From Oceanispirochaeta sp. (GTDB lineage Bacteria; Spirochaetota; Spirochaetia; DSM-2461), in the NCBI GenBank assembly GCA_963663385.2, contig CAXXXD010000003.1:1536001-1600000 (forward strand): a DNA stretch of 64,000 nt, in the 5' to 3' direction. Every line of letters starts with the position of its first letter. Within the stretch, counting starts at the first letter, position 1. Under the pieces are notes generated by a model. That model was given only the letters and a program-made list of their open reading frames with translations, ran no database searches and was not told the DNA's origin. Of this stretch, positions 1 through 64,000 are shown piece after piece. The translations under genes were made by a program, and so were the position numbers.

Positions 1-2468
1 AAAACCTCGGGAACCAGTTCCTGCAGAAATATCTGTATGCTTTCCAGAGACTCCACCCTGTTGTGAAGAAAGAACACCTGCCCGCCCCGCTCCATTTCCC
101 GCCGGATGGCACGGGCTACCGTATCCGGATCGAATTCCTGAATAAATGTTTCGATGGGCTGCCTGTTTTTCGGCGGGGTTTTCAGAACCGACATATCCCT
201 TATTTTTACAAGTGACATATGCAGGGTACGCGGGATAGGCGTAGCCGACAGGGTCAGACAGTCTATATTATTTTTAATTTCCTTTAAGCGTTCCTTGTCT
301 TTAACGCCGAAACGCTGTTCCTCATCGATAATCATCAGACCAAGGTTCTTGAATTTAATATCCTTTGACAGGATACGGTGGGTTCCTATCAGGAGGTCGA
401 TCTCCCCTTCGGTCAGACGTTTCAGGGTCTCCTTCTGTTCCGCTTTGGATACGAAACGGGACAGCATCGCTATTCGTACAGGAAACCTTTTAAACCGTTC
501 CAGAAAATTCTCGTAGTGCTGTTCCGCCAGAATCGTCGTGGGACAGAGAAAAGCGACCTGCCGCCCTCCCATAACCCCCTTAAAGGCGGCCCGCATGGCA
601 ATCTCTGTTTTACCGTATCCCACATCGCCGCACACAAGACGGTCCATGGGCCGGGGAGATTCCAGGTCCTGTTTTATATCGGCAATGGCATTGAGCTGAT
701 CCCGGGTTTCCTGGTAGGGAAAGGACGCTTCAAATTCAATCTGAAAATCGTCATCCTTCGGGAAAGCGTATCCCCTGGCCGTCTGCCTGCCCGCATACAG
801 CTTGACAAGACGGTCTGCCAAATCTTCAACAGACTTGCGGACCTTCTTCTTTTTGTTATCCCAGCTCTTTCCTCCGATTTTATCCAGCCGGGGGCGGCGG
901 CTTTCCTGTCCGATATAGCGCTGGACCAGGTTCACCTGTTCTATGGGGATGAAGACAGTTTCTTCGCCGGCATATTCCAGTGAGATATAGTCTCTCTCAT
1001 TGCCGGCGGCCCTGATCCGTTCGATCCCCTTGAACAACCCGATTCCGTAGTTTACATGAACCACATAATCACCGGGATTCAGCTCGACAAAGGAGTCGAT
1101 GACTTCGCTTTTAGCCTTGCTGACAGAACTGGGAACCTTCTTCTTGCGGCCGAAAATTTCATTTTCCTGAATAACGAGGATCTTGTCCGCAGTAAGGCAG
1201 AACCCGCCCGAAATGCTTTCCGGAATCACCACAGGTTCAAATTCTTTCAGCATGAAACCGATCCGGTCCGACTGGGATTCCGATTCGGCAAAGATAAAAA
1301 TCTGGTAGTTCTGGTTCCGGAATCCGGCCATTTCCTCTTTGAGATAGTTTATGTTCCCGAAGAAGGAACGTCCCGGATCGCATTCAAAATGGAGGGCGTC
1401 CGGGCTGTCCTCCTGTTTAAGGTTGTGAATAAGGAGGGTTTTACGGTGAAGCCTTATCCTCTCGTCCAGAGGCGAGATGAATCTTTCGGGATGGGGAACA
1501 ATCATCCCCTGTTCCCTGGCCTTCAGGTAGAGTTCGTCATACTCCTTGAGAAGGACCGCTTCTCCGGATTTGAACCCTTCCATGTCTATAAGGTAAAGGA
1601 AATCCTCCACTCCGATAAAATCCGTCAGGGCTGCGGGTTTTTTAAAAGCCAGGGGGTAGTATAGTTCTTCCCCTCTGAATTCCCCGCTGACCGAAAGCAT
1701 ATCCAGAATCTTTTCAAAAGCGGCGCTCTCCAGGTTGGTTTCCAGTTGTCCTATTCTCTCGTCATCCCACACGACTTCCTTTGAAGGATAGATATGGATC
1801 CGGGGAATTTTCTCCTGCGAAGCCTGTGTGACCGGATTAAAGAACTTGATCTCCTCTACTTCATCAAATTCAAATACGATACGGACAGCCTCTTCATAAC
1901 CGGGTAGAAAGATATCCAGAACTTCCCCTCTCAGGGCGAATTCTCCGGGAACACTGACCCTGGGAACCCTCAGGTATCCATACTCCTGCAGCCTCTTTTC
2001 CAGGAAAATCGGATCAATTTCCGACCCGATATGAATATCCAGCAGAAGGGATTTCATATAGTCCGCCGGAGGAAGACTGGAGAGGTAGGTCCGCAGGGAG
2101 GCGACAAATACGGCGCCTTCGGCATTCATCATTTCATAGAGGGTTTTAACCCTTCTGCCGAAGACCGAGGCCTGGGGAGAGACTCCTTTATACAGCATGG
2201 TTCCCCACCAGGGCATATGGCTGACCTTCGGATGAAACAGGGACAAGTCACGAACCAGTTCTTCCGCTTCCTTTTCGCCGGAAACAATCAACAGGGCGTT
2301 TTTACGGGACAGGTTCTGAAGATGCCCGACCAGACCTGCCAGGTAGCTGCCTCTCAAACCGGTTAAATGCACGGGGAAATGACCGGAATTGACCTGGTCC
2401 AGAAGGGAATTGAAGATATCATTTTGCTTGAAGTGCTTTGTAATCGTATTTTGGTATAATGTTATCAT
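1..2468 (-). CDS. mfd: Transcription-repair coupling factor Mfd, partial (3' end runs off the window's left edge)
   Basis: Manual minus-strand translation (absent from the ORF track because it has no stop in the window): ATG at 2468; near the edge AIRREMERGGQVFFLHNRV; also DRLVCGDVGYGKTE, IIDEEQRFGV and LSATPIPRTL SF2 motifs and the UvrB-like PGEFALRGEVLDIF. Confidence 0.95.
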   Translation of the reverse strand, partial: MITLYQNTITKHFKQNDIFNSLLDQVNSGHFPVHLTGLRGSYLAGLVGHLQNLSRKNALLIVSGEKEAEELVRDLSLFHPKVSHMPWWGTMLYKGVSPQASVFGRRVKTLYEMMNAEGAVFVASLRTYLSSLPPADYMKSLLLDIHIGSEIDPIFLEKRLQEYGYLRVPRVSVPGEFALRGEVLDIFLPGYEEAVRIVFEFDEVEEIKFFNPVTQASQEKIPRIHIYPSKEVVWDDERIGQLETNLESAAFEKILDMLSVSGEFRGEELYYPLAFKKPAALTDFIGVEDFLYLIDMEGFKSGEAVLLKEYDELYLKAREQGMIVPHPERFISPLDERIRLHRKTLLIHNLKQEDSPDALHFECDPGRSFFGNINYLKEEMAGFRNQNYQIFIFAESESQSDRIGFMLKEFEPVVIPESISGGFCLTADKILVIQENEIFGRKKKVPSSVSKAKSEVIDSFVELNPGDYVVHVNYGIGLFKGIERIRAAGNERDYISLEYAGEETVFIPIEQVNLVQRYIGQESRRPRLDKIGGKSWDNKKKKVRKSVEDLADRLVKLYAGRQTARGYAFPKDDDFQIEFEASFPYQETRDQLNAIADIKQDLESPRPMDRLVCGDVGYGKTEIAMRAAFKGVMGGRQVAFLCPTTILAEQHYENFLERFKRFPVRIAMLSRFVSKAEQKETLKRLTEGEIDLLIGTHRILSKDIKFKNLGLMIIDEEQRFGVKDKERLKEIKNNIDCLTLSATPIPRTLHMSLVKIRDMSVLKTPPKNRQPIETFIQEFDPDTVARAIRREMERGGQVFFLHNRVESLESIQIFLQELVPEV

Positions 2469-2513
2469 TTAAAAAAACCGAAATTAATAAAAAGAATTTG
2501 TTTGGGAGTTCCC

Positions 2514-3458
2514 ATGACCAGAAAGCGAATAAGCTTAATATTCCTGTTGTTCCTGATCCCGGTCGTTGCCGCTGTCGCCGCAGAACCGGTATTCAGCATA
2601 AGATATTATAATAAGAAAATCTATTACCCCGAGAGTCCCATTCAGATAAAAGTGATTCTGTCGAACCCGGATTCCGCGCCGATTTCCTTCAAGATTGCGG
2701 AAAACAGAACATTCAATTTTCTCTTTACCCTGAAAACCCTTAAGAACGAGTCCCTGCCGCCCTCCCGGGAATATCTGATAAACTACAGCAGCAATGAGCC
2801 TGCCTACTACAGGATGGTAACCCTTGAACCGGGAGAGGAGTTTGGTTTTATACTGGACCTGGACTCTTTTGTAGATGTATCCGATCCCGGTGTCTACATA
2901 CTGGACGGCAGGTTTTTTTCCGACCTGAACAATAAGGCGGCTGATGGAATAGAATCCAATAAACTCTCCCTGACAATACGCCCCGGCATGTACGCTTCCG
3001 ATTATTCTGATAAAATTGATCTGGAAACCGGCGAGATCCTGAGGCAGGAAAGCCTGCCCCCCGATGAAATCGTGGAATATTTGCTTAAGGCCAGACAGAA
3101 AAACCAGTGGAACAAGTTCTTCCTCTATCTTGATTTAAAGGAAATCCTTCTTCAGAATGACAGGATTCGCCGCCAGTTTGAAAAGATGTCGGAGGAGGAG
3201 CAGCGCCTTTCCCTGGAAGAGTATAAAGAAGAGCTTAAAACGGGTCAGATGCCCGAGAACCAGAATATAGTGAATATCCCTCAGGATTTTGAAATTCTCC
3301 AAACCAGTTATAACAGCAACGAAGCAACGGTCATCGTCAAGGAAGTCTTCCGGAATATTGGATTCAATGAAATTAAAAGGTACACGTACTATCTGAATAA
3401 ATATGATAACGTATGGAAAATCCATCGCTATGAAGTTAAGAATGTCGGGACAGAATAA
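2514..3458 (+). CDS. Exported hypothetical protein with N-terminal signal peptide
   Basis: Long ORF; ATG 2514 after GGGAG; MTRKRISLIFLLFLIPVVAAVAA is a classic signal peptide; divergent from mfd. Confidence 0.8.
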   Translation: MTRKRISLIFLLFLIPVVAAVAAEPVFSIRYYNKKIYYPESPIQIKVILSNPDSAPISFKIAENRTFNFLFTLKTLKNESLPPSREYLINYSSNEPAYYRMVTLEPGEEFGFILDLDSFVDVSDPGVYILDGRFFSDLNNKAADGIESNKLSLTIRPGMYASDYSDKIDLETGEILRQESLPPDEIVEYLLKARQKNQWNKFFLYLDLKEILLQNDRIRRQFEKMSEEEQRLSLEEYKEELKTGQMPENQNIVNIPQDFEILQTSYNSNEATVIVKEVFRNIGFNEIKRYTYYLNKYDNVWKIHRYEVKNVGTE

Positions 3459-4163
3459 ATGAAACTACTTTTTGTGAATCAGGATGAAAAAACCACCGCC
3501 AGAGTATTCCGCTATTTTACCCCCCTGGGATACTCGGTCATCCAATACGACAACCCTCTTAAAGCCATGGATAATTTCAGGGAGATCCGGCCGGAGGCTG
3601 TTATTTTCAATGAAATGGATTATCCCCGCCACTGGAAGCTGGCGGTACAGTTTCTACGGCAGAATTTCTCGAAAGAAACCGCCCCCTTCCTCCTGGTGGT
3701 AAACAGGGACTTCCCGGAAACCGAACTGGACAAGGCCCATCTTCTGGGAGTTAACGGGATTCTGAAAGTAGAAGAGGAAGCGGATCTTTCCCTGAAAGAT
3801 CTTGAATCCCAGATTCTCCGCTACAAACCTTCGCCTGATGTAAGGAAAGAACGGCACCTTCTTCCTCTGGGGAGCCGGGTTATGGATATAATGTTTATGA
3901 ATCCGGAAAATCTGCAGCTCGTAACATCACGGGTTCTGGAGTTATCCGAGAATGGGGCTATTGTAAAACCGACGGAACGGATCAAGACGGAAGGGTTGAA
4001 AGAAGGAGTGGAGCTTAAGGGTTGTTCCCTTAAAACAGGCGAGTCCATTGTCAGCATGACTGTCCGGATTGTTAAAATCAACGGTATTTTCGAACTGGAA
4101 TTTCTGGAAGGCAAAGATGACTGGAAAGATCAGGTTTTAGCGGCAATCCAATCCTTTAACTGA
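3459..4163 (+). CDS. Receiver-like domain plus C-terminal PilZ-like domain protein (both degenerate)
   Basis: N-terminal MKLLFVNQD...PEAVIFNEMD receiver pattern; C-terminal VRKERH...LELSENGA resembles the PilZ RxxxR / (D/N)xSxxG motifs; abuts the previous stop codon. Confidence 0.65.
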   Translation: MKLLFVNQDEKTTARVFRYFTPLGYSVIQYDNPLKAMDNFREIRPEAVIFNEMDYPRHWKLAVQFLRQNFSKETAPFLLVVNRDFPETELDKAHLLGVNGILKVEEEADLSLKDLESQILRYKPSPDVRKERHLLPLGSRVMDIMFMNPENLQLVTSRVLELSENGAIVKPTERIKTEGLKEGVELKGCSLKTGESIVSMTVRIVKINGIFELEFLEGKDDWKDQVLAAIQSFN

Positions 4164-4171
4164 TTCCTGTC

Positions 4172-4200
4172 TTAACAATATTTCCAAATCACTGTATATT
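4172..4200 (+). promoter_or_regulatory. Putative sigma70-type promoter for metK
   Basis: TTAACA (4172-4177), 17 bp, TATATT (4195-4200); implies a leader of about 110 nt before metK. Confidence 0.45.
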
Positions 4201-4318
4201 AGGATCGGCTAAGGCATTAATTTATGATGAAGTTGGCCCCGGGCCGCTTTCTCATTTATAATAAAATTTGAATCCATGTAAAAAATGGGTCTTGTGAATA
4301 TCTTTAGGAGGATTTTTC

Positions 4319-5479
4319 ATGAATTTACGAAATACTTACCAGTTCACCTCTGAAAGCGTTGGAGAGGGACATCCGGATAAAGTCTGCGATATGATATCTG
4401 ATGCGGTTCTTGATACAGCACTGGCTCAGGACAGCGAATCCAGAGTAGCCTGTGAATGTTTTGCGTCTACAGGTATGGTTCTGGTCGGCGGAGAGATAAC
4501 GACCAACGGCTATATTGATATTATTCAGGTAGCCAGAGAAACTCTGAAAGAGATTGGTTACGATGACCACCGTTTCGGTATCGATTACCACTCATTTTCC
4601 GTGCTCTCTGCTATCAAGCCCCAGTCTGCGGATATCAGCATGGGGGTTACGGAAGGTCAGGGCCTTCACAAAGAGCAGGGTGCAGGAGACCAGGGTCTTA
4701 TGTTCGGTTACGCCTGCCGCGATACGGAAGAACTGATGCCCGCCCCTATTCAGTATTCCCATCAGATTATGAAACGGGCTTCGGTTGTCAGAAAAAACAA
4801 GGTGCTGGACTTTCTGGGTCCAGACGGAAAGTGTCAGGTGACAGTAGACTATGTGGGTGGAAAGCCCTCCCATATCTCAACAGTTGTCCTGTCCCACCAG
4901 CATGTTGAGGTTCCCTACGAAAGGATCCGGGAAGGCCTGATAGAAGAGGTTATCAAAAAAGCCCTTCCCATGGACATGATAAACGACAAGACCATTTTCC
5001 ATGTCAACCCAACGGGGAATTTTGTCATTGGCGGTCCCGAAGGAGATGCCGGCCTGACGGGCCGTAAGATTATTGTTGATACCTACGGCGGTGCTGCTGC
5101 TCACGGTGGCGGAGCGTTCTCCGGAAAAGACCCCTCCAAGGTGGACAGATCCGCTGCCTATATGGCCCGTTACGTAGCCAAAAACCTGGTAGCCGCCGGT
5201 GTGGCGGACAAGTGTCAGGTTCAGCTGGCCTATGCTATCGGTATTGCCGAACCTGTCTCCCTTTACATCGATACCTTCGGGACAGGCAAGGTGGATGAAT
5301 CGGAAATCGAAAAAGCTGTTAATTCTATTTTCAAACTGACTCCCTCGGGAATCATCAGCACCTTCGATCTGAAACGTCCCATCTACAAACAGACTGCGGC
5401 CTATGGTCATTTCGGCCGGAGCGAATTCCCCTGGGAATCTCTGGAAATGGTGGATTCTGTTAAAAAAGCCCTGCTGTAG
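4319..5479 (+). CDS. metK: S-adenosylmethionine synthetase
   Basis: [33 protein letters not shown] and [15 protein letters not shown] signatures; AGGAGG RBS. Confidence 0.98.
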
Positions 5480-5517
5480 TTCAGCCGGTGTAGTATAATA
5501 CAGTTAAGGAGGGGCAG

Positions 5518-6504
5518 TTGGAAGTTTTTCCCCGTTTGTATGAAAGCACTTCCCGGGAAGGTGAATACAGATGTCTCCTCTGCCCTCATAACTGTCTTCT
5601 TAAAACGGAACAGCACGGCATCTGCCGTGTAAGAATATCAACCGATTCGGGTATAAAACCTGTCCATCCGGCTCCCGTTACCGCCCTGGCGGTGGATCCC
5701 ATAGAAAAAAAGCCCCTTTTTCACTTTCTCCCGGGGAGTTCCATCCTCTCCATCGGTTTTGACGGTTGCAACCTGCGCTGTCCCTTCTGCCAGAACTGGC
5801 GGATAGCCCAGAGTGTTTCCCACGAATATTACGATCTCCCGCCGGAGGAGCTGCCACCGCTGAGCCGGCTGAAGGAGAGCCCCGGAGTCGCCTTTACCTA
5901 CTCGGAGCCCCTGATCCATTACGAGTATCTGATTCAGGCCGCAGAGCTTCTTAAAAAGGAAAATTTAGTATCCATTCTGGTTTCGAACGGATACATAGAA
6001 AAAACACCCGGTAAGTACCTTGCCGACCGCCTGGATGCTGTTAAAGTGGACCTGAAGGGCTTTAGTGAGGAGTGGTATGCCGGAGAGCTGAAGGGGCACC
6101 TGAAGCCGGTACTGGACTTTATTACGATCTGCGCTGAGAGGACCCATCTGGAGGTGGTAACTCTGATTGTCCCGGGCAAGAACGACTCCACCGATGAGAT
6201 CAGGGAGAGTGCCAAATTCCTGGCTTCCCTGAGTCCTGAAATTCCCTTTCACCTGAGTGCTTATTATCCCCAGTACCACTACACTATCCCTCCCACGGAC
6301 AGGGAAACGGTCCTTAATCTGGCGGATACGGCCAGGGAGTACCTTAAGTATGTGTATACGGGGAATATCGGCGCTCCCAACCGGACACTCTGTTCCGGCT
6401 GCGGGGCTGTGTTGATTGATCGAAGCGATTATTCGGTTAATTCGGAGGGTTTGAAAAACGGCGAGTGCCGGGAGTGCGGGACTCCCCTTCCGGGACGTTT
6501 CTGA
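5518..6504 (+). CDS. amrS: AmmeMemoRadiSam-system radical SAM enzyme (PFL-activase-like)
   Basis: N-terminal CLLCPHNC...GICRVR, DPIEKKPLFHFLPG, CxxxCxxC (CNLRCPFC), FTYSEP, YTGNI, C-terminal CxxC pairs; TTG start after AGGAGG. Confidence 0.85.
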   Translation: MEVFPRLYESTSREGEYRCLLCPHNCLLKTEQHGICRVRISTDSGIKPVHPAPVTALAVDPIEKKPLFHFLPGSSILSIGFDGCNLRCPFCQNWRIAQSVSHEYYDLPPEELPPLSRLKESPGVAFTYSEPLIHYEYLIQAAELLKKENLVSILVSNGYIEKTPGKYLADRLDAVKVDLKGFSEEWYAGELKGHLKPVLDFITICAERTHLEVVTLIVPGKNDSTDEIRESAKFLASLSPEIPFHLSAYYPQYHYTIPPTDRETVLNLADTAREYLKYVYTGNIGAPNRTLCSGCGAVLIDRSDYSVNSEGLKNGECRECGTPLPGRF

Positions 6505-6521
6505 TTTTTTTACAATAATAG

Positions 6522-6550
6522 TTGACAGTTTTTCGCCTGTCTTGTATATT
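6522..6550 (+). promoter_or_regulatory. Sigma70-type promoter of tRNA-Asn
   Basis: TTGACA (6522-6527), 17 bp, TATATT (6545-6550), 18 bp upstream of the tRNA. Confidence 0.75.
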
Positions 6551-6568
6551 ACCTCTCGTTACTGATAT

Positions 6569-6641
6569 TCCCCTGTAGCTCAGTCGGTAGAGCGGGTGGC
6601 TGTTAACCACCATGTCAGCAGTTCGAGTCTGTTCGGGGGAG
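6569..6641 (+). tRNA. tRNA-Asn (GTT), CCA not encoded
   Basis: Cloverleaf: acceptor TCCCCTG/CGGGGGA, D arm GCTC-AGTCGGTA-GAGC, anticodon arm GGTGG-CTGTTAA-CCACC, T arm AGCAG-TTCGAGT-CTGTT, discriminator G. Confidence 0.97.
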
Positions 6642-6649
6642 CTTGAAAG

Positions 6650-6681
6650 ACTGTCTGGTTTTTCCGGACAGTTTTTTTTTT
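6650..6681 (+). terminator. Rho-independent terminator after tRNA-Asn
   Basis: ACTGTCTGG / CCGGACAGT stem followed by a long T run. Confidence 0.85.
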
Positions 6682-6871
6682 GCCCTTTTTGATTCACATT
6701 TGTATGAATCTCCCCTATTCCGATAAAACCTTCATTTGCCTGAAACTGTGAAATTCCATGCAATCCCATAGCGCGCTAGTTATATCGATGTCTATATAAC
6801 TTTCTCCTGGGAGGGCGATTACTGCGTCTCTATAAATTTCAAAATTCAATTAATATATAAAGGATAAATAT

Positions 6872-7219
6872 ATGCACGAAAAAAAACATTTCTCTTTCTA
6901 CTATTTGGTACATTCAATATATTTGCACAAGTTCCTTTCGAGGTTAATTATTCTGCTGGCCCATGATTATTGGGATGGGTTTCCAGTTAATGGATTAATA
7001 ATTTCTAATGGTTTTGTATCAAGAAGAAATTCAACATTATTCGAAAAAAATAATAGAGCTCATCAAATTCAAATATCTTCTGGTGATGGTAATTTTTCAT
7101 TTGTATATGAATTAGATGATATTTCAGATTTGCAAGTATTAAAACTTCCAGCTTATGCATCTGAAATAACAATAAAATCTGTATATCCAGTATTTAATCG
7201 GGTAGCCGGAGGCTTCTAA
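6872..7219 (+). pseudogene. Probable degenerate, AT-rich exported-protein gene (cassette-like remnant)
   Basis: 115-aa ORF. A signal-peptide-like segment (KKTFLFLLFGTFNIFAQ) lies in a different frame starting at an A8 run, and the last codons are read from a GC-rich hairpin of foreign origin. Confidence 0.4.
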
Positions 7220-7233
7220 CCTCCAGCTACCAC
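7197..7233 (-). mobile_element. Putative group IIC intron 3'-end (domain VI) remnant
   Basis: Minus strand reads GTGGTAGCTGGAGGTTAGAAGCCTCCGGCTACCCGAT: a hairpin ending in the typical class C terminus CTACCCGAT. No domain V or RT ORF is present. Confidence 0.55.
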
Positions 7234-7246
7234 TCCTCAATTTCTC

Positions 7247-8179
7247 TTAACATTCATATATGGCAGCTATATCATGTATCCTGCGCTTCATTTCCCTGCG
7301 GATAGGCAACGGCTCCAGACACTCGCATTTACCCCCGAAACCGAAAAGGATATTGTAGTAGTATTCGTTCTCTATAAAAGGAAAACTGACAATATAGTGC
7401 TCCTCACCATCTGGCGAAATGTGTTCATAAGTACAATAATCCAGAACCCTGTCCATGACGGATTTATGAATACGGATTTTTATTCTTGTCTGCAGAGTCT
7501 CCAGAATATCCGAAAAATCCAACTGTGGTTTCTGATAATCCCGCGGCGTAAAAACTTCCTCCTGCATTTGCAGGTTTGATATGCGGGACAGTTTAAATAA
7601 ACGAAAATCATTTCTTTTACGGCAATACCCTTGCCAGTACCAGTGACTGCTTTTTAATACAAGCTGATACGGCTCGGCTGTTCGTGCCGTTCTATTTCCG
7701 TAGCGGTCTGCATATTCAAACGAAAGCAGCCTGCTTTCCTGTAAAGCTGTTTTGATAGTTTCTAAATAGGATTGTATGTTCCTGTTGCCCATCCATGGAG
7801 TTAAATCGATATAGATTTGATTTGCTCTAAATTCAATGTCTTTGGCTCTGTCGACTGGGATAAAACTCTTTACTTTCGCAAGAGCGTTTATCAGCTCATC
7901 ACCCCGTATCATATTGGAAAGGCTGGAAAGCCCCATTAAGATAGCTGAAAGGTCGGCAGTCGAAAAAACCTTTTTATCCATCTTGTAGTTCTGCATGATT
8001 TCAAAACCGCCGCCCACTCCCGATGTTGAGTGAACAGGAATTCCAGCCATGTTGATTGAGTCTATATCGCGGTAGATTGTGCGGAGTGACACTTCAAACA
8101 TATCTGCCAACTCTTGTGCGCCTATACGCTTTTTATCAAGTAGTATCATGATAATGCTTACAAGCCTGTCAATTTTCAT
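7247..8179 (-). CDS. YafY-family HTH-WYL transcriptional regulator
   Basis: MKIDRLVSIIMILL...ELADMFEVSLRTIYRDI (HTH_11), GVGGGF, RTAEPYQL...WYWQGYC...FRLFKLSRI (WYL domain); ATG 8179 preferred over the track's TTG. Confidence 0.92.
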   Translation of the reverse strand: MKIDRLVSIIMILLDKKRIGAQELADMFEVSLRTIYRDIDSINMAGIPVHSTSGVGGGFEIMQNYKMDKKVFSTADLSAILMGLSSLSNMIRGDELINALAKVKSFIPVDRAKDIEFRANQIYIDLTPWMGNRNIQSYLETIKTALQESRLLSFEYADRYGNRTARTAEPYQLVLKSSHWYWQGYCRKRNDFRLFKLSRISNLQMQEEVFTPRDYQKPQLDFSDILETLQTRIKIRIHKSVMDRVLDYCTYEHISPDGEEHYIVSFPFIENEYYYNILFGFGGKCECLEPLPIRREMKRRIHDIAAIYEC

Positions 8180-8218
8180 CTGATAGCAGCCTGCCAATAT
8201 TTTTTATAGTTGTTATAG

Positions 8219-8244
8219 ATTGTTGCCATACTGATGTCAACAAT
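8219..8244. promoter_or_regulatory. Inverted repeat, probable operator of the WYL regulator
   Basis: ATTGTTGCCA-N6-TGTCAACAAT (one mismatch) in the divergent intergenic region. Confidence 0.6.
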
Positions 8245-8297
8245 TACCGGGTATATTAAAAGTAAATAAACCAATTTACCTGTCTGGAGGAGACACA

Positions 8298-8783
8298 ATG
8301 CAGAAAAAAGCTTTAGTCATAATCGATATTCAGAATGACATAACAAAGAATTACAAGGAGATTATAGGCAATATCAATAAAGCGATAGATTGGGCGGTCA
8401 ATAATGAAATTCATGTTATCTATATCAGACATGAAAATTTATCAGCCGGCACAAGGAATTTTAAATCCGACACATTTGGGGCTGAATTAGCTTCCGATAT
8501 GAAAATAGTATCCAAGAACGTTTTTACAAAATATAAAGGAAATGCCCTAAGCTGTGAAGAATTTACCGACTTTATCAGTCAAAATGAAATAGGAGATTTT
8601 TACATAGCAGGAGCAGATGCCGCTGTGTGTGTTAAATCAACCTGTTACAACATGCGTAAGGCAAATTATGGCGTCCATGTCCTGTCTGACTGCATTACCA
8701 GTTATGATAAAAGGAAAATTGAAGAAATGCTGCGTTATTATGAAAGTAAAGGCAGTAAAATTATCTGTCTGGATGATCTGTAA
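8298..8783 (+). CDS. Isochorismatase-family cysteine hydrolase
   Basis: ALVIIDIQND, conserved Lys (FTKYKG), AGADAAVCVKST catalytic Cys motif; GGAGG RBS. Confidence 0.9.
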   Translation: MQKKALVIIDIQNDITKNYKEIIGNINKAIDWAVNNEIHVIYIRHENLSAGTRNFKSDTFGAELASDMKIVSKNVFTKYKGNALSCEEFTDFISQNEIGDFYIAGADAAVCVKSTCYNMRKANYGVHVLSDCITSYDKRKIEEMLRYYESKGSKIICLDDL

Positions 8784-8796
8784 TTATTATATAAAT

Positions 8797-8888
8797 CGGG
8801 GAACTGGAGGCATCGGACTCCAGTCCCGGATGCATGGACGAGCAGCAAGCAAAGCGCGCGACCAGTCCCGGATGCATGGACTGATGCA
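8797..8888. repeat. GC-rich REP-like element with a 20-bp direct repeat
   Basis: CCAGTCCCGGATGCATGGAC at 8820-8839 and 8862-8881 (22-bp spacer), plus hairpin ACTGGAG-N8-CTCCAGT; embedded in AT-rich DNA. Confidence 0.7.
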
Positions 8889-9186
8889 ATTGCAATAGCA
8901 GATTTGTCCATATCCAGTACTTTTACCGCATCAGTAATTCTTTGATCATGAATTGTTTTATCCCAGTTCCCTTCTACAGAAACAAATTTTAATTTATTGC
9001 TAAAAAACACTTTAAAGCCCTTTCGGTACAGAAATAGTAATTTCCTGGATCATCAGTTTAATCATTTTATATTATAGTACGTTAATAATAGATGAAACAG
9101 GAAACACTATTATACAGTTCAGGAGAATATAAAGAATATATGTTTGAGAGTTTTATAGTTTCATCGTAAATTTTATAAACAAAGAG

Positions 9187-9843
9187 ATGAAAGAAATAAG
9201 CAGCATAAACAGGACTAAAGGCGAAGCCCGGAATTACTATAATAGAATAAGCAAATACTACGATATTATATCAGGAAAAAAAGAGAATAAAATTAATAAA
9301 CTGGGATTAAAGAGACTGGGGACTGAGCCTGAAGACGAGATCCTGGAAATAGGATTTGGAACAGGAAAAATATTAAAGGAAATCATAACACAACCAGATT
9401 ATAGAGGAACATTATTCGGAATTGATATATCTGACGGGATGATAATTGAAGCGGGAAAACGATTCAACAATGAAGAAAAAAAGAGAATCAAACTAATTTG
9501 CGGAGATGCGGTCGTTTTACCATTCGGGAATGAGGAATTTGATAAGATTTTTATCAGTTTTACTTTAGAACTATTTGATACACCGGAAATACCGGTCGTT
9601 TTGAAGGAATGTAAACGGGTACTGAAGAGCAGTGGAAAGATCTGTGTAGTATCAATGTCTAAACGGAAAGAGAGTATAATGGAAAAAATATATGAATGGT
9701 CTCATAGGCATTTTCCAAAACTGATTGACTGCAGACCCCTATACACAAAAGAAGTACTGGTAGAATCAAGATTCAAAGTTGAAGAACTGATAGAGGAATC
9801 TCTATATGGACTACCGGTTGATATAATAATCTGTAAAAAATAA
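9187..9843 (+). CDS. Class I SAM-dependent methyltransferase (UbiE-like)
   Basis: ILEIGFGTG motif I, GIDISDGM, GDAVVLPF, ECKRVLKSSG. Confidence 0.88.
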   Translation: MKEISSINRTKGEARNYYNRISKYYDIISGKKENKINKLGLKRLGTEPEDEILEIGFGTGKILKEIITQPDYRGTLFGIDISDGMIIEAGKRFNNEEKKRIKLICGDAVVLPFGNEEFDKIFISFTLELFDTPEIPVVLKECKRVLKSSGKICVVSMSKRKESIMEKIYEWSHRHFPKLIDCRPLYTKEVLVESRFKVEELIEESLYGLPVDIIICKK

Positions 9844-9914
9844 ATGCTTTAACCCAAACAGACTGCAGAATACCTTCGAGACTGCCCCGTCAGACAGTCC
9901 CGAAAACATCCTAC

Positions 9915-10508
9915 TTAACCTTTCCGGTATTCTGCCAGGTAATTATGGCCCATATCCGTCAAATCGAACCTTTGGAATCCGGCAGATTCTACAAGATCAT
10001 CCAGCTGTTCCACCGATATCCGGCGAGCCAGGGGCGGTCCGAAAGCGGTCTGTTCCTTCCTGCACTCCACAACAAAGAATCTCCCCGAAGGTTTCAGAAT
10101 ACGAAAGATTTCCCTGAACAAACCGTCCGCACACCGGGGCAGATCCAAAGCATGCAGGACCGTGCAGATAAAGCAGACATCACAAAGACCATCTCCAAGG
10201 GGAATTTTTCCGGTCAGATCGGCAACGACACCTTTTACCTGATCCGAACCGTTCATCCGGGCTTCTTCCGCTAATGCATGGATCCCGCTTTCATTCCGGT
10301 CCAGGGCGTAAATATGCCCCCTGCTGCCGACGATCTGTGCAGCCGCAAGAGCATAACTGCCGGATCCGCAGCCCAGATCGGCAAATGTATCGCCCTTGCT
10401 CAGATTGAGCCGATCGAATAAAAGATCAGGATCCTGCATCCAGAAGCTGTCCGGTCCCCGGTGGGAACGGCAGCCGTTCCGGCAGGCATGGGCTATCTCA
10501 TGTTTCAT
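9915..10508 (-). CDS. Class I SAM-dependent methyltransferase with His/Cys-rich N-terminus
   Basis: FADLGCGSG, YALD, EIFRILKPSG; ATG 10508 after an AAGGGAG RBS, 19 bp downstream of the activase stop. Confidence 0.85.
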   Translation of the reverse strand: MKHEIAHACRNGCRSHRGPDSFWMQDPDLLFDRLNLSKGDTFADLGCGSGSYALAAAQIVGSRGHIYALDRNESGIHALAEEARMNGSDQVKGVVADLTGKIPLGDGLCDVCFICTVLHALDLPRCADGLFREIFRILKPSGRFFVVECRKEQTAFGPPLARRISVEQLDDLVESAGFQRFDLTDMGHNYLAEYRKG

Positions 10509-10527
10509 AATAACTCCCTTTCCGTTT

Positions 10528-13500
10528 CTATAGATAAAACAGGAATGATTCGATTTTCTTTCTGGTATTTTCATTCGAAGTCCCGTCAAAAGTCAGGTTC
10601 AACAGAGGCTTCGAATCCCCGTCGGTTCCTCCCTTATACAGGGAGCTCATGGTTATACCCGTATTCTCGTAAGTGGAGGCAAGGGACAGGACTCCGTCGA
10701 CATCCCCATGGGGTGCAACAGCCGCGGCAAAGCGGTACCGGCCGAATGCGCCGGCATAATACCCGACGGACTGGTCCGCCCGGCGGTGGAGTCTGGCAAG
10801 ATCCGGGTGGAAAACGGAGTTCGCCCCCATACTGCGGGATACAGCGGCATGGATTCTTTCCAGACCGGAGAGGATTTCCTCATAAAACGGGTCGGCCCTG
10901 CCGGCAGCAGCCTGTACAGCGGCATAATCCCGCCAGAGCATAAGAAGGGCTTCTGCCAGAGAGGCATATAGAATCCGGTGTTCCTCCTCCAGACCGGCCA
11001 GCATCCGATCGGTCAGATTCCGATTATAAAGGATGGACGGTTCGCCAACCGCCAGGAGACATTTTCCCGCAGAGAAGTCGGTCCAGAAACGGCTTACGTC
11101 CTCTGCCAGAGCTGTAACACCGAAAAGGGAAAGATTCCCGTCCATACCATCCAGCAATCTGTCCAGACAGCGCATCCGCATAGGGGACGGTGTATTATTG
11201 ACCAGATCACCGCACAGGATCCCCAGAAAAAACCGTTCGGCCCACTCCTTTCCCATAAGGGGAAAATCCTCCGCAAAAGGCGCAAAGACCCGAGAGCCGA
11301 TGTACCCGGACTCATCCATCCTGGTCCGGACAAGGCGGGCGAACTGGCCGTCCACTTCCGCCCCTTCGAATTGAGGGATAAAAAAAGCGGCAGACTGGGA
11401 AGCACCCTCTTCCCGGAGGGTCTTGAGACGGGTAAAGATATCGCCGAATAATGCCGTCAGAGACAGAAGCTCATTGGTGAGCGTATACCTGCGGCCTTCC
11501 GCCAGGGAGGCATTTTCCGCCAGGGGAAGCACCTCGGCTTTCACCCCGTTGCTCCGAAGCTGAACGGCCGCTATATCAGAATAGGGAAACAGGTTCGGCA
11601 GATAGAGTGTCTGATCATCAGAAAGGTCCTTCAGCGCACGGCAGAAGCCAGCAGAAGGGGCATCCTTTTCATCTGGTGCCGGAGAATCGGCAGCGGATAC
11701 GGAAGGAGCGCCGAGACTGCCGAGGAACGCTTCGATCCGGGTAATGACCCCCACTTCCGAAGAGTGCTCATCCACTTCGATATTCAGATAGGGTTTATCT
11801 CCCATGATCTCGCTGAAATAGTGGATAAAAACGGAGTCGGGTCCGCAACAGTGGTGAGTCAGAAAAACCGCATGCATATTGGGGTAATTGCGAACCATTT
11901 TGGCCGTTTCCAGAATATGCTGTCCGAAAGGCCAGTACATATTGGGGTGCTCCCGGGAAACATCGCCTTCGGGAAGCTCGAAGAAAGAGAGAACTTTGTA
12001 TCCCTGGTCCATCAGTATCCCGGGGATTCCCATGTTTAGAACGGGATCGGCTACGCCATAGATTTTCGAGATCAATACAAAGACCTGTTCATCCGGCTTG
12101 ATATCCTCCCAGACCTGTTTCCCATTGGCTTTGAGCCTCTCTTCAAAAGCAAGGGCCGCCATCATCCCTTTCTGGAGGGCATTGCCTATCTCCTCTTTCG
12201 ATCGTCCCAGTTCCGCGCCCAGCGAAGCGAAGCTGCTCCTCATAAAATCCTGACCTCGATTAAATGCGATAGTCGGAGCAAGCAGCCTGATTCCCCTGCT
12301 TTGAAGTTCCATATTCCGGTTGATGATTTTAAAAGCCAGCTGCATGTAGGCACAGCCGTAATTCTGCCTGGATTGGGAATCGGGATGTTCAATCGTATGG
12401 AGATCGGGAAAGAAAATATAGTCCACATTCTTTTCAATAAGTTCTGCCACATGACCGTTAATCAGCTTCATGGGATAACACAGTTCATCCTGGGAGAACT
12501 CCTGTCCAAGGGAGATAGTTCTTTCACTTGTCGGATCGGAGAGAACCACATTGAATCCCAATTCCCGGAATATGGTACTGAACATGGGATACATGCCGTA
12601 GGTAAACAAAGCCCGGGGGATCCCCACCGTTTTTTTCTCAGAATCCGCCTTGGTATCATATCCCTTGAAGATCAGATCCGAAACCCTTTTATTGAACTGA
12701 CCGTTCCGATCGACAGCCTTTTCACGGGGACGAGACTCTTCCATCCGGGAGAAATCCGCTGCAAATCCCCTGAAATCGGAATTCAGGCACAGGCATTCGT
12801 CCATTGCCAGAAGGGCTGCACCAAAAGCGCCGGTCACACTGAAATACGGCGGTACAACAACATCCTTACCTGTTAGAACCCGGAACGCGTTGACCACACC
12901 CTGATTATAGGCGATACCCCCCTGCAGAAAAATCTTATTTCCGATCGGCTTTGATCCAACGACCCGGTTCAGATAATTTCTGACAATGGAATAACAGAGG
13001 CCTGATGCTATATCCTCCATGGAAGTCCCCCGCGAGAGAGCGGCGGCAATACTGGATTCAATGAATACGGTACAGCGCTCTCCCAATTCCAGCGGATACC
13101 CTGATTTCAGAGCCAGAGGACCGAATTCCTCCAGGGGAATACTGAATTTCTTTGCCTGTTCTTCAATAAAGGATCCCGTTCCGGCCGCACAAACCTTATT
13201 CATCTGAAAATCCTTTACCCGACCGTCTTTCAGCCGGATAAACTTGGAGTCCTGTCCGCCGATTTCAAAAACCGTATCCACATGAGGATCCAGAAAGGCC
13301 GCCGCCCTGGCCTGGGCCGTGATTTCATCCCGGATCAGGTCCGCACCGATTATCTCCCCGATCCGGTACCGCCCCGATCCGGTGATTCCCGCGCCTGTAA
13401 CAGTCAGGGTATCCCCCCATTTTTCATGTATACGGCTGAAACAGGTCTGCAGGGCACCGAGAGGATTACCGTGCGTACGGATATATTGCCACTCCATAAC

Positions 13501-14526
13501 CCCGCCTCCGGAATTGATCAATACCACATTTGTACTGGTGGAACCGATATCAATCCCCATATGACAGGAGAGGGAATTCCGGTTTACCGGATCTGCCTGA
13601 AGTTTATGCTTTCCCTCACTGTCACCGTTTCCGAACAGATGCAGAGGGAGCAGCGTACTCTCCCTTTCGGGAGACCGGGAAGCGGGAGCTTCCAGAAAGC
13701 GGATCAAAGCCGGGACATCCAGGCAATGGTTGTTCTGATGGGCGATAATTGCCGTTCCCGCCGCCTGGAGAATACCGCAGGATTCGGGAACAACCAATTC
13801 TCCGGATTCCAGCCGAAAAACGTCTTCCAGCGCCTTTACGATCCCCCGGTTGAACCCGACGCCTCCCGTAAAAATCAGCGGCTTCTCCACCTTCTGTCTC
13901 TTTACAATAGTCCCCCTGTAGTTCTTTACAAGGCCGTAGGCCAGTCCCATAAGGATATCCTCTACGGGGGTTCCCTCCTGCAGATGGTGGGTTATATCCG
14001 TTTTGGCAAAAACGCTGCACCGTCCGGCAATGCGGGGAATGCTGGCAGCTGCCATGGCGTATGTCGAATAATCCTCCAGTTTCAAATTCATTCTGGAGAC
14101 CTGTTCCTCCAGAAAGGATCCCGTACCGGCAGCGCAATCGGAGTTCATGGAAATATCGATACCGCCCGTACTATCCGGTGCGAATCCCGTAATGTATTTG
14201 GCGCTTTCTCCGCCGATTTCAACGATCGAACGGGCAGATCCATGGAAAAGCGAAACCCCTTCGATCAAAGCTGTCGTCTCGTTTACCAATGTGCCGTTTC
14301 CCTGCTCCTGAAGGAACCGGCTTCCGCTTCCGGTAAAGGCTCCTGCCGTTACTGATTCCAGAGACGGTAAGTCAGGACAATCCGACTCTATGGATTTCAA
14401 AATATCAACCAGGACCTCCCGGGGCCGACCATGATGCAGAACATATTTCTGATAAAGGCATTTTTCGCCTTCCAGCAATACGGCTTTTACAGATGAATAA
14501 CCGATATCAATACCCAGACTTAACAT
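10528..14526 (-). CDS. Fused 2-hydroxyacyl-CoA dehydratase activator (two BadF/BadG/BcrA/BcrD ATPase domains) plus DUF2229/dehydratase-like region
   Basis: Two ASKHA modules (GIDIGYSSVK...EIGGESAK...CAAGTG...RCSVF and GIDIGSTSTN...EIGGQDSK...CAAGTG...RCTVF), then VGIPRAL, ELCYPMK, HHCCGPD, IEVDEH...TRIEAF. Confidence 0.88.
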   Translation of the reverse strand: MLSLGIDIGYSSVKAVLLEGEKCLYQKYVLHHGRPREVLVDILKSIESDCPDLPSLESVTAGAFTGSGSRFLQEQGNGTLVNETTALIEGVSLFHGSARSIVEIGGESAKYITGFAPDSTGGIDISMNSDCAAGTGSFLEEQVSRMNLKLEDYSTYAMAAASIPRIAGRCSVFAKTDITHHLQEGTPVEDILMGLAYGLVKNYRGTIVKRQKVEKPLIFTGGVGFNRGIVKALEDVFRLESGELVVPESCGILQAAGTAIIAHQNNHCLDVPALIRFLEAPASRSPERESTLLPLHLFGNGDSEGKHKLQADPVNRNSLSCHMGIDIGSTSTNVVLINSGGGVMEWQYIRTHGNPLGALQTCFSRIHEKWGDTLTVTGAGITGSGRYRIGEIIGADLIRDEITAQARAAAFLDPHVDTVFEIGGQDSKFIRLKDGRVKDFQMNKVCAAGTGSFIEEQAKKFSIPLEEFGPLALKSGYPLELGERCTVFIESSIAAALSRGTSMEDIASGLCYSIVRNYLNRVVGSKPIGNKIFLQGGIAYNQGVVNAFRVLTGKDVVVPPYFSVTGAFGAALLAMDECLCLNSDFRGFAADFSRMEESRPREKAVDRNGQFNKRVSDLIFKGYDTKADSEKKTVGIPRALFTYGMYPMFSTIFRELGFNVVLSDPTSERTISLGQEFSQDELCYPMKLINGHVAELIEKNVDYIFFPDLHTIEHPDSQSRQNYGCAYMQLAFKIINRNMELQSRGIRLLAPTIAFNRGQDFMRSSFASLGAELGRSKEEIGNALQKGMMAALAFEERLKANGKQVWEDIKPDEQVFVLISKIYGVADPVLNMGIPGILMDQGYKVLSFFELPEGDVSREHPNMYWPFGQHILETAKMVRNYPNMHAVFLTHHCCGPDSVFIHYFSEIMGDKPYLNIEVDEHSSEVGVITRIEAFLGSLGAPSVSAADSPAPDEKDAPSAGFCRALKDLSDDQTLYLPNLFPYSDIAAVQLRSNGVKAEVLPLAENASLAEGRRYTLTNELLSLTALFGDIFTRLKTLREEGASQSAAFFIPQFEGAEVDGQFARLVRTRMDESGYIGSRVFAPFAEDFPLMGKEWAERFFLGILCGDLVNNTPSPMRMRCLDRLLDGMDGNLSLFGVTALAEDVSRFWTDFSAGKCLLAVGEPSILYNRNLTDRMLAGLEEEHRILYASLAEALLMLWRDYAAVQAAAGRADPFYEEILSGLERIHAAVSRSMGANSVFHPDLARLHRRADQSVGYYAGAFGRYRFAAAVAPHGDVDGVLSLASTYENTGITMSSLYKGGTDGDSKPLLNLTFDGTSNENTRKKIESFLFYL

Positions 14527-14545
14527 AATACTCTTCTCCTTCCTC

Positions 14546-14995
14546 TCAGGGATTTGTTCGCCGTTGATCCCGGCGGGTAAGCGATTCTTTCATATTGGAA
14601 AGTATCCGTTCCAGCAGGAGAAGCTCCTCCCGGCTGATACACCTCAGGATATGCTGCTCAACCGACTGTTTTATCACCAGCAGTTCATCCCGAAGGGCCA
14701 GACCGGATTCGGTGATGTGTAAACGACTCTGCCGGTTATCCTGCCTATCCGATGATTTGTTAATATATCCTTTCCATTTCAGGGATTTGACGGCATTTCC
14801 GATCCGCAGTCCCTCCCCTCCCGAATCGGAAGCGATATCCTTCTGCAAAATGCCGTCCTTTTCGTATACCCGCAGCAGAACAAGCATCTCGAACCGGTTC
14901 AGTCCGTACGGGTTTAACTCCTCCGCCGACTGGTTATGCATTTGACGTATAATTGTTCGCAGCCCGTCAAAAAACGGCCGATCGGTCATCAACAT
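14546..14995 (-). CDS. MarR-family transcriptional regulator
   Basis: 149 aa; DGILQKDIA, GYINKSSDRQDNRQSRLHITESG winged-helix pattern; AGGAGG RBS. Confidence 0.85.
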   Translation of the reverse strand: MLMTDRPFFDGLRTIIRQMHNQSAEELNPYGLNRFEMLVLLRVYEKDGILQKDIASDSGGEGLRIGNAVKSLKWKGYINKSSDRQDNRQSRLHITESGLALRDELLVIKQSVEQHILRCISREELLLLERILSNMKESLTRRDQRRTNP

Positions 14996-15065
14996 AGCTC
15001 CTCCTTATTGTTACGCGCTGACGCAAGCGCATTCTTACCTTTTCCCGTCTGTTTCTTCGATAAAA

Positions 15066-15845
15066 TCACGGTGCAGCCCGCCCGAATGTCCTCTCGGCAA
15101 CAGACTTGACAGATAGAGAGACCAGATGCTCGGGACAGTACTGCTGCACAGAATTGAGATGCAGTAACTCGATGATTCTGTTCCGGATATCGGTAAGAAC
15201 GGGATCCTTCAGATCCCGGCAGGCCTGTTCTGTCTGAATAGAGAACTGTTCTGCTATTTGTGCCGGATTTTTCGATAACACCAGAATTCTATCCGCAATC
15301 AGAAGGGCTTCGTCTATCTCATGGGTTACATAGATCAGACTCCTTCCTGTCTGCCTCAGCAGATGGAGAATCCGCCCGATCAGGTTCATCCGCAGGGAGA
15401 GGTCAAGGGATTTAAGAGGCTCGTCCATCAGCATGAGTTCCGCCGGATAAAAGAATCCCCTTGCGATGGACACACGCTGCCGCATCCCTCCGCTCAGACT
15501 GTAAGGCTTATATTTTTCATACCCCTCCAGATCGACGAGACGAATGATCTCCATCAGTTCCCGCCGTCCGGCATCGGGACGGACAAGATGGATGTTCTCT
15601 TCCACCGTACACCAGGGAAAAAGACGGTCCTCCTGAAAAACATAACTCAATCGGTCGAATCGGCGCAGAACCCGCCCTTTCGAGGGAGATAAAGTTCCGG
15701 AAAGAACGCCCAGGAGAGTTGACTTTCCGCACCCGGAAGGACCGATGAGACAAATTTTTTCCCCTGCGGAAATATTCATGGAAATTCCCGACAGAACTTC
15801 ATGCCTGCCATACCGTTGGTACAGATCTTTCACTTCAAGAATCAT
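15066..15845 (-). CDS. NitT/TauT-type ABC transporter ATP-binding protein
   Basis: GPSGCGKST, YVFQEDRLFPW, LSGGMRQRV, LMDEP, YVTHEIDEA. Confidence 0.93.
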   Translation of the reverse strand: MILEVKDLYQRYGRHEVLSGISMNISAGEKICLIGPSGCGKSTLLGVLSGTLSPSKGRVLRRFDRLSYVFQEDRLFPWCTVEENIHLVRPDAGRRELMEIIRLVDLEGYEKYKPYSLSGGMRQRVSIARGFFYPAELMLMDEPLKSLDLSLRMNLIGRILHLLRQTGRSLIYVTHEIDEALLIADRILVLSKNPAQIAEQFSIQTEQACRDLKDPVLTDIRNRIIELLHLNSVQQYCPEHLVSLSVKSVAERTFGRAAP

Positions 15846-16590
15846 GTTGTTTCACTCCTTTATTCATGCTCTTCTGCGATGCGATACAAAGAAAAACAAC
15901 TACCACTCCAAGAGCGAACACTTTGTCCGTTTCCAGATTCATTTTGGCTTCGGTCAGCATTGCTCCCAGGCCTGTACCGGAGCTTAGAATCTCACTCATT
16001 ATCAATATTTTCCAACTCAGACCGATCATAATCATCAGCCCGGATTTAATAGAACTCACCAATGAGGGAATAATGATGCAGGACAGGATTTTCCTGCGGG
16101 AGAAACGGAAAACATGCCCTACTTCGACCAGCCCGGGATCGATCCGGGAAAACCCTTCAAAAAGACTCACCGCCAGCACCGGGAAAGACACAATCGTAAC
16201 GATAAAAATGGCGGCTCTCCCGTTCAGACCGAACCATATCATGGCAAACGTCATATACAGGATGGGCGGTACACTCTGTATCAGATAGAGAATCGGATTC
16301 AAAAGGTTCTCCAGAGTTTTGTTCACCCCCATCAGGATCCCGTAGAGAAAACCGATCAGGGCAGACAGAACCAGCGCGACGAAAAGTCGGATAAAGCTGA
16401 CTGTCAAAGCCCGATAGAACTCCAGACTTCCCAGGCAGAACCATAGACTCCGAAAAGTTTCCCGGGGACCGGGGAAAATGACCGCGTTATATCTACGGGA
16501 AAGCAAATGCCATACAGAAAGAAGGATAAAAGCTGTCAGCGCATACCGGTAACAACAACAGGATTTTTCTGCCTTATTATTCCGTTTCAT
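15835..16590 (-). CDS. NitT/TauT-type ABC transporter permease
   Basis: FPGPRE...PPILYMTFAMIWFG...SWKILIMSE...GLGAML pattern, multiple TM segments; ATG 16590 overlaps the SBP end. Confidence 0.9.
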   Translation of the reverse strand: MKRNNKAEKSCCCYRYALTAFILLSVWHLLSRRYNAVIFPGPRETFRSLWFCLGSLEFYRALTVSFIRLFVALVLSALIGFLYGILMGVNKTLENLLNPILYLIQSVPPILYMTFAMIWFGLNGRAAIFIVTIVSFPVLAVSLFEGFSRIDPGLVEVGHVFRFSRRKILSCIIIPSLVSSIKSGLMIMIGLSWKILIMSEILSSGTGLGAMLTEAKMNLETDKVFALGVVVVFLCIASQKSMNKGVKQHDS

Positions 16591-17593
16591 ATGTGAAATA
16601 AACTCCTTCTTCCGGAAGCTTCCCACCGATTACTGCCGGTTTCATTGCCAGTAGAACCTCAAAATACCGTAAGACATCCTGCCGGACCGACGTCAGAGGA
16701 AGACAGGATAATCCGGAATTCCCCATAGAACGAGCAATAAGGTCCCGGTTACCTCCGGTAAAATCTTCAGCCAGTTTTCCGGCGGCATCAGGTTCCCGCA
16801 CCACCGCAGTAACGGCAGCGGCAAAAGCTTCATTGACATCATTTAATAGCTCAGGCTGCTGCAGGAGGTCGGGATTCCGGCAGATCATACAGAAACCGGG
16901 CATTCGAAATCCTTCTCCGGCGATTTCCTGCCAGTCCGTACTGTAATCGCTGATAATGCGGTATTCCGCAACACTCTGCAGGTGCACGGTAACAAAAGGC
17001 TGCACATCAACTGCGTAGGAAGCAATTCCCTGAGCGAGCAGCTGGGCAATTTCCGTATGGCTGGAGTAGACGGCGTCCAGATCTTCTCCGATGGCCATTC
17101 CGCAGTCATCCAGGAACAGCTGGGTAACCAGATCCGGAACGGTTCCTTTGGCCGGAATGAAGAGCTCTTTCCCAGCCAGATCTTTCCAGGACCGGCAGGA
17201 AGGATCAGTCGTACTGAGATAAAGGCCGCCCCACTGGAAAACATTCATCATACAAATATTAAATCCCTTATTATAAAGAACCGCCGCCGTATTCACCGGC
17301 ATAAGCACAAAGTCCACATCACCGGATTGGGCCGATGCCATCATGGCATCCATACTGGAGTAATACACTGCTGCAACAGGAGGGATATGACCGGAAGAAC
17401 CGTTTTCCTGCAGCCAGATAGAAGGCAGAGAAGCGATCGATCGGGGACCGGCTATCACGATTCCTTTGGGGACTTCACTTTTCGGGATATCCCTACTCCG
17501 GACGGGTTCAACTTCCCGGTTTCCTTCCGAATATATAAAGACAGCAGCCAAAACGATTATAAAACCCGTCAGTAATTTTTTTTTCATATTCAT
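16577..17593 (-). CDS. NitT/TauT-type (MqnA/MqnD/SBP-like) substrate-binding protein
   Basis: Spirochete-style signal (MKKKLLTGFIIVLAAVFIYSEGNRE), MPVNTAAVLYNKG, WGGLY, GTVPDL, VIGGKLPEEGVY. Confidence 0.85.
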   Translation of the reverse strand: MNMKKKLLTGFIIVLAAVFIYSEGNREVEPVRSRDIPKSEVPKGIVIAGPRSIASLPSIWLQENGSSGHIPPVAAVYYSSMDAMMASAQSGDVDFVLMPVNTAAVLYNKGFNICMMNVFQWGGLYLSTTDPSCRSWKDLAGKELFIPAKGTVPDLVTQLFLDDCGMAIGEDLDAVYSSHTEIAQLLAQGIASYAVDVQPFVTVHLQSVAEYRIISDYSTDWQEIAGEGFRMPGFCMICRNPDLLQQPELLNDVNEAFAAAVTAVVREPDAAGKLAEDFTGGNRDLIARSMGNSGLSCLPLTSVRQDVLRYFEVLLAMKPAVIGGKLPEEGVYFTYETE

Positions 17594-17674
17594 TCACCTC
17601 CTTCCCTGAATGTAATAATTCCACACTTGTTATAATTACCTAACTAAGATAGATTATCCTTATGCTCATAAAAA

Positions 17675-17688
17675 GTATCTGCAGATAC
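17675..17688. promoter_or_regulatory. Perfect palindrome GTATC-N4-GATAC, probable Crp/Fnr-family operator
   Basis: GTATCTGCAGATAC in the divergent region between the SBP gene and the Crp/Fnr gene. Confidence 0.55.
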
Positions 17689-17703
17689 AGAGAAGGAGGA
17701 AAA

Positions 17704-18378
17704 ATGAGGGAATATGCCCCGGCCCTGATGCAGTGCCCCTTATTTACCGGAGTGGAATACGAGAAGCTCTTTCAGCAACTGGACGATACGGCATCCCTAT
17801 TCAGGGAATTCCGGAAAAAAGAATACATAATGCGGTCGGACAGACTCTACCCGTTCCTTTCCGTTATCCTCGATGGAACAGTGGAAATACACCGCCCCCT
17901 GCTGAACGGCCGGAACCTGTGCATTGGACTGAGATCGTCAGGCGATCTTTTCGGCGGTGCAACAGTCTTTTATAATGCCACTTCCGGTTGCGATATATTT
18001 GCCAGAACGAAAGTCCGGCTTATGGAGCTGCCTCAGGAAAAAGTCCTAAGGTTATCTGTCCTATTTCCTCAAATCATGCAGAATATGAATAATATGTACA
18101 GCCGGCGGATACTCGCCTACCAGCAGCGACTTGAACTGATGAGTTACTCTTCCATCAAACAGAAAATTGCCTACTACTGCGTGTATATTCTGAAAATGGA
18201 TGAAACCGGCATTCGGCCGTTACCCTTCTCCAAAGCCAAATGGTCGGAATACATGAATGTATCCCGGCCGTCTCTTCTGCGGGAATTGAAAGATCTTTCC
18301 CGGGAAGGTATCCTGACTGCTGAAAACAACTCCATCAGGATTCTGGATAAAGCCGGGCTGGAGGATTATCTGTTTTGA
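17704..18378 (+). CDS. Crp/Fnr-family transcriptional regulator
   Basis: QCPLFTG, ILDGTVEI, GDLFGG (cNMP-binding fold); SIKQKIAYY...LPFSKAKWSEYMNVSRPSLLREL (HTH); ATG 17704 after AGGAGG. Confidence 0.9.
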   Translation: MREYAPALMQCPLFTGVEYEKLFQQLDDTASLFREFRKKEYIMRSDRLYPFLSVILDGTVEIHRPLLNGRNLCIGLRSSGDLFGGATVFYNATSGCDIFARTKVRLMELPQEKVLRLSVLFPQIMQNMNNMYSRRILAYQQRLELMSYSSIKQKIAYYCVYILKMDETGIRPLPFSKAKWSEYMNVSRPSLLRELKDLSREGILTAENNSIRILDKAGLEDYLF

Positions 18379-18541
18379 TTCGACAGGACGAATCTCTGAT
18401 ACAGGGAGGAAATCCGCTAGATTATTCCCCTTTTATATATAATAGGTAAAATGAACAAATAACTTTTCAATAATGTATTCAACAGCTGACAGCCAGTTTA
18501 ATACTTTATTTTATTGATACATAATACGAGACATAGGGAAA

Positions 18542-19639
18542 TTGACGGAGAATTATATGGATATAAAACCATCATTGAAGTTTTACACGAAAAAGAATGA
18601 GATAAATCTGATTACCTTTGCCCTGTTGGTGTTATCAGATATCTTCATTGCTGTTCTATTATTTTATGGTCTCAGTCAACAAATCGAACAGTTTACTGAT
18701 GAGTTCGAGTATTTTCCCTATGAATATAGAGATATGCTTATATCAGATGACTGGGTTGAAAATAATATACTGGAAAAAATATCAGATAAAGTATTATTCA
18801 GTATTCGCTCAACTCTCGAAAGAGAAAATCTGATTGAAAAATTACATCCCGGATGCAGGGAAATTCAGATTATATTCTCTGAGGTTGAGAATGATAAAAC
18901 TTTGATTGCGGATTTTCAGATTTATGAGCGATTGCACAAAAACTATAATGCACTGAATCATAGTGAAAAAGAAGGAGAAGAAGGGCAACGGTTACAGGAA
19001 CAGATCAGGATTATTGATAAAAAACTCTTAAATAATCCCTCCCTGAATAATCTTATTGGATTAATATATAAAAATCAGAAATACGACTATACTACGGATA
19101 TCAGCAGATTTCGAAAAATATTTGCCCTTAAGAGAACCTTATTCGATTTTCTGTTTTTACTTCCAATAGTAGCGGCATTTATTTTCTGGAATAGAAAATC
19201 CATCAGAAAAGATCTGTATATTCAGACCATTATTAGCTCTCATTATATAGTTCTTTCTTTTCTACCTGTTCTATTTGAAAGCATCAGATTAATAATTGAG
19301 ATCATTCCAAAAATATTACTTAAAACCATTTACGATTTTCTTTTACAATTAAATCTCATAACAATCTGGTATTATGCTGTTTTAATAATCTCCATATTGT
19401 TTATCGTTTTTGTAATCTGGATCTTTCAGACAAGGATATTCCCAAAAGAAAAAAACAGTATAAAGCTTTATGAGAAGCATAGATGCATGTCCTGTAACAC
19501 AAAGATTGATTATCGAAATAAGTTTTGTCCGATTTGCGGAACAAATCTGCATATTCAATGCGCCGAGTGCAAAGGGGACACAATTAATTTTCTTCCTTTC
19601 TGTCAGAATTGCGGAGCAAAATTGGAAAAAGAAATATGA
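18542..19639 (+). CDS. Membrane protein with C-terminal double zinc ribbon
   Basis: Several hydrophobic segments; CMSC...CPICG...CAEC...CQNCG. Start uncertain (TTG 18542 or ATG 18557). Confidence 0.8.
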   Translation: MTENYMDIKPSLKFYTKKNEINLITFALLVLSDIFIAVLLFYGLSQQIEQFTDEFEYFPYEYRDMLISDDWVENNILEKISDKVLFSIRSTLERENLIEKLHPGCREIQIIFSEVENDKTLIADFQIYERLHKNYNALNHSEKEGEEGQRLQEQIRIIDKKLLNNPSLNNLIGLIYKNQKYDYTTDISRFRKIFALKRTLFDFLFLLPIVAAFIFWNRKSIRKDLYIQTIISSHYIVLSFLPVLFESIRLIIEIIPKILLKTIYDFLLQLNLITIWYYAVLIISILFIVFVIWIFQTRIFPKEKNSIKLYEKHRCMSCNTKIDYRNKFCPICGTNLHIQCAECKGDTINFLPFCQNCGAKLEKEI

Positions 19640-20334
19640 AGACAACAAATATGAAAATAAAATCGATTCCAGCGATCATATGGGGTGAAAAGTCGGACAA
19701 TATCTATATTTATGTCCATGGAAAGGGCAGCCGTAAAGAAGAAGCGGAAAAACTGGCAGAGGAAGGTATAAAAAAAGGATTCCAGGTTATCAGCTTTGAT
19801 TTTCCGGAACATGGAGAAAGAACAAATAGCAGGGGATCGTTTATAATTCAAAACTGTGTCCATGATTTAAAAGCTGTATATAATTATGTGAGTAACAATT
19901 GGCAAAGAGTTTCGATATATGCCTCCAGTATTGGAGCGTATTTCAGTTTGGTTGCCTTTGAAAACATTACATTCGACAAATGCCTTTTTGAATCACCTGT
20001 AGTGGATATGGAAAAATTAATCACCAATATGATGCGATGGTTTGGAGTAACTGAAGACGATCTTGAAAGGAAGGGAGAAATCGAAATTCCAAATGGAGAA
20101 ACACTCTCCTGGGCATATCTGGAATATGTTAGGGAAAATAAAATAGCAGATTGGAAAAGCAAAACCCATATTATCTACGGCGATAAGGATATACTTGCAG
20201 AAAAGGATGTAGTGGACGGTTTTAAGAATAAATATGGAACCGATATTACTGTTGTCAAGGATGGAGAACACTACCTCCATACGGCAGAGGATTTGAAAGA
20301 GCTGAATATCTGGTTAGGAAAATGTGCTGAATGA
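19636..20334 (+). CDS. Alpha/beta hydrolase
   Basis: YVHGKG, SFDFPEHG, ASSIGA nucleophile elbow, YGDKD, GEH; ATGA overlap with the upstream gene. Confidence 0.85.
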   Translation: MKTTNMKIKSIPAIIWGEKSDNIYIYVHGKGSRKEEAEKLAEEGIKKGFQVISFDFPEHGERTNSRGSFIIQNCVHDLKAVYNYVSNNWQRVSIYASSIGAYFSLVAFENITFDKCLFESPVVDMEKLITNMMRWFGVTEDDLERKGEIEIPNGETLSWAYLEYVRENKIADWKSKTHIIYGDKDILAEKDVVDGFKNKYGTDITVVKDGEHYLHTAEDLKELNIWLGKCAE

Positions 20335-20425
20335 ATTAAGAAATCTTCCGTTGAAACTGTCGAGGGAAGATGTTTTTACTTTTCCTCCAGGCTTCCATCT
20401 CTTACAATTAAATTAGAGGTGCCAC

Positions 20426-22093
20426 ATGAAAAAATACTACATAAGAAGATCAGCAGACGCAGAACCGGAAACCCTGAGAGCCAGTCAGACACTGAAAACC
20501 CTCTTTTCCGATAAAGAATCCGTCAAAGACGGTTTCTCTCTGGTAGCCGCCCGTTACAATAATGAAATCTATTCCCTTAACAGCCATCCGGACATGAACG
20601 GCATAATCAAACCGGTCTACCTGAACAGCAGCGACGGGGTTCGTCTCTACCGGAAAACCCTCTGTTACGTACTGGAAATGGCTGCCAGAAAACTCTTTCC
20701 CGACAGACCCCTTATTCTCAGCCACTCCCTTGGCCAGAGCTACTACTACCACCTGAACAATGATCCCAGCTTTACCGAAGAGGAAATCGGTTCCATAAAA
20801 AAGAAGATGATTTCCCTTATCAGGGAAGACTTCCCCATCATTCCGGATGTAGTTTGCTGGCAGGAAGCTGTGAACTATTTCCGGGAAGCAAAACAGGAGG
20901 ATACGGTGCTTCTCCTGGAAGAGAACAACAACAGCAGGATTGCCATCAACCGGACCGAAGAGTACATGGCTTTGAAACATGAAAGCCTCCTGCCCTCCAC
21001 AGGACAGCTTAAGGTATTCGACCTGATTCCCTATACAGGAGGTTTCCTGCTCCACTACCCTTCCAGCAAAGACCCCCTTACACTGCAGCCCTTTCAGGAC
21101 CAGCCCCTGTTGTTCTCTATTTACAGGGAGTATAAATCCTGGGGAAAGATCCTGAATACCAACACAGCCGGTAAAATGAATGCCATGACAAAGGACAAGC
21201 AGAAGACCACCCATTTTATCCGGGTTTCCGAATCCCTGCATAATAAAAAAATCGCCCAGATCGCCGATCAGGTTCTGCAGAGGAGAGGGGAGGTTAAGGT
21301 GGTTCTGATAGCCGGTCCCTCCTCTTCGGGAAAGACAACCTTCACAAAGAAGCTCTGCACCCAGCTGCAGGTTGTCGGATTCAACCCCATTATGGTCTCA
21401 CTGGATGATTACTACCTCAGCCATGACAAAGTCCCTCTGGATGAATTCGGAAAACCCGACCTGGAAGCTTTATATGCCCTTGATGTCCCTCTGCTGAATA
21501 AAAATCTGCTTCAGCTTTTTTCCGGAGCGGAAACGGAATTCCCTATTTTCGATTTTAAAAAGGGCGGACGCCTGGAAAATGGACGCCTGCTTAAAATGGA
21601 TGAAAGAAGCATCCTTGTTATGGAAGGGATCCATGGCCTGAATAGAGATCTTACACCGGATATCCCCGCATCCCGCAAATTCAAAATCTATATCTCAGCC
21701 TTAACCCAGCTGAATCTGGACGACCATAACAGGATATCGACAACCGATAACCGTCTGATACGGCGTATAGTAAGAGACCATCAGTTCAGGAACTATACGG
21801 CCCTGAAAACCATCCGTATCTGGCCTTCTGTCCGCCGCGGAGAGGACAAAAATATCTTCCCCAATCAGGATCAGGCGGATGCCGCGTTTAATTCTGCTCT
21901 GGATTATGAACTGGCTGTACTGAAAGTATATGCGGAACCACTGATAAAAGGGATAAGTCCTGATCTGGAAGAGTATTCAGAGGCAAAACGGCTCCTGGCA
22001 TTCCTTGAAAATTTCTCCCCCATCCCCTCCTACATGGTACCTGCGGATTCCATACTGAGAGAATTCATAGGAAACAGCAGCTTCAAGTATTAA
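20426..22093 (+). CDS. Nucleoside (uridine) kinase with ThrRS N-terminal-like domain
   Basis: LIAGPSSSGKTT P-loop, SLDDYY, MEGIHGLN, DNRLIRRIVRD, FNSALDYEL; N-terminal half resembles the ThrRS TGS/editing region. Confidence 0.88.
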   Translation: MKKYYIRRSADAEPETLRASQTLKTLFSDKESVKDGFSLVAARYNNEIYSLNSHPDMNGIIKPVYLNSSDGVRLYRKTLCYVLEMAARKLFPDRPLILSHSLGQSYYYHLNNDPSFTEEEIGSIKKKMISLIREDFPIIPDVVCWQEAVNYFREAKQEDTVLLLEENNNSRIAINRTEEYMALKHESLLPSTGQLKVFDLIPYTGGFLLHYPSSKDPLTLQPFQDQPLLFSIYREYKSWGKILNTNTAGKMNAMTKDKQKTTHFIRVSESLHNKKIAQIADQVLQRRGEVKVVLIAGPSSSGKTTFTKKLCTQLQVVGFNPIMVSLDDYYLSHDKVPLDEFGKPDLEALYALDVPLLNKNLLQLFSGAETEFPIFDFKKGGRLENGRLLKMDERSILVMEGIHGLNRDLTPDIPASRKFKIYISALTQLNLDDHNRISTTDNRLIRRIVRDHQFRNYTALKTIRIWPSVRRGEDKNIFPNQDQADAAFNSALDYELAVLKVYAEPLIKGISPDLEEYSEAKRLLAFLENFSPIPSYMVPADSILREFIGNSSFKY

Positions 22094-22114
22094 TAATACC
22101 CCCCTCGCCCTCTG

Positions 22115-22143
22115 GTAGAGGCGGGTTTCAAACCCGCCTCTAC
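22115..22143. repeat. GTAG-type REP-like palindrome / bidirectional terminator between convergent genes
   Basis: GTAGAGGCGGGTTT-C-AAACCCGCCTCTAC perfect inverted repeat beginning with GTAG. Confidence 0.75.
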
Positions 22144-25082
22144 TATTCTCCCAGAATCGGCAGGATATCTTCCGGGGGAGACAGCAGATCCGGATCGGCG
22201 TCAGAGATATCACTCAGACTCTCATCACTGCCTTCTATCTCTTCCTCCGGAACTTTTTCAGCCCAGACAGAATCGGGGTATTCGTTCAGAAGCATTTCAC
22301 GGGTCCGGTTGTAACTGTCTGTGTCACCGGCATTCCGGTAGGCCAGAGCCGCTTCATAAAGCCCCCGGCTAACCCACTCTTTCTGATTTTCGTAGCGGTA
22401 ACGAATCCTTAAAAAGGCATCAGCCCCCTCTTTCCACTGCTCCTGACGGATTAAAATGCCTGCCAGATAAAACTGCGCTTCTACCGCAACAGAAGGATAT
22501 TCAGCATCAAGAAGATCCGTAAAGATTCCTTCGGCTTCTTCGATATGACCTTTATTCAATAGATAGACACCCTTATAAAGCCCGATCCTTCTGATTTCCG
22601 TCTCTCCCAATCCCTCTGTTTTTTCCAGATCAAGCAGGAGATTATAGGTTTCTTCCTTATCCAGATCCCTGGAATAAAGAGCCAGACGGATAGCAGCTGC
22701 CACATCGGGATCCAGGGGAAGGTTCAGAATTTCATTAATCAGATACAGTTCATCCTCATCCAGTTCATTCTGCCGCAGGATTGTTTCGATGCGCGAGCCA
22801 ATCTGCCGGGCCCTCAGCTCCGAGGGATAACTGAGAAGAAACTCCTCCATCAGCTTCAGCCTCTCTGCAATGCTCTGTTCAATCGACAGAGCCCTGAACA
22901 GGGAGGTTTCCGAGAGGGGATTATCCGGGTACAGATAGAAAACCTGTTTATAGGCATAGACAGCAGAGGAAAGCAGACCTTTTTCCTGAAAAGCTTCAGC
23001 GGCCCGGAAGAGACCGTCCGGAGGAAGGGGACTGTCGGGGAATTCTTCCTGCAGTGCCTCCAGGTATTCCATTGCTGACTCAAAGTCCTCCTTCATGAAG
23101 TAGGACCAGGCAATCTGATAGAGAATCTCCTCACGGAGAGAAGCATACTCTATAAGCTCAAGAGCCGGGATAAAGCGTTCCAGCGTTTCATCCCAGTCCT
23201 CCAGATAGGAAAGAGCTACACCGGCCCGGTACAGGCTGTCACCGGCCAGCTTGTTTTCCGGATAGTCCGCTGCCAGGGTATCAAAACTCTCCGCCGCTTC
23301 TTTAAACTGAACCAGTCTCAACTGACTCCAGCCCTGCTGATACAGGGCTTCCGCCCTGCGGTAGGGGGTTATGGCTGTTTTGACAGAGAGAGCAAAGTAA
23401 TCGGATGATCGGTAGTAGTTTCCGTCTTCCATGGCTATCTGCCCCAGGTAGTAGTAGGCATCCCCTTTCCAGGCATCCGAGTTCTCCGACTCAATAAGAA
23501 TCGTAAAGATTTCACCGGCATCCTCACGATTTGAGACATTCAGGGCACAGATACCGGTAGACAGAAGAGCCCTGAAATAGAGTTCGTTCTTTTCCGAATT
23601 GGCCAGAATCTGCTCAAAGTATCCCCGTGCCCGTGAAAACTCCTTTCTGAGGGTGTAGATATATCCGATTCTGTACCTGGTTTCGTTTAGAAGAACCGGC
23701 TGATCTTCATCAAGGTTCACAATATTCTGATAAAAGCGGAGGGCACTGTTGTAGTCCCCTTCCCGGTAGGAGATATTTCCCCTCATATAAAGGTAGAGTA
23801 TCTTCTTTTCCGTAGCAGGGAATTCACTCAGCATCCGGTCCAGATGATTTTTCAGAGCCAGGTCCTGGGCATTGCGATCATAGTAAACAGCCATCCACTC
23901 CCCGGTCAGCTCACGGTAGGGACTCTCTTTATACTGATTGAAGAGGCGTTCATACAGGAGGATTGTACGCTCCTTCTCCCCTCTTTCATCATAAAGACGG
24001 CCGCTCTGGTAGAGACTCTCCGAAGCCAGATCGGGATCCAGTCCCCTGGCCGCTTTAAGGTACCATTTCAGTGCCTCATCGGGGGTGTCCTTCCAGGTTC
24101 TGGCAAGGTTGTACTGGATTTTCTGAATCTCCACCGGGTCCGTTTCCGAAGCCAGTAGTGTATTCAGAGAAGCCCTGGCCGTAACCATATCACCGGACTG
24201 GAGGTAACTCTCTGCCAGGACAATATGGGCGTCCATTGTATACTCACTGTCCGGGTATTCGCTATTCAGCAGATTCATATACTCTTTGGCAGACTCCTGA
24301 TTATCGTTCTGCGCATAGAGACTTCCCAGTCGGAAAATAGCCTTTTCACGGTTTTCCGATTCGGAATAGAGGCTGAGAAAAGATTCGAACTTCAGTATGC
24401 TGTTTTGTCTGTCTCCCAGCTGATAGTAGCATTCACCCATATAGAAAGTGACATCCTTCAGAAGAAGAGGGATATCACGGAATTCCACTGTCAGTCTTGA
24501 GAAAAGAGAAAGAGCCTCATCATAGGACTTTTCTCCCAGATAGAGGACCCCCTGCCGTTCCATAGCCTGGGCTATTATGTTTTTTTCCGGTTTAAGATCA
24601 ATCAGATCCTGATAGGCCTTAATCGCCTTTTCCGGTTCGTCGGTTTTTTCGTAGCAGTAGGCCAGAAACTGATAACTCTTCTGAAGAAAGTAGATCTCTT
24701 CGGTGAAACCCGTCTGTTTGAGGAATTCATTTATGGCAAATCGGAAGGAATCATCCGCATAATAGCTCAGTCCTTTCCAGTAGTGAATCCTTTTAAGATA
24801 GGCCGACCCGGGATAGTTGGATTCGTATGAACTGAAATGCCGGATTGTTTCATTGAATCGCTTCAGATAGAAATAGGAGACACCTATCATATAATCCGCC
24901 TGATCCACCCGGGGATCCGCCGGATACTGTTCGATAAATTCCTTAAAACTTTCTACAGCCCGCGAGAACAGCTTATCCGAAAAGGCATCGCGTCCTTCCT
25001 GAAAAAGAGCGGAGCCCGTCTGTCCCCAGGCCGATGTCATTGTTAACGTTATAAGAATCAGAGCAAGCGGTCGTCGTTTCAA
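22143..25082 (-). CDS. Large exported tetratricopeptide-repeat protein (CpoB/BamD-like repeats)
   Basis: Signal peptide, then many ~34-aa TPR units (FIEQYPADP..ADYMIG, YPDSEY, YPENKLAGDSLYRAG, FPDSPL). Confidence 0.88.
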   Translation of the reverse strand: MKRRPLALILITLTMTSAWGQTGSALFQEGRDAFSDKLFSRAVESFKEFIEQYPADPRVDQADYMIGVSYFYLKRFNETIRHFSSYESNYPGSAYLKRIHYWKGLSYYADDSFRFAINEFLKQTGFTEEIYFLQKSYQFLAYCYEKTDEPEKAIKAYQDLIDLKPEKNIIAQAMERQGVLYLGEKSYDEALSLFSRLTVEFRDIPLLLKDVTFYMGECYYQLGDRQNSILKFESFLSLYSESENREKAIFRLGSLYAQNDNQESAKEYMNLLNSEYPDSEYTMDAHIVLAESYLQSGDMVTARASLNTLLASETDPVEIQKIQYNLARTWKDTPDEALKWYLKAARGLDPDLASESLYQSGRLYDERGEKERTILLYERLFNQYKESPYRELTGEWMAVYYDRNAQDLALKNHLDRMLSEFPATEKKILYLYMRGNISYREGDYNSALRFYQNIVNLDEDQPVLLNETRYRIGYIYTLRKEFSRARGYFEQILANSEKNELYFRALLSTGICALNVSNREDAGEIFTILIESENSDAWKGDAYYYLGQIAMEDGNYYRSSDYFALSVKTAITPYRRAEALYQQGWSQLRLVQFKEAAESFDTLAADYPENKLAGDSLYRAGVALSYLEDWDETLERFIPALELIEYASLREEILYQIAWSYFMKEDFESAMEYLEALQEEFPDSPLPPDGLFRAAEAFQEKGLLSSAVYAYKQVFYLYPDNPLSETSLFRALSIEQSIAERLKLMEEFLLSYPSELRARQIGSRIETILRQNELDEDELYLINEILNLPLDPDVAAAIRLALYSRDLDKEETYNLLLDLEKTEGLGETEIRRIGLYKGVYLLNKGHIEEAEGIFTDLLDAEYPSVAVEAQFYLAGILIRQEQWKEGADAFLRIRYRYENQKEWVSRGLYEAALAYRNAGDTDSYNRTREMLLNEYPDSVWAEKVPEEEIEGSDESLSDISDADPDLLSPPEDILPILGE

Positions 25083-25100
25083 GACAGTTCTCCCGATGGG

Positions 25101-27584
25101 TTATTTTTTCAGAGCCTTTGTTCTGGATTTCATAAGGATTCTCCCGTTCCGAAGTTCTCCGGCAATGGTTGCCCCCGGCTGAAAACGGCCCTCCAGGATT
25201 CCCAGCGAAATGGGGTCTTCGATCTCCTTCTGGACAGCTCTCCTGAGGGGTCTGGCTCCGTAGGTAACATCATACCACTTTGATATAAGAAAATCTTTAA
25301 CTTTTCGCGAAATTTCCAGTTCGATTCCCCGGGGAGTCAGGCGCTGCTGTACCTCTTCCAGTTCCAGATTAAGAACGGAAAGGATGTCTTTTTCACTGAG
25401 AGTTTGAAACATGCAGATTTCATCTATACGATTCAGAAACTCCGGTCGAAAAAGACGCTTGAGCTCATTCATGGCAGTGGAGCGCAGCTCGCTCAAAGCA
25501 GGACCGCCCTTATTAATCTGAAACCCCGGAGAAGTCCGGGCCATATCCCTGGCCCCCACATTGGAAGTCATGATCACCACAGTGTTTTTAAAGGAGATGC
25601 GATGCCCCAGATTATCCTGAAGCTCCCCCTCCTCCAGAACCTGAAGCAGAAGGTTATACACATCCATATGGGCCTTTTCAATTTCATCCAGAAGAATAAC
25701 GCTGTAGGGCTGACGCCGGATTTTTTCCGTAAGCATCCCCCCTTCCTCATACCCCACATAACCGGGAGGAGAACCTACCAGGCGGGAGACATTATGTTTC
25801 TCCATAAAATCGGACATATCGATGCGGATAAGCGCGTCTGCAGAACCGAACAGGAATTTGGCCAGGGTTTTAGCCAGCAGGGTTTTTCCCACACCGGTCG
25901 GTCCCAGAAAGATGAAGGAACCGAGAGGCCTGGAGGGAGAGTTGAGTCCCGTGCGTGAACGTCTGATGGCCGAGGCAACCGTACTGATGGCATCCTCCTG
26001 ACCGATAACCGTTTTATGGAGCTCTTTCTCAATCAGCAGCAGTTTATCCGATTCACTCTGAACAAGCTGAGTAATGGGAATACCCGTATTTTCGGAAATA
26101 ATATTCTGAATCTCCACTATGCCTATCAGATTGCGTTCCTCCCGGAGAGTTGTTCGCCAATCGTTTTTCATCCTTTCAATATCCGCTCTCAGGGTGCGTA
26201 CATTATCCCGTACAGCAGCGGCCTTCTCATAATTCTGGGCGTTAACAAAGGAGATTTTTTCGGCAGTCAACTGGGCGATTTTATCTTCAAGATCGGAAAT
26301 TTCTATGGGCTGTACCGCGTTGCTCATCCGCTTTCCCGCTCCCGCTTCGTCCAGCAGGTCGATTGCCTTGTCAGGGAGGCAGCGATCTGTTACATAACGG
26401 GATGAAAGTTCTGCGGCAGCCCTGACCGCCTCGTCCGAGTATGTCACATTATGATGGTCCTCATACCGCTGCCTGATTCCCTTGAGTATGGTGATGGTCT
26501 CATCAATGGTCGGCTCTTCCACCAGAACACTCTGAAAACGCCGTTCCAGGGCTGGATCCTTTTCTATGTGTTTTTTATACTCGTTCAGGGTGGTAGCACC
26601 GATACACTGAAGCTCTCCCCGCGAGAGGGCCGGCTTGAGCATATTGGACGCATCGATTGCCCCCTCTGCCCCTCCTGCCCCGATAATGGTGTGCAGTTCG
26701 TCGATAAACAGGATGATATCACCTCTCTGTTCTATTTCCTTGAGAATTTTTTTCAGGCGTTCCTCGAATTCACCCCGGTATTTTGTACCGGCCACGATAG
26801 AAGCCAGATCAAGACTGATAACTTTTTTCCCGCTGAAAAAGTCCGGGGCCGATCCGTTTTGAATCCGGATGGCCAAACCCTCCACCACAGCGGTTTTTCC
26901 GACCCCCGGCTCACCTATCAGAACAGGATTGTTTTTGGTACGTCTGGCGAGTATCCGAAGAACCCGGTTGATCTCCCGTTCCCGCCCGATGACCGGATCC
27001 AGTATGTTTTTGGCAGCCATTGCGGTCAGGTCCCTGGAGTACTCCTTCAGCAGCCCCGGTACTTCCCGGTTTCCCCCTGATGAGGAGGGAGTAATTTTCA
27101 CGCTGTGAGACAGATTCTCCATATTCTGATTTTTCTGGCGTTTCCTGTTAATATCGTATAGAACGCTCCTGAGGATTTCTGTTGTTATATTGTAGGCAGA
27201 GAGGTACATGGCTGTGGTACTGCCCGGTTCACCGGCACCGGCTATAATAAAATGTTCCGTACCGATAAATTCATGATGCAGAGCTGTCGCTTCATTGGCA
27301 GCGCTTTCCAGCAGAAAACGAAGCCGGCTGGAAGGAGGAACTTCTCCTACAGTGAGATTGACAAATTCGGGAGCGGGAATGGATTTTTCAATCTCTTCCT
27401 GCATCTCCCTGACATTAATTCCCAGTTTACGCAGCAGATGGAATCCGCTTCCTTCCTTATCCTTTATAACAGCCAGGATAACATGCTCGGGCAGGAGTTT
27501 TTCAGACCTAATTTTCTTTGCTTCTTCCTGTGCCAGAACTGATAATACCCGCTGGGCTTCACGACTCAAACCTTTCAGCATCAC
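25101..27584 (-). CDS. clpC: ATP-dependent Clp protease ATP-binding subunit ClpC
   Basis: Clp-N repeats, [29 protein letters not shown] motif, [29 protein letters not shown]. Confidence 0.95.
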
Positions 27585-27690
27585 AACCTCGCTTATAAAT
27601 AAAAGGGTTTAGAATTCCCCCTGATACATTAAGTTTATTAAATTATTACGCCCGGGTACAGTTTTTTTCCCAATTGAATGAATTTTCGCA

Positions 27691-28152
27691 TTATTCAGGA
27701 TTGCAGTTCAGCTGTTCTTTCAGCTTATTAATTTTATCCCGCAGTTCTACGGCCGCTTCATAATTTTCATGTTTCACCAGTCCTTCCAGATTTTGCCTGA
27801 GACTGTCTATCCGTATCCTCAGATTTCTCCTTTCTTCCGGTTCTCCCTGAAGAATGGAGAGCAGATCATCCCGAAAGACATTGAAACATTCCGGGCATCC
27901 TGTTACGCCCCGTTTCAATACGGATTCCCTGGTAGTTCCGCAACCGGGACAGGCCTGCCGGTCCATAACACAGGAAAACTCCTCCAGACAACGGCTGAGC
28001 TCATCATAATCCAAAAGGACCCCCTCCTTCTGGCGGGTGATACCCCTCTCGGCAGCACAGAGGGAACAGAGAGGAATGTTCTTCTTCTGCCCCTCAAGAG
28101 TCATCCGCAGAGTTATCAGGATTTCATCGCTGCAACAGAAAAAACAGTACAT
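27691..28152 (-). CDS. mcsA: McsA-like protein (Cys-rich, UvrB/UvrC motif)
   Basis: CxxC pairs (CFFC, CSLC, CPGC, GCPEC) and C-terminal ENYEAAVELRDKI; upstream of clpC. Confidence 0.8.
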   Translation of the reverse strand: MYCFFCCSDEILITLRMTLEGQKKNIPLCSLCAAERGITRQKEGVLLDYDELSRCLEEFSCVMDRQACPGCGTTRESVLKRGVTGCPECFNVFRDDLLSILQGEPEERRNLRIRIDSLRQNLEGLVKHENYEAAVELRDKINKLKEQLNCNPE

Positions 28153-28202
28153 ATACCTTCCTTTGGTGAAAGCCCCCCATCAATAGGGGGAGATCTTGTC
28201 TC

Positions 28203-29504
28203 TCAATGTTTCCGGAGAATATCCAGAGGTTTTATTCTGGAAGCTTTCAGCACAGGAATCAGGGACGCTGCGACAGAAAGCAGAACAGTTCCTCCAAAGA
28301 TTACCGCCAGAACAGACACTTTTATTTCAACAGGAAACTCATCCAGATAATAAGCCCGATTGAGCAGTTCCACATGGGTATAGCTTCCCCCCCGCCCCGG
28401 CAGGCTTGAGAAGGAGTACACAAAAAAATTGACAACGGATTCCGCTCCGTGAATAAGGGAATTCAGATTCAAGGCCAGAATACAACCGATTCCTATCCCG
28501 ATCAGGCTGCCGGCGCCCCCTGCCAGAGCAGCGGTGATAACATACTGCAGGGAGAGAGCGGAAGGAGGGAGCCCCATGCTTTTCTGTATACCGATAGCCT
28601 GTTCATTTTCCATAACCAGCATAACCATTGAGGAAGATATATTCATAACAGCAACCAGTACAATCAGGACCATGATAAATACAAGCAGGGTACGGGTTGT
28701 TTCAAAGTTGCTTTGATGGGAACGGTTGAGGGTTTTCCAGGAGTAGATACCCCATTTTCCTTTAAGAACTTGCCTGATATCACTCATAAGGGGGGACATA
28801 TCCCCGTAGGGTGAACGGATTTTTATACCTGTTACGGAAGAGGCCTCGCTGTCCTGAAGAATTTTGAGGGCTCTTTCATAGGGGATAAAAACCCACATTT
28901 TATCCAGATCCTGGTATCCCGTTGAGAAAATTCCCATAACTGTAAAACGGGAAACCTTTGGAATATATTTGCCAGTGGAAAGTGTTTTACCCGTAAGGAT
29001 CCTGAACTCGTCTCCTGTTTTCAGATTAAGACTGCGGGCAATCTCCTCTCCGATCATGGCGGAATTCCCGTCTCCCAGATCAAAATTCCCCTTTTTGATG
29101 GTCAGGAATTTCCGGAACCCCTCATCCCTGCTGTAGAGCCCCGGTTCCAGTCCTCTTACATTGACCATACTCTGCCCCCCGGAAGAATAGGCCATACCCA
29201 TCCCTTTATGCTCAAGGGTTACCAGGGTAATATCATCCAGACTGAGCAGGCTCTCATACATTTCTTCCGACTCTTCTTCATCAGGAACGTTATAGTTTCT
29301 GAGCTGAATATGGTAGGTACTGGTTTCGATAAAGCGGTCTGTAATCCCGCGGATCATCCCGTCGGACATGAAAAGGACAACAATCAGCGGGATCATGCTG
29401 AGAGCGATTCCCAGAACGGAACCCAGTACCGGACGGGATTCTTTCTCTCCTCTCTGACGGTTGGTAAACAGTCGGAGAGCCATTTCCAGAGGCAGTATAT
29501 TCAT
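28203..29504 (-). CDS. LolC/E-family ABC permease (MacB/FtsX-like)
   Basis: TM1, large periplasmic loop, IVLVAVMNISS, IGIQKSMG, YYLDEFP, KASRIKPLDILR. Confidence 0.88.
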   Translation of the reverse strand: MNILPLEMALRLFTNRQRGEKESRPVLGSVLGIALSMIPLIVVLFMSDGMIRGITDRFIETSTYHIQLRNYNVPDEEESEEMYESLLSLDDITLVTLEHKGMGMAYSSGGQSMVNVRGLEPGLYSRDEGFRKFLTIKKGNFDLGDGNSAMIGEEIARSLNLKTGDEFRILTGKTLSTGKYIPKVSRFTVMGIFSTGYQDLDKMWVFIPYERALKILQDSEASSVTGIKIRSPYGDMSPLMSDIRQVLKGKWGIYSWKTLNRSHQSNFETTRTLLVFIMVLIVLVAVMNISSSMVMLVMENEQAIGIQKSMGLPPSALSLQYVITAALAGGAGSLIGIGIGCILALNLNSLIHGAESVVNFFVYSFSSLPGRGGSYTHVELLNRAYYLDEFPVEIKVSVLAVIFGGTVLLSVAASLIPVLKASRIKPLDILRKH

Positions 29505-30175
29505 TTTCGATTCAAACTCCCGCCATGAAGGTGGTAGCGGAGCCCGCCCCGTTCCGCCAGGTCGGGATCATGGGTAACCAGAATCAGAGTCGTTCCCGCC
29601 TCTTCTGTCAACTGAAACAGGAGATCCTCAACCACACGGGAGTTTTTCTCATCCAGGCTTCCTGTAGGTTCGTCCGCCAGGATCAGGGGAGGCTGATTCA
29701 TCAGAGCCCTGGCAAGGGCAATCCTCTGTCGTTCTCCTCCCGAGAGCTGCCCGGGAAAGTGATCCTTCCGACCGGTCAGACCCACTTTTTCAATCAGTTC
29801 ACCGGCCCGCTCTGTCAGGGCTTTTTTATTCCTTCCCTGTATCCGTCCCGGCATCATGATATTTTCCAGTGCCGTAAAATCCTTTAAAAGGTAGTGAAAC
29901 TGAAAGATAAAACCGGTTTTTTCATTCCTGTACCGGGACAGAACGGTCTCATTCATTCCGGTAATAACCTGATCACAGGCTGTGATTTCCCCCTCATCCG
30001 GAGCATCCAGGCCTCCTATCAGATTCAGGAGGGTACTTTTACCGCTGCCGCTCTCCCCCGTAATGACAAGACTTGATCCCCGGGGAACCGAGAAGTCAAC
30101 ACTATCCAGTATAAGAAGGGTATCGTCCCCCGACTGGTAGGTTTTAGTTACATTCCGTAATGAGAGAATACTCAT
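29501..30175 (-). CDS. lolD: LolD-like ABC ATP-binding protein
   Basis: GESGSGKSTLL, GFIFQFHYLL, LSGGERQR, ADEPTGSLD; lies between two LolC/E genes. Confidence 0.88.
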   Translation of the reverse strand: MSILSLRNVTKTYQSGDDTLLILDSVDFSVPRGSSLVITGESGSGKSTLLNLIGGLDAPDEGEITACDQVITGMNETVLSRYRNEKTGFIFQFHYLLKDFTALENIMMPGRIQGRNKKALTERAGELIEKVGLTGRKDHFPGQLSGGERQRIALARALMNQPPLILADEPTGSLDEKNSRVVEDLLFQLTEEAGTTLILVTHDPDLAERGGLRYHLHGGSLNRK

Positions 30176-30190
30176 AGCTCCCTATTCCTC

Positions 30191-31456
30191 CTATTCGCTT
30201 TGAAACACTTCTGCGGGCTTGATATTTGAATAGGTTCTGACTGAACCGTAGGCTGCAGCCAGAACGGAGACCAGTGCCGCCCCATTAATAATGATCAGAT
30301 CCTGTGCCATTATCTCTACAGGAATATCCGTAAAGTAGAAAAGGGAAGCCCCGGAGGAGGAACCTATCCCGATCTGATAGAGAAACAGACGCATATTCTG
30401 AACAAATGTTACAAAAGCATCCATAATGGCATTGATATTCAGAGAGATCAGAACGCCAGCCGCGGTTCCCAGAAAACAGCCGCTTAAACCGATTATCCCC
30501 CCCTGAAGAAGAAAAATCCTGCGGACGCCGGATGGGGTTCCGCCGATAGCCTTCAGCAGGGCCATTTCCTCCAGCCGTTCCCTGACACTCCGTTTCATGG
30601 AGTGATAGATATTGACGGCTACCACAATAAAAATGAGCCCGACAATCAGCAGCATAAATGTTTTTTCTATTTTGAGAGCATTGAAGAAAGCACTGTTATA
30701 GGTCCGCCAGGACACGATTTTATCCTTTCCTTCCGGAAGAAGATTTCCCAATGAACGGATAGAACCTGTATCCCGGAAATGTCTCTTCAGTTTAATCCCG
30801 TAAACCAGATTTGGATTATTCTCACCCTGTCCGGAAAGATGAAGAGAGGTGAACGCCATATTCCGGTCATATTCATAGTATCCTGTTCGGAAAACACCGC
30901 TTACCCGGAATTCACGGTTTGAAAGGGCAGCCTTACCCTGCTGAACCCTCATAAAGGCAAGAGTAACCGTATCACCCACAATCGCATTAACTTCCCGGGC
31001 CAGATCCGCACCCAACAATATCTGGCCGGGCTGAGAAAAAAGAAAAGATCCTTTTACAATCTGAAACTGCTCCAGAAAGCCCTTATCTTCCAGAGCGGCA
31101 GTTTCATCAATATACCGGATCTGTATACCCGAGGTATAACCGCTGTCGGAAGTGAGAATGGCCTGATAATCCGCAAAGGGAACAACAGCCTTGATATTGG
31201 GAGTTTCAGCGGTGATTTCCCGGAATTCCTCAAAAGATATACCTGGATCATTATACCGGATATGATAAGAGTAGATCTCGTTAATACTTGTAATAAACCC
31301 CTGCTGGAAACCGTTCATAACTGTAAGAACAGTAATAAGAGTCAGGATTCCGATTATAAGCCCCAACACCGCCAGAGCATTGCCCAGATGCCCCTTGCGC
31401 CCGCTATGAGTCAGCAGATACCGCAGGGAAATATGCAGGCTCCAGTTATCTTTCAA
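30191..31456 (-). CDS. LolC/E-family ABC permease
   Basis: VLTVMNGF, GVFRTGYYEYD, ALKIEK, EMALLKAIG, IKPAEVF. Confidence 0.9.
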   Translation of the reverse strand: MKDNWSLHISLRYLLTHSGRKGHLGNALAVLGLIIGILTLITVLTVMNGFQQGFITSINEIYSYHIRYNDPGISFEEFREITAETPNIKAVVPFADYQAILTSDSGYTSGIQIRYIDETAALEDKGFLEQFQIVKGSFLFSQPGQILLGADLAREVNAIVGDTVTLAFMRVQQGKAALSNREFRVSGVFRTGYYEYDRNMAFTSLHLSGQGENNPNLVYGIKLKRHFRDTGSIRSLGNLLPEGKDKIVSWRTYNSAFFNALKIEKTFMLLIVGLIFIVVAVNIYHSMKRSVRERLEEMALLKAIGGTPSGVRRIFLLQGGIIGLSGCFLGTAAGVLISLNINAIMDAFVTFVQNMRLFLYQIGIGSSSGASLFYFTDIPVEIMAQDLIIINGAALVSVLAAAYGSVRTYSNIKPAEVFQSE

Positions 31457-32484
31457 GACTTGTCTCCTTCCTCTTGTTCCCGGTTTATTCTTTTTTCATA
31501 AACAGCCTGATTATTCCGATAAAAAATCTCTTTGTCGTATTCATCCTCATGAATTACTTTTTTAATGAGTACCCCGTTACGGTAATAGCTGCTGACTGAA
31601 GGGTCCGCCGTATCGTCTTCATACTCATAGAGCCATTGAAAACGGTTCTTTCCGGAACGTTCCTGATAACGGAGGAGTTTTTCTCCCTGAAATTCCCGGG
31701 TGATTGACTGCCGGAGGATACCCTGAATAAAGAGATTCTCCATCACAGCCTGTCCCCACTCATCAAAATAACTGATTTTCAGAGAAGAATCGGGGTAGTT
31801 CCAGGTTGTTTCGTTGCTGATCGCTCCGTTTTCTCCGTAAACATACAGGGTCTTTTCTATCTCCGCCCCTTCGGTGTATACAGATCGCAGAGAAACTCTG
31901 CCCTTTTCATAGTTGTAGCGGTATCCTTCAACCCCCTCATCCAGCTGAACCTGATCAATAAATGCTTCCATATAGTTGGAGGAGCGCCAGAGGATTCTGG
32001 TTCTCCCGCCTTTCAGCTCTCTCAGGGAACCTCTGTCATTGTACAGAAAATCAAAGAGGGTCTCTTCCAGACCATCCTTGTTCAGAATCAGCATGCCCAT
32101 CAGAATGCCGTCCCCGCTATATCTGAAAATCCTGTGTTCCAGCAGGTTAGCTCCGGAATCGTACATCTGCTCTGACAGTACAGTGCCGTTCGGGTCATAC
32201 TCGTTGATTTCTCTCAACACATTCTTGTAATAGTAGGTTTCAAGGAGGTTATTACCGGCGTCACCGCTCCTCTGCTCTTCCCAGCGTTTAATTTCCTTCC
32301 CGTTCTGGAAAAGGGTTTTAACACTCCCTCCCGGATCCTCTTCTGTTTTAAGGTACCACTCTTCCTCTCCCGTAACCTTTTCCAATGGTTCCAGGCGGCT
32401 GCCCAGCCCATCGGAAAGGTAAAAGCTATCGGAATACAGGGAAACCCCTGCTAATAGGAACAGGACAAAAGGGAGGCGGCCCAT
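31453..32484 (-). CDS. Exported hypothetical protein with YD/MORN-like beta-repeat character
   Basis: Signal peptide; repeated Y-x-x-x-G segments (EYDPNG, YSGDG, YNDRG, YGENG); tight operon spacing. Confidence 0.7.
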   Translation of the reverse strand: MGRLPFVLFLLAGVSLYSDSFYLSDGLGSRLEPLEKVTGEEEWYLKTEEDPGGSVKTLFQNGKEIKRWEEQRSGDAGNNLLETYYYKNVLREINEYDPNGTVLSEQMYDSGANLLEHRIFRYSGDGILMGMLILNKDGLEETLFDFLYNDRGSLRELKGGRTRILWRSSNYMEAFIDQVQLDEGVEGYRYNYEKGRVSLRSVYTEGAEIEKTLYVYGENGAISNETTWNYPDSSLKISYFDEWGQAVMENLFIQGILRQSITREFQGEKLLRYQERSGKNRFQWLYEYEDDTADPSVSSYYRNGVLIKKVIHEDEYDKEIFYRNNQAVYEKRINREQEEGDKS

Positions 32485-32487
32485 TAA

Positions 32488-33411
32488 TCAGATCGCCAGC
32501 AGATCGTCCAGGTACTGTTCGGCATTGAACTCGGACAGATCGTTCAATCCTTCTCCATGCCCTACAAAAGAGACGGGGATTTTCAGTTTTTTATTGATAG
32601 CCACAACCAGGCCCCCCCGGGCAGTTGCATCATACTTGGTTAAAATAACCGCATCCACACCAATGGCTTCATGGAAGATCTCCGCCTGCTGCAGACCGTT
32701 CTGACCTGTTGTGGCATCGATAACAAGAATCTTTTTGTACTCCCCGTCCCCTTTCAGGTTTGAAGAGATTATCTTGTTGATTTTCATCAGTTCGTTCACC
32801 AGGTTCTTCTTGTTATGCATCCTTCCGGCTGTATCCGCCAGAATAAGCTCTTCACCCTGAGAGTGGGCAGATGCAATGGTATCGTAGATAACTGCTCCCG
32901 GATCGGATCCGTGTTTCTGGGCTACAACCCGGAAACCGGTTCTTTCTCCCTGAATCTTAAGCTGATCGATAGCAGCTGCACGGAAAGTATCCCCTGCACT
33001 TAAAACAATTTTGGAAAATCCTTTTTTCTTATAGTACTCTGCCAGTTTGGCTATGGTGGTTGTTTTACCCACACCGTTTACACCGAGAACAAGGAAAAGG
33101 TTCAAGTCATCCCTGGAAGGCATGAGATCTGTCGTAATAAGGTGTTCGGAAACAACCTGTTTCAGTTCGGCCAGTATGGTATTCTTATCTTTCAGTTTAT
33201 CCTTTTTGACCCTGGTCCTCAGTTCATCAACCAGTTCCATTGTAACGACACCGCCCATATCACCTGAAATCAGAACTTCTTCAAGTTCTTCATAGAATTC
33301 TTCCAGATTCCCGCCGGATCTGGAGAAAAGTTCTGCAATCCGGCTGCCCAGGTTACCTTTTCTGGCAGTGGTATTTTCTGTTTTTTTATTATTTTTTTTC
33401 CAATTAAACAT
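32488..33411 (-). CDS. ftsY: Signal recognition particle receptor FtsY (NG domain)
   Basis: GVNGVGKTTTIAK, DTFRAAAIDQL, DTAGR, DATTGQNG, TKYDATARGG. Confidence 0.96.
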   Translation of the reverse strand: MFNWKKNNKKTENTTARKGNLGSRIAELFSRSGGNLEEFYEELEEVLISGDMGGVVTMELVDELRTRVKKDKLKDKNTILAELKQVVSEHLITTDLMPSRDDLNLFLVLGVNGVGKTTTIAKLAEYYKKKGFSKIVLSAGDTFRAAAIDQLKIQGERTGFRVVAQKHGSDPGAVIYDTIASAHSQGEELILADTAGRMHNKKNLVNELMKINKIISSNLKGDGEYKKILVIDATTGQNGLQQAEIFHEAIGVDAVILTKYDATARGGLVVAINKKLKIPVSFVGHGEGLNDLSEFNAEQYLDDLLAI

Positions 33412-33421
33412 GAATTCCTCG

Positions 33422-34900
33422 CTAATCCTCTGTGGATTCTTCAGCAGCTTTTATATAATCCTTCAACTTGAACAGCGTGTTTATCAATAAAGCACCGCTG
33501 ACTGTAACGCCTCCCAGAAAAAAGTTATAGGAAGACTCGGATGCTTTTTGAGCATCCAACGCTTTTTCATAGCTGCTCTGACTGCCTGTTGTATTCCAGT
33601 CCAGTGCGTAATTATAATACATATTGTATTGGTTTTGGTAAATGCCATAGATGATAAGAGGAGCTCCCATTGATAGGCTGAACCAGCCGAGAGAGCGATA
33701 GAATCGGCTTTTGGCATCATCAAACGCCTGCTGCCTGTTATACTTCTCCTTACTCAGTTCGACGGTAATACTGTTTCCGTCAAGCTCCCAGGAGGGAGAA
33801 TGAAAAGATTCATACCCGTCCAGGCTGATTTTTACATCATTTGAAAAGTCCGGGCCGGGGACAGCAAGCGGTGTATACCCCATCCAACTGGATCCGAAAT
33901 AGACATCTGCACCGGGAGGATCGGAGAAAAAGTACATTTTTTCAGATTCCTCTTTCTCCAGCGCTACATCCAGTTCGACACGGCCCATTCCAGGCAGATA
34001 AATCTGCTGACTCCGGGATGTATAACCGTCTTCACTGACTTTAAGAGTGGCATAACCGGGTTGGGCAATTTTCGTCAGGGCATTCCCCACACCTATGACT
34101 TCCCCGTCCAGAGAAACGATACAGCCGGGAGGATCCGTGTGCACCTGCAATTCCGACCAGGTTCGCCCCAGAACTTCTATCCGCATCTCGCCGGCGGCTT
34201 TTCGGATAATGGAATTCAGCTCATCTTCCTGTCCTACACCGGACCAGGAGTAAACAGGATCCTCCTGAACCCGGCTGTAACAGTTAAGCTCCAGAAAAAA
34301 AAGCTCATCCAGTCTTTCCAGTTTTCCCGTCAGAAGTATATCCAGGTTATTCTTCTCCATAAAACGGGTAACCTGCCGGTCCCTGGGACAGCTGTCAAAA
34401 TCCATGTACTCTACAGGAAGAATATCCTCCAGTTCAATAAGATCAGCATCCAGCCGGTACCAGGCTTCCTCTTCCTGCATTTTCTCCCTGATGGATTCGC
34501 TGTAACCATTATAGGTCTCGGTTTTCTGCTCATCACTATTGTCAGAAAAAAGCAGTTCATCTCTCCGGGTATAAAGAGCATCAACGGTGTTTCGGGTTTG
34601 ATTGATCTGGTCATTAATATAGGAGGATTTAAGGAAGTCTTTCTCTTCCAGGGATAGGTTATGTTCAGTTATATCCCGTAGTTCCTCTTTTAATAACTGG
34701 GGCAGGCTATCGCTCAGATATTCAAACCTGTCATCCAGGTTTGAAACGGCCAGCCGGCAAATGCCGGCAACCCAATGATCCTTGTTCACCCTTATGTTGT
34801 CAGGAATCAGAGACCCCTCCCGAGCGTTCAATCCCCGGGTATTGAAAGTTAGAATCGATAAGAAAAAAAAGGTGAACCGGAGGATTGAAATTCTACTCAT
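33422..34900 (-). CDS. PEGA-domain membrane protein
   Basis: Signal-like N-terminus; two PEGA-like units (HTDPPGCIVSLDG; SDPPGADVYFG...GYTP); C-terminal TM segments. Confidence 0.75.
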   Translation of the reverse strand: MSRISILRFTFFFLSILTFNTRGLNAREGSLIPDNIRVNKDHWVAGICRLAVSNLDDRFEYLSDSLPQLLKEELRDITEHNLSLEEKDFLKSSYINDQINQTRNTVDALYTRRDELLFSDNSDEQKTETYNGYSESIREKMQEEEAWYRLDADLIELEDILPVEYMDFDSCPRDRQVTRFMEKNNLDILLTGKLERLDELFFLELNCYSRVQEDPVYSWSGVGQEDELNSIIRKAAGEMRIEVLGRTWSELQVHTDPPGCIVSLDGEVIGVGNALTKIAQPGYATLKVSEDGYTSRSQQIYLPGMGRVELDVALEKEESEKMYFFSDPPGADVYFGSSWMGYTPLAVPGPDFSNDVKISLDGYESFHSPSWELDGNSITVELSKEKYNRQQAFDDAKSRFYRSLGWFSLSMGAPLIIYGIYQNQYNMYYNYALDWNTTGSQSSYEKALDAQKASESSYNFFLGGVTVSGALLINTLFKLKDYIKAAEESTED

Positions 34901-35258
34901 TTCCCCTGCCGGCCCGGTTGATCGCCGAAATGAGTCTCTTTCTCTGAAAAGGTTTAACTATATAATCTACCGCGCCGAGTCTTATGGCCTGTATTATCTT
35001 TTCCTGATCACTTAAGGAGGAGCACATAATGACCCGGCAGTCCGGGTAGGCCTTTTTTAGGCTTTTCAGAGCCTCTACACCGTTCATCCGGGGCATGATA
35101 ATATCCATCAGAACCAGATCGGGTAGAAGGGACTTATAGCGGGAAAGGCATTCAATGCCGTCTCCCGCCTCTCCGATCACGATATGACCGCTTTCGCTAA
35201 CGATATCAGAGATGATTGATCGCATGAATGGCAGGTCATCCACAATCAGGATTCTCAT
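34893..35258 (-). CDS. CheY-like single-domain response regulator
   Basis: ILIVDD, DLVLMDIIMPRMNG, MCSS, DYIVKPF. Confidence 0.92.
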   Translation of the reverse strand: MRILIVDDLPFMRSIISDIVSESGHIVIGEAGDGIECLSRYKSLLPDLVLMDIIMPRMNGVEALKSLKKAYPDCRVIMCSSLSDQEKIIQAIRLGAVDYIVKPFQRKRLISAINRAGRGNE

Positions 35259-36365
35259 CCCTGCGAGTTTCCCGACCAGAGGTACTGCAGATAAGCTTCA
35301 ATAAAAGGATCCAGATCCCCATCCATTACATTCTGGATGTTGCCGGTTTCCCATCTGGTTCTAAGATCCTTAACCATTGTATAGGGATGGAAAACATAGG
35401 AGCGGATCTGGGATCCCCAGCCTATCTCCTTTTTTTCCGCCGCAGAAGCAGCCCTTTCTTCATCCTGCTTCTGTTTATAATACTCATACAAACGGGATTT
35501 CAGCATTTTCATGGCAATTTCACGGTTTTTCAACTGACTTCGCTCATTCTGACACTGAACCACAATATTCGTCTCCAGGTGAGTCATACGGATCGCACTG
35601 CTTGTCTTGTTAACATGCTGACCGCCTGCTCCGGAGGCCCTGTAGGTATCAACACGGATATCCTCGGGTTTGATATCCACCTCGATGGTATCATCAATCA
35701 CAGGTGAAACATATACAGAGGCAAAGGATGTATGCCTTCTGGCATTGGAGTCAAAGGGTGATATTCTTACCAGACGGTGTATACCTCCCTCGCCCTTCAG
35801 ATAACCGTAAGAGTAGTCGCCGTCAACCTGAAAAGAGATGGATTTGATGCCGCCTTCAGCCTCGATCAGATCCATAACTGTTATTTTATATCCTTTCCGC
35901 TCAATCCATCGGTTATACATCCGGTATAGCATACTGGTCCAGTCACAGGCTTCCGTACCGCCGGCACCGGAGTGGATTGTAACAAACGCAGAAAGGACAT
36001 CTGTCTCTTCACTGAGAAGTTCAAGGGAGTTAAGCTGATCAAAAACTTTCCGAACACTGTCCAACTGGCTTTGAATCTCACCTTCAAGGGATTCATCACC
36101 CTCTTCTACGGCCAGTCCAAAGAGTTCCATCAGGTCCTCCATATCAGTAACCAGTTTTTCCCATGGTTCATATTTATTTTTCAGTCTTTTTAACTGTGCC
36201 AGTTTTTTTTCGGCACTTTCGCGATCATTCCAGAAATCGGGATCTCCCGATTCGATTTCCAGTTCACGGGCTGCGCTTTTCAGTTCAGCCGTGTCAAAGT
36301 CGCCTCCAGGTATCCGTAATCTCCCCGTTAAGGGATTTCAACTGAGATGAGATATCACTTAGCAT
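35255..36365 (-). CDS. prfB: Peptide chain release factor 2 with programmed +1 frameshift
   Basis: ATG 36365 gives MLSDISSQLKSLNGEITDTWRRL, then CTT TGA C; the +1 frame continues DTAELKSAA...DPDFWND into the track ORF carrying SPF and GAGGQHVN. Confidence 0.96.
36293..36307 (-). promoter_or_regulatory. RF2 autoregulatory frameshift signal
   Basis: Minus strand GGAGG-CGA-CTT-TGA-C: internal SD-like sequence 3 nt before CTT TGA C. Confidence 0.93.
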
Positions 36366-36654
36366 TTGTGCCTCCGTTATTTTTATCTTTTAAAATATTG
36401 CGTCTCCACCGTTTTTCCGTTAATGAAGTAATAACAAGTTTCCCTTCTATAGGATATTGATAGATTCTGATAGAATCATAAAAATCCGTTGCCCTGTCCA
36501 GATCCAGTTTTAAACGGGACAAATTGTTCTCGTTTATACTCAGGGATTCAAATGTATTTTTTTGAATTTGTTTAAATCCGTAACGGAAGAGCAAGTTCTG
36601 AACAACCTTTTCACTATCTTCGTTCCCAAGATCAATTACAATGGATACAAACAT
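36355..36654 (-). CDS. Orphan Cas2/VapD-like ferredoxin-fold protein
   Basis: 99 aa from ATG 36654: MFVSIVID(8)LG...LLFRYGFKQIQKNTFE...DFYDSIRIY follows the Cas2 pattern (hydrophobic strand ending in Asp8, YG-x-x-x-Q-x-x-x-FE, DSIRIY). No cas1 or array nearby. Confidence 0.7.
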   Translation of the reverse strand: MFVSIVIDLGNEDSEKVVQNLLFRYGFKQIQKNTFESLSINENNLSRLKLDLDRATDFYDSIRIYQYPIEGKLVITSLTEKRWRRNILKDKNNGGTNAK

Positions 36655-36663
36655 GATCATTAT

Positions 36664-36692
36664 ACTCTATTTGCGTCTTGCCAGGCTGTCAA
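36664..36692 (-). promoter_or_regulatory. Putative sigma70 promoter for the cas2-like/prfB operon
   Basis: Minus strand TTGACA (36692-36687), 17 bp, TAGAGT (36669-36664), only 9 nt before ATG 36654. Confidence 0.6.
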
Positions 36693-36699
36693 TACACAA

Positions 36700-38451
36700 T
36701 TAAAACAATGTGACTTCACCGCTGCTTGCGCCCTCTTCTTCCAGAGCAAAAGAACTTGTAATATCGGCCTTTTTCTTGTGAATAAAAATCGTAAACTTAT
36801 CAATAAGATCCTTTATTTCGTTTCCCCGCAGTTTCCACTCCGAATAGGGACTGGCCGCAAGGGCATGATCGAGTTTTTCCTTGTATTGATTCTTCTGGGT
36901 ATCTACAATCCCGGTTACATCGTACAGTTTTTTCATAAGATCCTTCATTGTACGCAGATCTTTTCTTGTCATCTGATAGAATTCATCAAAAGCCTGTCCG
37001 GCTTTCACAATTTCCAGGGTACAGTAGTCTACTTTCTCATGGGAATCCGAAACCCCTTCAAGCCCTTTTCTCAAATCTACTATAAATTGTTCAAGCTGGG
37101 CTGCATCATCCGTAAAATCCTTGAAATAGTCGTTAAATAACCTGTCGGTACTTTTCCTGAAATCACCAATGATGCGTGTAAGAACTTCAACATTCTGTTC
37201 TATCGAGTCTGTACGATTATTAATATTCTCAATAATGAAATTCATATTCTCCAGATGTGGGAGTTTGGCTGCCTCAACCCGACTGGATATGTTGATTGTC
37301 TTGACCCAGTTGATTATCCGCACAAATCCGTTGGATGATTCTTCCAGCTTACCTATCTCCTTTAAAAGATGACTCAGATTCTTTTTAAGAGACTCCCTGC
37401 TGAACCCTTTACGGAATATTTCCGAATTCTGAGAGATGGATTTCTGAAACTCCCGTATCTTCAGAGAATAGGAATCATTCCCTGACTGATTCAGGAAAGT
37501 CTCTCCGGATTTCTGAATGGTCAGCATCATTTCGGACAGATCATCCGATTTTTCCTGAAAGAGTTTATAGGTTTCATCAATTCCCTCTCCGATTTCACTC
37601 AGGATATCTTTACAGAACGAGTAAACCTGGTATTGATATGTCAGATAATCCAGCTCATCCTCTGTACTGACACTGCTTACCTCCAATCCTTTCTGAAACG
37701 AAAGGATTACATGATCAATGGACTGCCTTACAATATCGTGCTTCTGAACCTCCTGAATAATATGGTAAAGGGGGTCTCTGATACCCCCGACTCCTTTCTG
37801 GAGTTCTGATACAAGGATATGGATTTTATCCTTATACTCCTTGATAAGCTTCAGCATATTATTCAGATTTTCAGCGATTATATCCATTGCCTGATTCAAA
37901 TCGGATTTATCACTGTCAATATTGGACAGAAAGGAACGGAATACCCGATCCATATTTTCACCATGGTCTTTCAGTCTGTTACTTAGATAGGCTGAATCCT
38001 TCGATACCGCCTGAAGTTCTTCCGTTATATAGGGAAAAGCACCTCCGTTCTTACCAGCCTTGAGAGCGGTTACCATGGCATTGAGCGAAATCAGTTCCAG
38101 CTCTGCCGAATCATCCTCGATAACCTTGATATGTTCCTCAAAGAGGCTGGATTTTTTGAGTTCAACCTCCAGATTATCAAGAAAGCCGGAATCTTTTTCG
38201 GATAGTTTCGTAAAGATGATACCTTCCGAACTGACAATATTCTGAAGATAGGCAACTGATTCCTCCATGTCATCCAGCCCGCAGAAAGCGTTCTTCTTCT
38301 GCATATCCGAAGTATCTAGTGACCTGAATTTCTCATCCATCAAATCAAGAATCCGGGGATAGTTATCCGCCATCCCCATATAGACATTTCCGAGTTCCGC
38401 AACGATGTATTCCAGATTTTTAACTATTCTGATTTGATTTTCATTATCCAT
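36700..38451 (-). CDS. Soluble divergent methyl-accepting chemotaxis-like coiled-coil protein
   Basis: No TM segment; [22 protein letters not shown] and [12 protein letters not shown] resemble MCP hairpin-tip motifs; ATG 38451 overlaps the cheB stop. Confidence 0.7.
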
Positions 38452-39520
38452 TTGCTGCTTTCCTGACAACTTCCGGAGCAATTTTATTCAGGGGAAGAAC
38501 AGAGTGTACCGCTTGCCTTTTGATTGCTTCATTGGGCATTCCGAAAACAACGCAGCTGGCTTCATCCTGGGCGATATTGAAGGCGCCGGCCTCTCTCATT
38601 TCATCCATGCCCCGTGCTCCGTCATCACCCATTCCGGTCATGATGACTCCAATCGCATTTGGTCCCGCATAGCGGGCGGCCGAACGGAACAGAACATCGA
38701 CCGAAGGTTTATGGCGACAGACAAGGGGGCCTTCCTTGGTTTCAACATAATACCGCGCCCCCTGACGTTTCAGGAGGAGATGGCGGTTTCCGGGGGCAAT
38801 CAATGCCCGGCCACGGTATACTACATCATTGTTCTCCGCTTCCTTTACTTCGACCTGACAGAGACCGTTCAGGCGTTCTGCAAAGGACTTTGTAAAATGT
38901 TCCGGCATATGCTGAACGATGACAATACCCGGCGAATTTACCGGCATGGCTTCCAGAAAGACCCTGAGAGCTTCCGTTCCGCCTGTAGACGCCCCGACAA
39001 CAACAATTTTCTCAGTCGTATCGATAGTCAGGGGCCTATGTGATTTTGCCAGAATGGCATCGGCTGTTAATTTGGGAGGAACAGGGCCGGCGGGAACCTT
39101 TTTTTTAATTTTCGCTTTTGTTGAGGAAGCCGCCCGTATAACATCGCATATACGTATCTTCGATTCCTGCAGAAACTCTTTGGTTCCGACTTTCGGTTTC
39201 TGAATAATTTCCACAGCACCCAACTCAATAGCTGTAATAGCATTCTGACCACCCTTTTCTGTTTTACTGGAACAGATTATGGTAGGGATAGGATTTTCCG
39301 CCATCAGCTTTTTAAGAAAAGTCAGCCCGTCCATCTGGGGCATTTCAATATCCAGGATAATGACATCCGGTTTATTCTTTGCGATTTTTTTTTCACCTAT
39401 AATGGGATTCGGAGCTGTATCAATAACGTCAATGTCTTTCTCTTCTGCAATCAGTTGAGTGAGAGTCTGCCTGACAACAGCGGAATCATCAATAATCATA
39501 ACCTTGATTTGTGTTCCCAT
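38444..39520 (-). CDS. cheB: Chemotaxis response regulator protein-glutamate methylesterase
   Basis: Receiver (IIDDS, LDIEMP) plus [28 protein letters not shown]. Confidence 0.96.
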
Positions 39521-39531
39521 AAAATGCTCCT

Positions 39532-40380
39532 CTATGAAATTGATTTCTGATAGATTGTAGGTGCGACAGATAAATAGGGTAAATTTAAACCTGTGATGGT
39601 TTCCGAATGCCCCAGAAACAGATATCCTCCGGGATGCAAGTGATTATACAGCTGCATCAGGATTTTTTTCTGTTTCTCCTGGGGAAAGTAGATCAGTACA
39701 TTCCGGCAGAATATGACATGAAATTTCTTATTGATCCGGTAATCATTATCCATTAAATTAAGCTGACGGAACTGCATATTTTCCTGCAGAAAAGGTTTTA
39801 CCTTAACCTGTTCGCTGTTCTTATCTTTGCTTCGTAAAAAAAATTTCTTTTTTTGAGCAAGAGGAATATTCTCTATCCGGGACTCATGGTAGATTCCCCG
39901 CCGCGCTTTCTGCAGAACTTCCTGGGAGATATCAGTTCCAAAAAGGGTAAAATGCAGCTGAGGATGTTCGAAACGGATCTGATGAAGCACCATGGAAAGG
40001 GTGTAAACTTCCTCTCCAGTGGAACTGGCCGATGACCATATATCCAGGTGTACAGGCTGATTCGTCTGAAGAAGCGGGAGAACAACATTGTTTTCCAGAT
40101 AGATAAAGTGATCCGGTTCCCTGAAAAAATCCGTTTTATTCGTGGTAACCACATCAATCATAAAGGGCAGCTCGTTTTTCATCCCCTTTTCACTGAACAG
40201 GAAATCACAGTAATCACTATATGAATTAATTGAAAGGGTCCTCAATCGTTTATGTAACCGGGATTCCAGCATAACCTTTTTTATTTCAGGCATCCGGATT
40301 CCCAGCTCATCTTCAATGAACTTGCTTAAACGCTTGAAATCCTTCTGCTTCAGTTCCGGTCTGTCATAACCTTCTGTCAT
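39532..40380 (-). CDS. cheR: Chemotaxis methyltransferase
   Basis: [44 protein letters not shown]. Confidence 0.96.
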
Positions 40381-42479
40381 CAGTTAACTTCCTTCCGGGC
40401 CAGAATGGATATTCTGTTAACATCCAGAATCAGTGCAACAGATCCGTCGCCTAGAATTGTAGCGCCGGTTATATAGCTTACACCCTTATAGAGTTTGCCC
40501 ATATTTTTAATAACAGTCTGATGATCCCCTATAACCTCATCCACCACCAGACCGGCCAGATTATTCTCGGTCTGAACCATAACCACATGCTCCCTCTGGG
40601 GAAGTTCACTGTCATCCAGAAAAATCTCCCTCAAGCGGATATAGGGAATCATTGAGTCCCTGTATTCCATCAAACGTTTTTTACCGTGTTTCGCACGGTC
40701 TTCACTGGTCAGTTCCAGACAGGCCTGAACGGCTGAAAGGGGAAAAACATATTTATCATCTCCGATACGGACGAGGAGACCTTCGATGATAGCCAGGGTG
40801 AAGGGAAGATTCAAAGAGAAGACAGTTCCTTCACCCGGTTTACTGTCGATAGAAATCAGACCGCCCAGCGCATCGATCTGTCTTTTAACAACATCCATGC
40901 CAACGCCCCTTCCGGAAACACTGGTTACATTGACAGCCGTGGAAAAACCGGGCATAAAAATCAGATCAAAAATCTCTTCATCACTCAGGTCGGCATCCGG
41001 TGAAACAAGCCCTTTTTCAATACCCTTTTTCAGAATCGCATTTTTATCCAGCCCCTTGCCGTCATCCCGAATCTTAAGGATAACATTGGCACCGGAATAT
41101 TTCGCTTCAAGGGTAATGGTACCGCTCGCCCCTTTTCCTTTTTCTTCCCGTACGGAAGGGGCTTCTATTCCATGATCAATGGAATTCCTGATAAGGTGAA
41201 TCAGGGGATCATTCAATTTTTCAATAACATTTTTATCCAGCTCTGTCTCACCTCCCAGAGTTACCAGCTGAATCCGTTTATCCAGGGAGGAAGAGAGATC
41301 TCTGACCAGCCTTTTAAACCGGGAAAATGTCGTGCCGATAGGAACCATTCTTAAACTCATGGTATTGTCCCGCAGATCAGAAGTCAGTCTTTCTATCTGT
41401 TCCGCCAACGAAGAGAGAGAGGATTTCTTTATCTGTGTAGCCAGCTGGGAAAGGCGGGCCTGAGCTGTTACGAGCTCTCCAACCGAATCCACCAGATTAT
41501 CCAGTTTTTCACTTTTAACCCTGATGGAACTGGAACCTGAATCACTCATGGTCTGTTTCAGGGTTTTGGTAATTTTCTGCTCTTCCAGGGCTGATTTGAT
41601 TTCGGCATCGCTGACCAGGCCTTTTTCAATCAGGACTTCTCCCATTTTTTTACGGGAATTGAGGACATCCTCCAGCTGTTCATTGCTGACCAGCCCCTTC
41701 TCCATCAGGATTTCTCCCAACTTCTTACCGCTGCCCGGATTGATGATGTCATGCCAGTCGGCAACAATCGAAACATCCACAGAGGAGGAAGAATCCAGAA
41801 AGATAAAGACATCTTTAATCTCATCAATACTATACTCAGAGATAAGAAAGATTTCCCACCTTATATAGGATTTATGAGGATTGTACTCCTCCAGCAGGGG
41901 TATTTTATCCGGATGACAAACGCTGTGATACTCCCCCAGGGATTCAAGTTCCTTCAAAAGAAGCAGAGGATTCGTACCGCTCAGGAAAATATCTTCGGAG
42001 GGTCTGAAATCGATCCTGTAGGTATTGAGGGTTTTATCATCAGCTTTGGTTTTCTCTGATTCTCTTCCTGCCTTGATATTTGATGCAGGAACGGATTCGA
42101 CACCAGCCAGTCTATTCAATTTTCCTACAATATCATTGGAAATTTCCTGAAACTCCGGGGTACTGTCCGATTCCGCTCCCAACATACTGGTTATATGGTC
42201 ACGACTTAACAAAGTCAGATCAATCAACTCTTTTGAAACTTTCATGTTTCCTTCCCGGACGCCGTCCAGGATTGTTTCAACTGAGTGGGTAAAACTGGAG
42301 ATTCCGTTAAAATCGAACATTGAGGCAGAGCCTTTAATTGTATGTATCGATCTGAAAACGGCTGCTATGGTTTCAGGATCATCGGGTCTATCTTCCATCT
42401 CCATAAGAAGATCTTCCAGATTCCCCAGTAGTTCGTATGCTTCTTCTTTAAAAGTTTCCTTGAACTGATTCTGATTCAT
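40380..42479 (-). CDS. cheA: Chemotaxis histidine kinase CheA
   Basis: FRSIHTIKG (P1), HLIRNSIDHG, DDGKGL, GFSTA...SGRGVGMDVVK, C-terminal CheW domain; ATG 42479 preferred. Confidence 0.96.
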   Translation of the reverse strand: MNQNQFKETFKEEAYELLGNLEDLLMEMEDRPDDPETIAAVFRSIHTIKGSASMFDFNGISSFTHSVETILDGVREGNMKVSKELIDLTLLSRDHITSMLGAESDSTPEFQEISNDIVGKLNRLAGVESVPASNIKAGRESEKTKADDKTLNTYRIDFRPSEDIFLSGTNPLLLLKELESLGEYHSVCHPDKIPLLEEYNPHKSYIRWEIFLISEYSIDEIKDVFIFLDSSSSVDVSIVADWHDIINPGSGKKLGEILMEKGLVSNEQLEDVLNSRKKMGEVLIEKGLVSDAEIKSALEEQKITKTLKQTMSDSGSSSIRVKSEKLDNLVDSVGELVTAQARLSQLATQIKKSSLSSLAEQIERLTSDLRDNTMSLRMVPIGTTFSRFKRLVRDLSSSLDKRIQLVTLGGETELDKNVIEKLNDPLIHLIRNSIDHGIEAPSVREEKGKGASGTITLEAKYSGANVILKIRDDGKGLDKNAILKKGIEKGLVSPDADLSDEEIFDLIFMPGFSTAVNVTSVSGRGVGMDVVKRQIDALGGLISIDSKPGEGTVFSLNLPFTLAIIEGLLVRIGDDKYVFPLSAVQACLELTSEDRAKHGKKRLMEYRDSMIPYIRLREIFLDDSELPQREHVVMVQTENNLAGLVVDEVIGDHQTVIKNMGKLYKGVSYITGATILGDGSVALILDVNRISILARKEVN

Positions 42480-42486
42480 TATAAAC

Positions 42487-42765
42487 CTACTTTTCAATCA
42501 ATGATGAAAAATCGCAAAGTACAAACCGTTCCCTTACGGGAGAGCTGATATTAACGATTTCCATGGATCGCCCGTTATCCAGACAGGACTTATTCAAACT
42601 GTACAGCAGCTGAAGCGCTGCAAAATCAATATCTGTGACTTCTGAGAAATCCAGTTGTATGTTGCTTTTTTCATCAACAGCCTTCAACAGATCAGTATGA
42701 AGAGATTCCACCTTTTGAATATTCAGATTCCCGTCAAGCTTTACTTTCTCTTTTTTCGGAGGCAT
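42487..42765 (-). CDS. STAS-domain protein
   Basis: 92 aa; LDGNLNI...LDFSEVTDIDFAALQLL. Confidence 0.85.
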   Translation of the reverse strand: MPPKKEKVKLDGNLNIQKVESLHTDLLKAVDEKSNIQLDFSEVTDIDFAALQLLYSLNKSCLDNGRSMEIVNISSPVRERFVLCDFSSLIEK

Positions 42766-42767
42766 AT

Positions 42768-43133
42768 CTACTCTCCAATGACTTTTTTAATAACAGCCAG
42801 AACTTTATCGCTGTCAAAGGGTTTAACGATCCAACCGGTTGCCCCCAGGGATTTCCCTTTTTCCATAATGGATTGTTGAGATTCCGTAGTAAGAACAAGG
42901 ATGGGCGTAAATTTATGGCGGTCTGTTTTTCTGAGCGCCTCAATCAGACCAAGCCCGTCAAGATTAGGCATATTAACATCGGTAATAACCAGATCTGCGT
43001 CTGTATTCACAAGGATATCAAGAGCTTCCTTTCCATCGGCCCCTTCAATAACATTGTATCCGCCTTCCTTAAGAAAAAACTTCAGGCTTTCTCTAACTGT
43101 GCGGGAATCATCCACTATCATTATTGTTTTCAT
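42768..43133 (-). CDS. cheY: Chemotaxis response regulator CheY
   Basis: IVDDS, ITDVNMPNLDG, LTTES, GATGWIVKPF. Confidence 0.93.
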   Translation of the reverse strand: MKTIMIVDDSRTVRESLKFFLKEGGYNVIEGADGKEALDILVNTDADLVITDVNMPNLDGLGLIEALRKTDRHKFTPILVLTTESQQSIMEKGKSLGATGWIVKPFDSDKVLAVIKKVIGE

Positions 43134-43171
43134 TCGTTACTCCTGAAATATAGTTACTCTATTCTTTCTGT

Positions 43172-43657
43172 TTATTCAGCTATTTTTTCCTGCCCGGCTA
43201 CCATAGTAACCTCATTTACAGTCAGTACTTTATCAATATCCAGAACAATCAGAAACTCCTCATCCTTCCGGCCCATGCCCTTAATAAAGGCCGTATCTAT
43301 TTTTGTACCGATATAAGGGGTGGGTTCTATCTCTTCATCGTTCATTTCGATAACTTCTTTTACCGAATCCGTCAGCAGCCCCATGGTAACGGATTCATCA
43401 TCCAGCAGAACCTCTGTTACAATGATGCTGGTATCGATATCCTTAAGGGTTTCTCCCAGTCCGAATTTCAATTTAAGATCGATAACAGGAACGACGCTGC
43501 CCCGGAGATTGATAATCCCCCTCATAAAATCGGGCATCCTGGGAACTTTCGAAATAGTAGTGAATTCCTGAACCTCTTTTACATTAAGTACATTTAAAGC
43601 ATATGTTTCTTCATCAATTGTAAAAGTCAGGTACTGAGTTGTATTGCTGTCATCCAT
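43172..43657 (-). CDS. cheW: Chemotaxis coupling protein CheW
   Basis: QYLTF, GIINLRGSVVPVIDL, GLLTDSVKEV. Confidence 0.95.
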   Translation of the reverse strand: MDDSNTTQYLTFTIDEETYALNVLNVKEVQEFTTISKVPRMPDFMRGIINLRGSVVPVIDLKLKFGLGETLKDIDTSIIVTEVLLDDESVTMGLLTDSVKEVIEMNDEEIEPTPYIGTKIDTAFIKGMGRKDEEFLIVLDIDKVLTVNEVTMVAGQEKIAE

Positions 43658-43724
43658 GAAGTTCTCCTCAAATATTCCAATTTATAAATAATTCTAGACT
43701 CAATTCAATAGCAATTCCAATAAA

Positions 43725-44318
43725 TTAAAACAATACAATATCATTACTGTCTTTTTTAATGATAAATGAATCTTCGTATTTTTTCTCATCCTTGGCAATA
43801 TGGCGGATATTCCTTGCAGATTTCAGCTTCTTTACCAGAACCCGGCCCTCTTTCGGGAAAAAAAGAATTTTCCTCCCCAAGGAACCTCCTGTATCGGATG
43901 AGAGTACCGGGATTTCTTCATTTTCAAGGAATTTCAAGGCGAAAAGGATATTCATTTGACCAATGCCTTTCCCATCCTCTTTCATTTCAAACATATCGCT
44001 TCCGCCGAATACCTTGGCTTTCAGATTAATCTTCCGGGACCCCATTTTTAACAGACTGTTTATCAGGATTTCCATGGCGTAAACACCATAACGGGTCTCG
44101 TCTTTAAGGAGCAACTGAGTATCCCTAAGGGATACATCCGTTTCCGGCAGGAGAAAATGATTCATCCCGCCCCAGTGATTCATCGTGTCAAAAAGTGTTA
44201 CTGAAACACAGGATCCTAATACTGTAGAGATAATTACATCTTCCTGACTGGCCATATATTCACCTGGATGAAGGGTGACATTCTTCAGGTTGAATCTATG
44301 ATAAAAACTATGGTACAT
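43725..44318 (-). CDS. cheD: Chemoreceptor glutamine deamidase CheD
   Basis: TVLGSCVSV, GMNHFLLP, RYGVYAMEIL, AKVFGG, DTGGSLGRKI. Confidence 0.93.
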   Translation of the reverse strand: MYHSFYHRFNLKNVTLHPGEYMASQEDVIISTVLGSCVSVTLFDTMNHWGGMNHFLLPETDVSLRDTQLLLKDETRYGVYAMEILINSLLKMGSRKINLKAKVFGGSDMFEMKEDGKGIGQMNILFALKFLENEEIPVLSSDTGGSLGRKILFFPKEGRVLVKKLKSARNIRHIAKDEKKYEDSFIIKKDSNDIVLF

Positions 44319-44322
44319 CGAA

Positions 44323-44664
44323 TTAACCGGAATACTTCATAACAGCGGGGTCTTTAAAGAATTCCCTTACACTCTCCTGCAGTTCAGGGATATGTTCATC
44401 AAAGTAATAACCGTTTCCGCTCTGCTTCATTTCCAGCTCCATTTCAGCAGCAATGCGATGTATGGAAACAGCCCCTATACAACCGGCGATTCCTTTGATT
44501 TTATGGAGGAATTCAGCGCTTGCCTGAATTTGTTCGTTACTCCTTTCCTCCCGGGTTTTTTTCAGAAACTCCGGGATATCCTGAATAGCCATTTGAAGCA
44601 GTTCAGTAGAAAGGGAAACATCGTTTTCCGTGTATTTCAGAAGATCATTTTCGTTAAATATCAT
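44323..44664 (-). CDS. Stand-alone Hpt-domain protein
   Basis: 113 aa helical protein; LHKIKGIAGCIGA phospho-His motif. Confidence 0.85.
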   Translation of the reverse strand: MIFNENDLLKYTENDVSLSTELLQMAIQDIPEFLKKTREERSNEQIQASAEFLHKIKGIAGCIGAVSIHRIAAEMELEMKQSGNGYYFDEHIPELQESVREFFKDPAVMKYSG

Positions 44665-44727
44665 TATTCTATCCGGATAAAAACTGGGATTATATTAGAA
44701 TTGTACTCCTTTTTAATAGGGGTGCAA

Positions 44728-46521
44728 CTATTTTTTCTTATTGAAAGCATCCTGGAACTCTTCCCAGGCCTTATTTCTTTGTTTTAAATTGTACATATGG
44801 GAGCGATCCACATTCTGTTTCCTGCGGTAGGGTTTAGTGGAAGGAACATCATACTTCCTGCGGTAGGGAGGATTCTCTTTCGTTTTTGTACCTGCTGCAC
44901 CATAGAGAGCTTCCTGCCGACTCTTACGCAATTCGACAACCTTTTCACTTAATTGTTCATTCTCATCGGCAATTCCGGTATACTGGCTGACAAAGCTCTC
45001 GTATTTTCCGGATATTCTAAGCATAAACCGTTTCCACCAGGAGAGATAGCTGTAGGATTCGTTAAAAATATCGAGAAGATAGAGATTCAGAAGATAATCG
45101 GCATCTTTAAACCGGATCATACCGTCATCAAAAAAATTATTCATAAAATCTTTTATTTTATTTACATCTCTCACTTTTTTGAGGTCTTTAAAATAGTGAA
45201 CGATACCTTCAGAAACAATTTTCGGCTTATTAAGAAATTCAAAGAGAATGGGAGAGTTCTTACTTATCTGTTCCATCACATCATCCTTGAAGCTGTCCCT
45301 TGTGTAAAAAACCGTAATTTTATCCTTATTCTTTGTACGGAGCATTCGCTCCATCAGTTCCACATAGTAGAATTTCAGATCCTTGGACTGTATGGACAGC
45401 TCAGCTCTGAAGTAGGGATAAACATGGTCCCGATGGAGATATTTATCAGCAATATATAAAATTACGGGAAGGCCAATTTTCTGGTGAACCTTTACAACCG
45501 TTTCGTAAAAAAGGTCTTTGAAGCCGGACCATTTCTTTTCATAGGGTGTCAATAAGTCCAGTAGTTCCTCGGGAGTGGTAAGAAAATTCTCCTTTTTCAG
45601 GATCTCCAGGCAGATCTCTTCAATAACTAACTGTTTTTCCTTGCTTTCCTCCCTTTCTTTCTCCTCCTCTGTTTCCGCATTAACCAGGTAGAACTGAAGG
45701 ATCTCGGAAGACTGCATAACCGATGGACTTATATGCTTGATCCGCAAAAGGATATCATCTTTATTCCTGATTATCTCCGCAGACATTTTTTTCCAGAAAC
45801 CCTGATCCCTGGAAAACTGTTTTTTCTGGATATCACTGATTTTCAGATCCATATAACGGGAAACCGTGGACAGGAAAGTAGGGTTTTTCAGAGCATTTTT
45901 AATTCGGTTATAACAGATTTCAACTATGTACTCCATCGAATGGGAGGTAAAAAGCATAGTCCCGCCGGATTTAAGGGGCATTGTAAAAATTTTATCGTTT
46001 TCTTTCAGTTTCTGCACATATTGTGGACTGAGCACATCGGGATACTGGGTTTCCACCAGATCAAAGGGGATGCGGAAATTCATTTTTTCCATCTCTTCAA
46101 GGGAAATAAATCCTCTGCTGTCATCCAGCATCAGCCTCTGAATTTCATCTTCTATCAGATGCTTATAGAAATCCCTGGAATCCCTGTTGGTTATAATAAT
46201 CCTGTCAGGCTTCAACTCACCCTGATCATTCCTGAATTTTAAAAGGCCATAATGGGCGTTACGGATTTTCTTCATCAGGACTTCAATCTGATTGTTGGCA
46301 AACAGAATATCCTTTCCTGCATGAAGAACAAACCTGTTGTAATCCAGCATAGTATCGTAGAAATCACAGATTCGATGAAAGATCCGCCGCTGTTCCTGAG
46401 TAAAGCTCCCCACCTGGGAAAGAAACTCTTCTCTCTGGGACAGATCCATCTGAAAAACCGTTGGCAGATTGGATGCCCCCTCGTCCTTCTGTTCCTCTAC
46501 TGCATTTTCCTCTTCGTTCAT
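44728..46521 (-). CDS. Hypothetical protein (597 aa, cytoplasmic, helical)
   Basis: Long ORF with no recognisable motif; ATGA-coupled to the upstream small ORF. Confidence 0.75.
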   Translation of the reverse strand: MNEEENAVEEQKDEGASNLPTVFQMDLSQREEFLSQVGSFTQEQRRIFHRICDFYDTMLDYNRFVLHAGKDILFANNQIEVLMKKIRNAHYGLLKFRNDQGELKPDRIIITNRDSRDFYKHLIEDEIQRLMLDDSRGFISLEEMEKMNFRIPFDLVETQYPDVLSPQYVQKLKENDKIFTMPLKSGGTMLFTSHSMEYIVEICYNRIKNALKNPTFLSTVSRYMDLKISDIQKKQFSRDQGFWKKMSAEIIRNKDDILLRIKHISPSVMQSSEILQFYLVNAETEEEKEREESKEKQLVIEEICLEILKKENFLTTPEELLDLLTPYEKKWSGFKDLFYETVVKVHQKIGLPVILYIADKYLHRDHVYPYFRAELSIQSKDLKFYYVELMERMLRTKNKDKITVFYTRDSFKDDVMEQISKNSPILFEFLNKPKIVSEGIVHYFKDLKKVRDVNKIKDFMNNFFDDGMIRFKDADYLLNLYLLDIFNESYSYLSWWKRFMLRISGKYESFVSQYTGIADENEQLSEKVVELRKSRQEALYGAAGTKTKENPPYRRKYDVPSTKPYRRKQNVDRSHMYNLKQRNKAWEEFQDAFNKKK

Positions 46522-46655
46522 TTCTGCTTTGTGTCCTGTCTTTCATCCTCAAATTTCTTTAATCTCCTGTTGGAGACCATTCTCATCAGGCTTCTCAGGA
46601 TAACGGAGACACCCACAATAAATAGAAGGGATGAAAGGATTCGTCTAAGTACCAT
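46518..46655 (-). CDS. Small 45-aa single-TM protein (below the ORF track cut-off)
   Basis: MVLRRILSSLLFIVGVSVILRSLMRMVSNRRLKKFEDERQDTKQK; its TGA overlaps the ATG of the next gene (ATGA). Confidence 0.55.
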   Translation of the reverse strand: MVLRRILSSLLFIVGVSVILRSLMRMVSNRRLKKFEDERQDTKQK

Positions 46656-46699
46656 AATTTATTTTACACACAGTTTTTTTTTATTTCAAACAAAAGAAT

Positions 46700-48886
46700 T
46701 TATCCCTTTTCCTTATGGGAGATAAACCAGCAACGGTGAGAGGCCCCCTTTCTGGCAAAATCAGGAGATCCCGTCCAGGAGGATTCCTCTGAGATAGAAT
46801 ACTCTTTCTCCAGCGCAGGATCCATTTCAAATCGTCTGTAATTGTTGGAGAATATCAGGACCCCCTCTTTATTCAGGCAGTTCATAGCTTTGTGAATCAT
46901 ATCCGTATGATCTTCCTGCACCTGCATGACATTCTGCCGGGATTTTGAGTTGGAAAAAGTAGGGGGATCCATAAAAATCATATCAAAAGTATCTTTGCAT
47001 CCGCCCAGCCATTGCTGTACATCCTCCCTGATAAACCTGTGGTCATCCGGATTGAACTTGTTTAAAAGAAAGTTGTCCCGGGCCCATGTCAGATAGGTGG
47101 CTGAGGTATCCACCGATGAAACACGGGAGGCACCTCCGGCGGCAGCCATTACGCTGGCGGTTCCGGTATAGCAATACAAGTTCAGAAAAGTCTTTCCTTC
47201 CGAATGATCATGGATATATTTTCTCACATTCCTGTGATCCAGAAAAATTCCGGTATCGAGATAGTCTGAAAAATTCACCCAGAAACGGCAGTCTCCTTCA
47301 TTAATCAGATAACGGTCCCCCGCTCTTTCTGAGGATCCGTACTGGCTTTTCCCTCTCTGCCGTTTTCTCCGTTTGATGTATACCGCATTCTCCGGCAGAT
47401 TCAGCAGTGAGGAAAGGATGGCGACAGCCTGGTGAAGCCGCTTCCGGGCCCTGTTCTCATCAATGCCGGAGGGAGCGGCGTATTCCTGCACATGGATCCA
47501 TTTATCTTCATAGAAATCCACTGCAAAATTAAAATTGGGGAGGTCTGCATCATACAGCCTGTAACAGCTGATTCCCTCTCTCTTCTTCCATTTTCTGAAC
47601 TGCTTCAGATTCTTTTTCAGGCGATTCTGAAACTGCTCTGCTTCAGGTGTAAGCTGATCGGCCTCAAGGGATACCGGAACCGGTACGACAGGTGCTCCTT
47701 CTTCCCTGCTGCGGGATGAACTCCCGAAAAGGGTATAGTGGTAAAGGCTGCATTTAATCGGACCATTCATAATCCTGTTCTTCCGGTCTGCCTTCAGGCC
47801 GATGGAACGCAGGAGGCTCTCATCATCAGAAATAACTGACATATGCCAATCCTTCAAATCGGGATCCCTTGCAATATCCCCCAGGTTTCTGTAAAGAGAG
47901 TGAAGCATTCCCTTCTCGCCGATACGCTGACCGTAGGGGGGATTTGTAACCAGAAGACCGGGGGCAGATTTCATTTTTTCAGTCAGTCTGAAATCTTTCA
48001 AATCTTTTTTTTCAAGGTGTATAAGACCTTCCAGACCGGCTCGTTTGATATTCTGGAGGGCTGCGGCAATGGCGGTTTTATCATTATCGTATCCCACTAT
48101 TTGAGGAAGAGAGGAAATCCCCTCCTTCCACTTCTCCTCAGCTTTATCAAAAACAGTTTCCCAGAGGTCAGGATCGTGAGACAGCCAGTGAAAAAAACCG
48201 TAATCGGAACGGTGCATTCTGGGTGCTATGCCCACGGCCATAAAAGCCGCTTCAATAAGGAGGGTTCCGCTTCCGCACATGGGATCGATAAGGGTGCCCC
48301 CCTCTCCGGCAATCCGGGGCCATCCGGCCCGTGACAGAATGGCGGCAGCCGTATTCTCTCTCAATGCCGCTTTGGCAGCATCCAGTCTGTAACCGCGTTT
48401 ATGCAGCCCCTCTCCTGCCAGATCAAGGTAGAGAGTCCCTTCTTCGTTATGGATATGAACATGAACCGCAATATCGGGGTTATCCCGCTGTACATTGGGC
48501 CGGTCTCCGGTTTTATCACGCCAATAATCCACAAGACCGTCTTTACTCTTTAAAGAAGCCGACTTGGGTGGAATTTTCGATTTCCCGCTAACCGTACAGG
48601 AACAGGCAACCGTATTGCTGCAAAGCATAACAGTATCCCATTCAATTCCCCTTGCTGCGGTATAAACATCTTCCTGACTGTTGCATTCGAAATCCTGCAG
48701 ATGCAGGAGTATCCGGCTGGCCGAACGGCTCCAGAGAAGAAGAGTGTACAACTCCTCCAGAGTACATTCTGCCATATGCCCTCCGGGGCTTCTTTTCAGA
48801 ATCGATCCACCGGCCTGGAGGATTTCCTCTTCCAGGAGGTCCTCCAGATAGACAGGGCAGGTCGCAAATATTTTAAATTTCATCAT
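46700..48886 (-). CDS. rlmKL: Bifunctional 23S rRNA (G2445/G2069) methyltransferase RlmKL
   Basis: THUMP region, LHKRGYR, DPMCGSGT, TNPPYG; second MTase YRLYDAD, YLDTGIFLDHR, FLNLYCYTG, DPPTFSNSK. Confidence 0.94.
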   Translation of the reverse strand: MMKFKIFATCPVYLEDLLEEEILQAGGSILKRSPGGHMAECTLEELYTLLLWSRSASRILLHLQDFECNSQEDVYTAARGIEWDTVMLCSNTVACSCTVSGKSKIPPKSASLKSKDGLVDYWRDKTGDRPNVQRDNPDIAVHVHIHNEEGTLYLDLAGEGLHKRGYRLDAAKAALRENTAAAILSRAGWPRIAGEGGTLIDPMCGSGTLLIEAAFMAVGIAPRMHRSDYGFFHWLSHDPDLWETVFDKAEEKWKEGISSLPQIVGYDNDKTAIAAALQNIKRAGLEGLIHLEKKDLKDFRLTEKMKSAPGLLVTNPPYGQRIGEKGMLHSLYRNLGDIARDPDLKDWHMSVISDDESLLRSIGLKADRKNRIMNGPIKCSLYHYTLFGSSSRSREEGAPVVPVPVSLEADQLTPEAEQFQNRLKKNLKQFRKWKKREGISCYRLYDADLPNFNFAVDFYEDKWIHVQEYAAPSGIDENRARKRLHQAVAILSSLLNLPENAVYIKRRKRQRGKSQYGSSERAGDRYLINEGDCRFWVNFSDYLDTGIFLDHRNVRKYIHDHSEGKTFLNLYCYTGTASVMAAAGGASRVSSVDTSATYLTWARDNFLLNKFNPDDHRFIREDVQQWLGGCKDTFDMIFMDPPTFSNSKSRQNVMQVQEDHTDMIHKAMNCLNKEGVLIFSNNYRRFEMDPALEKEYSISEESSWTGSPDFARKGASHRCWFISHKEKG

Positions 48887-51800
48887 TTAATCAGAATAAA
48901 CTCCACTCTACGATTTTTCCACCGGTTTTCAAGATCGCTGTGAGGAACAATCGGGATTGTACCGCCCCGGCCGATTACATCCATACGGGAATCCTGTATG
49001 CCAAGTTCACTCAGGGCGTTTCGAACCGAAGCGGCCCTGTTCAGTGAAAGGGGCTGCAGTTCGTCCTTCTCCTCTTTGGCAGCTCTTGCCGGGTTGTCAT
49101 AATACTCACTTACAGCATGTCCTTCAACAACAATTTTATAGCTTCCGTATTTCCTGAGTACCTCAGCCAGCCTGTTTAGAACATCCCTGTTTTTTGCTCC
49201 CTGCTCACCGCTTGTCACCAGTGTAGCCTTATAAGGTTCAAATGTGATATTGGAGATCATGACCTTCAGGTTTTCCCCGTCCCGTATGACAAGGATATCC
49301 ACAGGAATATCTCCCCGGCTTATAGTGGAATGCCCCAGAAGATCGGTAACCTGAAGTTCGTAGGGATAGTCCTCGGCAGACTGTACCAGTTCCCCCTGAC
49401 GGGAACGACCGTCCCATATGATCCTTTCGGAGGGACGCCCTTTTCCGCCAAAAGAGATAAACTCATTTCCTTTGGGATCACGGATCACCATCTCCCAATC
49501 TCTTATTGGAGAAATATCCTTAACGGCAATAGCTATTTTAAGTTCGTCAGCCACATTGTCATCATCGGGAGAAAAGGGTCTGGGAGAAAGGTTTACTTGT
49601 ACCTGAGGGGCAGAATTATCCACAGCGAATTCACGGCTTTCGGCCACGGGACGGTTTCCCTTGGCGTAAACGACTTCCAGAGATCCGCGGCACACCCCTT
49701 CTGTCAGGGTTCCCGCATTATTGCGGCCGTCCCAGCTCAGAGTGGATGGTACGGAACCCTCTCCTCTGATACTTTTCACACTGCTGCCGGATTCATCAAG
49801 GATATTCAGAACCCATCGGTCAATGCCGACCGGATTGGTTACATGAGCCGTGAAAACCTGCTCGGGCAGTTCCTCCGAAACCGGAGAGAAAATGGTATTT
49901 TTTGCTGTCAGATAAACAGGAGTGGGTTTGGTATCCACTTCTATACCACGGATTTCCACCCTGCTGGTATTGCCTGCTGAGTCTGTAGAACTGACACTGT
50001 AGTTGTAGATCCCGTCGGGTGCCATATTCCCGTTCTCATCCGTACCGTCCCAGTCCAGGCTCTCAAGGTTCTCTTTCCAGAACCAGCTTCTGACTGTCTG
50101 ACCGGTTGAATCCTTAAGCTCAGCCTCAAATCCCTGTTCCGTACTGGAAACCTGGGAAATCCGGATTATATCCTTATTGCCGTCTCCGTCGGGAGAGAAA
50201 AGGGTTGTACTGGCACTGCTGCTTATGCGGGGTGCCTCCGTATCTTTCAGGAATTCCGTGGAACGGGCCCTGGGTTTGTTCCCCTTGGCATAAACAGCCC
50301 GGATTTCGGCTATATACAATCCATCCGCCGCAGCCGCACCTTCGTTATTTTTACCATTCCATACATATTCAGAAGATGGGGCCCCGGTTCCTGTCCAGGT
50401 TTTAACGGGCGAAGCATCTCCTGATTCATCAGCAGAGAGAACCGATAAGGTCCAGTCCGTAATGTTTTCCGGGTCATCAATAACAGTGTACAGAGTCAGA
50501 CTATCTTTAACACCATTGCTGTCAGGAGAGAAAGCTCCTTCGCTGACTGAGATCTGAACAGACATTTCCCTGGTATCCAGCTGTATACGGTGGGGGCTGG
50601 AAACACCGCGGTTTCCCGCTTTGTCCATTGCTTCAAGAACCATATAATAGGAACCGTCTGGTATGGGTTTACCCTGGTTATCACTGCCGTTCCATACAAC
50701 TCTGGGATCAGCTTTTCCTCTCCAGAAAAAGGATTTGACCGTTTCATTATTTTCATTGCGGATAAAACCTTCCCAGTAATCCTCTTCTGTTGTATTCAGA
50801 TCGAGGGTCAGAGAGTACTGCCCTTCCTCTTCATTCAGTGTCAGGATGCTGTTTCCGCTTATATTTCCCCTGGGAGCTGTTGTATCCACGTTGAACCAGG
50901 GAGAAAGGGCTTCCGGTTTGTAACCGTTCTGATAGCGGACCGTCAGATACCCCTGATACTTACCTTCTTTCAGATACCCGCCGGCCTTGTCTTCACCGGT
51001 ATAGGGAATCGTTTCGGGGACTTCCAGAACGCCTTCCTGCCGGCTGTTATAGCTCCAGGCGGTATTGCCGCGGGCATCCAGAACCCGCAATTCCCACTCC
51101 ATAATACCGGCTGTTACGGGGATTCCCGCTCCAAAACGGATGGAATCTATTCCTTCCGTATTCCCCGGAGAAAGGTAGGAGTTGTCTATTGTCAGGTTAA
51201 CAGGGGGTTTTTCCGTATTAATCAGGATATCAACCAGAGACTCTTCCACGGTATTTCCTGCAGGGTCCGTGGAGTTGATTATATAGCTGTAAACACCATC
51301 GGGGACAATGGTTCCGGCATCATCTTTCCCATCCCACTCAAAAGAAGCGGGGGAACCGTTTTCCCAATGAAAAGTTCTGACAGGAGCGCCGGACAGATCC
51401 CGGATCTCACCTTCCCACAGATTTTCCGATGAACCTTCCTGCTGTATAGTCAGAACATCCTTGCTGCCGTCGCCATCGGGAGAGAATATAAGGTCAATCC
51501 CCTCCTGTTTTGCCAGAGTTATGGCAGGCTGAACCGTATCGATTTCAAAATGGTTGGATCCTGTTTCCGAAACATTGTCGTTATCATCCCAGAATTGCAG
51601 ATTGTAGGTATATTTTCCATCGGGAGCCTTCTCTCCCGAATCCATGACACCGTCCCAGCGGAACGATTCAGGAAGGGTCGTCCCCTTCTTCTCGGAAAAC
51701 ATGCGGTCAAAAATGTTTTTGAAGGACTCATTTTCAGGCCGTTCATCCTTGTTCCGGAATTCCTTGACTATATCACCGTCCTCATTCCGGACTGCCATAT

Positions 51801-52905
51801 AATATCCCATAACATAGCGCTCGTCATCAACGGTGAAGGGCATATTGATTTCATCCTGAACACCGTTCAGATCGGGAGAGATATACACTGTATCCCCCTG
51901 CTCCAGAACGATTCTGGGTGGATTGGAATCTCTTACGCCGAATGGCATGGTTGCGCCGATCCCTATCCCGTAAATATTGTCGTAAAATGGGGCATAGGCG
52001 GTCTGCATTTCGATTTCGCTGGTCTGCTGTTCGGTTTTTTCCTTGCTTCCGCCTTTGAAGCTATAATTATAGTAAATCCCCGCCGAAGGGATGAGAGTCT
52101 GATAGTTGCCATCCAGAAGATCCGTGAGAATCATGGAGGAAGAGAGGGCTATGCGAAGATTATTCTGAATTCGGAATTCCTGTCCGACTTCAAGACGGAA
52201 ATCTGAAAATGCCGGAAAACCGACATCTCCGGTCATGGACCAGAGAAATCCCTTCTTCTCTATAAGGTCAAATCCGGCTCCCACATTGAGACTGAGGTTT
52301 TCGGGAACAGCTTCAAAGTAACTGGTACTTGAACCATATTCCCAGCCGATCCCGTTGAGAGATCCTCCCCATTCCAGATTTTTGAACCGTCCCATGGTAC
52401 CCGGTTTATGAATAAAGCCCAGATTTAAACCGGCCCCCCAATCCAGATCGGTACTCAAGGCTCCGTCTATACCGAAACCTGCGTAAAGGTCCTTATATAT
52501 TTCCTTTGAAAAGGCTACATCCATGGAACCGAATGTTCCAAAGTTCAATTCCGTATTACTAAAATCACTTGTTGTGGCAAAACGCAGGGCTCCGGTCAAT
52601 ACCCCGTATTTTCCGGGATAAGATATGGCCGTACTGACGGCATGTCCCATACCTTCCATGCTGCCGTTCCATTCCTGAAGATTTATATACCCCAGATCCA
52701 GAATGAGCCGTTGAAAATTTCCTGCTGCCGCCGGGTTCAGTGAGACTGCCTGGGGCGTATCCATTCTGGTTACGGACGTTCCGCCTCCCAGAAAAAGGGG
52801 GGAGTAAAGGGATTTGACCAGTTCCCCGGAAGAATCCGCGTATATTCCTGTAAAACAGAGTATTAGTGTGAGTATTAATACTATCCTGCGGCTATTCTGT
52901 TTCAT
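48883..52905 (-). CDS. Large envelope protein: N-terminal beta-barrel-like region, tandem FlgD-like Ig repeats, C-terminal OmpA domain
   Basis: Signal peptide, NPAA motif, repeated FSPD-x-DG-x-x-D...WDG...PDG-x-Y...D-x-AGN units, VEGH...LSLNRA...NRRVEF. Confidence 0.85.
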   Translation of the reverse strand: MKQNSRRIVLILTLILCFTGIYADSSGELVKSLYSPLFLGGGTSVTRMDTPQAVSLNPAAAGNFQRLILDLGYINLQEWNGSMEGMGHAVSTAISYPGKYGVLTGALRFATTSDFSNTELNFGTFGSMDVAFSKEIYKDLYAGFGIDGALSTDLDWGAGLNLGFIHKPGTMGRFKNLEWGGSLNGIGWEYGSSTSYFEAVPENLSLNVGAGFDLIEKKGFLWSMTGDVGFPAFSDFRLEVGQEFRIQNNLRIALSSSMILTDLLDGNYQTLIPSAGIYYNYSFKGGSKEKTEQQTSEIEMQTAYAPFYDNIYGIGIGATMPFGVRDSNPPRIVLEQGDTVYISPDLNGVQDEINMPFTVDDERYVMGYYMAVRNEDGDIVKEFRNKDERPENESFKNIFDRMFSEKKGTTLPESFRWDGVMDSGEKAPDGKYTYNLQFWDDNDNVSETGSNHFEIDTVQPAITLAKQEGIDLIFSPDGDGSKDVLTIQQEGSSENLWEGEIRDLSGAPVRTFHWENGSPASFEWDGKDDAGTIVPDGVYSYIINSTDPAGNTVEESLVDILINTEKPPVNLTIDNSYLSPGNTEGIDSIRFGAGIPVTAGIMEWELRVLDARGNTAWSYNSRQEGVLEVPETIPYTGEDKAGGYLKEGKYQGYLTVRYQNGYKPEALSPWFNVDTTAPRGNISGNSILTLNEEEGQYSLTLDLNTTEEDYWEGFIRNENNETVKSFFWRGKADPRVVWNGSDNQGKPIPDGSYYMVLEAMDKAGNRGVSSPHRIQLDTREMSVQISVSEGAFSPDSNGVKDSLTLYTVIDDPENITDWTLSVLSADESGDASPVKTWTGTGAPSSEYVWNGKNNEGAAAADGLYIAEIRAVYAKGNKPRARSTEFLKDTEAPRISSSASTTLFSPDGDGNKDIIRISQVSSTEQGFEAELKDSTGQTVRSWFWKENLESLDWDGTDENGNMAPDGIYNYSVSSTDSAGNTSRVEIRGIEVDTKPTPVYLTAKNTIFSPVSEELPEQVFTAHVTNPVGIDRWVLNILDESGSSVKSIRGEGSVPSTLSWDGRNNAGTLTEGVCRGSLEVVYAKGNRPVAESREFAVDNSAPQVQVNLSPRPFSPDDDNVADELKIAIAVKDISPIRDWEMVIRDPKGNEFISFGGKGRPSERIIWDGRSRQGELVQSAEDYPYELQVTDLLGHSTISRGDIPVDILVIRDGENLKVMISNITFEPYKATLVTSGEQGAKNRDVLNRLAEVLRKYGSYKIVVEGHAVSEYYDNPARAAKEEKDELQPLSLNRAASVRNALSELGIQDSRMDVIGRGGTIPIVPHSDLENRWKNRRVEFILIK

Positions 52906-53015
52906 GAAAACCTCCTGAACTTGTAATTTCCGGCAAGAATCACTATGTTAACCATTATAATTTAATCAACACAATAACCCTATTGTAACAAAAAACAACA
53001 ATTACGGAGAGTATT

Positions 53016-53771
53016 ATGGACAAAAAAAAGAAAGAACCGTGGTTTTCGGATGAATGGTTCTGGGAAACATACGGCCCTTTGATGTTTGACGAGAACCGCC
53101 TCTCCGAAACAGCCGGGGAAGTGGACGGGATAATCCGCCTGGCAGAGCTTCCTGAAAAGGCGGAGATTCTGGACTGCTGCTGCGGTATGGGACGGCACAC
53201 CATGGAGTTCGCTTCAAGGGGCTATAAAATGACCGGTGTGGATTTGAGCAAAGTCTATCTTGACAAGGCAGTCCGGGAAGCAGCCGAAAAGGAACTGGAT
53301 ATCCGGTGGAGCCGTATGGATGTAAGAGACCTGGATTATATAAACCGTTTTGACAGTGTTATCAATATGTTCTCCTCATTCGGCTACTTTGAAGATCCGG
53401 ACGATGATCTGCTTCTTTTGAAAAAGATCCGCAGGGCTCTTAAGGAAAAGGGAACCCTCTTTATCGAGATGTGGGGAAAAGAAGTGCTGGCCAGGGATTT
53501 TGAAGAGAGGGTATGGTTTGAAAGAGAAGGCATTAAGATTCTTCTGGAATACTCTGTGGATCTGAACTGGACGGAACTGCATAACCGCTGGCTTTTCTAT
53601 CAAAACGAAAAAATGACAGAGTACACCTTTCATCACAGGATATTTTCCGCTTCCGAAATGGCCTCTCTTCTATGGCAGGCGGGGTTTGAACAGGTCGATA
53701 TATACGGCAGCTTCAAAGGAGATCTTTACGATCACAAGGCGGAGCGGCTAATTCTGGTTGCCCATAAATAG
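53016..53771 (+). CDS. Class I SAM-dependent methyltransferase
   Basis: ILDCCCGMGRH, TGVDLS, DVRDL, NMFSSFGYF. Confidence 0.9.
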   Translation: MDKKKKEPWFSDEWFWETYGPLMFDENRLSETAGEVDGIIRLAELPEKAEILDCCCGMGRHTMEFASRGYKMTGVDLSKVYLDKAVREAAEKELDIRWSRMDVRDLDYINRFDSVINMFSSFGYFEDPDDDLLLLKKIRRALKEKGTLFIEMWGKEVLARDFEERVWFEREGIKILLEYSVDLNWTELHNRWLFYQNEKMTEYTFHHRIFSASEMASLLWQAGFEQVDIYGSFKGDLYDHKAERLILVAHK

Positions 53772-54797
53772 GGTGTATTCCGAGCCGGGACTCAAACTGA
53801 AGCTGTCGCGAAGATTGGAGCTGATGTAAACCATATTGTCTTCATCCACCATGATAACCCCGGTATCTTCAAGAGTTTCGGCCAGGGCCATGCCTTTTTT
53901 GATACCGAGGGAAAACAGGGCCGTGGATAAACCGTCTGCCATCAGACTGTCCTTATGGACAATGGTAGTGCTTATCAGACCGTTATCGACAGGATAACCG
54001 GTACTGCTGTCCAGTATATGGTGGTAGCGAACACCGTCTTCCATGAAAAACCTTTCGTAGATACCGGATGTTACAATAGCTTTTTCTTCCGTGCTCAGGA
54101 TACCGAGGTATTCCCCCCGGACCTCTCTGGGATCCTGTATCCCGATTTTCCAGGGATCCCCCGAAGACTTTTCTCCCATAATCAGAACATTGCCGCCCAG
54201 ATTGATAATAGCCCTTTTCACCCCTCGGGCAAGTAACAGAGACCTGACACGATCGGCTGCATATCCCTTGGCTATTCCGCCCAGATCAATCTGCGTACCC
54301 TTTTTATCAAGATAGACAGAGCTGCCTTCAATTCGTATGTTTTTATACCCGACCCCGGTCAATACGTCCTGCAGTTCCGATGCCGAAGGAACGGCGGCAT
54401 GATCCGATCCGATCCCCCAGAGGGATACCAGTGCTCCCACAGAGGGATCAAAACGACCTTCGGAGAGTTTTGCTATTTTCAAGGCAGATTCAAGTACAGT
54501 GAGGACCTCTTCTTCTGCCTGAATGCCTGCAGCGGGATTCTGATTAATCCTGCTGAGGTTGCTTCCGTCCAGATTTACACTCATACTCCGTTCAATAGTA
54601 TCGATCAGGGCAAAAGCATCAGCCAGAATGCTGTCCGGATCTGATTTCTCATCCCATTCCTGGAGTGTTATCATGCAGCTCGTACCCAGTAAAAATTCAT
54701 TACCCTGACGGGGCTCCTGAATTTTCTGTTTTCCGCAGGATACAGCCAGTAACAGGATAGATATATATAAACTGATAATTCTGAAGTTCTTTTTCAT
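53748..54797 (-). CDS. apbE: FAD:protein FMN transferase (lipoprotein)
   Basis: Lipobox LAVSC, FDPSVG, DLGGIAKGYAAD, NLGGN, TSGIYERF, YHHILD, ADGLSTA. Confidence 0.95.
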   Translation of the reverse strand: MKKNFRIISLYISILLLAVSCGKQKIQEPRQGNEFLLGTSCMITLQEWDEKSDPDSILADAFALIDTIERSMSVNLDGSNLSRINQNPAAGIQAEEEVLTVLESALKIAKLSEGRFDPSVGALVSLWGIGSDHAAVPSASELQDVLTGVGYKNIRIEGSSVYLDKKGTQIDLGGIAKGYAADRVRSLLLARGVKRAIINLGGNVLIMGEKSSGDPWKIGIQDPREVRGEYLGILSTEEKAIVTSGIYERFFMEDGVRYHHILDSSTGYPVDNGLISTTIVHKDSLMADGLSTALFSLGIKKGMALAETLEDTGVIMVDEDNMVYISSNLRDSFSLSPGSEYTLFMGNQN

Positions 54798-54946
54798 GCG
54801 GGTGATTATGAAAGGGAAGCATAAAAATGTAAAGTTACTACTGGAGTATTCAAAAAAAGAGTAGCGATTTACCGGCCCTCTATGTTAAGCTGTTTTCTGC
54901 CGAAATTCAAATAGAAATAATGTAAATTTGAATCTGCTGCTCATAA

Positions 54947-57016
54947 ATGCGCTCTGGAGCTATGATGAAAGTAAAAAGCAAACTCATTCTGCTGAACCTG
55001 GCTGTATTTACCCTTTTCTCGTCAACTTTTTTTGTTTTCTATTTTTCTGCCGTCAGATTAATGGATCTTAAGGATTTACAGAAGGAGATTAAAGAACTCA
55101 GAAGCACAATCCTCCGGTATGAATATGCCAATAATGCCCTGTTGGTCTCAAAGGATATCCCTGTCAATGGAATCGGGTGGCTTTACGATGAACTGGGCAG
55201 GGATCTTGACAGCCTGTCGGAACAGAAAACCCTGAAATACCTTGATGACCTTACAGCCAAAAAGATTCAGGATAATTACACGTTTATCAAAGGCAGGAGT
55301 TTTGATCGGTACTTCAGTAATATACACAGTGAAATTATCCGCTTTAAACCCATGATACCGGATACATCCATAGAGATGGTATATCAGAACTGGAAGAACG
55401 GTATCACCATTGACAGGGAGCTCTATGACAGGATAATGACCACAAGGCTCAGGATTACAGAATATATTAACTGGTATCACCCTTTTTCTGAACAGTTCCG
55501 GATTATTACCAACGAAGTGTATAATACAATTGCGATTCAAATCAGGCGGATCCTGTTCCGTACAGGGCTGACACTCTTTCTGAGTCTGTTTGTTTCCATA
55601 GTATTCATTCTCCTGGTTTATAAAAATATGATTCAGAAAATCCGGAACGTACGTACAGGAATAGAGCTGATATCGGGGGGCAACTTAAGCACCCGAATCC
55701 GGATAGAATCAAATGACGAGCTGGCAACAATGGGTGAGAATTTCAATACCCTGACTGAAACAATCTGGCAGAGGTTGAATACGGTTGGAAAGATTATTCA
55801 TGATATCGGACAGTCATTGACGGAAAATCCCGATCCGGGTCATCTGGAGAGAACCATCCTTCAACTGGCCATTGAGAATACACAGGCTGAAAATGGAGCT
55901 TTTTACAAACATATAAAGGAGAGGCAGGTTCTTGTCCCCGTCCACAGGACCGACCGATTCGCCCTTCCCTATGATGAAGGACAATACCGGGAGGAAGTTC
56001 CCATTGGAAAAACCATTCTGGGTATGTCCGCCGTATCAGGGGAGCCGTATTTTGTAAAGGAACCGGGAGGCCATAACCTTATTCCCCAGAGAACAAGCTT
56101 CGACAGACACTTCATATCCTCCTGTATCATTCTGCCACTGATTTCGGAAAGGGAAGTTGTAGGAATTATCTGCCTTGAGAAAAACAGCGACAGAAACCGG
56201 TTCAGGGATATGGATTTCTCCAATATTCAATCGTTTATCGAATTCAGCGCCGTAACCCTTAAAAACCTGGAAAAATATTCAGAACTCCTTCAGTCTACCG
56301 GTTTGAACAGGGAAATGCAGATTGCATCTGATATCCAGAAGAGCCTGCTGCCTCCCAAAATTCCCAAAGTTCCCAATTTTGATATTGCTGCGAACACATA
56401 CTCCGTAAAAGGTATGAGCGGTAATATCTATGATTTTTTTCAGGTTGATAAGAGCCGCTGGCTGTTTTGCATGGCAGAAGTAAAAGAGATGGGGATCGCG
56501 TCATCCATGATGCTGGTTATCCTCAGAACACTGGTACGTATTCTTGTCAGGGTGGATCAGGAACCAGCGGAGCTGCTTGAAGATCTTCTACGGAATTTCA
56601 GGGAAACAACCGGTTTGGATACTGAAATCAGTATAAATCTCTGCCTGATGGAACCGGGAGATAAGCGTTATTCCTACTGCGGAACGAAAGAACAGAATAT
56701 GCTTGTGTTTTCCGATAAGAACGATACCATGAATCTTGTTAAAGCAGAAATAAGCGATCATAACGAATATAAAACCATAAAGGGACAATTGGGAGATAAG
56801 GATTACCTTGTACTTATGACTGATGGGTTTTACAAATCAGTCAATAAATCCGGGGAGGCTTACGGCTGGGATCCGGTTCGGCAGATTCTTAGAAAATATA
56901 AACAACGGAACAGCCGCTGGCTTCAGGAAGCCATTGTAAAAGATATCAGTTTTTTCGAGAAAGAGATGGAGCAGCACCAGGACAGGACCATGTTCATAGC
57001 AGGTTTCAGGGAGTAG
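54947..57016 (+). CDS. Membrane HAMP-GAF-SpoIIE protein with degenerate PP2C site
   Basis: 2 TM, HAMP (DELATMGENFN), GAF, EMQIASDIQKSLLP; catalytic motifs altered (SGNIYD, AEVKEMG, HQDRT). Confidence 0.82.
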   Translation: MRSGAMMKVKSKLILLNLAVFTLFSSTFFVFYFSAVRLMDLKDLQKEIKELRSTILRYEYANNALLVSKDIPVNGIGWLYDELGRDLDSLSEQKTLKYLDDLTAKKIQDNYTFIKGRSFDRYFSNIHSEIIRFKPMIPDTSIEMVYQNWKNGITIDRELYDRIMTTRLRITEYINWYHPFSEQFRIITNEVYNTIAIQIRRILFRTGLTLFLSLFVSIVFILLVYKNMIQKIRNVRTGIELISGGNLSTRIRIESNDELATMGENFNTLTETIWQRLNTVGKIIHDIGQSLTENPDPGHLERTILQLAIENTQAENGAFYKHIKERQVLVPVHRTDRFALPYDEGQYREEVPIGKTILGMSAVSGEPYFVKEPGGHNLIPQRTSFDRHFISSCIILPLISEREVVGIICLEKNSDRNRFRDMDFSNIQSFIEFSAVTLKNLEKYSELLQSTGLNREMQIASDIQKSLLPPKIPKVPNFDIAANTYSVKGMSGNIYDFFQVDKSRWLFCMAEVKEMGIASSMMLVILRTLVRILVRVDQEPAELLEDLLRNFRETTGLDTEISINLCLMEPGDKRYSYCGTKEQNMLVFSDKNDTMNLVKAEISDHNEYKTIKGQLGDKDYLVLMTDGFYKSVNKSGEAYGWDPVRQILRKYKQRNSRWLQEAIVKDISFFEKEMEQHQDRTMFIAGFRE

Positions 57017-57020
57017 ACAG

Positions 57021-59144
57021 ATGAAAATACAGAGTAAAATAAGTCTTGCAAGTTTTCTCCTGATTATGGGATTACTCCTGTCGTCAGCCCTTTTTTTCAT
57101 CAGGATTTTTACGGTTTACCAGCTTAAGGAATACTCGGAAAAAACGGTAGAAGTGGAAATATCAATGCACCGGTTTATCAACAGGAATTTATCCCTTTTT
57201 ACAGAGCCGGCTCCTGCTATCGAAATGACTTCAGCCTGGTTTGACGATCTGATAGCCTTCAACGACGATCTGGACATCGTTCTGAATTCTCCCCTAATCA
57301 AACGTCTCAGTAAGGACTATCAGAAATTGATCGGCACAAGAAAGACATCCTGGGAAGAGATGATTCATAATGTTATAAATCCCCTTCAGCTGGATATGAA
57401 TAAATTCAGCGGATCCAAGCTCGGACTGGAGTCCGGAAAAGACGGGTTTTATACAACTCTGCTCAAGAAAAAGACGGAAGGCGATACGATAGCGGTCAAA
57501 GAGCTTGAAACCATCCAGGATCATCAGGACAATTTATATATCCACCTTTCAACCTTCTCTTTTAAGCTGGAATCCCTGATTGAACAATCCGACAGGGAGA
57601 TTGGCTTATATACCCAGAACAGTATCATTATGACCATTATAACCGTTTCCCTTATTCTTCTTGGTATTCTCGTCTTCAGTTTCCGGGTATCCAACAATCT
57701 GGTGCGCCGTATTACAGAAACGAATAAACATGTACAGGACATTGCACAGGGACGCCTCAATTTTGATATGGATAAGAAAAAGGACAAGGATGAGTTTGAT
57801 GAACTTCTCCGCAATTACAATATTTTTTCCAGAATACTGTCAGACAGGCTGGATTCGCTGAAGTACCTTTTACAGGATATCGGAAATACGCTTGGAACAG
57901 AGACGGATATCACACAGCTTCAGGAAACCATAGTTGAGCTGGGAATGGACTCCATCAGCGCTGACAGCGGGATGCTCTTTCTGGCGGATGCCGAATCAGA
58001 ATCTCTTGAACTGGTTCAGCGGACAGGATTCTGCCCTCCCCCCTTCCATATGGATAAAAGAATAACCATGAACCGCTCCAATGTTGAAAACTACTATGAG
58101 ACCCATCGTGTTGATAAATCTTCTCCCGTTTTCGGGGCTGTTATGACAGAAGGATCGGGGCTGTTTATCAAAGATAACGAGACAGAACGTATATTCCCGC
58201 AGAATTGCGATCCCTATGAATGGCTTTTCATCTCCTCTCTGGTTGCCCAGCCGCTGATTGTTTCCAACCGTCTTCTGGGGATGCTTGTTTTTTACAAAAC
58301 GAAACAGGGAGAAACATTCTCAGACCTTGACTATACATTCTTCCGGGCCTATACGGACTATACGGCCCAGTCGGTGGATAATGTTTACAAATACCATACT
58401 CTCCTGGAGAACAGGGAAATACAAAAAGAGATTGACGTAGCTGCGGGTATTCAGAAAAGGCTCCTCCCCGAAAATCTCCCGGCCTTCAACACTGGTTCGG
58501 CAAAGATTTATTCCCTTCCCGCAAGAGGAATAAGCGGTGACTATTTTGACGCCATAAAACTGGATGAAACCAGAATCCTGTATACGATTTGTGATGTTGC
58601 CGGCAAAGGTGTTCCTGCGTCCATGCTGATGATTATGATCAGGACGATCCTTCATACAATCAGTCACAAACACAAATCCGCCCATACTCTTCTGAAAGAA
58701 CTGAACTATCATATCGCCGGAAGAATCGGAGTGGATCAGTATGCGACAATGGCTGTTTTCATCCTTGATACCGGAAAAAATGAGATTTCCTACTCCAATG
58801 CGGCTCACCATCCCCTTTACCTCTACAGAAAGAGGGAACAGCAGTTCAGAAGCTTTGACACGGAAGGGCTGCCTATTGGAGTGGACAAACAGGGACAATT
58901 CGGACACAAAAGGATAAAGCTTCACAGGGGTGACTATATATTCCTGTTTACAGACGGACTCCCCGAAGCCCGTAACAACCTGGGTGAAGAGTTATCCAAT
59001 GACAGGCTCCTCCTGTTCCTTGCAAAGAACTCACACAGGGAACCGGAAGAACTGACTGATGCTGTAACAGGATTCATCAATAAATTTGCCTCAGGGGCCA
59101 AACAGCATGATGACCAGACATTCCTGGCACTCAAGATTTCCTAG
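57021..59144 (+). CDS. Membrane HAMP-GAF-SpoIIE (RsbU-like PP2C) phosphatase
   Basis: 2 TM, HAMP, GAF, ISGDYFD, CDVAGKGVPA, NAAHHP, FTDGLPE, QHDDQT. Confidence 0.9.
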   Translation: MKIQSKISLASFLLIMGLLLSSALFFIRIFTVYQLKEYSEKTVEVEISMHRFINRNLSLFTEPAPAIEMTSAWFDDLIAFNDDLDIVLNSPLIKRLSKDYQKLIGTRKTSWEEMIHNVINPLQLDMNKFSGSKLGLESGKDGFYTTLLKKKTEGDTIAVKELETIQDHQDNLYIHLSTFSFKLESLIEQSDREIGLYTQNSIIMTIITVSLILLGILVFSFRVSNNLVRRITETNKHVQDIAQGRLNFDMDKKKDKDEFDELLRNYNIFSRILSDRLDSLKYLLQDIGNTLGTETDITQLQETIVELGMDSISADSGMLFLADAESESLELVQRTGFCPPPFHMDKRITMNRSNVENYYETHRVDKSSPVFGAVMTEGSGLFIKDNETERIFPQNCDPYEWLFISSLVAQPLIVSNRLLGMLVFYKTKQGETFSDLDYTFFRAYTDYTAQSVDNVYKYHTLLENREIQKEIDVAAGIQKRLLPENLPAFNTGSAKIYSLPARGISGDYFDAIKLDETRILYTICDVAGKGVPASMLMIMIRTILHTISHKHKSAHTLLKELNYHIAGRIGVDQYATMAVFILDTGKNEISYSNAAHHPLYLYRKREQQFRSFDTEGLPIGVDKQGQFGHKRIKLHRGDYIFLFTDGLPEARNNLGEELSNDRLLLFLAKNSHREPEELTDAVTGFINKFASGAKQHDDQTFLALKIS

Positions 59145-59196
59145 ACTGTAAGTTTTTTGATACCAGCGTTTTCTGCCAGACTTTGCGTTTATAATA

Positions 59197-59294
59197 GACC
59201 GTCCCCTCTCAATCTCCCGCCCTCTTTCTATCTCCAAAGGGAAAAGTAGATGCTTTTACCCCCTCTTGGAGAGGCAGGGGGAAGCCGGGAGAAG
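59197..59294. repeat. Degenerate C-rich/G-rich palindromic intergenic element
   Basis: CCCCTCTCAATCTCCC...AAAGGGAAA...CCCCCTCTTGGAGAGGCAGGGGGAAG hairpin-forming tracts between convergent genes. Confidence 0.4.
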
Positions 59295-59333
59295 TCATAT
59301 AAGTTCCCCCTGATTTACAGGAAATGAATTATA

Positions 59334-59900
59334 TCAGTGAGGAGTCGTTCTGTTGGACAGGGCTCTTGCAACCAGAAAGATACCGCTGAAGAGAGAAAGG
59401 GTTCCTATTATCCGGAACAGCAGCAATGCTGAAAAAACAGGTGCAAAACAGAGAAGTATACCCATAAGCACTGTCAACAGGCTTCCGATCCGTTCCCGCC
59501 TGTCCTTTGAACGGAAATCCGGATTTAAAAGATCCTGCATGCTGTTTATAATCAGAAATATTCCCCCTGCAATAAGCGGTATTCCCATCCCGATTTTTGC
59601 AAAGCTGAAGGGGTACCACAGTATAAAAATACCAGCAATAAGCATCAGAATACTCCTGACAAGAAGCTTCCACCAATGATCTTTAACGCTGCTGAGCTTG
59701 AAAGCCAGAACCGTCTGCCCCAGACCGAGCATAAACAGATAAAGTCCGAACATAACAGACATGAATATCAAACCGACTTTGGGGAAAATCAGCAGAATTA
59801 TTCCTGCAAGGGAAACAATCCCCCCCTGTATAAGGGGGTATAACCAGAGACTTCTGTAAAAATCACCGCTCTCACCGGCATCTTCAATAGTAACCTTCAT
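59334..59900 (-). CDS. HdeD/DUF308-family membrane protein
   Basis: About six TM segments with repeated GI-x-x-x-x-x-P units. Confidence 0.8.
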   Translation of the reverse strand: MKVTIEDAGESGDFYRSLWLYPLIQGGIVSLAGIILLIFPKVGLIFMSVMFGLYLFMLGLGQTVLAFKLSSVKDHWWKLLVRSILMLIAGIFILWYPFSFAKIGMGIPLIAGGIFLIINSMQDLLNPDFRSKDRRERIGSLLTVLMGILLCFAPVFSALLLFRIIGTLSLFSGIFLVARALSNRTTPH

Positions 59901-59903
59901 ACA

Positions 59904-60353
59904 CTACTCCAAAACTTTTACCAGCACCTCCGGTTCCAGTCTGAAGGAAGAACCTTTTCCCTCCAGAAAATGATGTTTCTGCATCAGATGGAGAGACAAA
60001 GCTGAAACCATAACGGAAGAACCATTAGCAATATTCTTAATCTCAGTCGTGATCTTTCTATGGATCCCGTCTTCAAAAGGACAGGCAAGATGCCCACGGG
60101 CTTCCGTAGTCTGAACCAGCCATTTTTCATCTATGGTAATCGGCTCGCCCAGACCATTGCGTCCTTCTTCCATAAGATTCTTCAGAATTTGCACCGTATC
60201 GTCAAGATCCAGTTTGTAATAGCGCATCAGTTCTTCATCTTCCGTGATGATATCCTGAAGCGGCCTTTTATCTTCGCCCAGGAATCCGTCTGCGGTGATA
60301 ACACCCGGAAACATATTCTCCTGGGCTTTTCTCATGTTAGGTGACATTTTCAT
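59904..60353 (-). CDS. Conserved-looking hypothetical protein with Cys/His cluster
   Basis: ATG 60353 after AGGAGG; RGHLACPFEDGIH and HLMQKHHFLEGKGS; directly downstream of nqrF-like. Confidence 0.75.
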   Translation of the reverse strand: MKMSPNMRKAQENMFPGVITADGFLGEDKRPLQDIITEDEELMRYYKLDLDDTVQILKNLMEEGRNGLGEPITIDEKWLVQTTEARGHLACPFEDGIHRKITTEIKNIANGSSVMVSALSLHLMQKHHFLEGKGSSFRLEPEVLVKVLE

Positions 60354-60377
60354 GATTCGCACCTCCTGCTCCTGATA

Positions 60378-61490
60378 TCAGGCAAACTTATCATAATATA
60401 TCTTTTCCAATGGGATATTATTGGCGGTCATTACATTATTGCAGGCATTGATCATCCCGGGGCTGCCGCACAGGTATCCTTCCATATCCTTATCAGGACC
60501 AATTTTTTCTTTAATATAACGATCAAGAACATCTGTAATCAGTCCGGTATCTCCGGTCCAGTTATCTTCAGGCTGCGGTTCGGATAGAGCCGGTATAAAG
60601 TGAAAATTCGGCAGCCGTGCTTCGAGTTCCTTCATTTCATCCAGATAGAACATATCCTTCAGGGAACGGGCCCCGAAGAAGTACCAGACATCCCGATCGG
60701 TTATTTCCCTGTCTGCCATATCATGCAGAATGGATTTGAAAGGAGCCATCCCCGAACCGCCTGCGACACAGACCATAACAGCCTTTGTATCCGATCGCTG
60801 AAACTCTCCAAAGGGACCGATCAAATCCATGGTATCCCCTTCTTTCAGATGCTTATGAACATATGTTGTCGCTATTCCGCCGGGAACCAGACGGATAAGC
60901 ACCTCTACCCTGTTGTTATCCAAGGGACGGGAAGACATGGAATAGGCTCTCTGGGTTGTTCCCTTTACTTTGTCGTAAGGAGGAATCACAACCTGTATAT
61001 ACATCCCCGATTCAAAATTTATTGTATCCTCTCCCAGATCAAAAAGGACTTCCTTTATATCGTAGGTCAGATCCCTGATACTTATGACTTTGGCCTTGAA
61101 CTGTTTTACATTAAAGAGAGAGTCGGGAATCTCAATACTGATATCCGCTTTTACCTTAACCTGACAGGAAAGGCGGATATTGTCGGCAATTTCCCGGTTA
61201 GACAGATAGGGAGTTTCTGTCGGGAGATGGGGACCTATATTGCTTAGAACCCGGCATTTACAGGCTCCGCAGCTTCCTCTTCCCCCACAGGCGGAAGGCA
61301 GGAAAATACCTTCCGAAGCCAGAAGGGAGAGAAGCGGTTCACCTCCTTTTACATTCAGTTCCTTCTTTCCGTTGTTTATGTCAATTTTCACCTCGCCATA
61401 GTTATTGACAATGCTGTCCACAATGGCAATCAAAGCTGCCAGAACAGCTGATATACCGGCAATGGTTAAAGGTGCTATAATAAAACTCAT
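60378..61490 (-). CDS. nqrF: NqrF-like [2Fe-2S]/FAD/NAD oxidoreductase subunit
   Basis: N-terminal TM, SACGGRGSCGACKC...RLSCQ, RAYSMSS, GGSGMAP, YLCGSPGM. Confidence 0.85.
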   Translation of the reverse strand: MSFIIAPLTIAGISAVLAALIAIVDSIVNNYGEVKIDINNGKKELNVKGGEPLLSLLASEGIFLPSACGGRGSCGACKCRVLSNIGPHLPTETPYLSNREIADNIRLSCQVKVKADISIEIPDSLFNVKQFKAKVISIRDLTYDIKEVLFDLGEDTINFESGMYIQVVIPPYDKVKGTTQRAYSMSSRPLDNNRVEVLIRLVPGGIATTYVHKHLKEGDTMDLIGPFGEFQRSDTKAVMVCVAGGSGMAPFKSILHDMADREITDRDVWYFFGARSLKDMFYLDEMKELEARLPNFHFIPALSEPQPEDNWTGDTGLITDVLDRYIKEKIGPDKDMEGYLCGSPGMINACNNVMTANNIPLEKIYYDKFA

Positions 61491-61514
61491 CCTGTTTAAA
61501 CCTCCCTTTCCGTT

Positions 61515-62108
61515 CTACTGAACACTCAGCATTCCGGAGAATCCAATAAAAGCCATTGCCATGAATCCAATTGTAATCAGGGTAATACCCGGACCTTCCA
61601 GACCCGCCGGAACAGGTGATTTCATCAGTTTCTTCTGAATGGCGGCCAGGGCCATAATAGCCAGCCACCAGCCCAGTCCGGAGCCCAGTCCGTAAAAAAG
61701 GGTTTGAAGAAGATCGTATTGACGTATCTCCATAAAGAGGGCCACACCCAGAATGGCGCAGTTAACTGTAATCAGAGGCAGAAAGATTCCCAGAGAGAGA
61801 TACAGAGCAGGAGAAACCCGGTCTATTACCATTTCAAGAATCTGAACCGTAGCAGCAATAACAATGATAAACACGATATATCGCAGATAGAGCAGATTCA
61901 GCGGAATAAGTAGATAATTCAGAACAGCCCAGTTTATGACAGCCGTTATGGCAAGAACCACCGTAACGGCCATCCCAAGTCCATTGGCAGATTTAATATC
62001 CTTGGAAATGGAAATAAACGAACACATGCCCAGAAAATTGGATAGTAGGATATTACTGGTAAATATGGAAGCAAAGAGAAGAACCACTGGGTGTATGTCA
62101 GGAGTCAT
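61515..62108 (-). CDS. nqrE: NqrE/RnfA-family membrane subunit
   Basis: NFLGMCSF, LGIFLPLITVNCAILG. Confidence 0.85.
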   Translation of the reverse strand: MTPDIHPVVLLFASIFTSNILLSNFLGMCSFISISKDIKSANGLGMAVTVVLAITAVINWAVLNYLLIPLNLLYLRYIVFIIVIAATVQILEMVIDRVSPALYLSLGIFLPLITVNCAILGVALFMEIRQYDLLQTLFYGLGSGLGWWLAIMALAAIQKKLMKSPVPAGLEGPGITLITIGFMAMAFIGFSGMLSVQ

Positions 62109-62716
62109 TTTGCCCCTCCTTTCTTAAGCATAATCGATTTTACGATCCAGAGAAATGTTCCCAGGAGAAAAAAGGCGCTGGGGGCCATAACCATAATGGT
62201 CCATTTTATAAAACTGTCCGGCAGTACGGGAAAACCGAAAAGTGTACCGAATCCCAGCAGCTCCCTGATAAAAGCAATTATCATCAGAACCCACATATAA
62301 CCCAGACCGGATGTAACACCGTCCCAGAACGACAAGAATGGGCTGTTTGACTGGGCGAAAGCTTCTGCCCGCCCCATGATAATACAGTTTGTAATGATCA
62401 ACCCTACATAGGGCCCGAGGGATTTGCTGATTTCAGGCAGGTAGGCCCGCAGGAGTATATCTACAATAATCACATAGAAAGCTATAATAAGAGTCTGAAC
62501 AATCATTCGAACCTTTCGGGGAATCAGACTTTTCAGAAGTGAAACCGTAAAATTGGTAAAAGCGGATACAAAAACCAGTCCCAGAGTCATGATCATGGTA
62601 TTGGCCATGTTATTTGTCACAGCCAGGGTAGAACAGATTCCCAGAATCTGTATAAAAACCGGATTATTATGCCAGATATTCTCTTTAAGTATGGCGGAAG
62701 GGCTTTTTTCGTTCAT
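62105..62716 (-). CDS. nqrD: NqrD/RnfE-family membrane subunit
   Basis: NNPVFIQILGICSTLAVT, VGLIITNCIIMGRAEAFA. Confidence 0.87.
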   Translation of the reverse strand: MNEKSPSAILKENIWHNNPVFIQILGICSTLAVTNNMANTMIMTLGLVFVSAFTNFTVSLLKSLIPRKVRMIVQTLIIAFYVIIVDILLRAYLPEISKSLGPYVGLIITNCIIMGRAEAFAQSNSPFLSFWDGVTSGLGYMWVLMIIAFIRELLGFGTLFGFPVLPDSFIKWTIMVMAPSAFFLLGTFLWIVKSIMLKKGGAK

Positions 62717-63318
62717 TGATCCGCACCTCCCTTTTTCAGAATCTCCAATTGGGAATTTAGAATTTTTTCAACGGATTGACTGGTTTGGGAAGCGCCTGTT
62801 ATACCGTCGACAACCCCGTTGGCAGAGTCGGTATCTTTTTGGCCGCTTCCTTTGCGTACCGTTATCCGCCCCTCAACAATCCTCTCATTGCGGAACTGCT
62901 CCTTAAACCAGTCCTCGTCAATTCGTCCGCCCAGACCGGGGGTCTCATTGTGAGAGATAATCTCAAGCCCCCTGATGGTTTTAAGATCCTTATCCACAGC
63001 CAGGATGCCGCTGATAGTTCCCCACAATCCCGGACCACTGTAATACTTGACAAGAATAGACGTGCTATTCAAATCGGTTTTCATCAAATCCCCGGGATCC
63101 GGAATTTTATTAAAACGCATCGCATATTCAGATAAGACGGCTTCTTTATCAGAGGGAAGGATCCCCAGAGCTGACAGAACAGCCGCCTGAACAGCTATCT
63201 CCTTATTCTCTTCAACACGGGCTGAAGTTGCACCATTGGCCAGAGAAAGGAGAAAGACAAAAAAGAATGCTGTTACAAATGTAAAAAGGACTGTATAGGT
63301 TAATCCGTTTTTCTTCAT
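62713..63318 (-). CDS. nqrC: NqrC/RnfG-family FMN-binding subunit
   Basis: N-terminal TM, GPGLWG, HNETPGLGG, VDGITGASQTS; ATG 63318 in ATGA overlap. Confidence 0.85.
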   Translation of the reverse strand: MKKNGLTYTVLFTFVTAFFFVFLLSLANGATSARVEENKEIAVQAAVLSALGILPSDKEAVLSEYAMRFNKIPDPGDLMKTDLNSTSILVKYYSGPGLWGTISGILAVDKDLKTIRGLEIISHNETPGLGGRIDEDWFKEQFRNERIVEGRITVRKGSGQKDTDSANGVVDGITGASQTSQSVEKILNSQLEILKKGGADQ

Positions 63319-64000
63319 TTTCCGCCCCCCTTTTCTGTTTTGGAAGGAGTAGACCATTCATCAAGAAGTGAGGCAAAAGTATTCCCCATCAGGACTCCGA
63401 AGCTGGTTCCCTCCGGAAAAAGTGAAAATATCCTGACCAGACAGGTTACGGTTCCTATAAGGATGCCGTAAAGAATCTGTGCCCTGTTTTTTTTGGGAGC
63501 CGATACGGGATCCGTAGCCATAAAAACAATAACAAAAAGAACACTACCCGACAGAAGAGCTTCCAGAGGAGGAAAAGAAGCGGGTATCCCCGCAAAAAAC
63601 AGGATTGTGGAAAGAACACCGAAGCTGAGAACCGAAGACAATATGATACGCCAACTGGCTGTTTTAGTAAAAATCAGATACACCGCTGCCAATACGATAA
63701 GTATGATGGCGCTCTCTCCAAGGGAGCCGGAGCGGATTCCCATTATAAGATCAGCTATATCCGGCAGTCCGCCGCTGCGCATGACTTCCAGGGGAGTAGC
63801 GGTACTGACGGCATCCACCCCTGCCCTTCCGAAATGCCCCGGAACTTTCCAGGAAGATGTCATATAGGAGGGGAATGTTATGTAGACAAACAGACGCCCC
63901 GTAATAGCCGGATTAAAGATGTTTCTTCCGAATCCCCCGAAAATACATTTACCGAAGAGAACCCCGAAAACAATACCTATAACAGCTAACCATAAAGGGA
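63315..64000 (-). CDS. nqrB: NqrB/RnfD-family membrane subunit, partial (5' end beyond the window)
   Basis: Manual translation FGKCIFGGFGRNIFNPAITGR, DAVSTATPL, GSLGES, FMATDPVSAP, PEG; the frame is open to the window edge. Confidence 0.85.
   Translation of the reverse strand, partial: PLWLAVIGIVFGVLFGKCIFGGFGRNIFNPAITGRLFVYITFPSYMTSSWKVPGHFGRAGVDAVSTATPLEVMRSGGLPDIADLIMGIRSGSLGESAIILIVLAAVYLIFTKTASWRIILSSVLSFGVLSTILFFAGIPASFPPLEALLSGSVLFVIVFMATDPVSAPKKNRAQILYGILIGTVTCLVRIFSLFPEGTSFGVLMGNTFASLLDEWSTPSKTEKGGGK

Follow-up and report, generated by a model that had tools for sequence, protein, structure and literature searches.

A solo Cas2-fold gene ahead of prfB in spirochaetes

Introduction

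Why does a spirochaete carry a Cas2-like gene directly before prfB, the gene of release factor 2 (RF2), with no other part of a CRISPR system beside it? The question is raised by a 64-kb stretch of Oceanispirochaeta DNA (called the window here), in which an earlier note had recognized such a gene and read it as a domesticated, housekeeping Cas2 with a possible role in mRNA or translation quality control. We know of non-CRISPR roles of Cas2 only as side effects of genes located within cas loci, and why Cas2 has a nuclease activity that is not needed for spacer acquisition is, to our knowledge, a long-standing question. We called the gene solo Cas2 and analysed its locus, its predicted fold, its relatives and its conserved residues.

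The solo Cas2 locus

Solo Cas2 is located on the minus strand at positions 36355..36654 of the window, from the ATG at 36654-36652 to the TGA at 36357-36355. It codes for 99 residues, with Asp at residue 8, and the family core corresponds to residues 1-89. An alternative in-frame ATG at 36660 would add two residues; the homologues all begin at the MFV position. The protein scores 31.2-31.3 bits with PF09827, above the curated cut-off of 23.8, and 21.7 bits with the CRISPR-associated Cas2 equivalog TIGR01573, below the cut-off of 24.5. All 13 of its PADLOC matches are Cas2 models, whereas a search of NCBIfam with two further family members gave no match at E<=1e-5. It shares 29% identity across 73 residues with the type I-C Cas2 of the same genome. 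The re-derived coordinates and the PF09827 score thus uphold the 99-aa Cas2-pattern ORF with Asp8 described in the earlier note. Readings of the gene as a chance ORF, a pseudogene or a mobile element were rejected, and no Rfam element was found near it.

The next gene, prfB (35255..36365, minus strand), codes for a 369-residue RF2 by way of a +1 frameshift, read as 23+346 residues, with SPF and GGQ motifs and a TIGR00020 score of 460 bits (cut-off 370). The programmed frameshift signal (36293..36310, minus strand) consists of an internal GGAGG followed by CTT-TGA-C (36299-36293). The prfB ATG is at 36365, so that the two genes overlap by 11 nt (36355-36365), and the GGAGG ribosome-binding site of prfB (36371..36375, minus strand) falls within the non-conserved tail of solo Cas2. 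Both features had been noted before and agree with the coordinates.

A CheY-like single-domain response regulator (PF00072; 34893..35258, minus strand) follows prfB in the operon. The remainder (28203..34900, minus strand) codes for a PEGA-domain protein, FtsY, a hypothetical protein, a LolC/E-like permease, a LolD-like ATPase and a second LolC/E-like permease; FtsY scores above its cut-off, and the Lol assignments are best matches below cut-off. Gaps between genes range from -11 to +15 nt from solo Cas2 through the second Lol permease. McsA-like and Clp ATPase genes come next, after gaps of 50 and 106 nt, so that their co-transcription with the operon is only putative. The claim that solo Cas2 is co-expressed with this whole gene set therefore holds for prfB, as judged from RNA of a relative (see below), but the tight packing stops at the second Lol permease, before the Clp gene. 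The short McsA-like gene (27691-28152, minus strand) is directly upstream of that of the Clp ATPase (25101-27584, minus strand), with no ORF between them; the usual place of mcsB is between these two genes.

Upstream of solo Cas2 lies an MCP-like chemotaxis gene (36700..38481, minus strand), with 8 nt between its end and the -35 box. It belongs to what we take to be a chemotaxis cluster (36700-44664, minus strand) coding for Hpt, CheD-like, CheW-like, CheY, CheA-like, CheR, CheB and MCP-like proteins, most of these names being assigned from motifs. As the MCP-like neighbour was seen in only 10 close relatives, the cluster looks like a genus-level insertion. It separates the solo Cas2 promoter from a gene for a 597-aa protein (44728-46521, minus strand), which in other family members is the immediate upstream neighbour. 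That protein, which belongs to no Pfam or NCBIfam family, is encoded upstream of the solo Cas2 locus in 15 carriers and directly before prfB in four non-carriers.

Predicted fold

The AlphaFold2 model of solo Cas2, built from a 37-row alignment, has a pLDDT of 89.9 and comprises a ferredoxin core with two further C-terminal strands. A structural match to Cas2 or VapD had been named as a check, and it was found: ranks 1-8 of the Foldseek search are all Cas2 proteins, as are all 13 VIA rows with Z scores of at least 8.5 (8.5-11.4). The latter include the Cas2 proteins of Thermus thermophilus (1zpw; Z 11.4, rmsd 3.1, 72 residues aligned) and Escherichia coli (Z 10.9, rmsd 3.0, 83 aligned). The best non-Cas2 fold is that of residues 107-181 of PaaX (Z 8.0, rmsd 5.7), and VapD structures gave VIA Z scores of 7.2 and 6.7. 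A single-sequence search of the PDB with solo Cas2 yielded no match; with the family profile, Cas2 structures were matched by sequence at a best E value of 3e-5, limited to residues 1-70.

Independence from CRISPR loci

As the earlier note had it, there is no cas1 gene or CRISPR array in the 64-kb window; the genome nevertheless has two complete CRISPR loci elsewhere. One is a type I-C locus (contig C1:338740-345000) and the other a type II locus (contig C2:71767-73700), both with Cas1, Cas2 and an array, of about 71 and about 10 repeats, respectively. No cas1 gene or array was found beside solo Cas2 at any of 104 loci (642 kb, with many flanks of 1.5 kb and some re-cuts of one gene), whereas canonical Cas2 control loci have cas1 in 31/31 cases and an array in 25/31. 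Homologues lying mostly in CRISPR-cas loci, which by the earlier note would have made the gene a displaced remnant, were thus not found.

Among the 401 genomes of the class, cas1 is present in 157, i.e. in 65 of the 161 solo Cas2 carriers and 92 of the 240 non-carriers, giving an odds ratio of 1.09 in a sample that contains related, non-independent genomes and in which arrays often fail to assemble. No cas1 match was found in the other 96 carriers (60%), including 12 near-closed assemblies picked from the list. The solo Cas2 family is therefore without trace of association with cas1. In one family devoid of solo Cas2 matches (f85), many cas1 matches lie within open frames of 580-690 residues, suggesting Cas1 fusions.

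Distribution and descent of the family

A profile search identified 52 representatives of the family among 1.84 billion proteins. The members are free-standing proteins of 89-116 residues, and profile searches, one of them weak by its own note, revealed no longer or fused forms. Named members come from Oceanispirochaeta, Treponema denticola (AAS12560.1), Treponema socranskii and uncultured Spirochaetota, and databases label them 'CRISPR-associated protein Cas2' or 'hypothetical'. Matching clusters in the ESM Atlas are all from Spirochaetota and Cas2-labelled. Searches of viral contigs, 50,697 phages and 72,556 plasmids turned up no member.

In 301 Spirochaetota genomes, 39 matches score E<=2e-32 and the next one 1e-6. 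A genome-wide PF09827 search fails to pick up solo Cas2 at its threshold (at E<=0.01, PF09827 recognizes 25 members out of 40), and absence was therefore scored with the family profile and by inspecting prfB loci cut from 35 non-carriers. The 161 carriers among the class genomes have exactly one copy each, and the other 240 have no match. The distribution is patchy by family, with 19/23, 13/13 and 10/11 genomes positive in some families but 0/55 and 0/37 in others.

A tree was built from 94 columns for 58 members of the family together with 26 canonical Cas2s of spirochaetes. In it, the solo Cas2 family forms one side of a branch with 100/100 support and a length of 2.6 changes per column; with 94 columns, the tree does not single out one canonical subtype as the nearest. 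For 42 loci, the distances between solo Cas2 proteins follow those between the RF2 proteins (Mantel r 0.90), two further class loci (L029 and L049) being left out with mis-cut or truncated RF2 sequences. Of the 17 supported splits in the solo Cas2 tree, 14 recur identically in that of RF2 and one conflicts with it. The median dN/dS is 0.046 for solo Cas2 and 0.039 for RF2, calculated over the 31 pairs (of 861) for which dS was usable; a single genus contributes 25 of these. Adjacent genes share a tree even if they have moved together, and we therefore read the agreement as long co-inheritance with a core gene. The phylogeny proposed as a check thus speaks for vertical descent and purifying selection, with an RF2-matching tree and a dN/dS of ~0.05.

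Gene context and loss

We compared 79 distinct loci of the class, a subset of the 161 carriers, consisting of 44 loci, 16 new ones after removal of five duplicates, and 19 chosen across families. In all 79, prfB is the next gene after solo Cas2, and the upstream neighbours vary. The expected prfB linkage is thus conserved within the class. The junction is an overlap in 15 loci, a gap of 0-30 nt in 51 and a gap of >30 nt in 12, with one locus unscored.

A second lineage of the family (14 loci from other classes of the phylum) has other neighbours: prfB adjoins solo Cas2 in none of the 13 informative loci, the remaining one ending at a contig edge. These neighbours (a TPR protein, a GGDEF protein, OmpA, a PPDK region and unannotated proteins) share no common theme, and none points to RNA metabolism. 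The gene is often found beside that of an unannotated protein of 810-830 residues (L057:3706-6189, L061:4135-6630 and L063:2176-4602), and in four loci (L060, L063, L066 and L067) it is divergent from the gene of a TPR protein of 680-695 residues.

The prfB loci of the 35 non-carriers all lack a trace of solo Cas2 and retain prfB with its frameshift site. Two of them (L081 and L086) have a TTGACA-17-TAnnnT promoter and a remnant ATG at the old start, followed by a short stretch and then prfB, and in four close-relative non-carriers the usual upstream gene is joined straight to prfB. We interpret the promoter and ATG remnants, together with the direct junctions, as repeated clean loss.

Promoter and transcription

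The promoter ahead of solo Cas2 spans 36692-36664 and consists of a -35 hexamer, TTGACA (36687..36692, minus strand), conserved in homologues, a 17-nt spacer and a -10 hexamer, TAGAGT (36664..36669, minus strand), 9 nt before the ATG; there is no Shine-Dalgarno sequence. The window contains nine promoter-like sites for 8.7 in shuffled sequences, the solo Cas2 site being the best. The promoter that the earlier note had assigned to the gene is therefore at chance level when taken alone, but it recurs: 69 of the 79 class loci have a TTGACA-like box, 16-18 nt and TAnnnT, with the ATG 5-10 nt (mode 6) downstream, an arrangement that precedes 85 of the 3059 long ORFs in the window's genome. We thus consider it more than a chance match. 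A Shine-Dalgarno-like word precedes solo Cas2 in 2/79 class loci and in 14/14 loci of the second lineage, none of which (0/14) has the leaderless-type promoter arrangement. Solo Cas2 of class Spirochaetia is apparently leaderless or near-leaderless, a feature that the earlier note had missed. Leaderless transcripts, or leaders of only a few nucleotides, are not uncommon among spirochaetes; in the Borrelia data of PMC5314773, ~19% of 5′ UTRs are <10 nt.

The RNA data, three stranded runs from a single study, are of a strain that resembles locus L068 at 90-99% and is distinct from the organism of the window. The bin with the solo Cas2 ATG (L068 position 6267) has a sense depth of 8-27, which climbs to 100-540 across the gene. 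There is no dip from solo Cas2 into prfB in any of the three raw runs, and depth falls three- to ten-fold over the 3′ half of prfB. Transcription in this relative thus appears to begin at the ATG and to continue into prfB. Left read ends, which are not a 5′ mapping, cluster 17-67 nt within the solo Cas2 ORF. The low signal just 5′ of the ATG stems from a repeat: a repeated, inverted element (L068:6050-6196), located between the promoter and the divergently oriented gene, draws reads from elsewhere in the genome.

Conserved residues

Thirteen positions are invariant or nearly so among 93 family members, namely M1, F2, G26, E36, L45, L48, K49, D60, R63, Y65, Q66, P68 and W83; E36, L45, K49, R63, Q66, P68 and W83 are kept in 93/93 and D60 in 92/93. 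Residue 8 is always acidic (Asp in 83, Glu in 10). Position 13 is Asp or Glu in 91/93 solo Cas2s versus Lys in 24/26 canonical Cas2s, and the Ser at position 33 (SVF motif) is found in 6/93 versus 26/26. Tyr7 occurs in 3/93 members and Arg29 (of RVQ) in 14/93, and the alpha-1 arginines are absent from the family. Two new motifs are conserved, Q66-x-P68 and a basic-aromatic hairpin, (K/R)82-W83-(K/R)84-(K/R)85 (motif region 81-85). No SST motif was found at 29-33 in the family alignment or in the tallies of the 93 members.

D8, D60 and R63 of solo Cas2 align with Asp8, Asp64 and Arg67 of Leptospira Cas2C, described as dimer-interface residues in PMC9510766. The same source lists Y9, D10, R17, R19, R31 and F37 as RNase residues of SSO1404; four of the six are not kept in solo Cas2, in which only the Asp and an aromatic residue at 35 are retained. 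It also describes the role of Cas2 in the integrase as non-catalytic (PMC9510766). The arginine clamp of E. coli Cas2 is formed by R16 and R78 according to PMC10491678, and residues 82-85 of solo Cas2 would lie roughly at R78, as judged from the alignment ranges (model 3-94 to 2-85) and not at residue level.

Discussion

Solo Cas2 is a folded, selected and CRISPR-independent protein related to Cas2, and RNA of a relative shows it to be expressed. As for what it does, we favour a domesticated, CRISPR-independent and dispensable Cas2 homodimer with a housekeeping job on nucleic acid, with structured RNA that is bound and probably cleaved as our guess for the substrate; we regard this reading as having an even chance of being correct. 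The family would be an old Cas2 offshoot in spirochaetes, single-copy and vertically inherited, that has left CRISPR adaptation. In class Spirochaetia, solo Cas2 would be the constitutive, leaderless first cistron of the prfB-ftsY-lol transcript, a position that would supply its expression rather than its function. As far as alignments can tell, the Cas2 dimer interface (D8, D60 and R63) is kept and the protein would be a homodimer; the protospacer-binding face appears remodelled, with the basic residues 13-14 turned into D/S and the SVF Ser gone; D8 and D13 of both subunits would together line an acidic cleft that probably binds metal; and Q66-x-P68 and the KWKR hairpin may provide a new grip on the substrate. 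The activity might serve RNA turnover or maturation and would be neither toxic nor essential. Several observations sit uneasily with this reading. The acidic start of alpha-1 could repel nucleic acid, suiting a protein partner instead; canonical Cas2 is non-catalytic in the integrase and most of the SSO1404 RNase residues are lost; the gene was not found in 240/401 genomes, whole families included; and no conserved neighbour in the second lineage hints at RNA metabolism.

The first of these observations leads to the main rival, a non-catalytic adaptor or scaffold in which a Cas2-fold dimer binds a protein partner by its acidic face or its C-terminal hairpin, as in PaaX. The loss of the canonical nucleic acid-binding basic residues, with the charge reversed at position 13, is in keeping with it, as are the rank of PaaX 107-181 as the best non-Cas2 fold and the non-catalytic yardstick set by canonical Cas2; conservation as tight as that of RF2 would suit a fixed partner. 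We nonetheless consider an adaptor rather unlikely, given that residue 8 is acidic in 93/93 members, that the basic-aromatic hairpin is invariant, that no domain fusion was found (in a partly weak search) and that no candidate partner gene neighbours solo Cas2 in both lineages.

The earlier note suggested a possible role in mRNA or translation quality control. Solo Cas2 would then act together with RF2 or the ribosome, at termination or in the quality control of mRNA, or the translation of the gene would tune RF2 output. The constancy of prfB directly downstream in 79/79 class loci amid varying upstream neighbours, the single transcript with prfB in the relative and the conserved leaderless start all agree with such a link. 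A complex prediction for RF2 (post-frameshift residues, 28-row alignment) with two copies of solo Cas2 gave scores of 0.01 and 0.00, which the tool itself states to be neutral. The link is improbable, however: the second lineage is away from prfB in all 13 informative loci and yet has the same invariant residues, the genes overlap in only 15/79 class loci and are >30 nt apart in 12, and the response regulator, FtsY and Lol proteins of the operon have unrelated jobs. Furthermore, the 35 non-carriers all keep prfB with its frameshift site, two of them with the promoter and ATG remnant. The fold, the vertical descent and the lack of CRISPR context thus sustain the idea of a domesticated housekeeping Cas2, but not the part that ties it to RF2 and translation quality control.

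A bolder extension of the ribonuclease idea seems doubtful to us in its full form. Solo Cas2 would then be a phylum-specific Cas2-fold housekeeping ribonuclease that predates the split of the two lineages and is possibly a relic of a pre-CRISPR Cas2/VapD stock and not an escapee from CRISPR, with a new active site made of the D8 and D13 pairs and the KWKR hairpin. In Spirochaetia, its translation without a leader, from the start of the prfB transcript, would couple RNA turnover to termination capacity under stress. If true, this would be the first core Cas protein built into translation control.

Service to CRISPR in trans, with solo Cas2 as a reserve partner for, or a brake on, the Cas1 of any acquired locus, is very unlikely. 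The full Cas2 architecture, including the C-terminal strand, would permit it, and there are two Cas1s in the window's genome and cas1 matches in 157/401 class genomes; but 96/161 carriers have no cas1 match (with the odds ratio of 1.09 given above), every locus has its own cas2, and one slowly evolving protein would need to fit several Cas1 types. Finally, the many losses, some by clean deletion, would suit an inert passenger or a cas remnant out of place, retained only for its site in an essential operon or as a translated leader, but this is barely credible in view of the dN/dS of ~0.05, the confident fold and 13 near-invariant columns across two lineages with different gene contexts.

We thus return to a domesticated Cas2 homodimer with a housekeeping job. 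The data suggest that a piece of an immune system was taken over for an everyday, so far undescribed job in many spirochaetes. The family is a natural experiment, in which purifying selection about as strong as that on RF2 has acted on a Cas2 for as long as a bacterial class has existed, 60% of the carriers being without cas1. The gene is present in the genetically tractable T. denticola and naturally absent from close relatives, which makes its function directly testable. It also follows that many spirochaete 'CRISPR-associated Cas2' annotations do not denote CRISPR genes.

Comparison with known Cas2-fold proteins

A full-text literature search that covered few subscription papers found no description of the solo Cas2 family. 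There is precedent for CRISPR-less Cas2-fold proteins, in BPSL1038 and in domains of PaaX and Bax1. The PaaX domain (8a39) is a Cas2 fold outside immunity, but it is part of a larger protein, whereas solo Cas2 is free-standing; Bax1 reportedly also has its Cas2-like domain in a larger protein and outside immunity.

With CRISPR-associated Cas2 (PF09827), solo Cas2 shares the ferredoxin fold, Asp8, YG, Q31, E36, the D-x-x-R-x-Y strand and the dimer-interface residues. The closest solved Cas2s are 1zpw, 6k2e, 5g4d and that of the Bacillus halodurans type I-C system (4es1/8d3l), and also that of E. coli type I-E (4qdl). Unlike CRISPR-associated Cas2, the solo family has no cas1 or array beside the gene, is independent of cas1, single-copy and vertically inherited, and forms a clade of its own. 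It has lost the basic alpha-1 residues and the serine of SVF and gained D13, Q-x-P and KWKR, and in class Spirochaetia the gene is the leaderless head of a housekeeping operon.

VapD toxins (9kan and 6zi0) have the same superfamily fold and are likewise CRISPR-independent. In contrast with them, solo Cas2 has a fixed chromosomal position and was not seen on plasmids or phages; its model gave lower Z scores with VapD (7.2 and 6.7) than with Cas2 (11.4). We also rejected a VapD/VapX-type toxin-antitoxin pair, as the promoter abuts the ATG in 69/79 loci, leaving no upstream antitoxin cistron, and the downstream gene is prfB.

BPSL1038 of Burkholderiales represents a CRISPR-less sub-family of Cas2/VapD-like nucleases with a D(X20)SST motif and, according to PMC10491678, is undetectable as Cas2 by sequence. 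Like solo Cas2, it is a small, stand-alone and CRISPR-independent Cas2-fold protein with a conserved Asp pair and a short beta1-alpha1 loop. Compared with that description, the solo family can be recognized as Cas2 from its sequence, is devoid of SST and, among the genomes searched, occurs only in Spirochaetota. A spirochaete parallel is Leptospira Cas2C, from an array-less type I-C locus, for which PMC9510766 mentions proposed non-CRISPR roles. It is a spirochaete Cas2 without an array, but it belongs to a cas operon and has kept RVQ and SVF in that description, whereas the solo family has no cas neighbours. Taken together, the solo family belongs to the Cas2 structural family but lacks the context and the motifs that define its CRISPR-associated members, and it does not look like a VapD or a BPSL1038-type protein.
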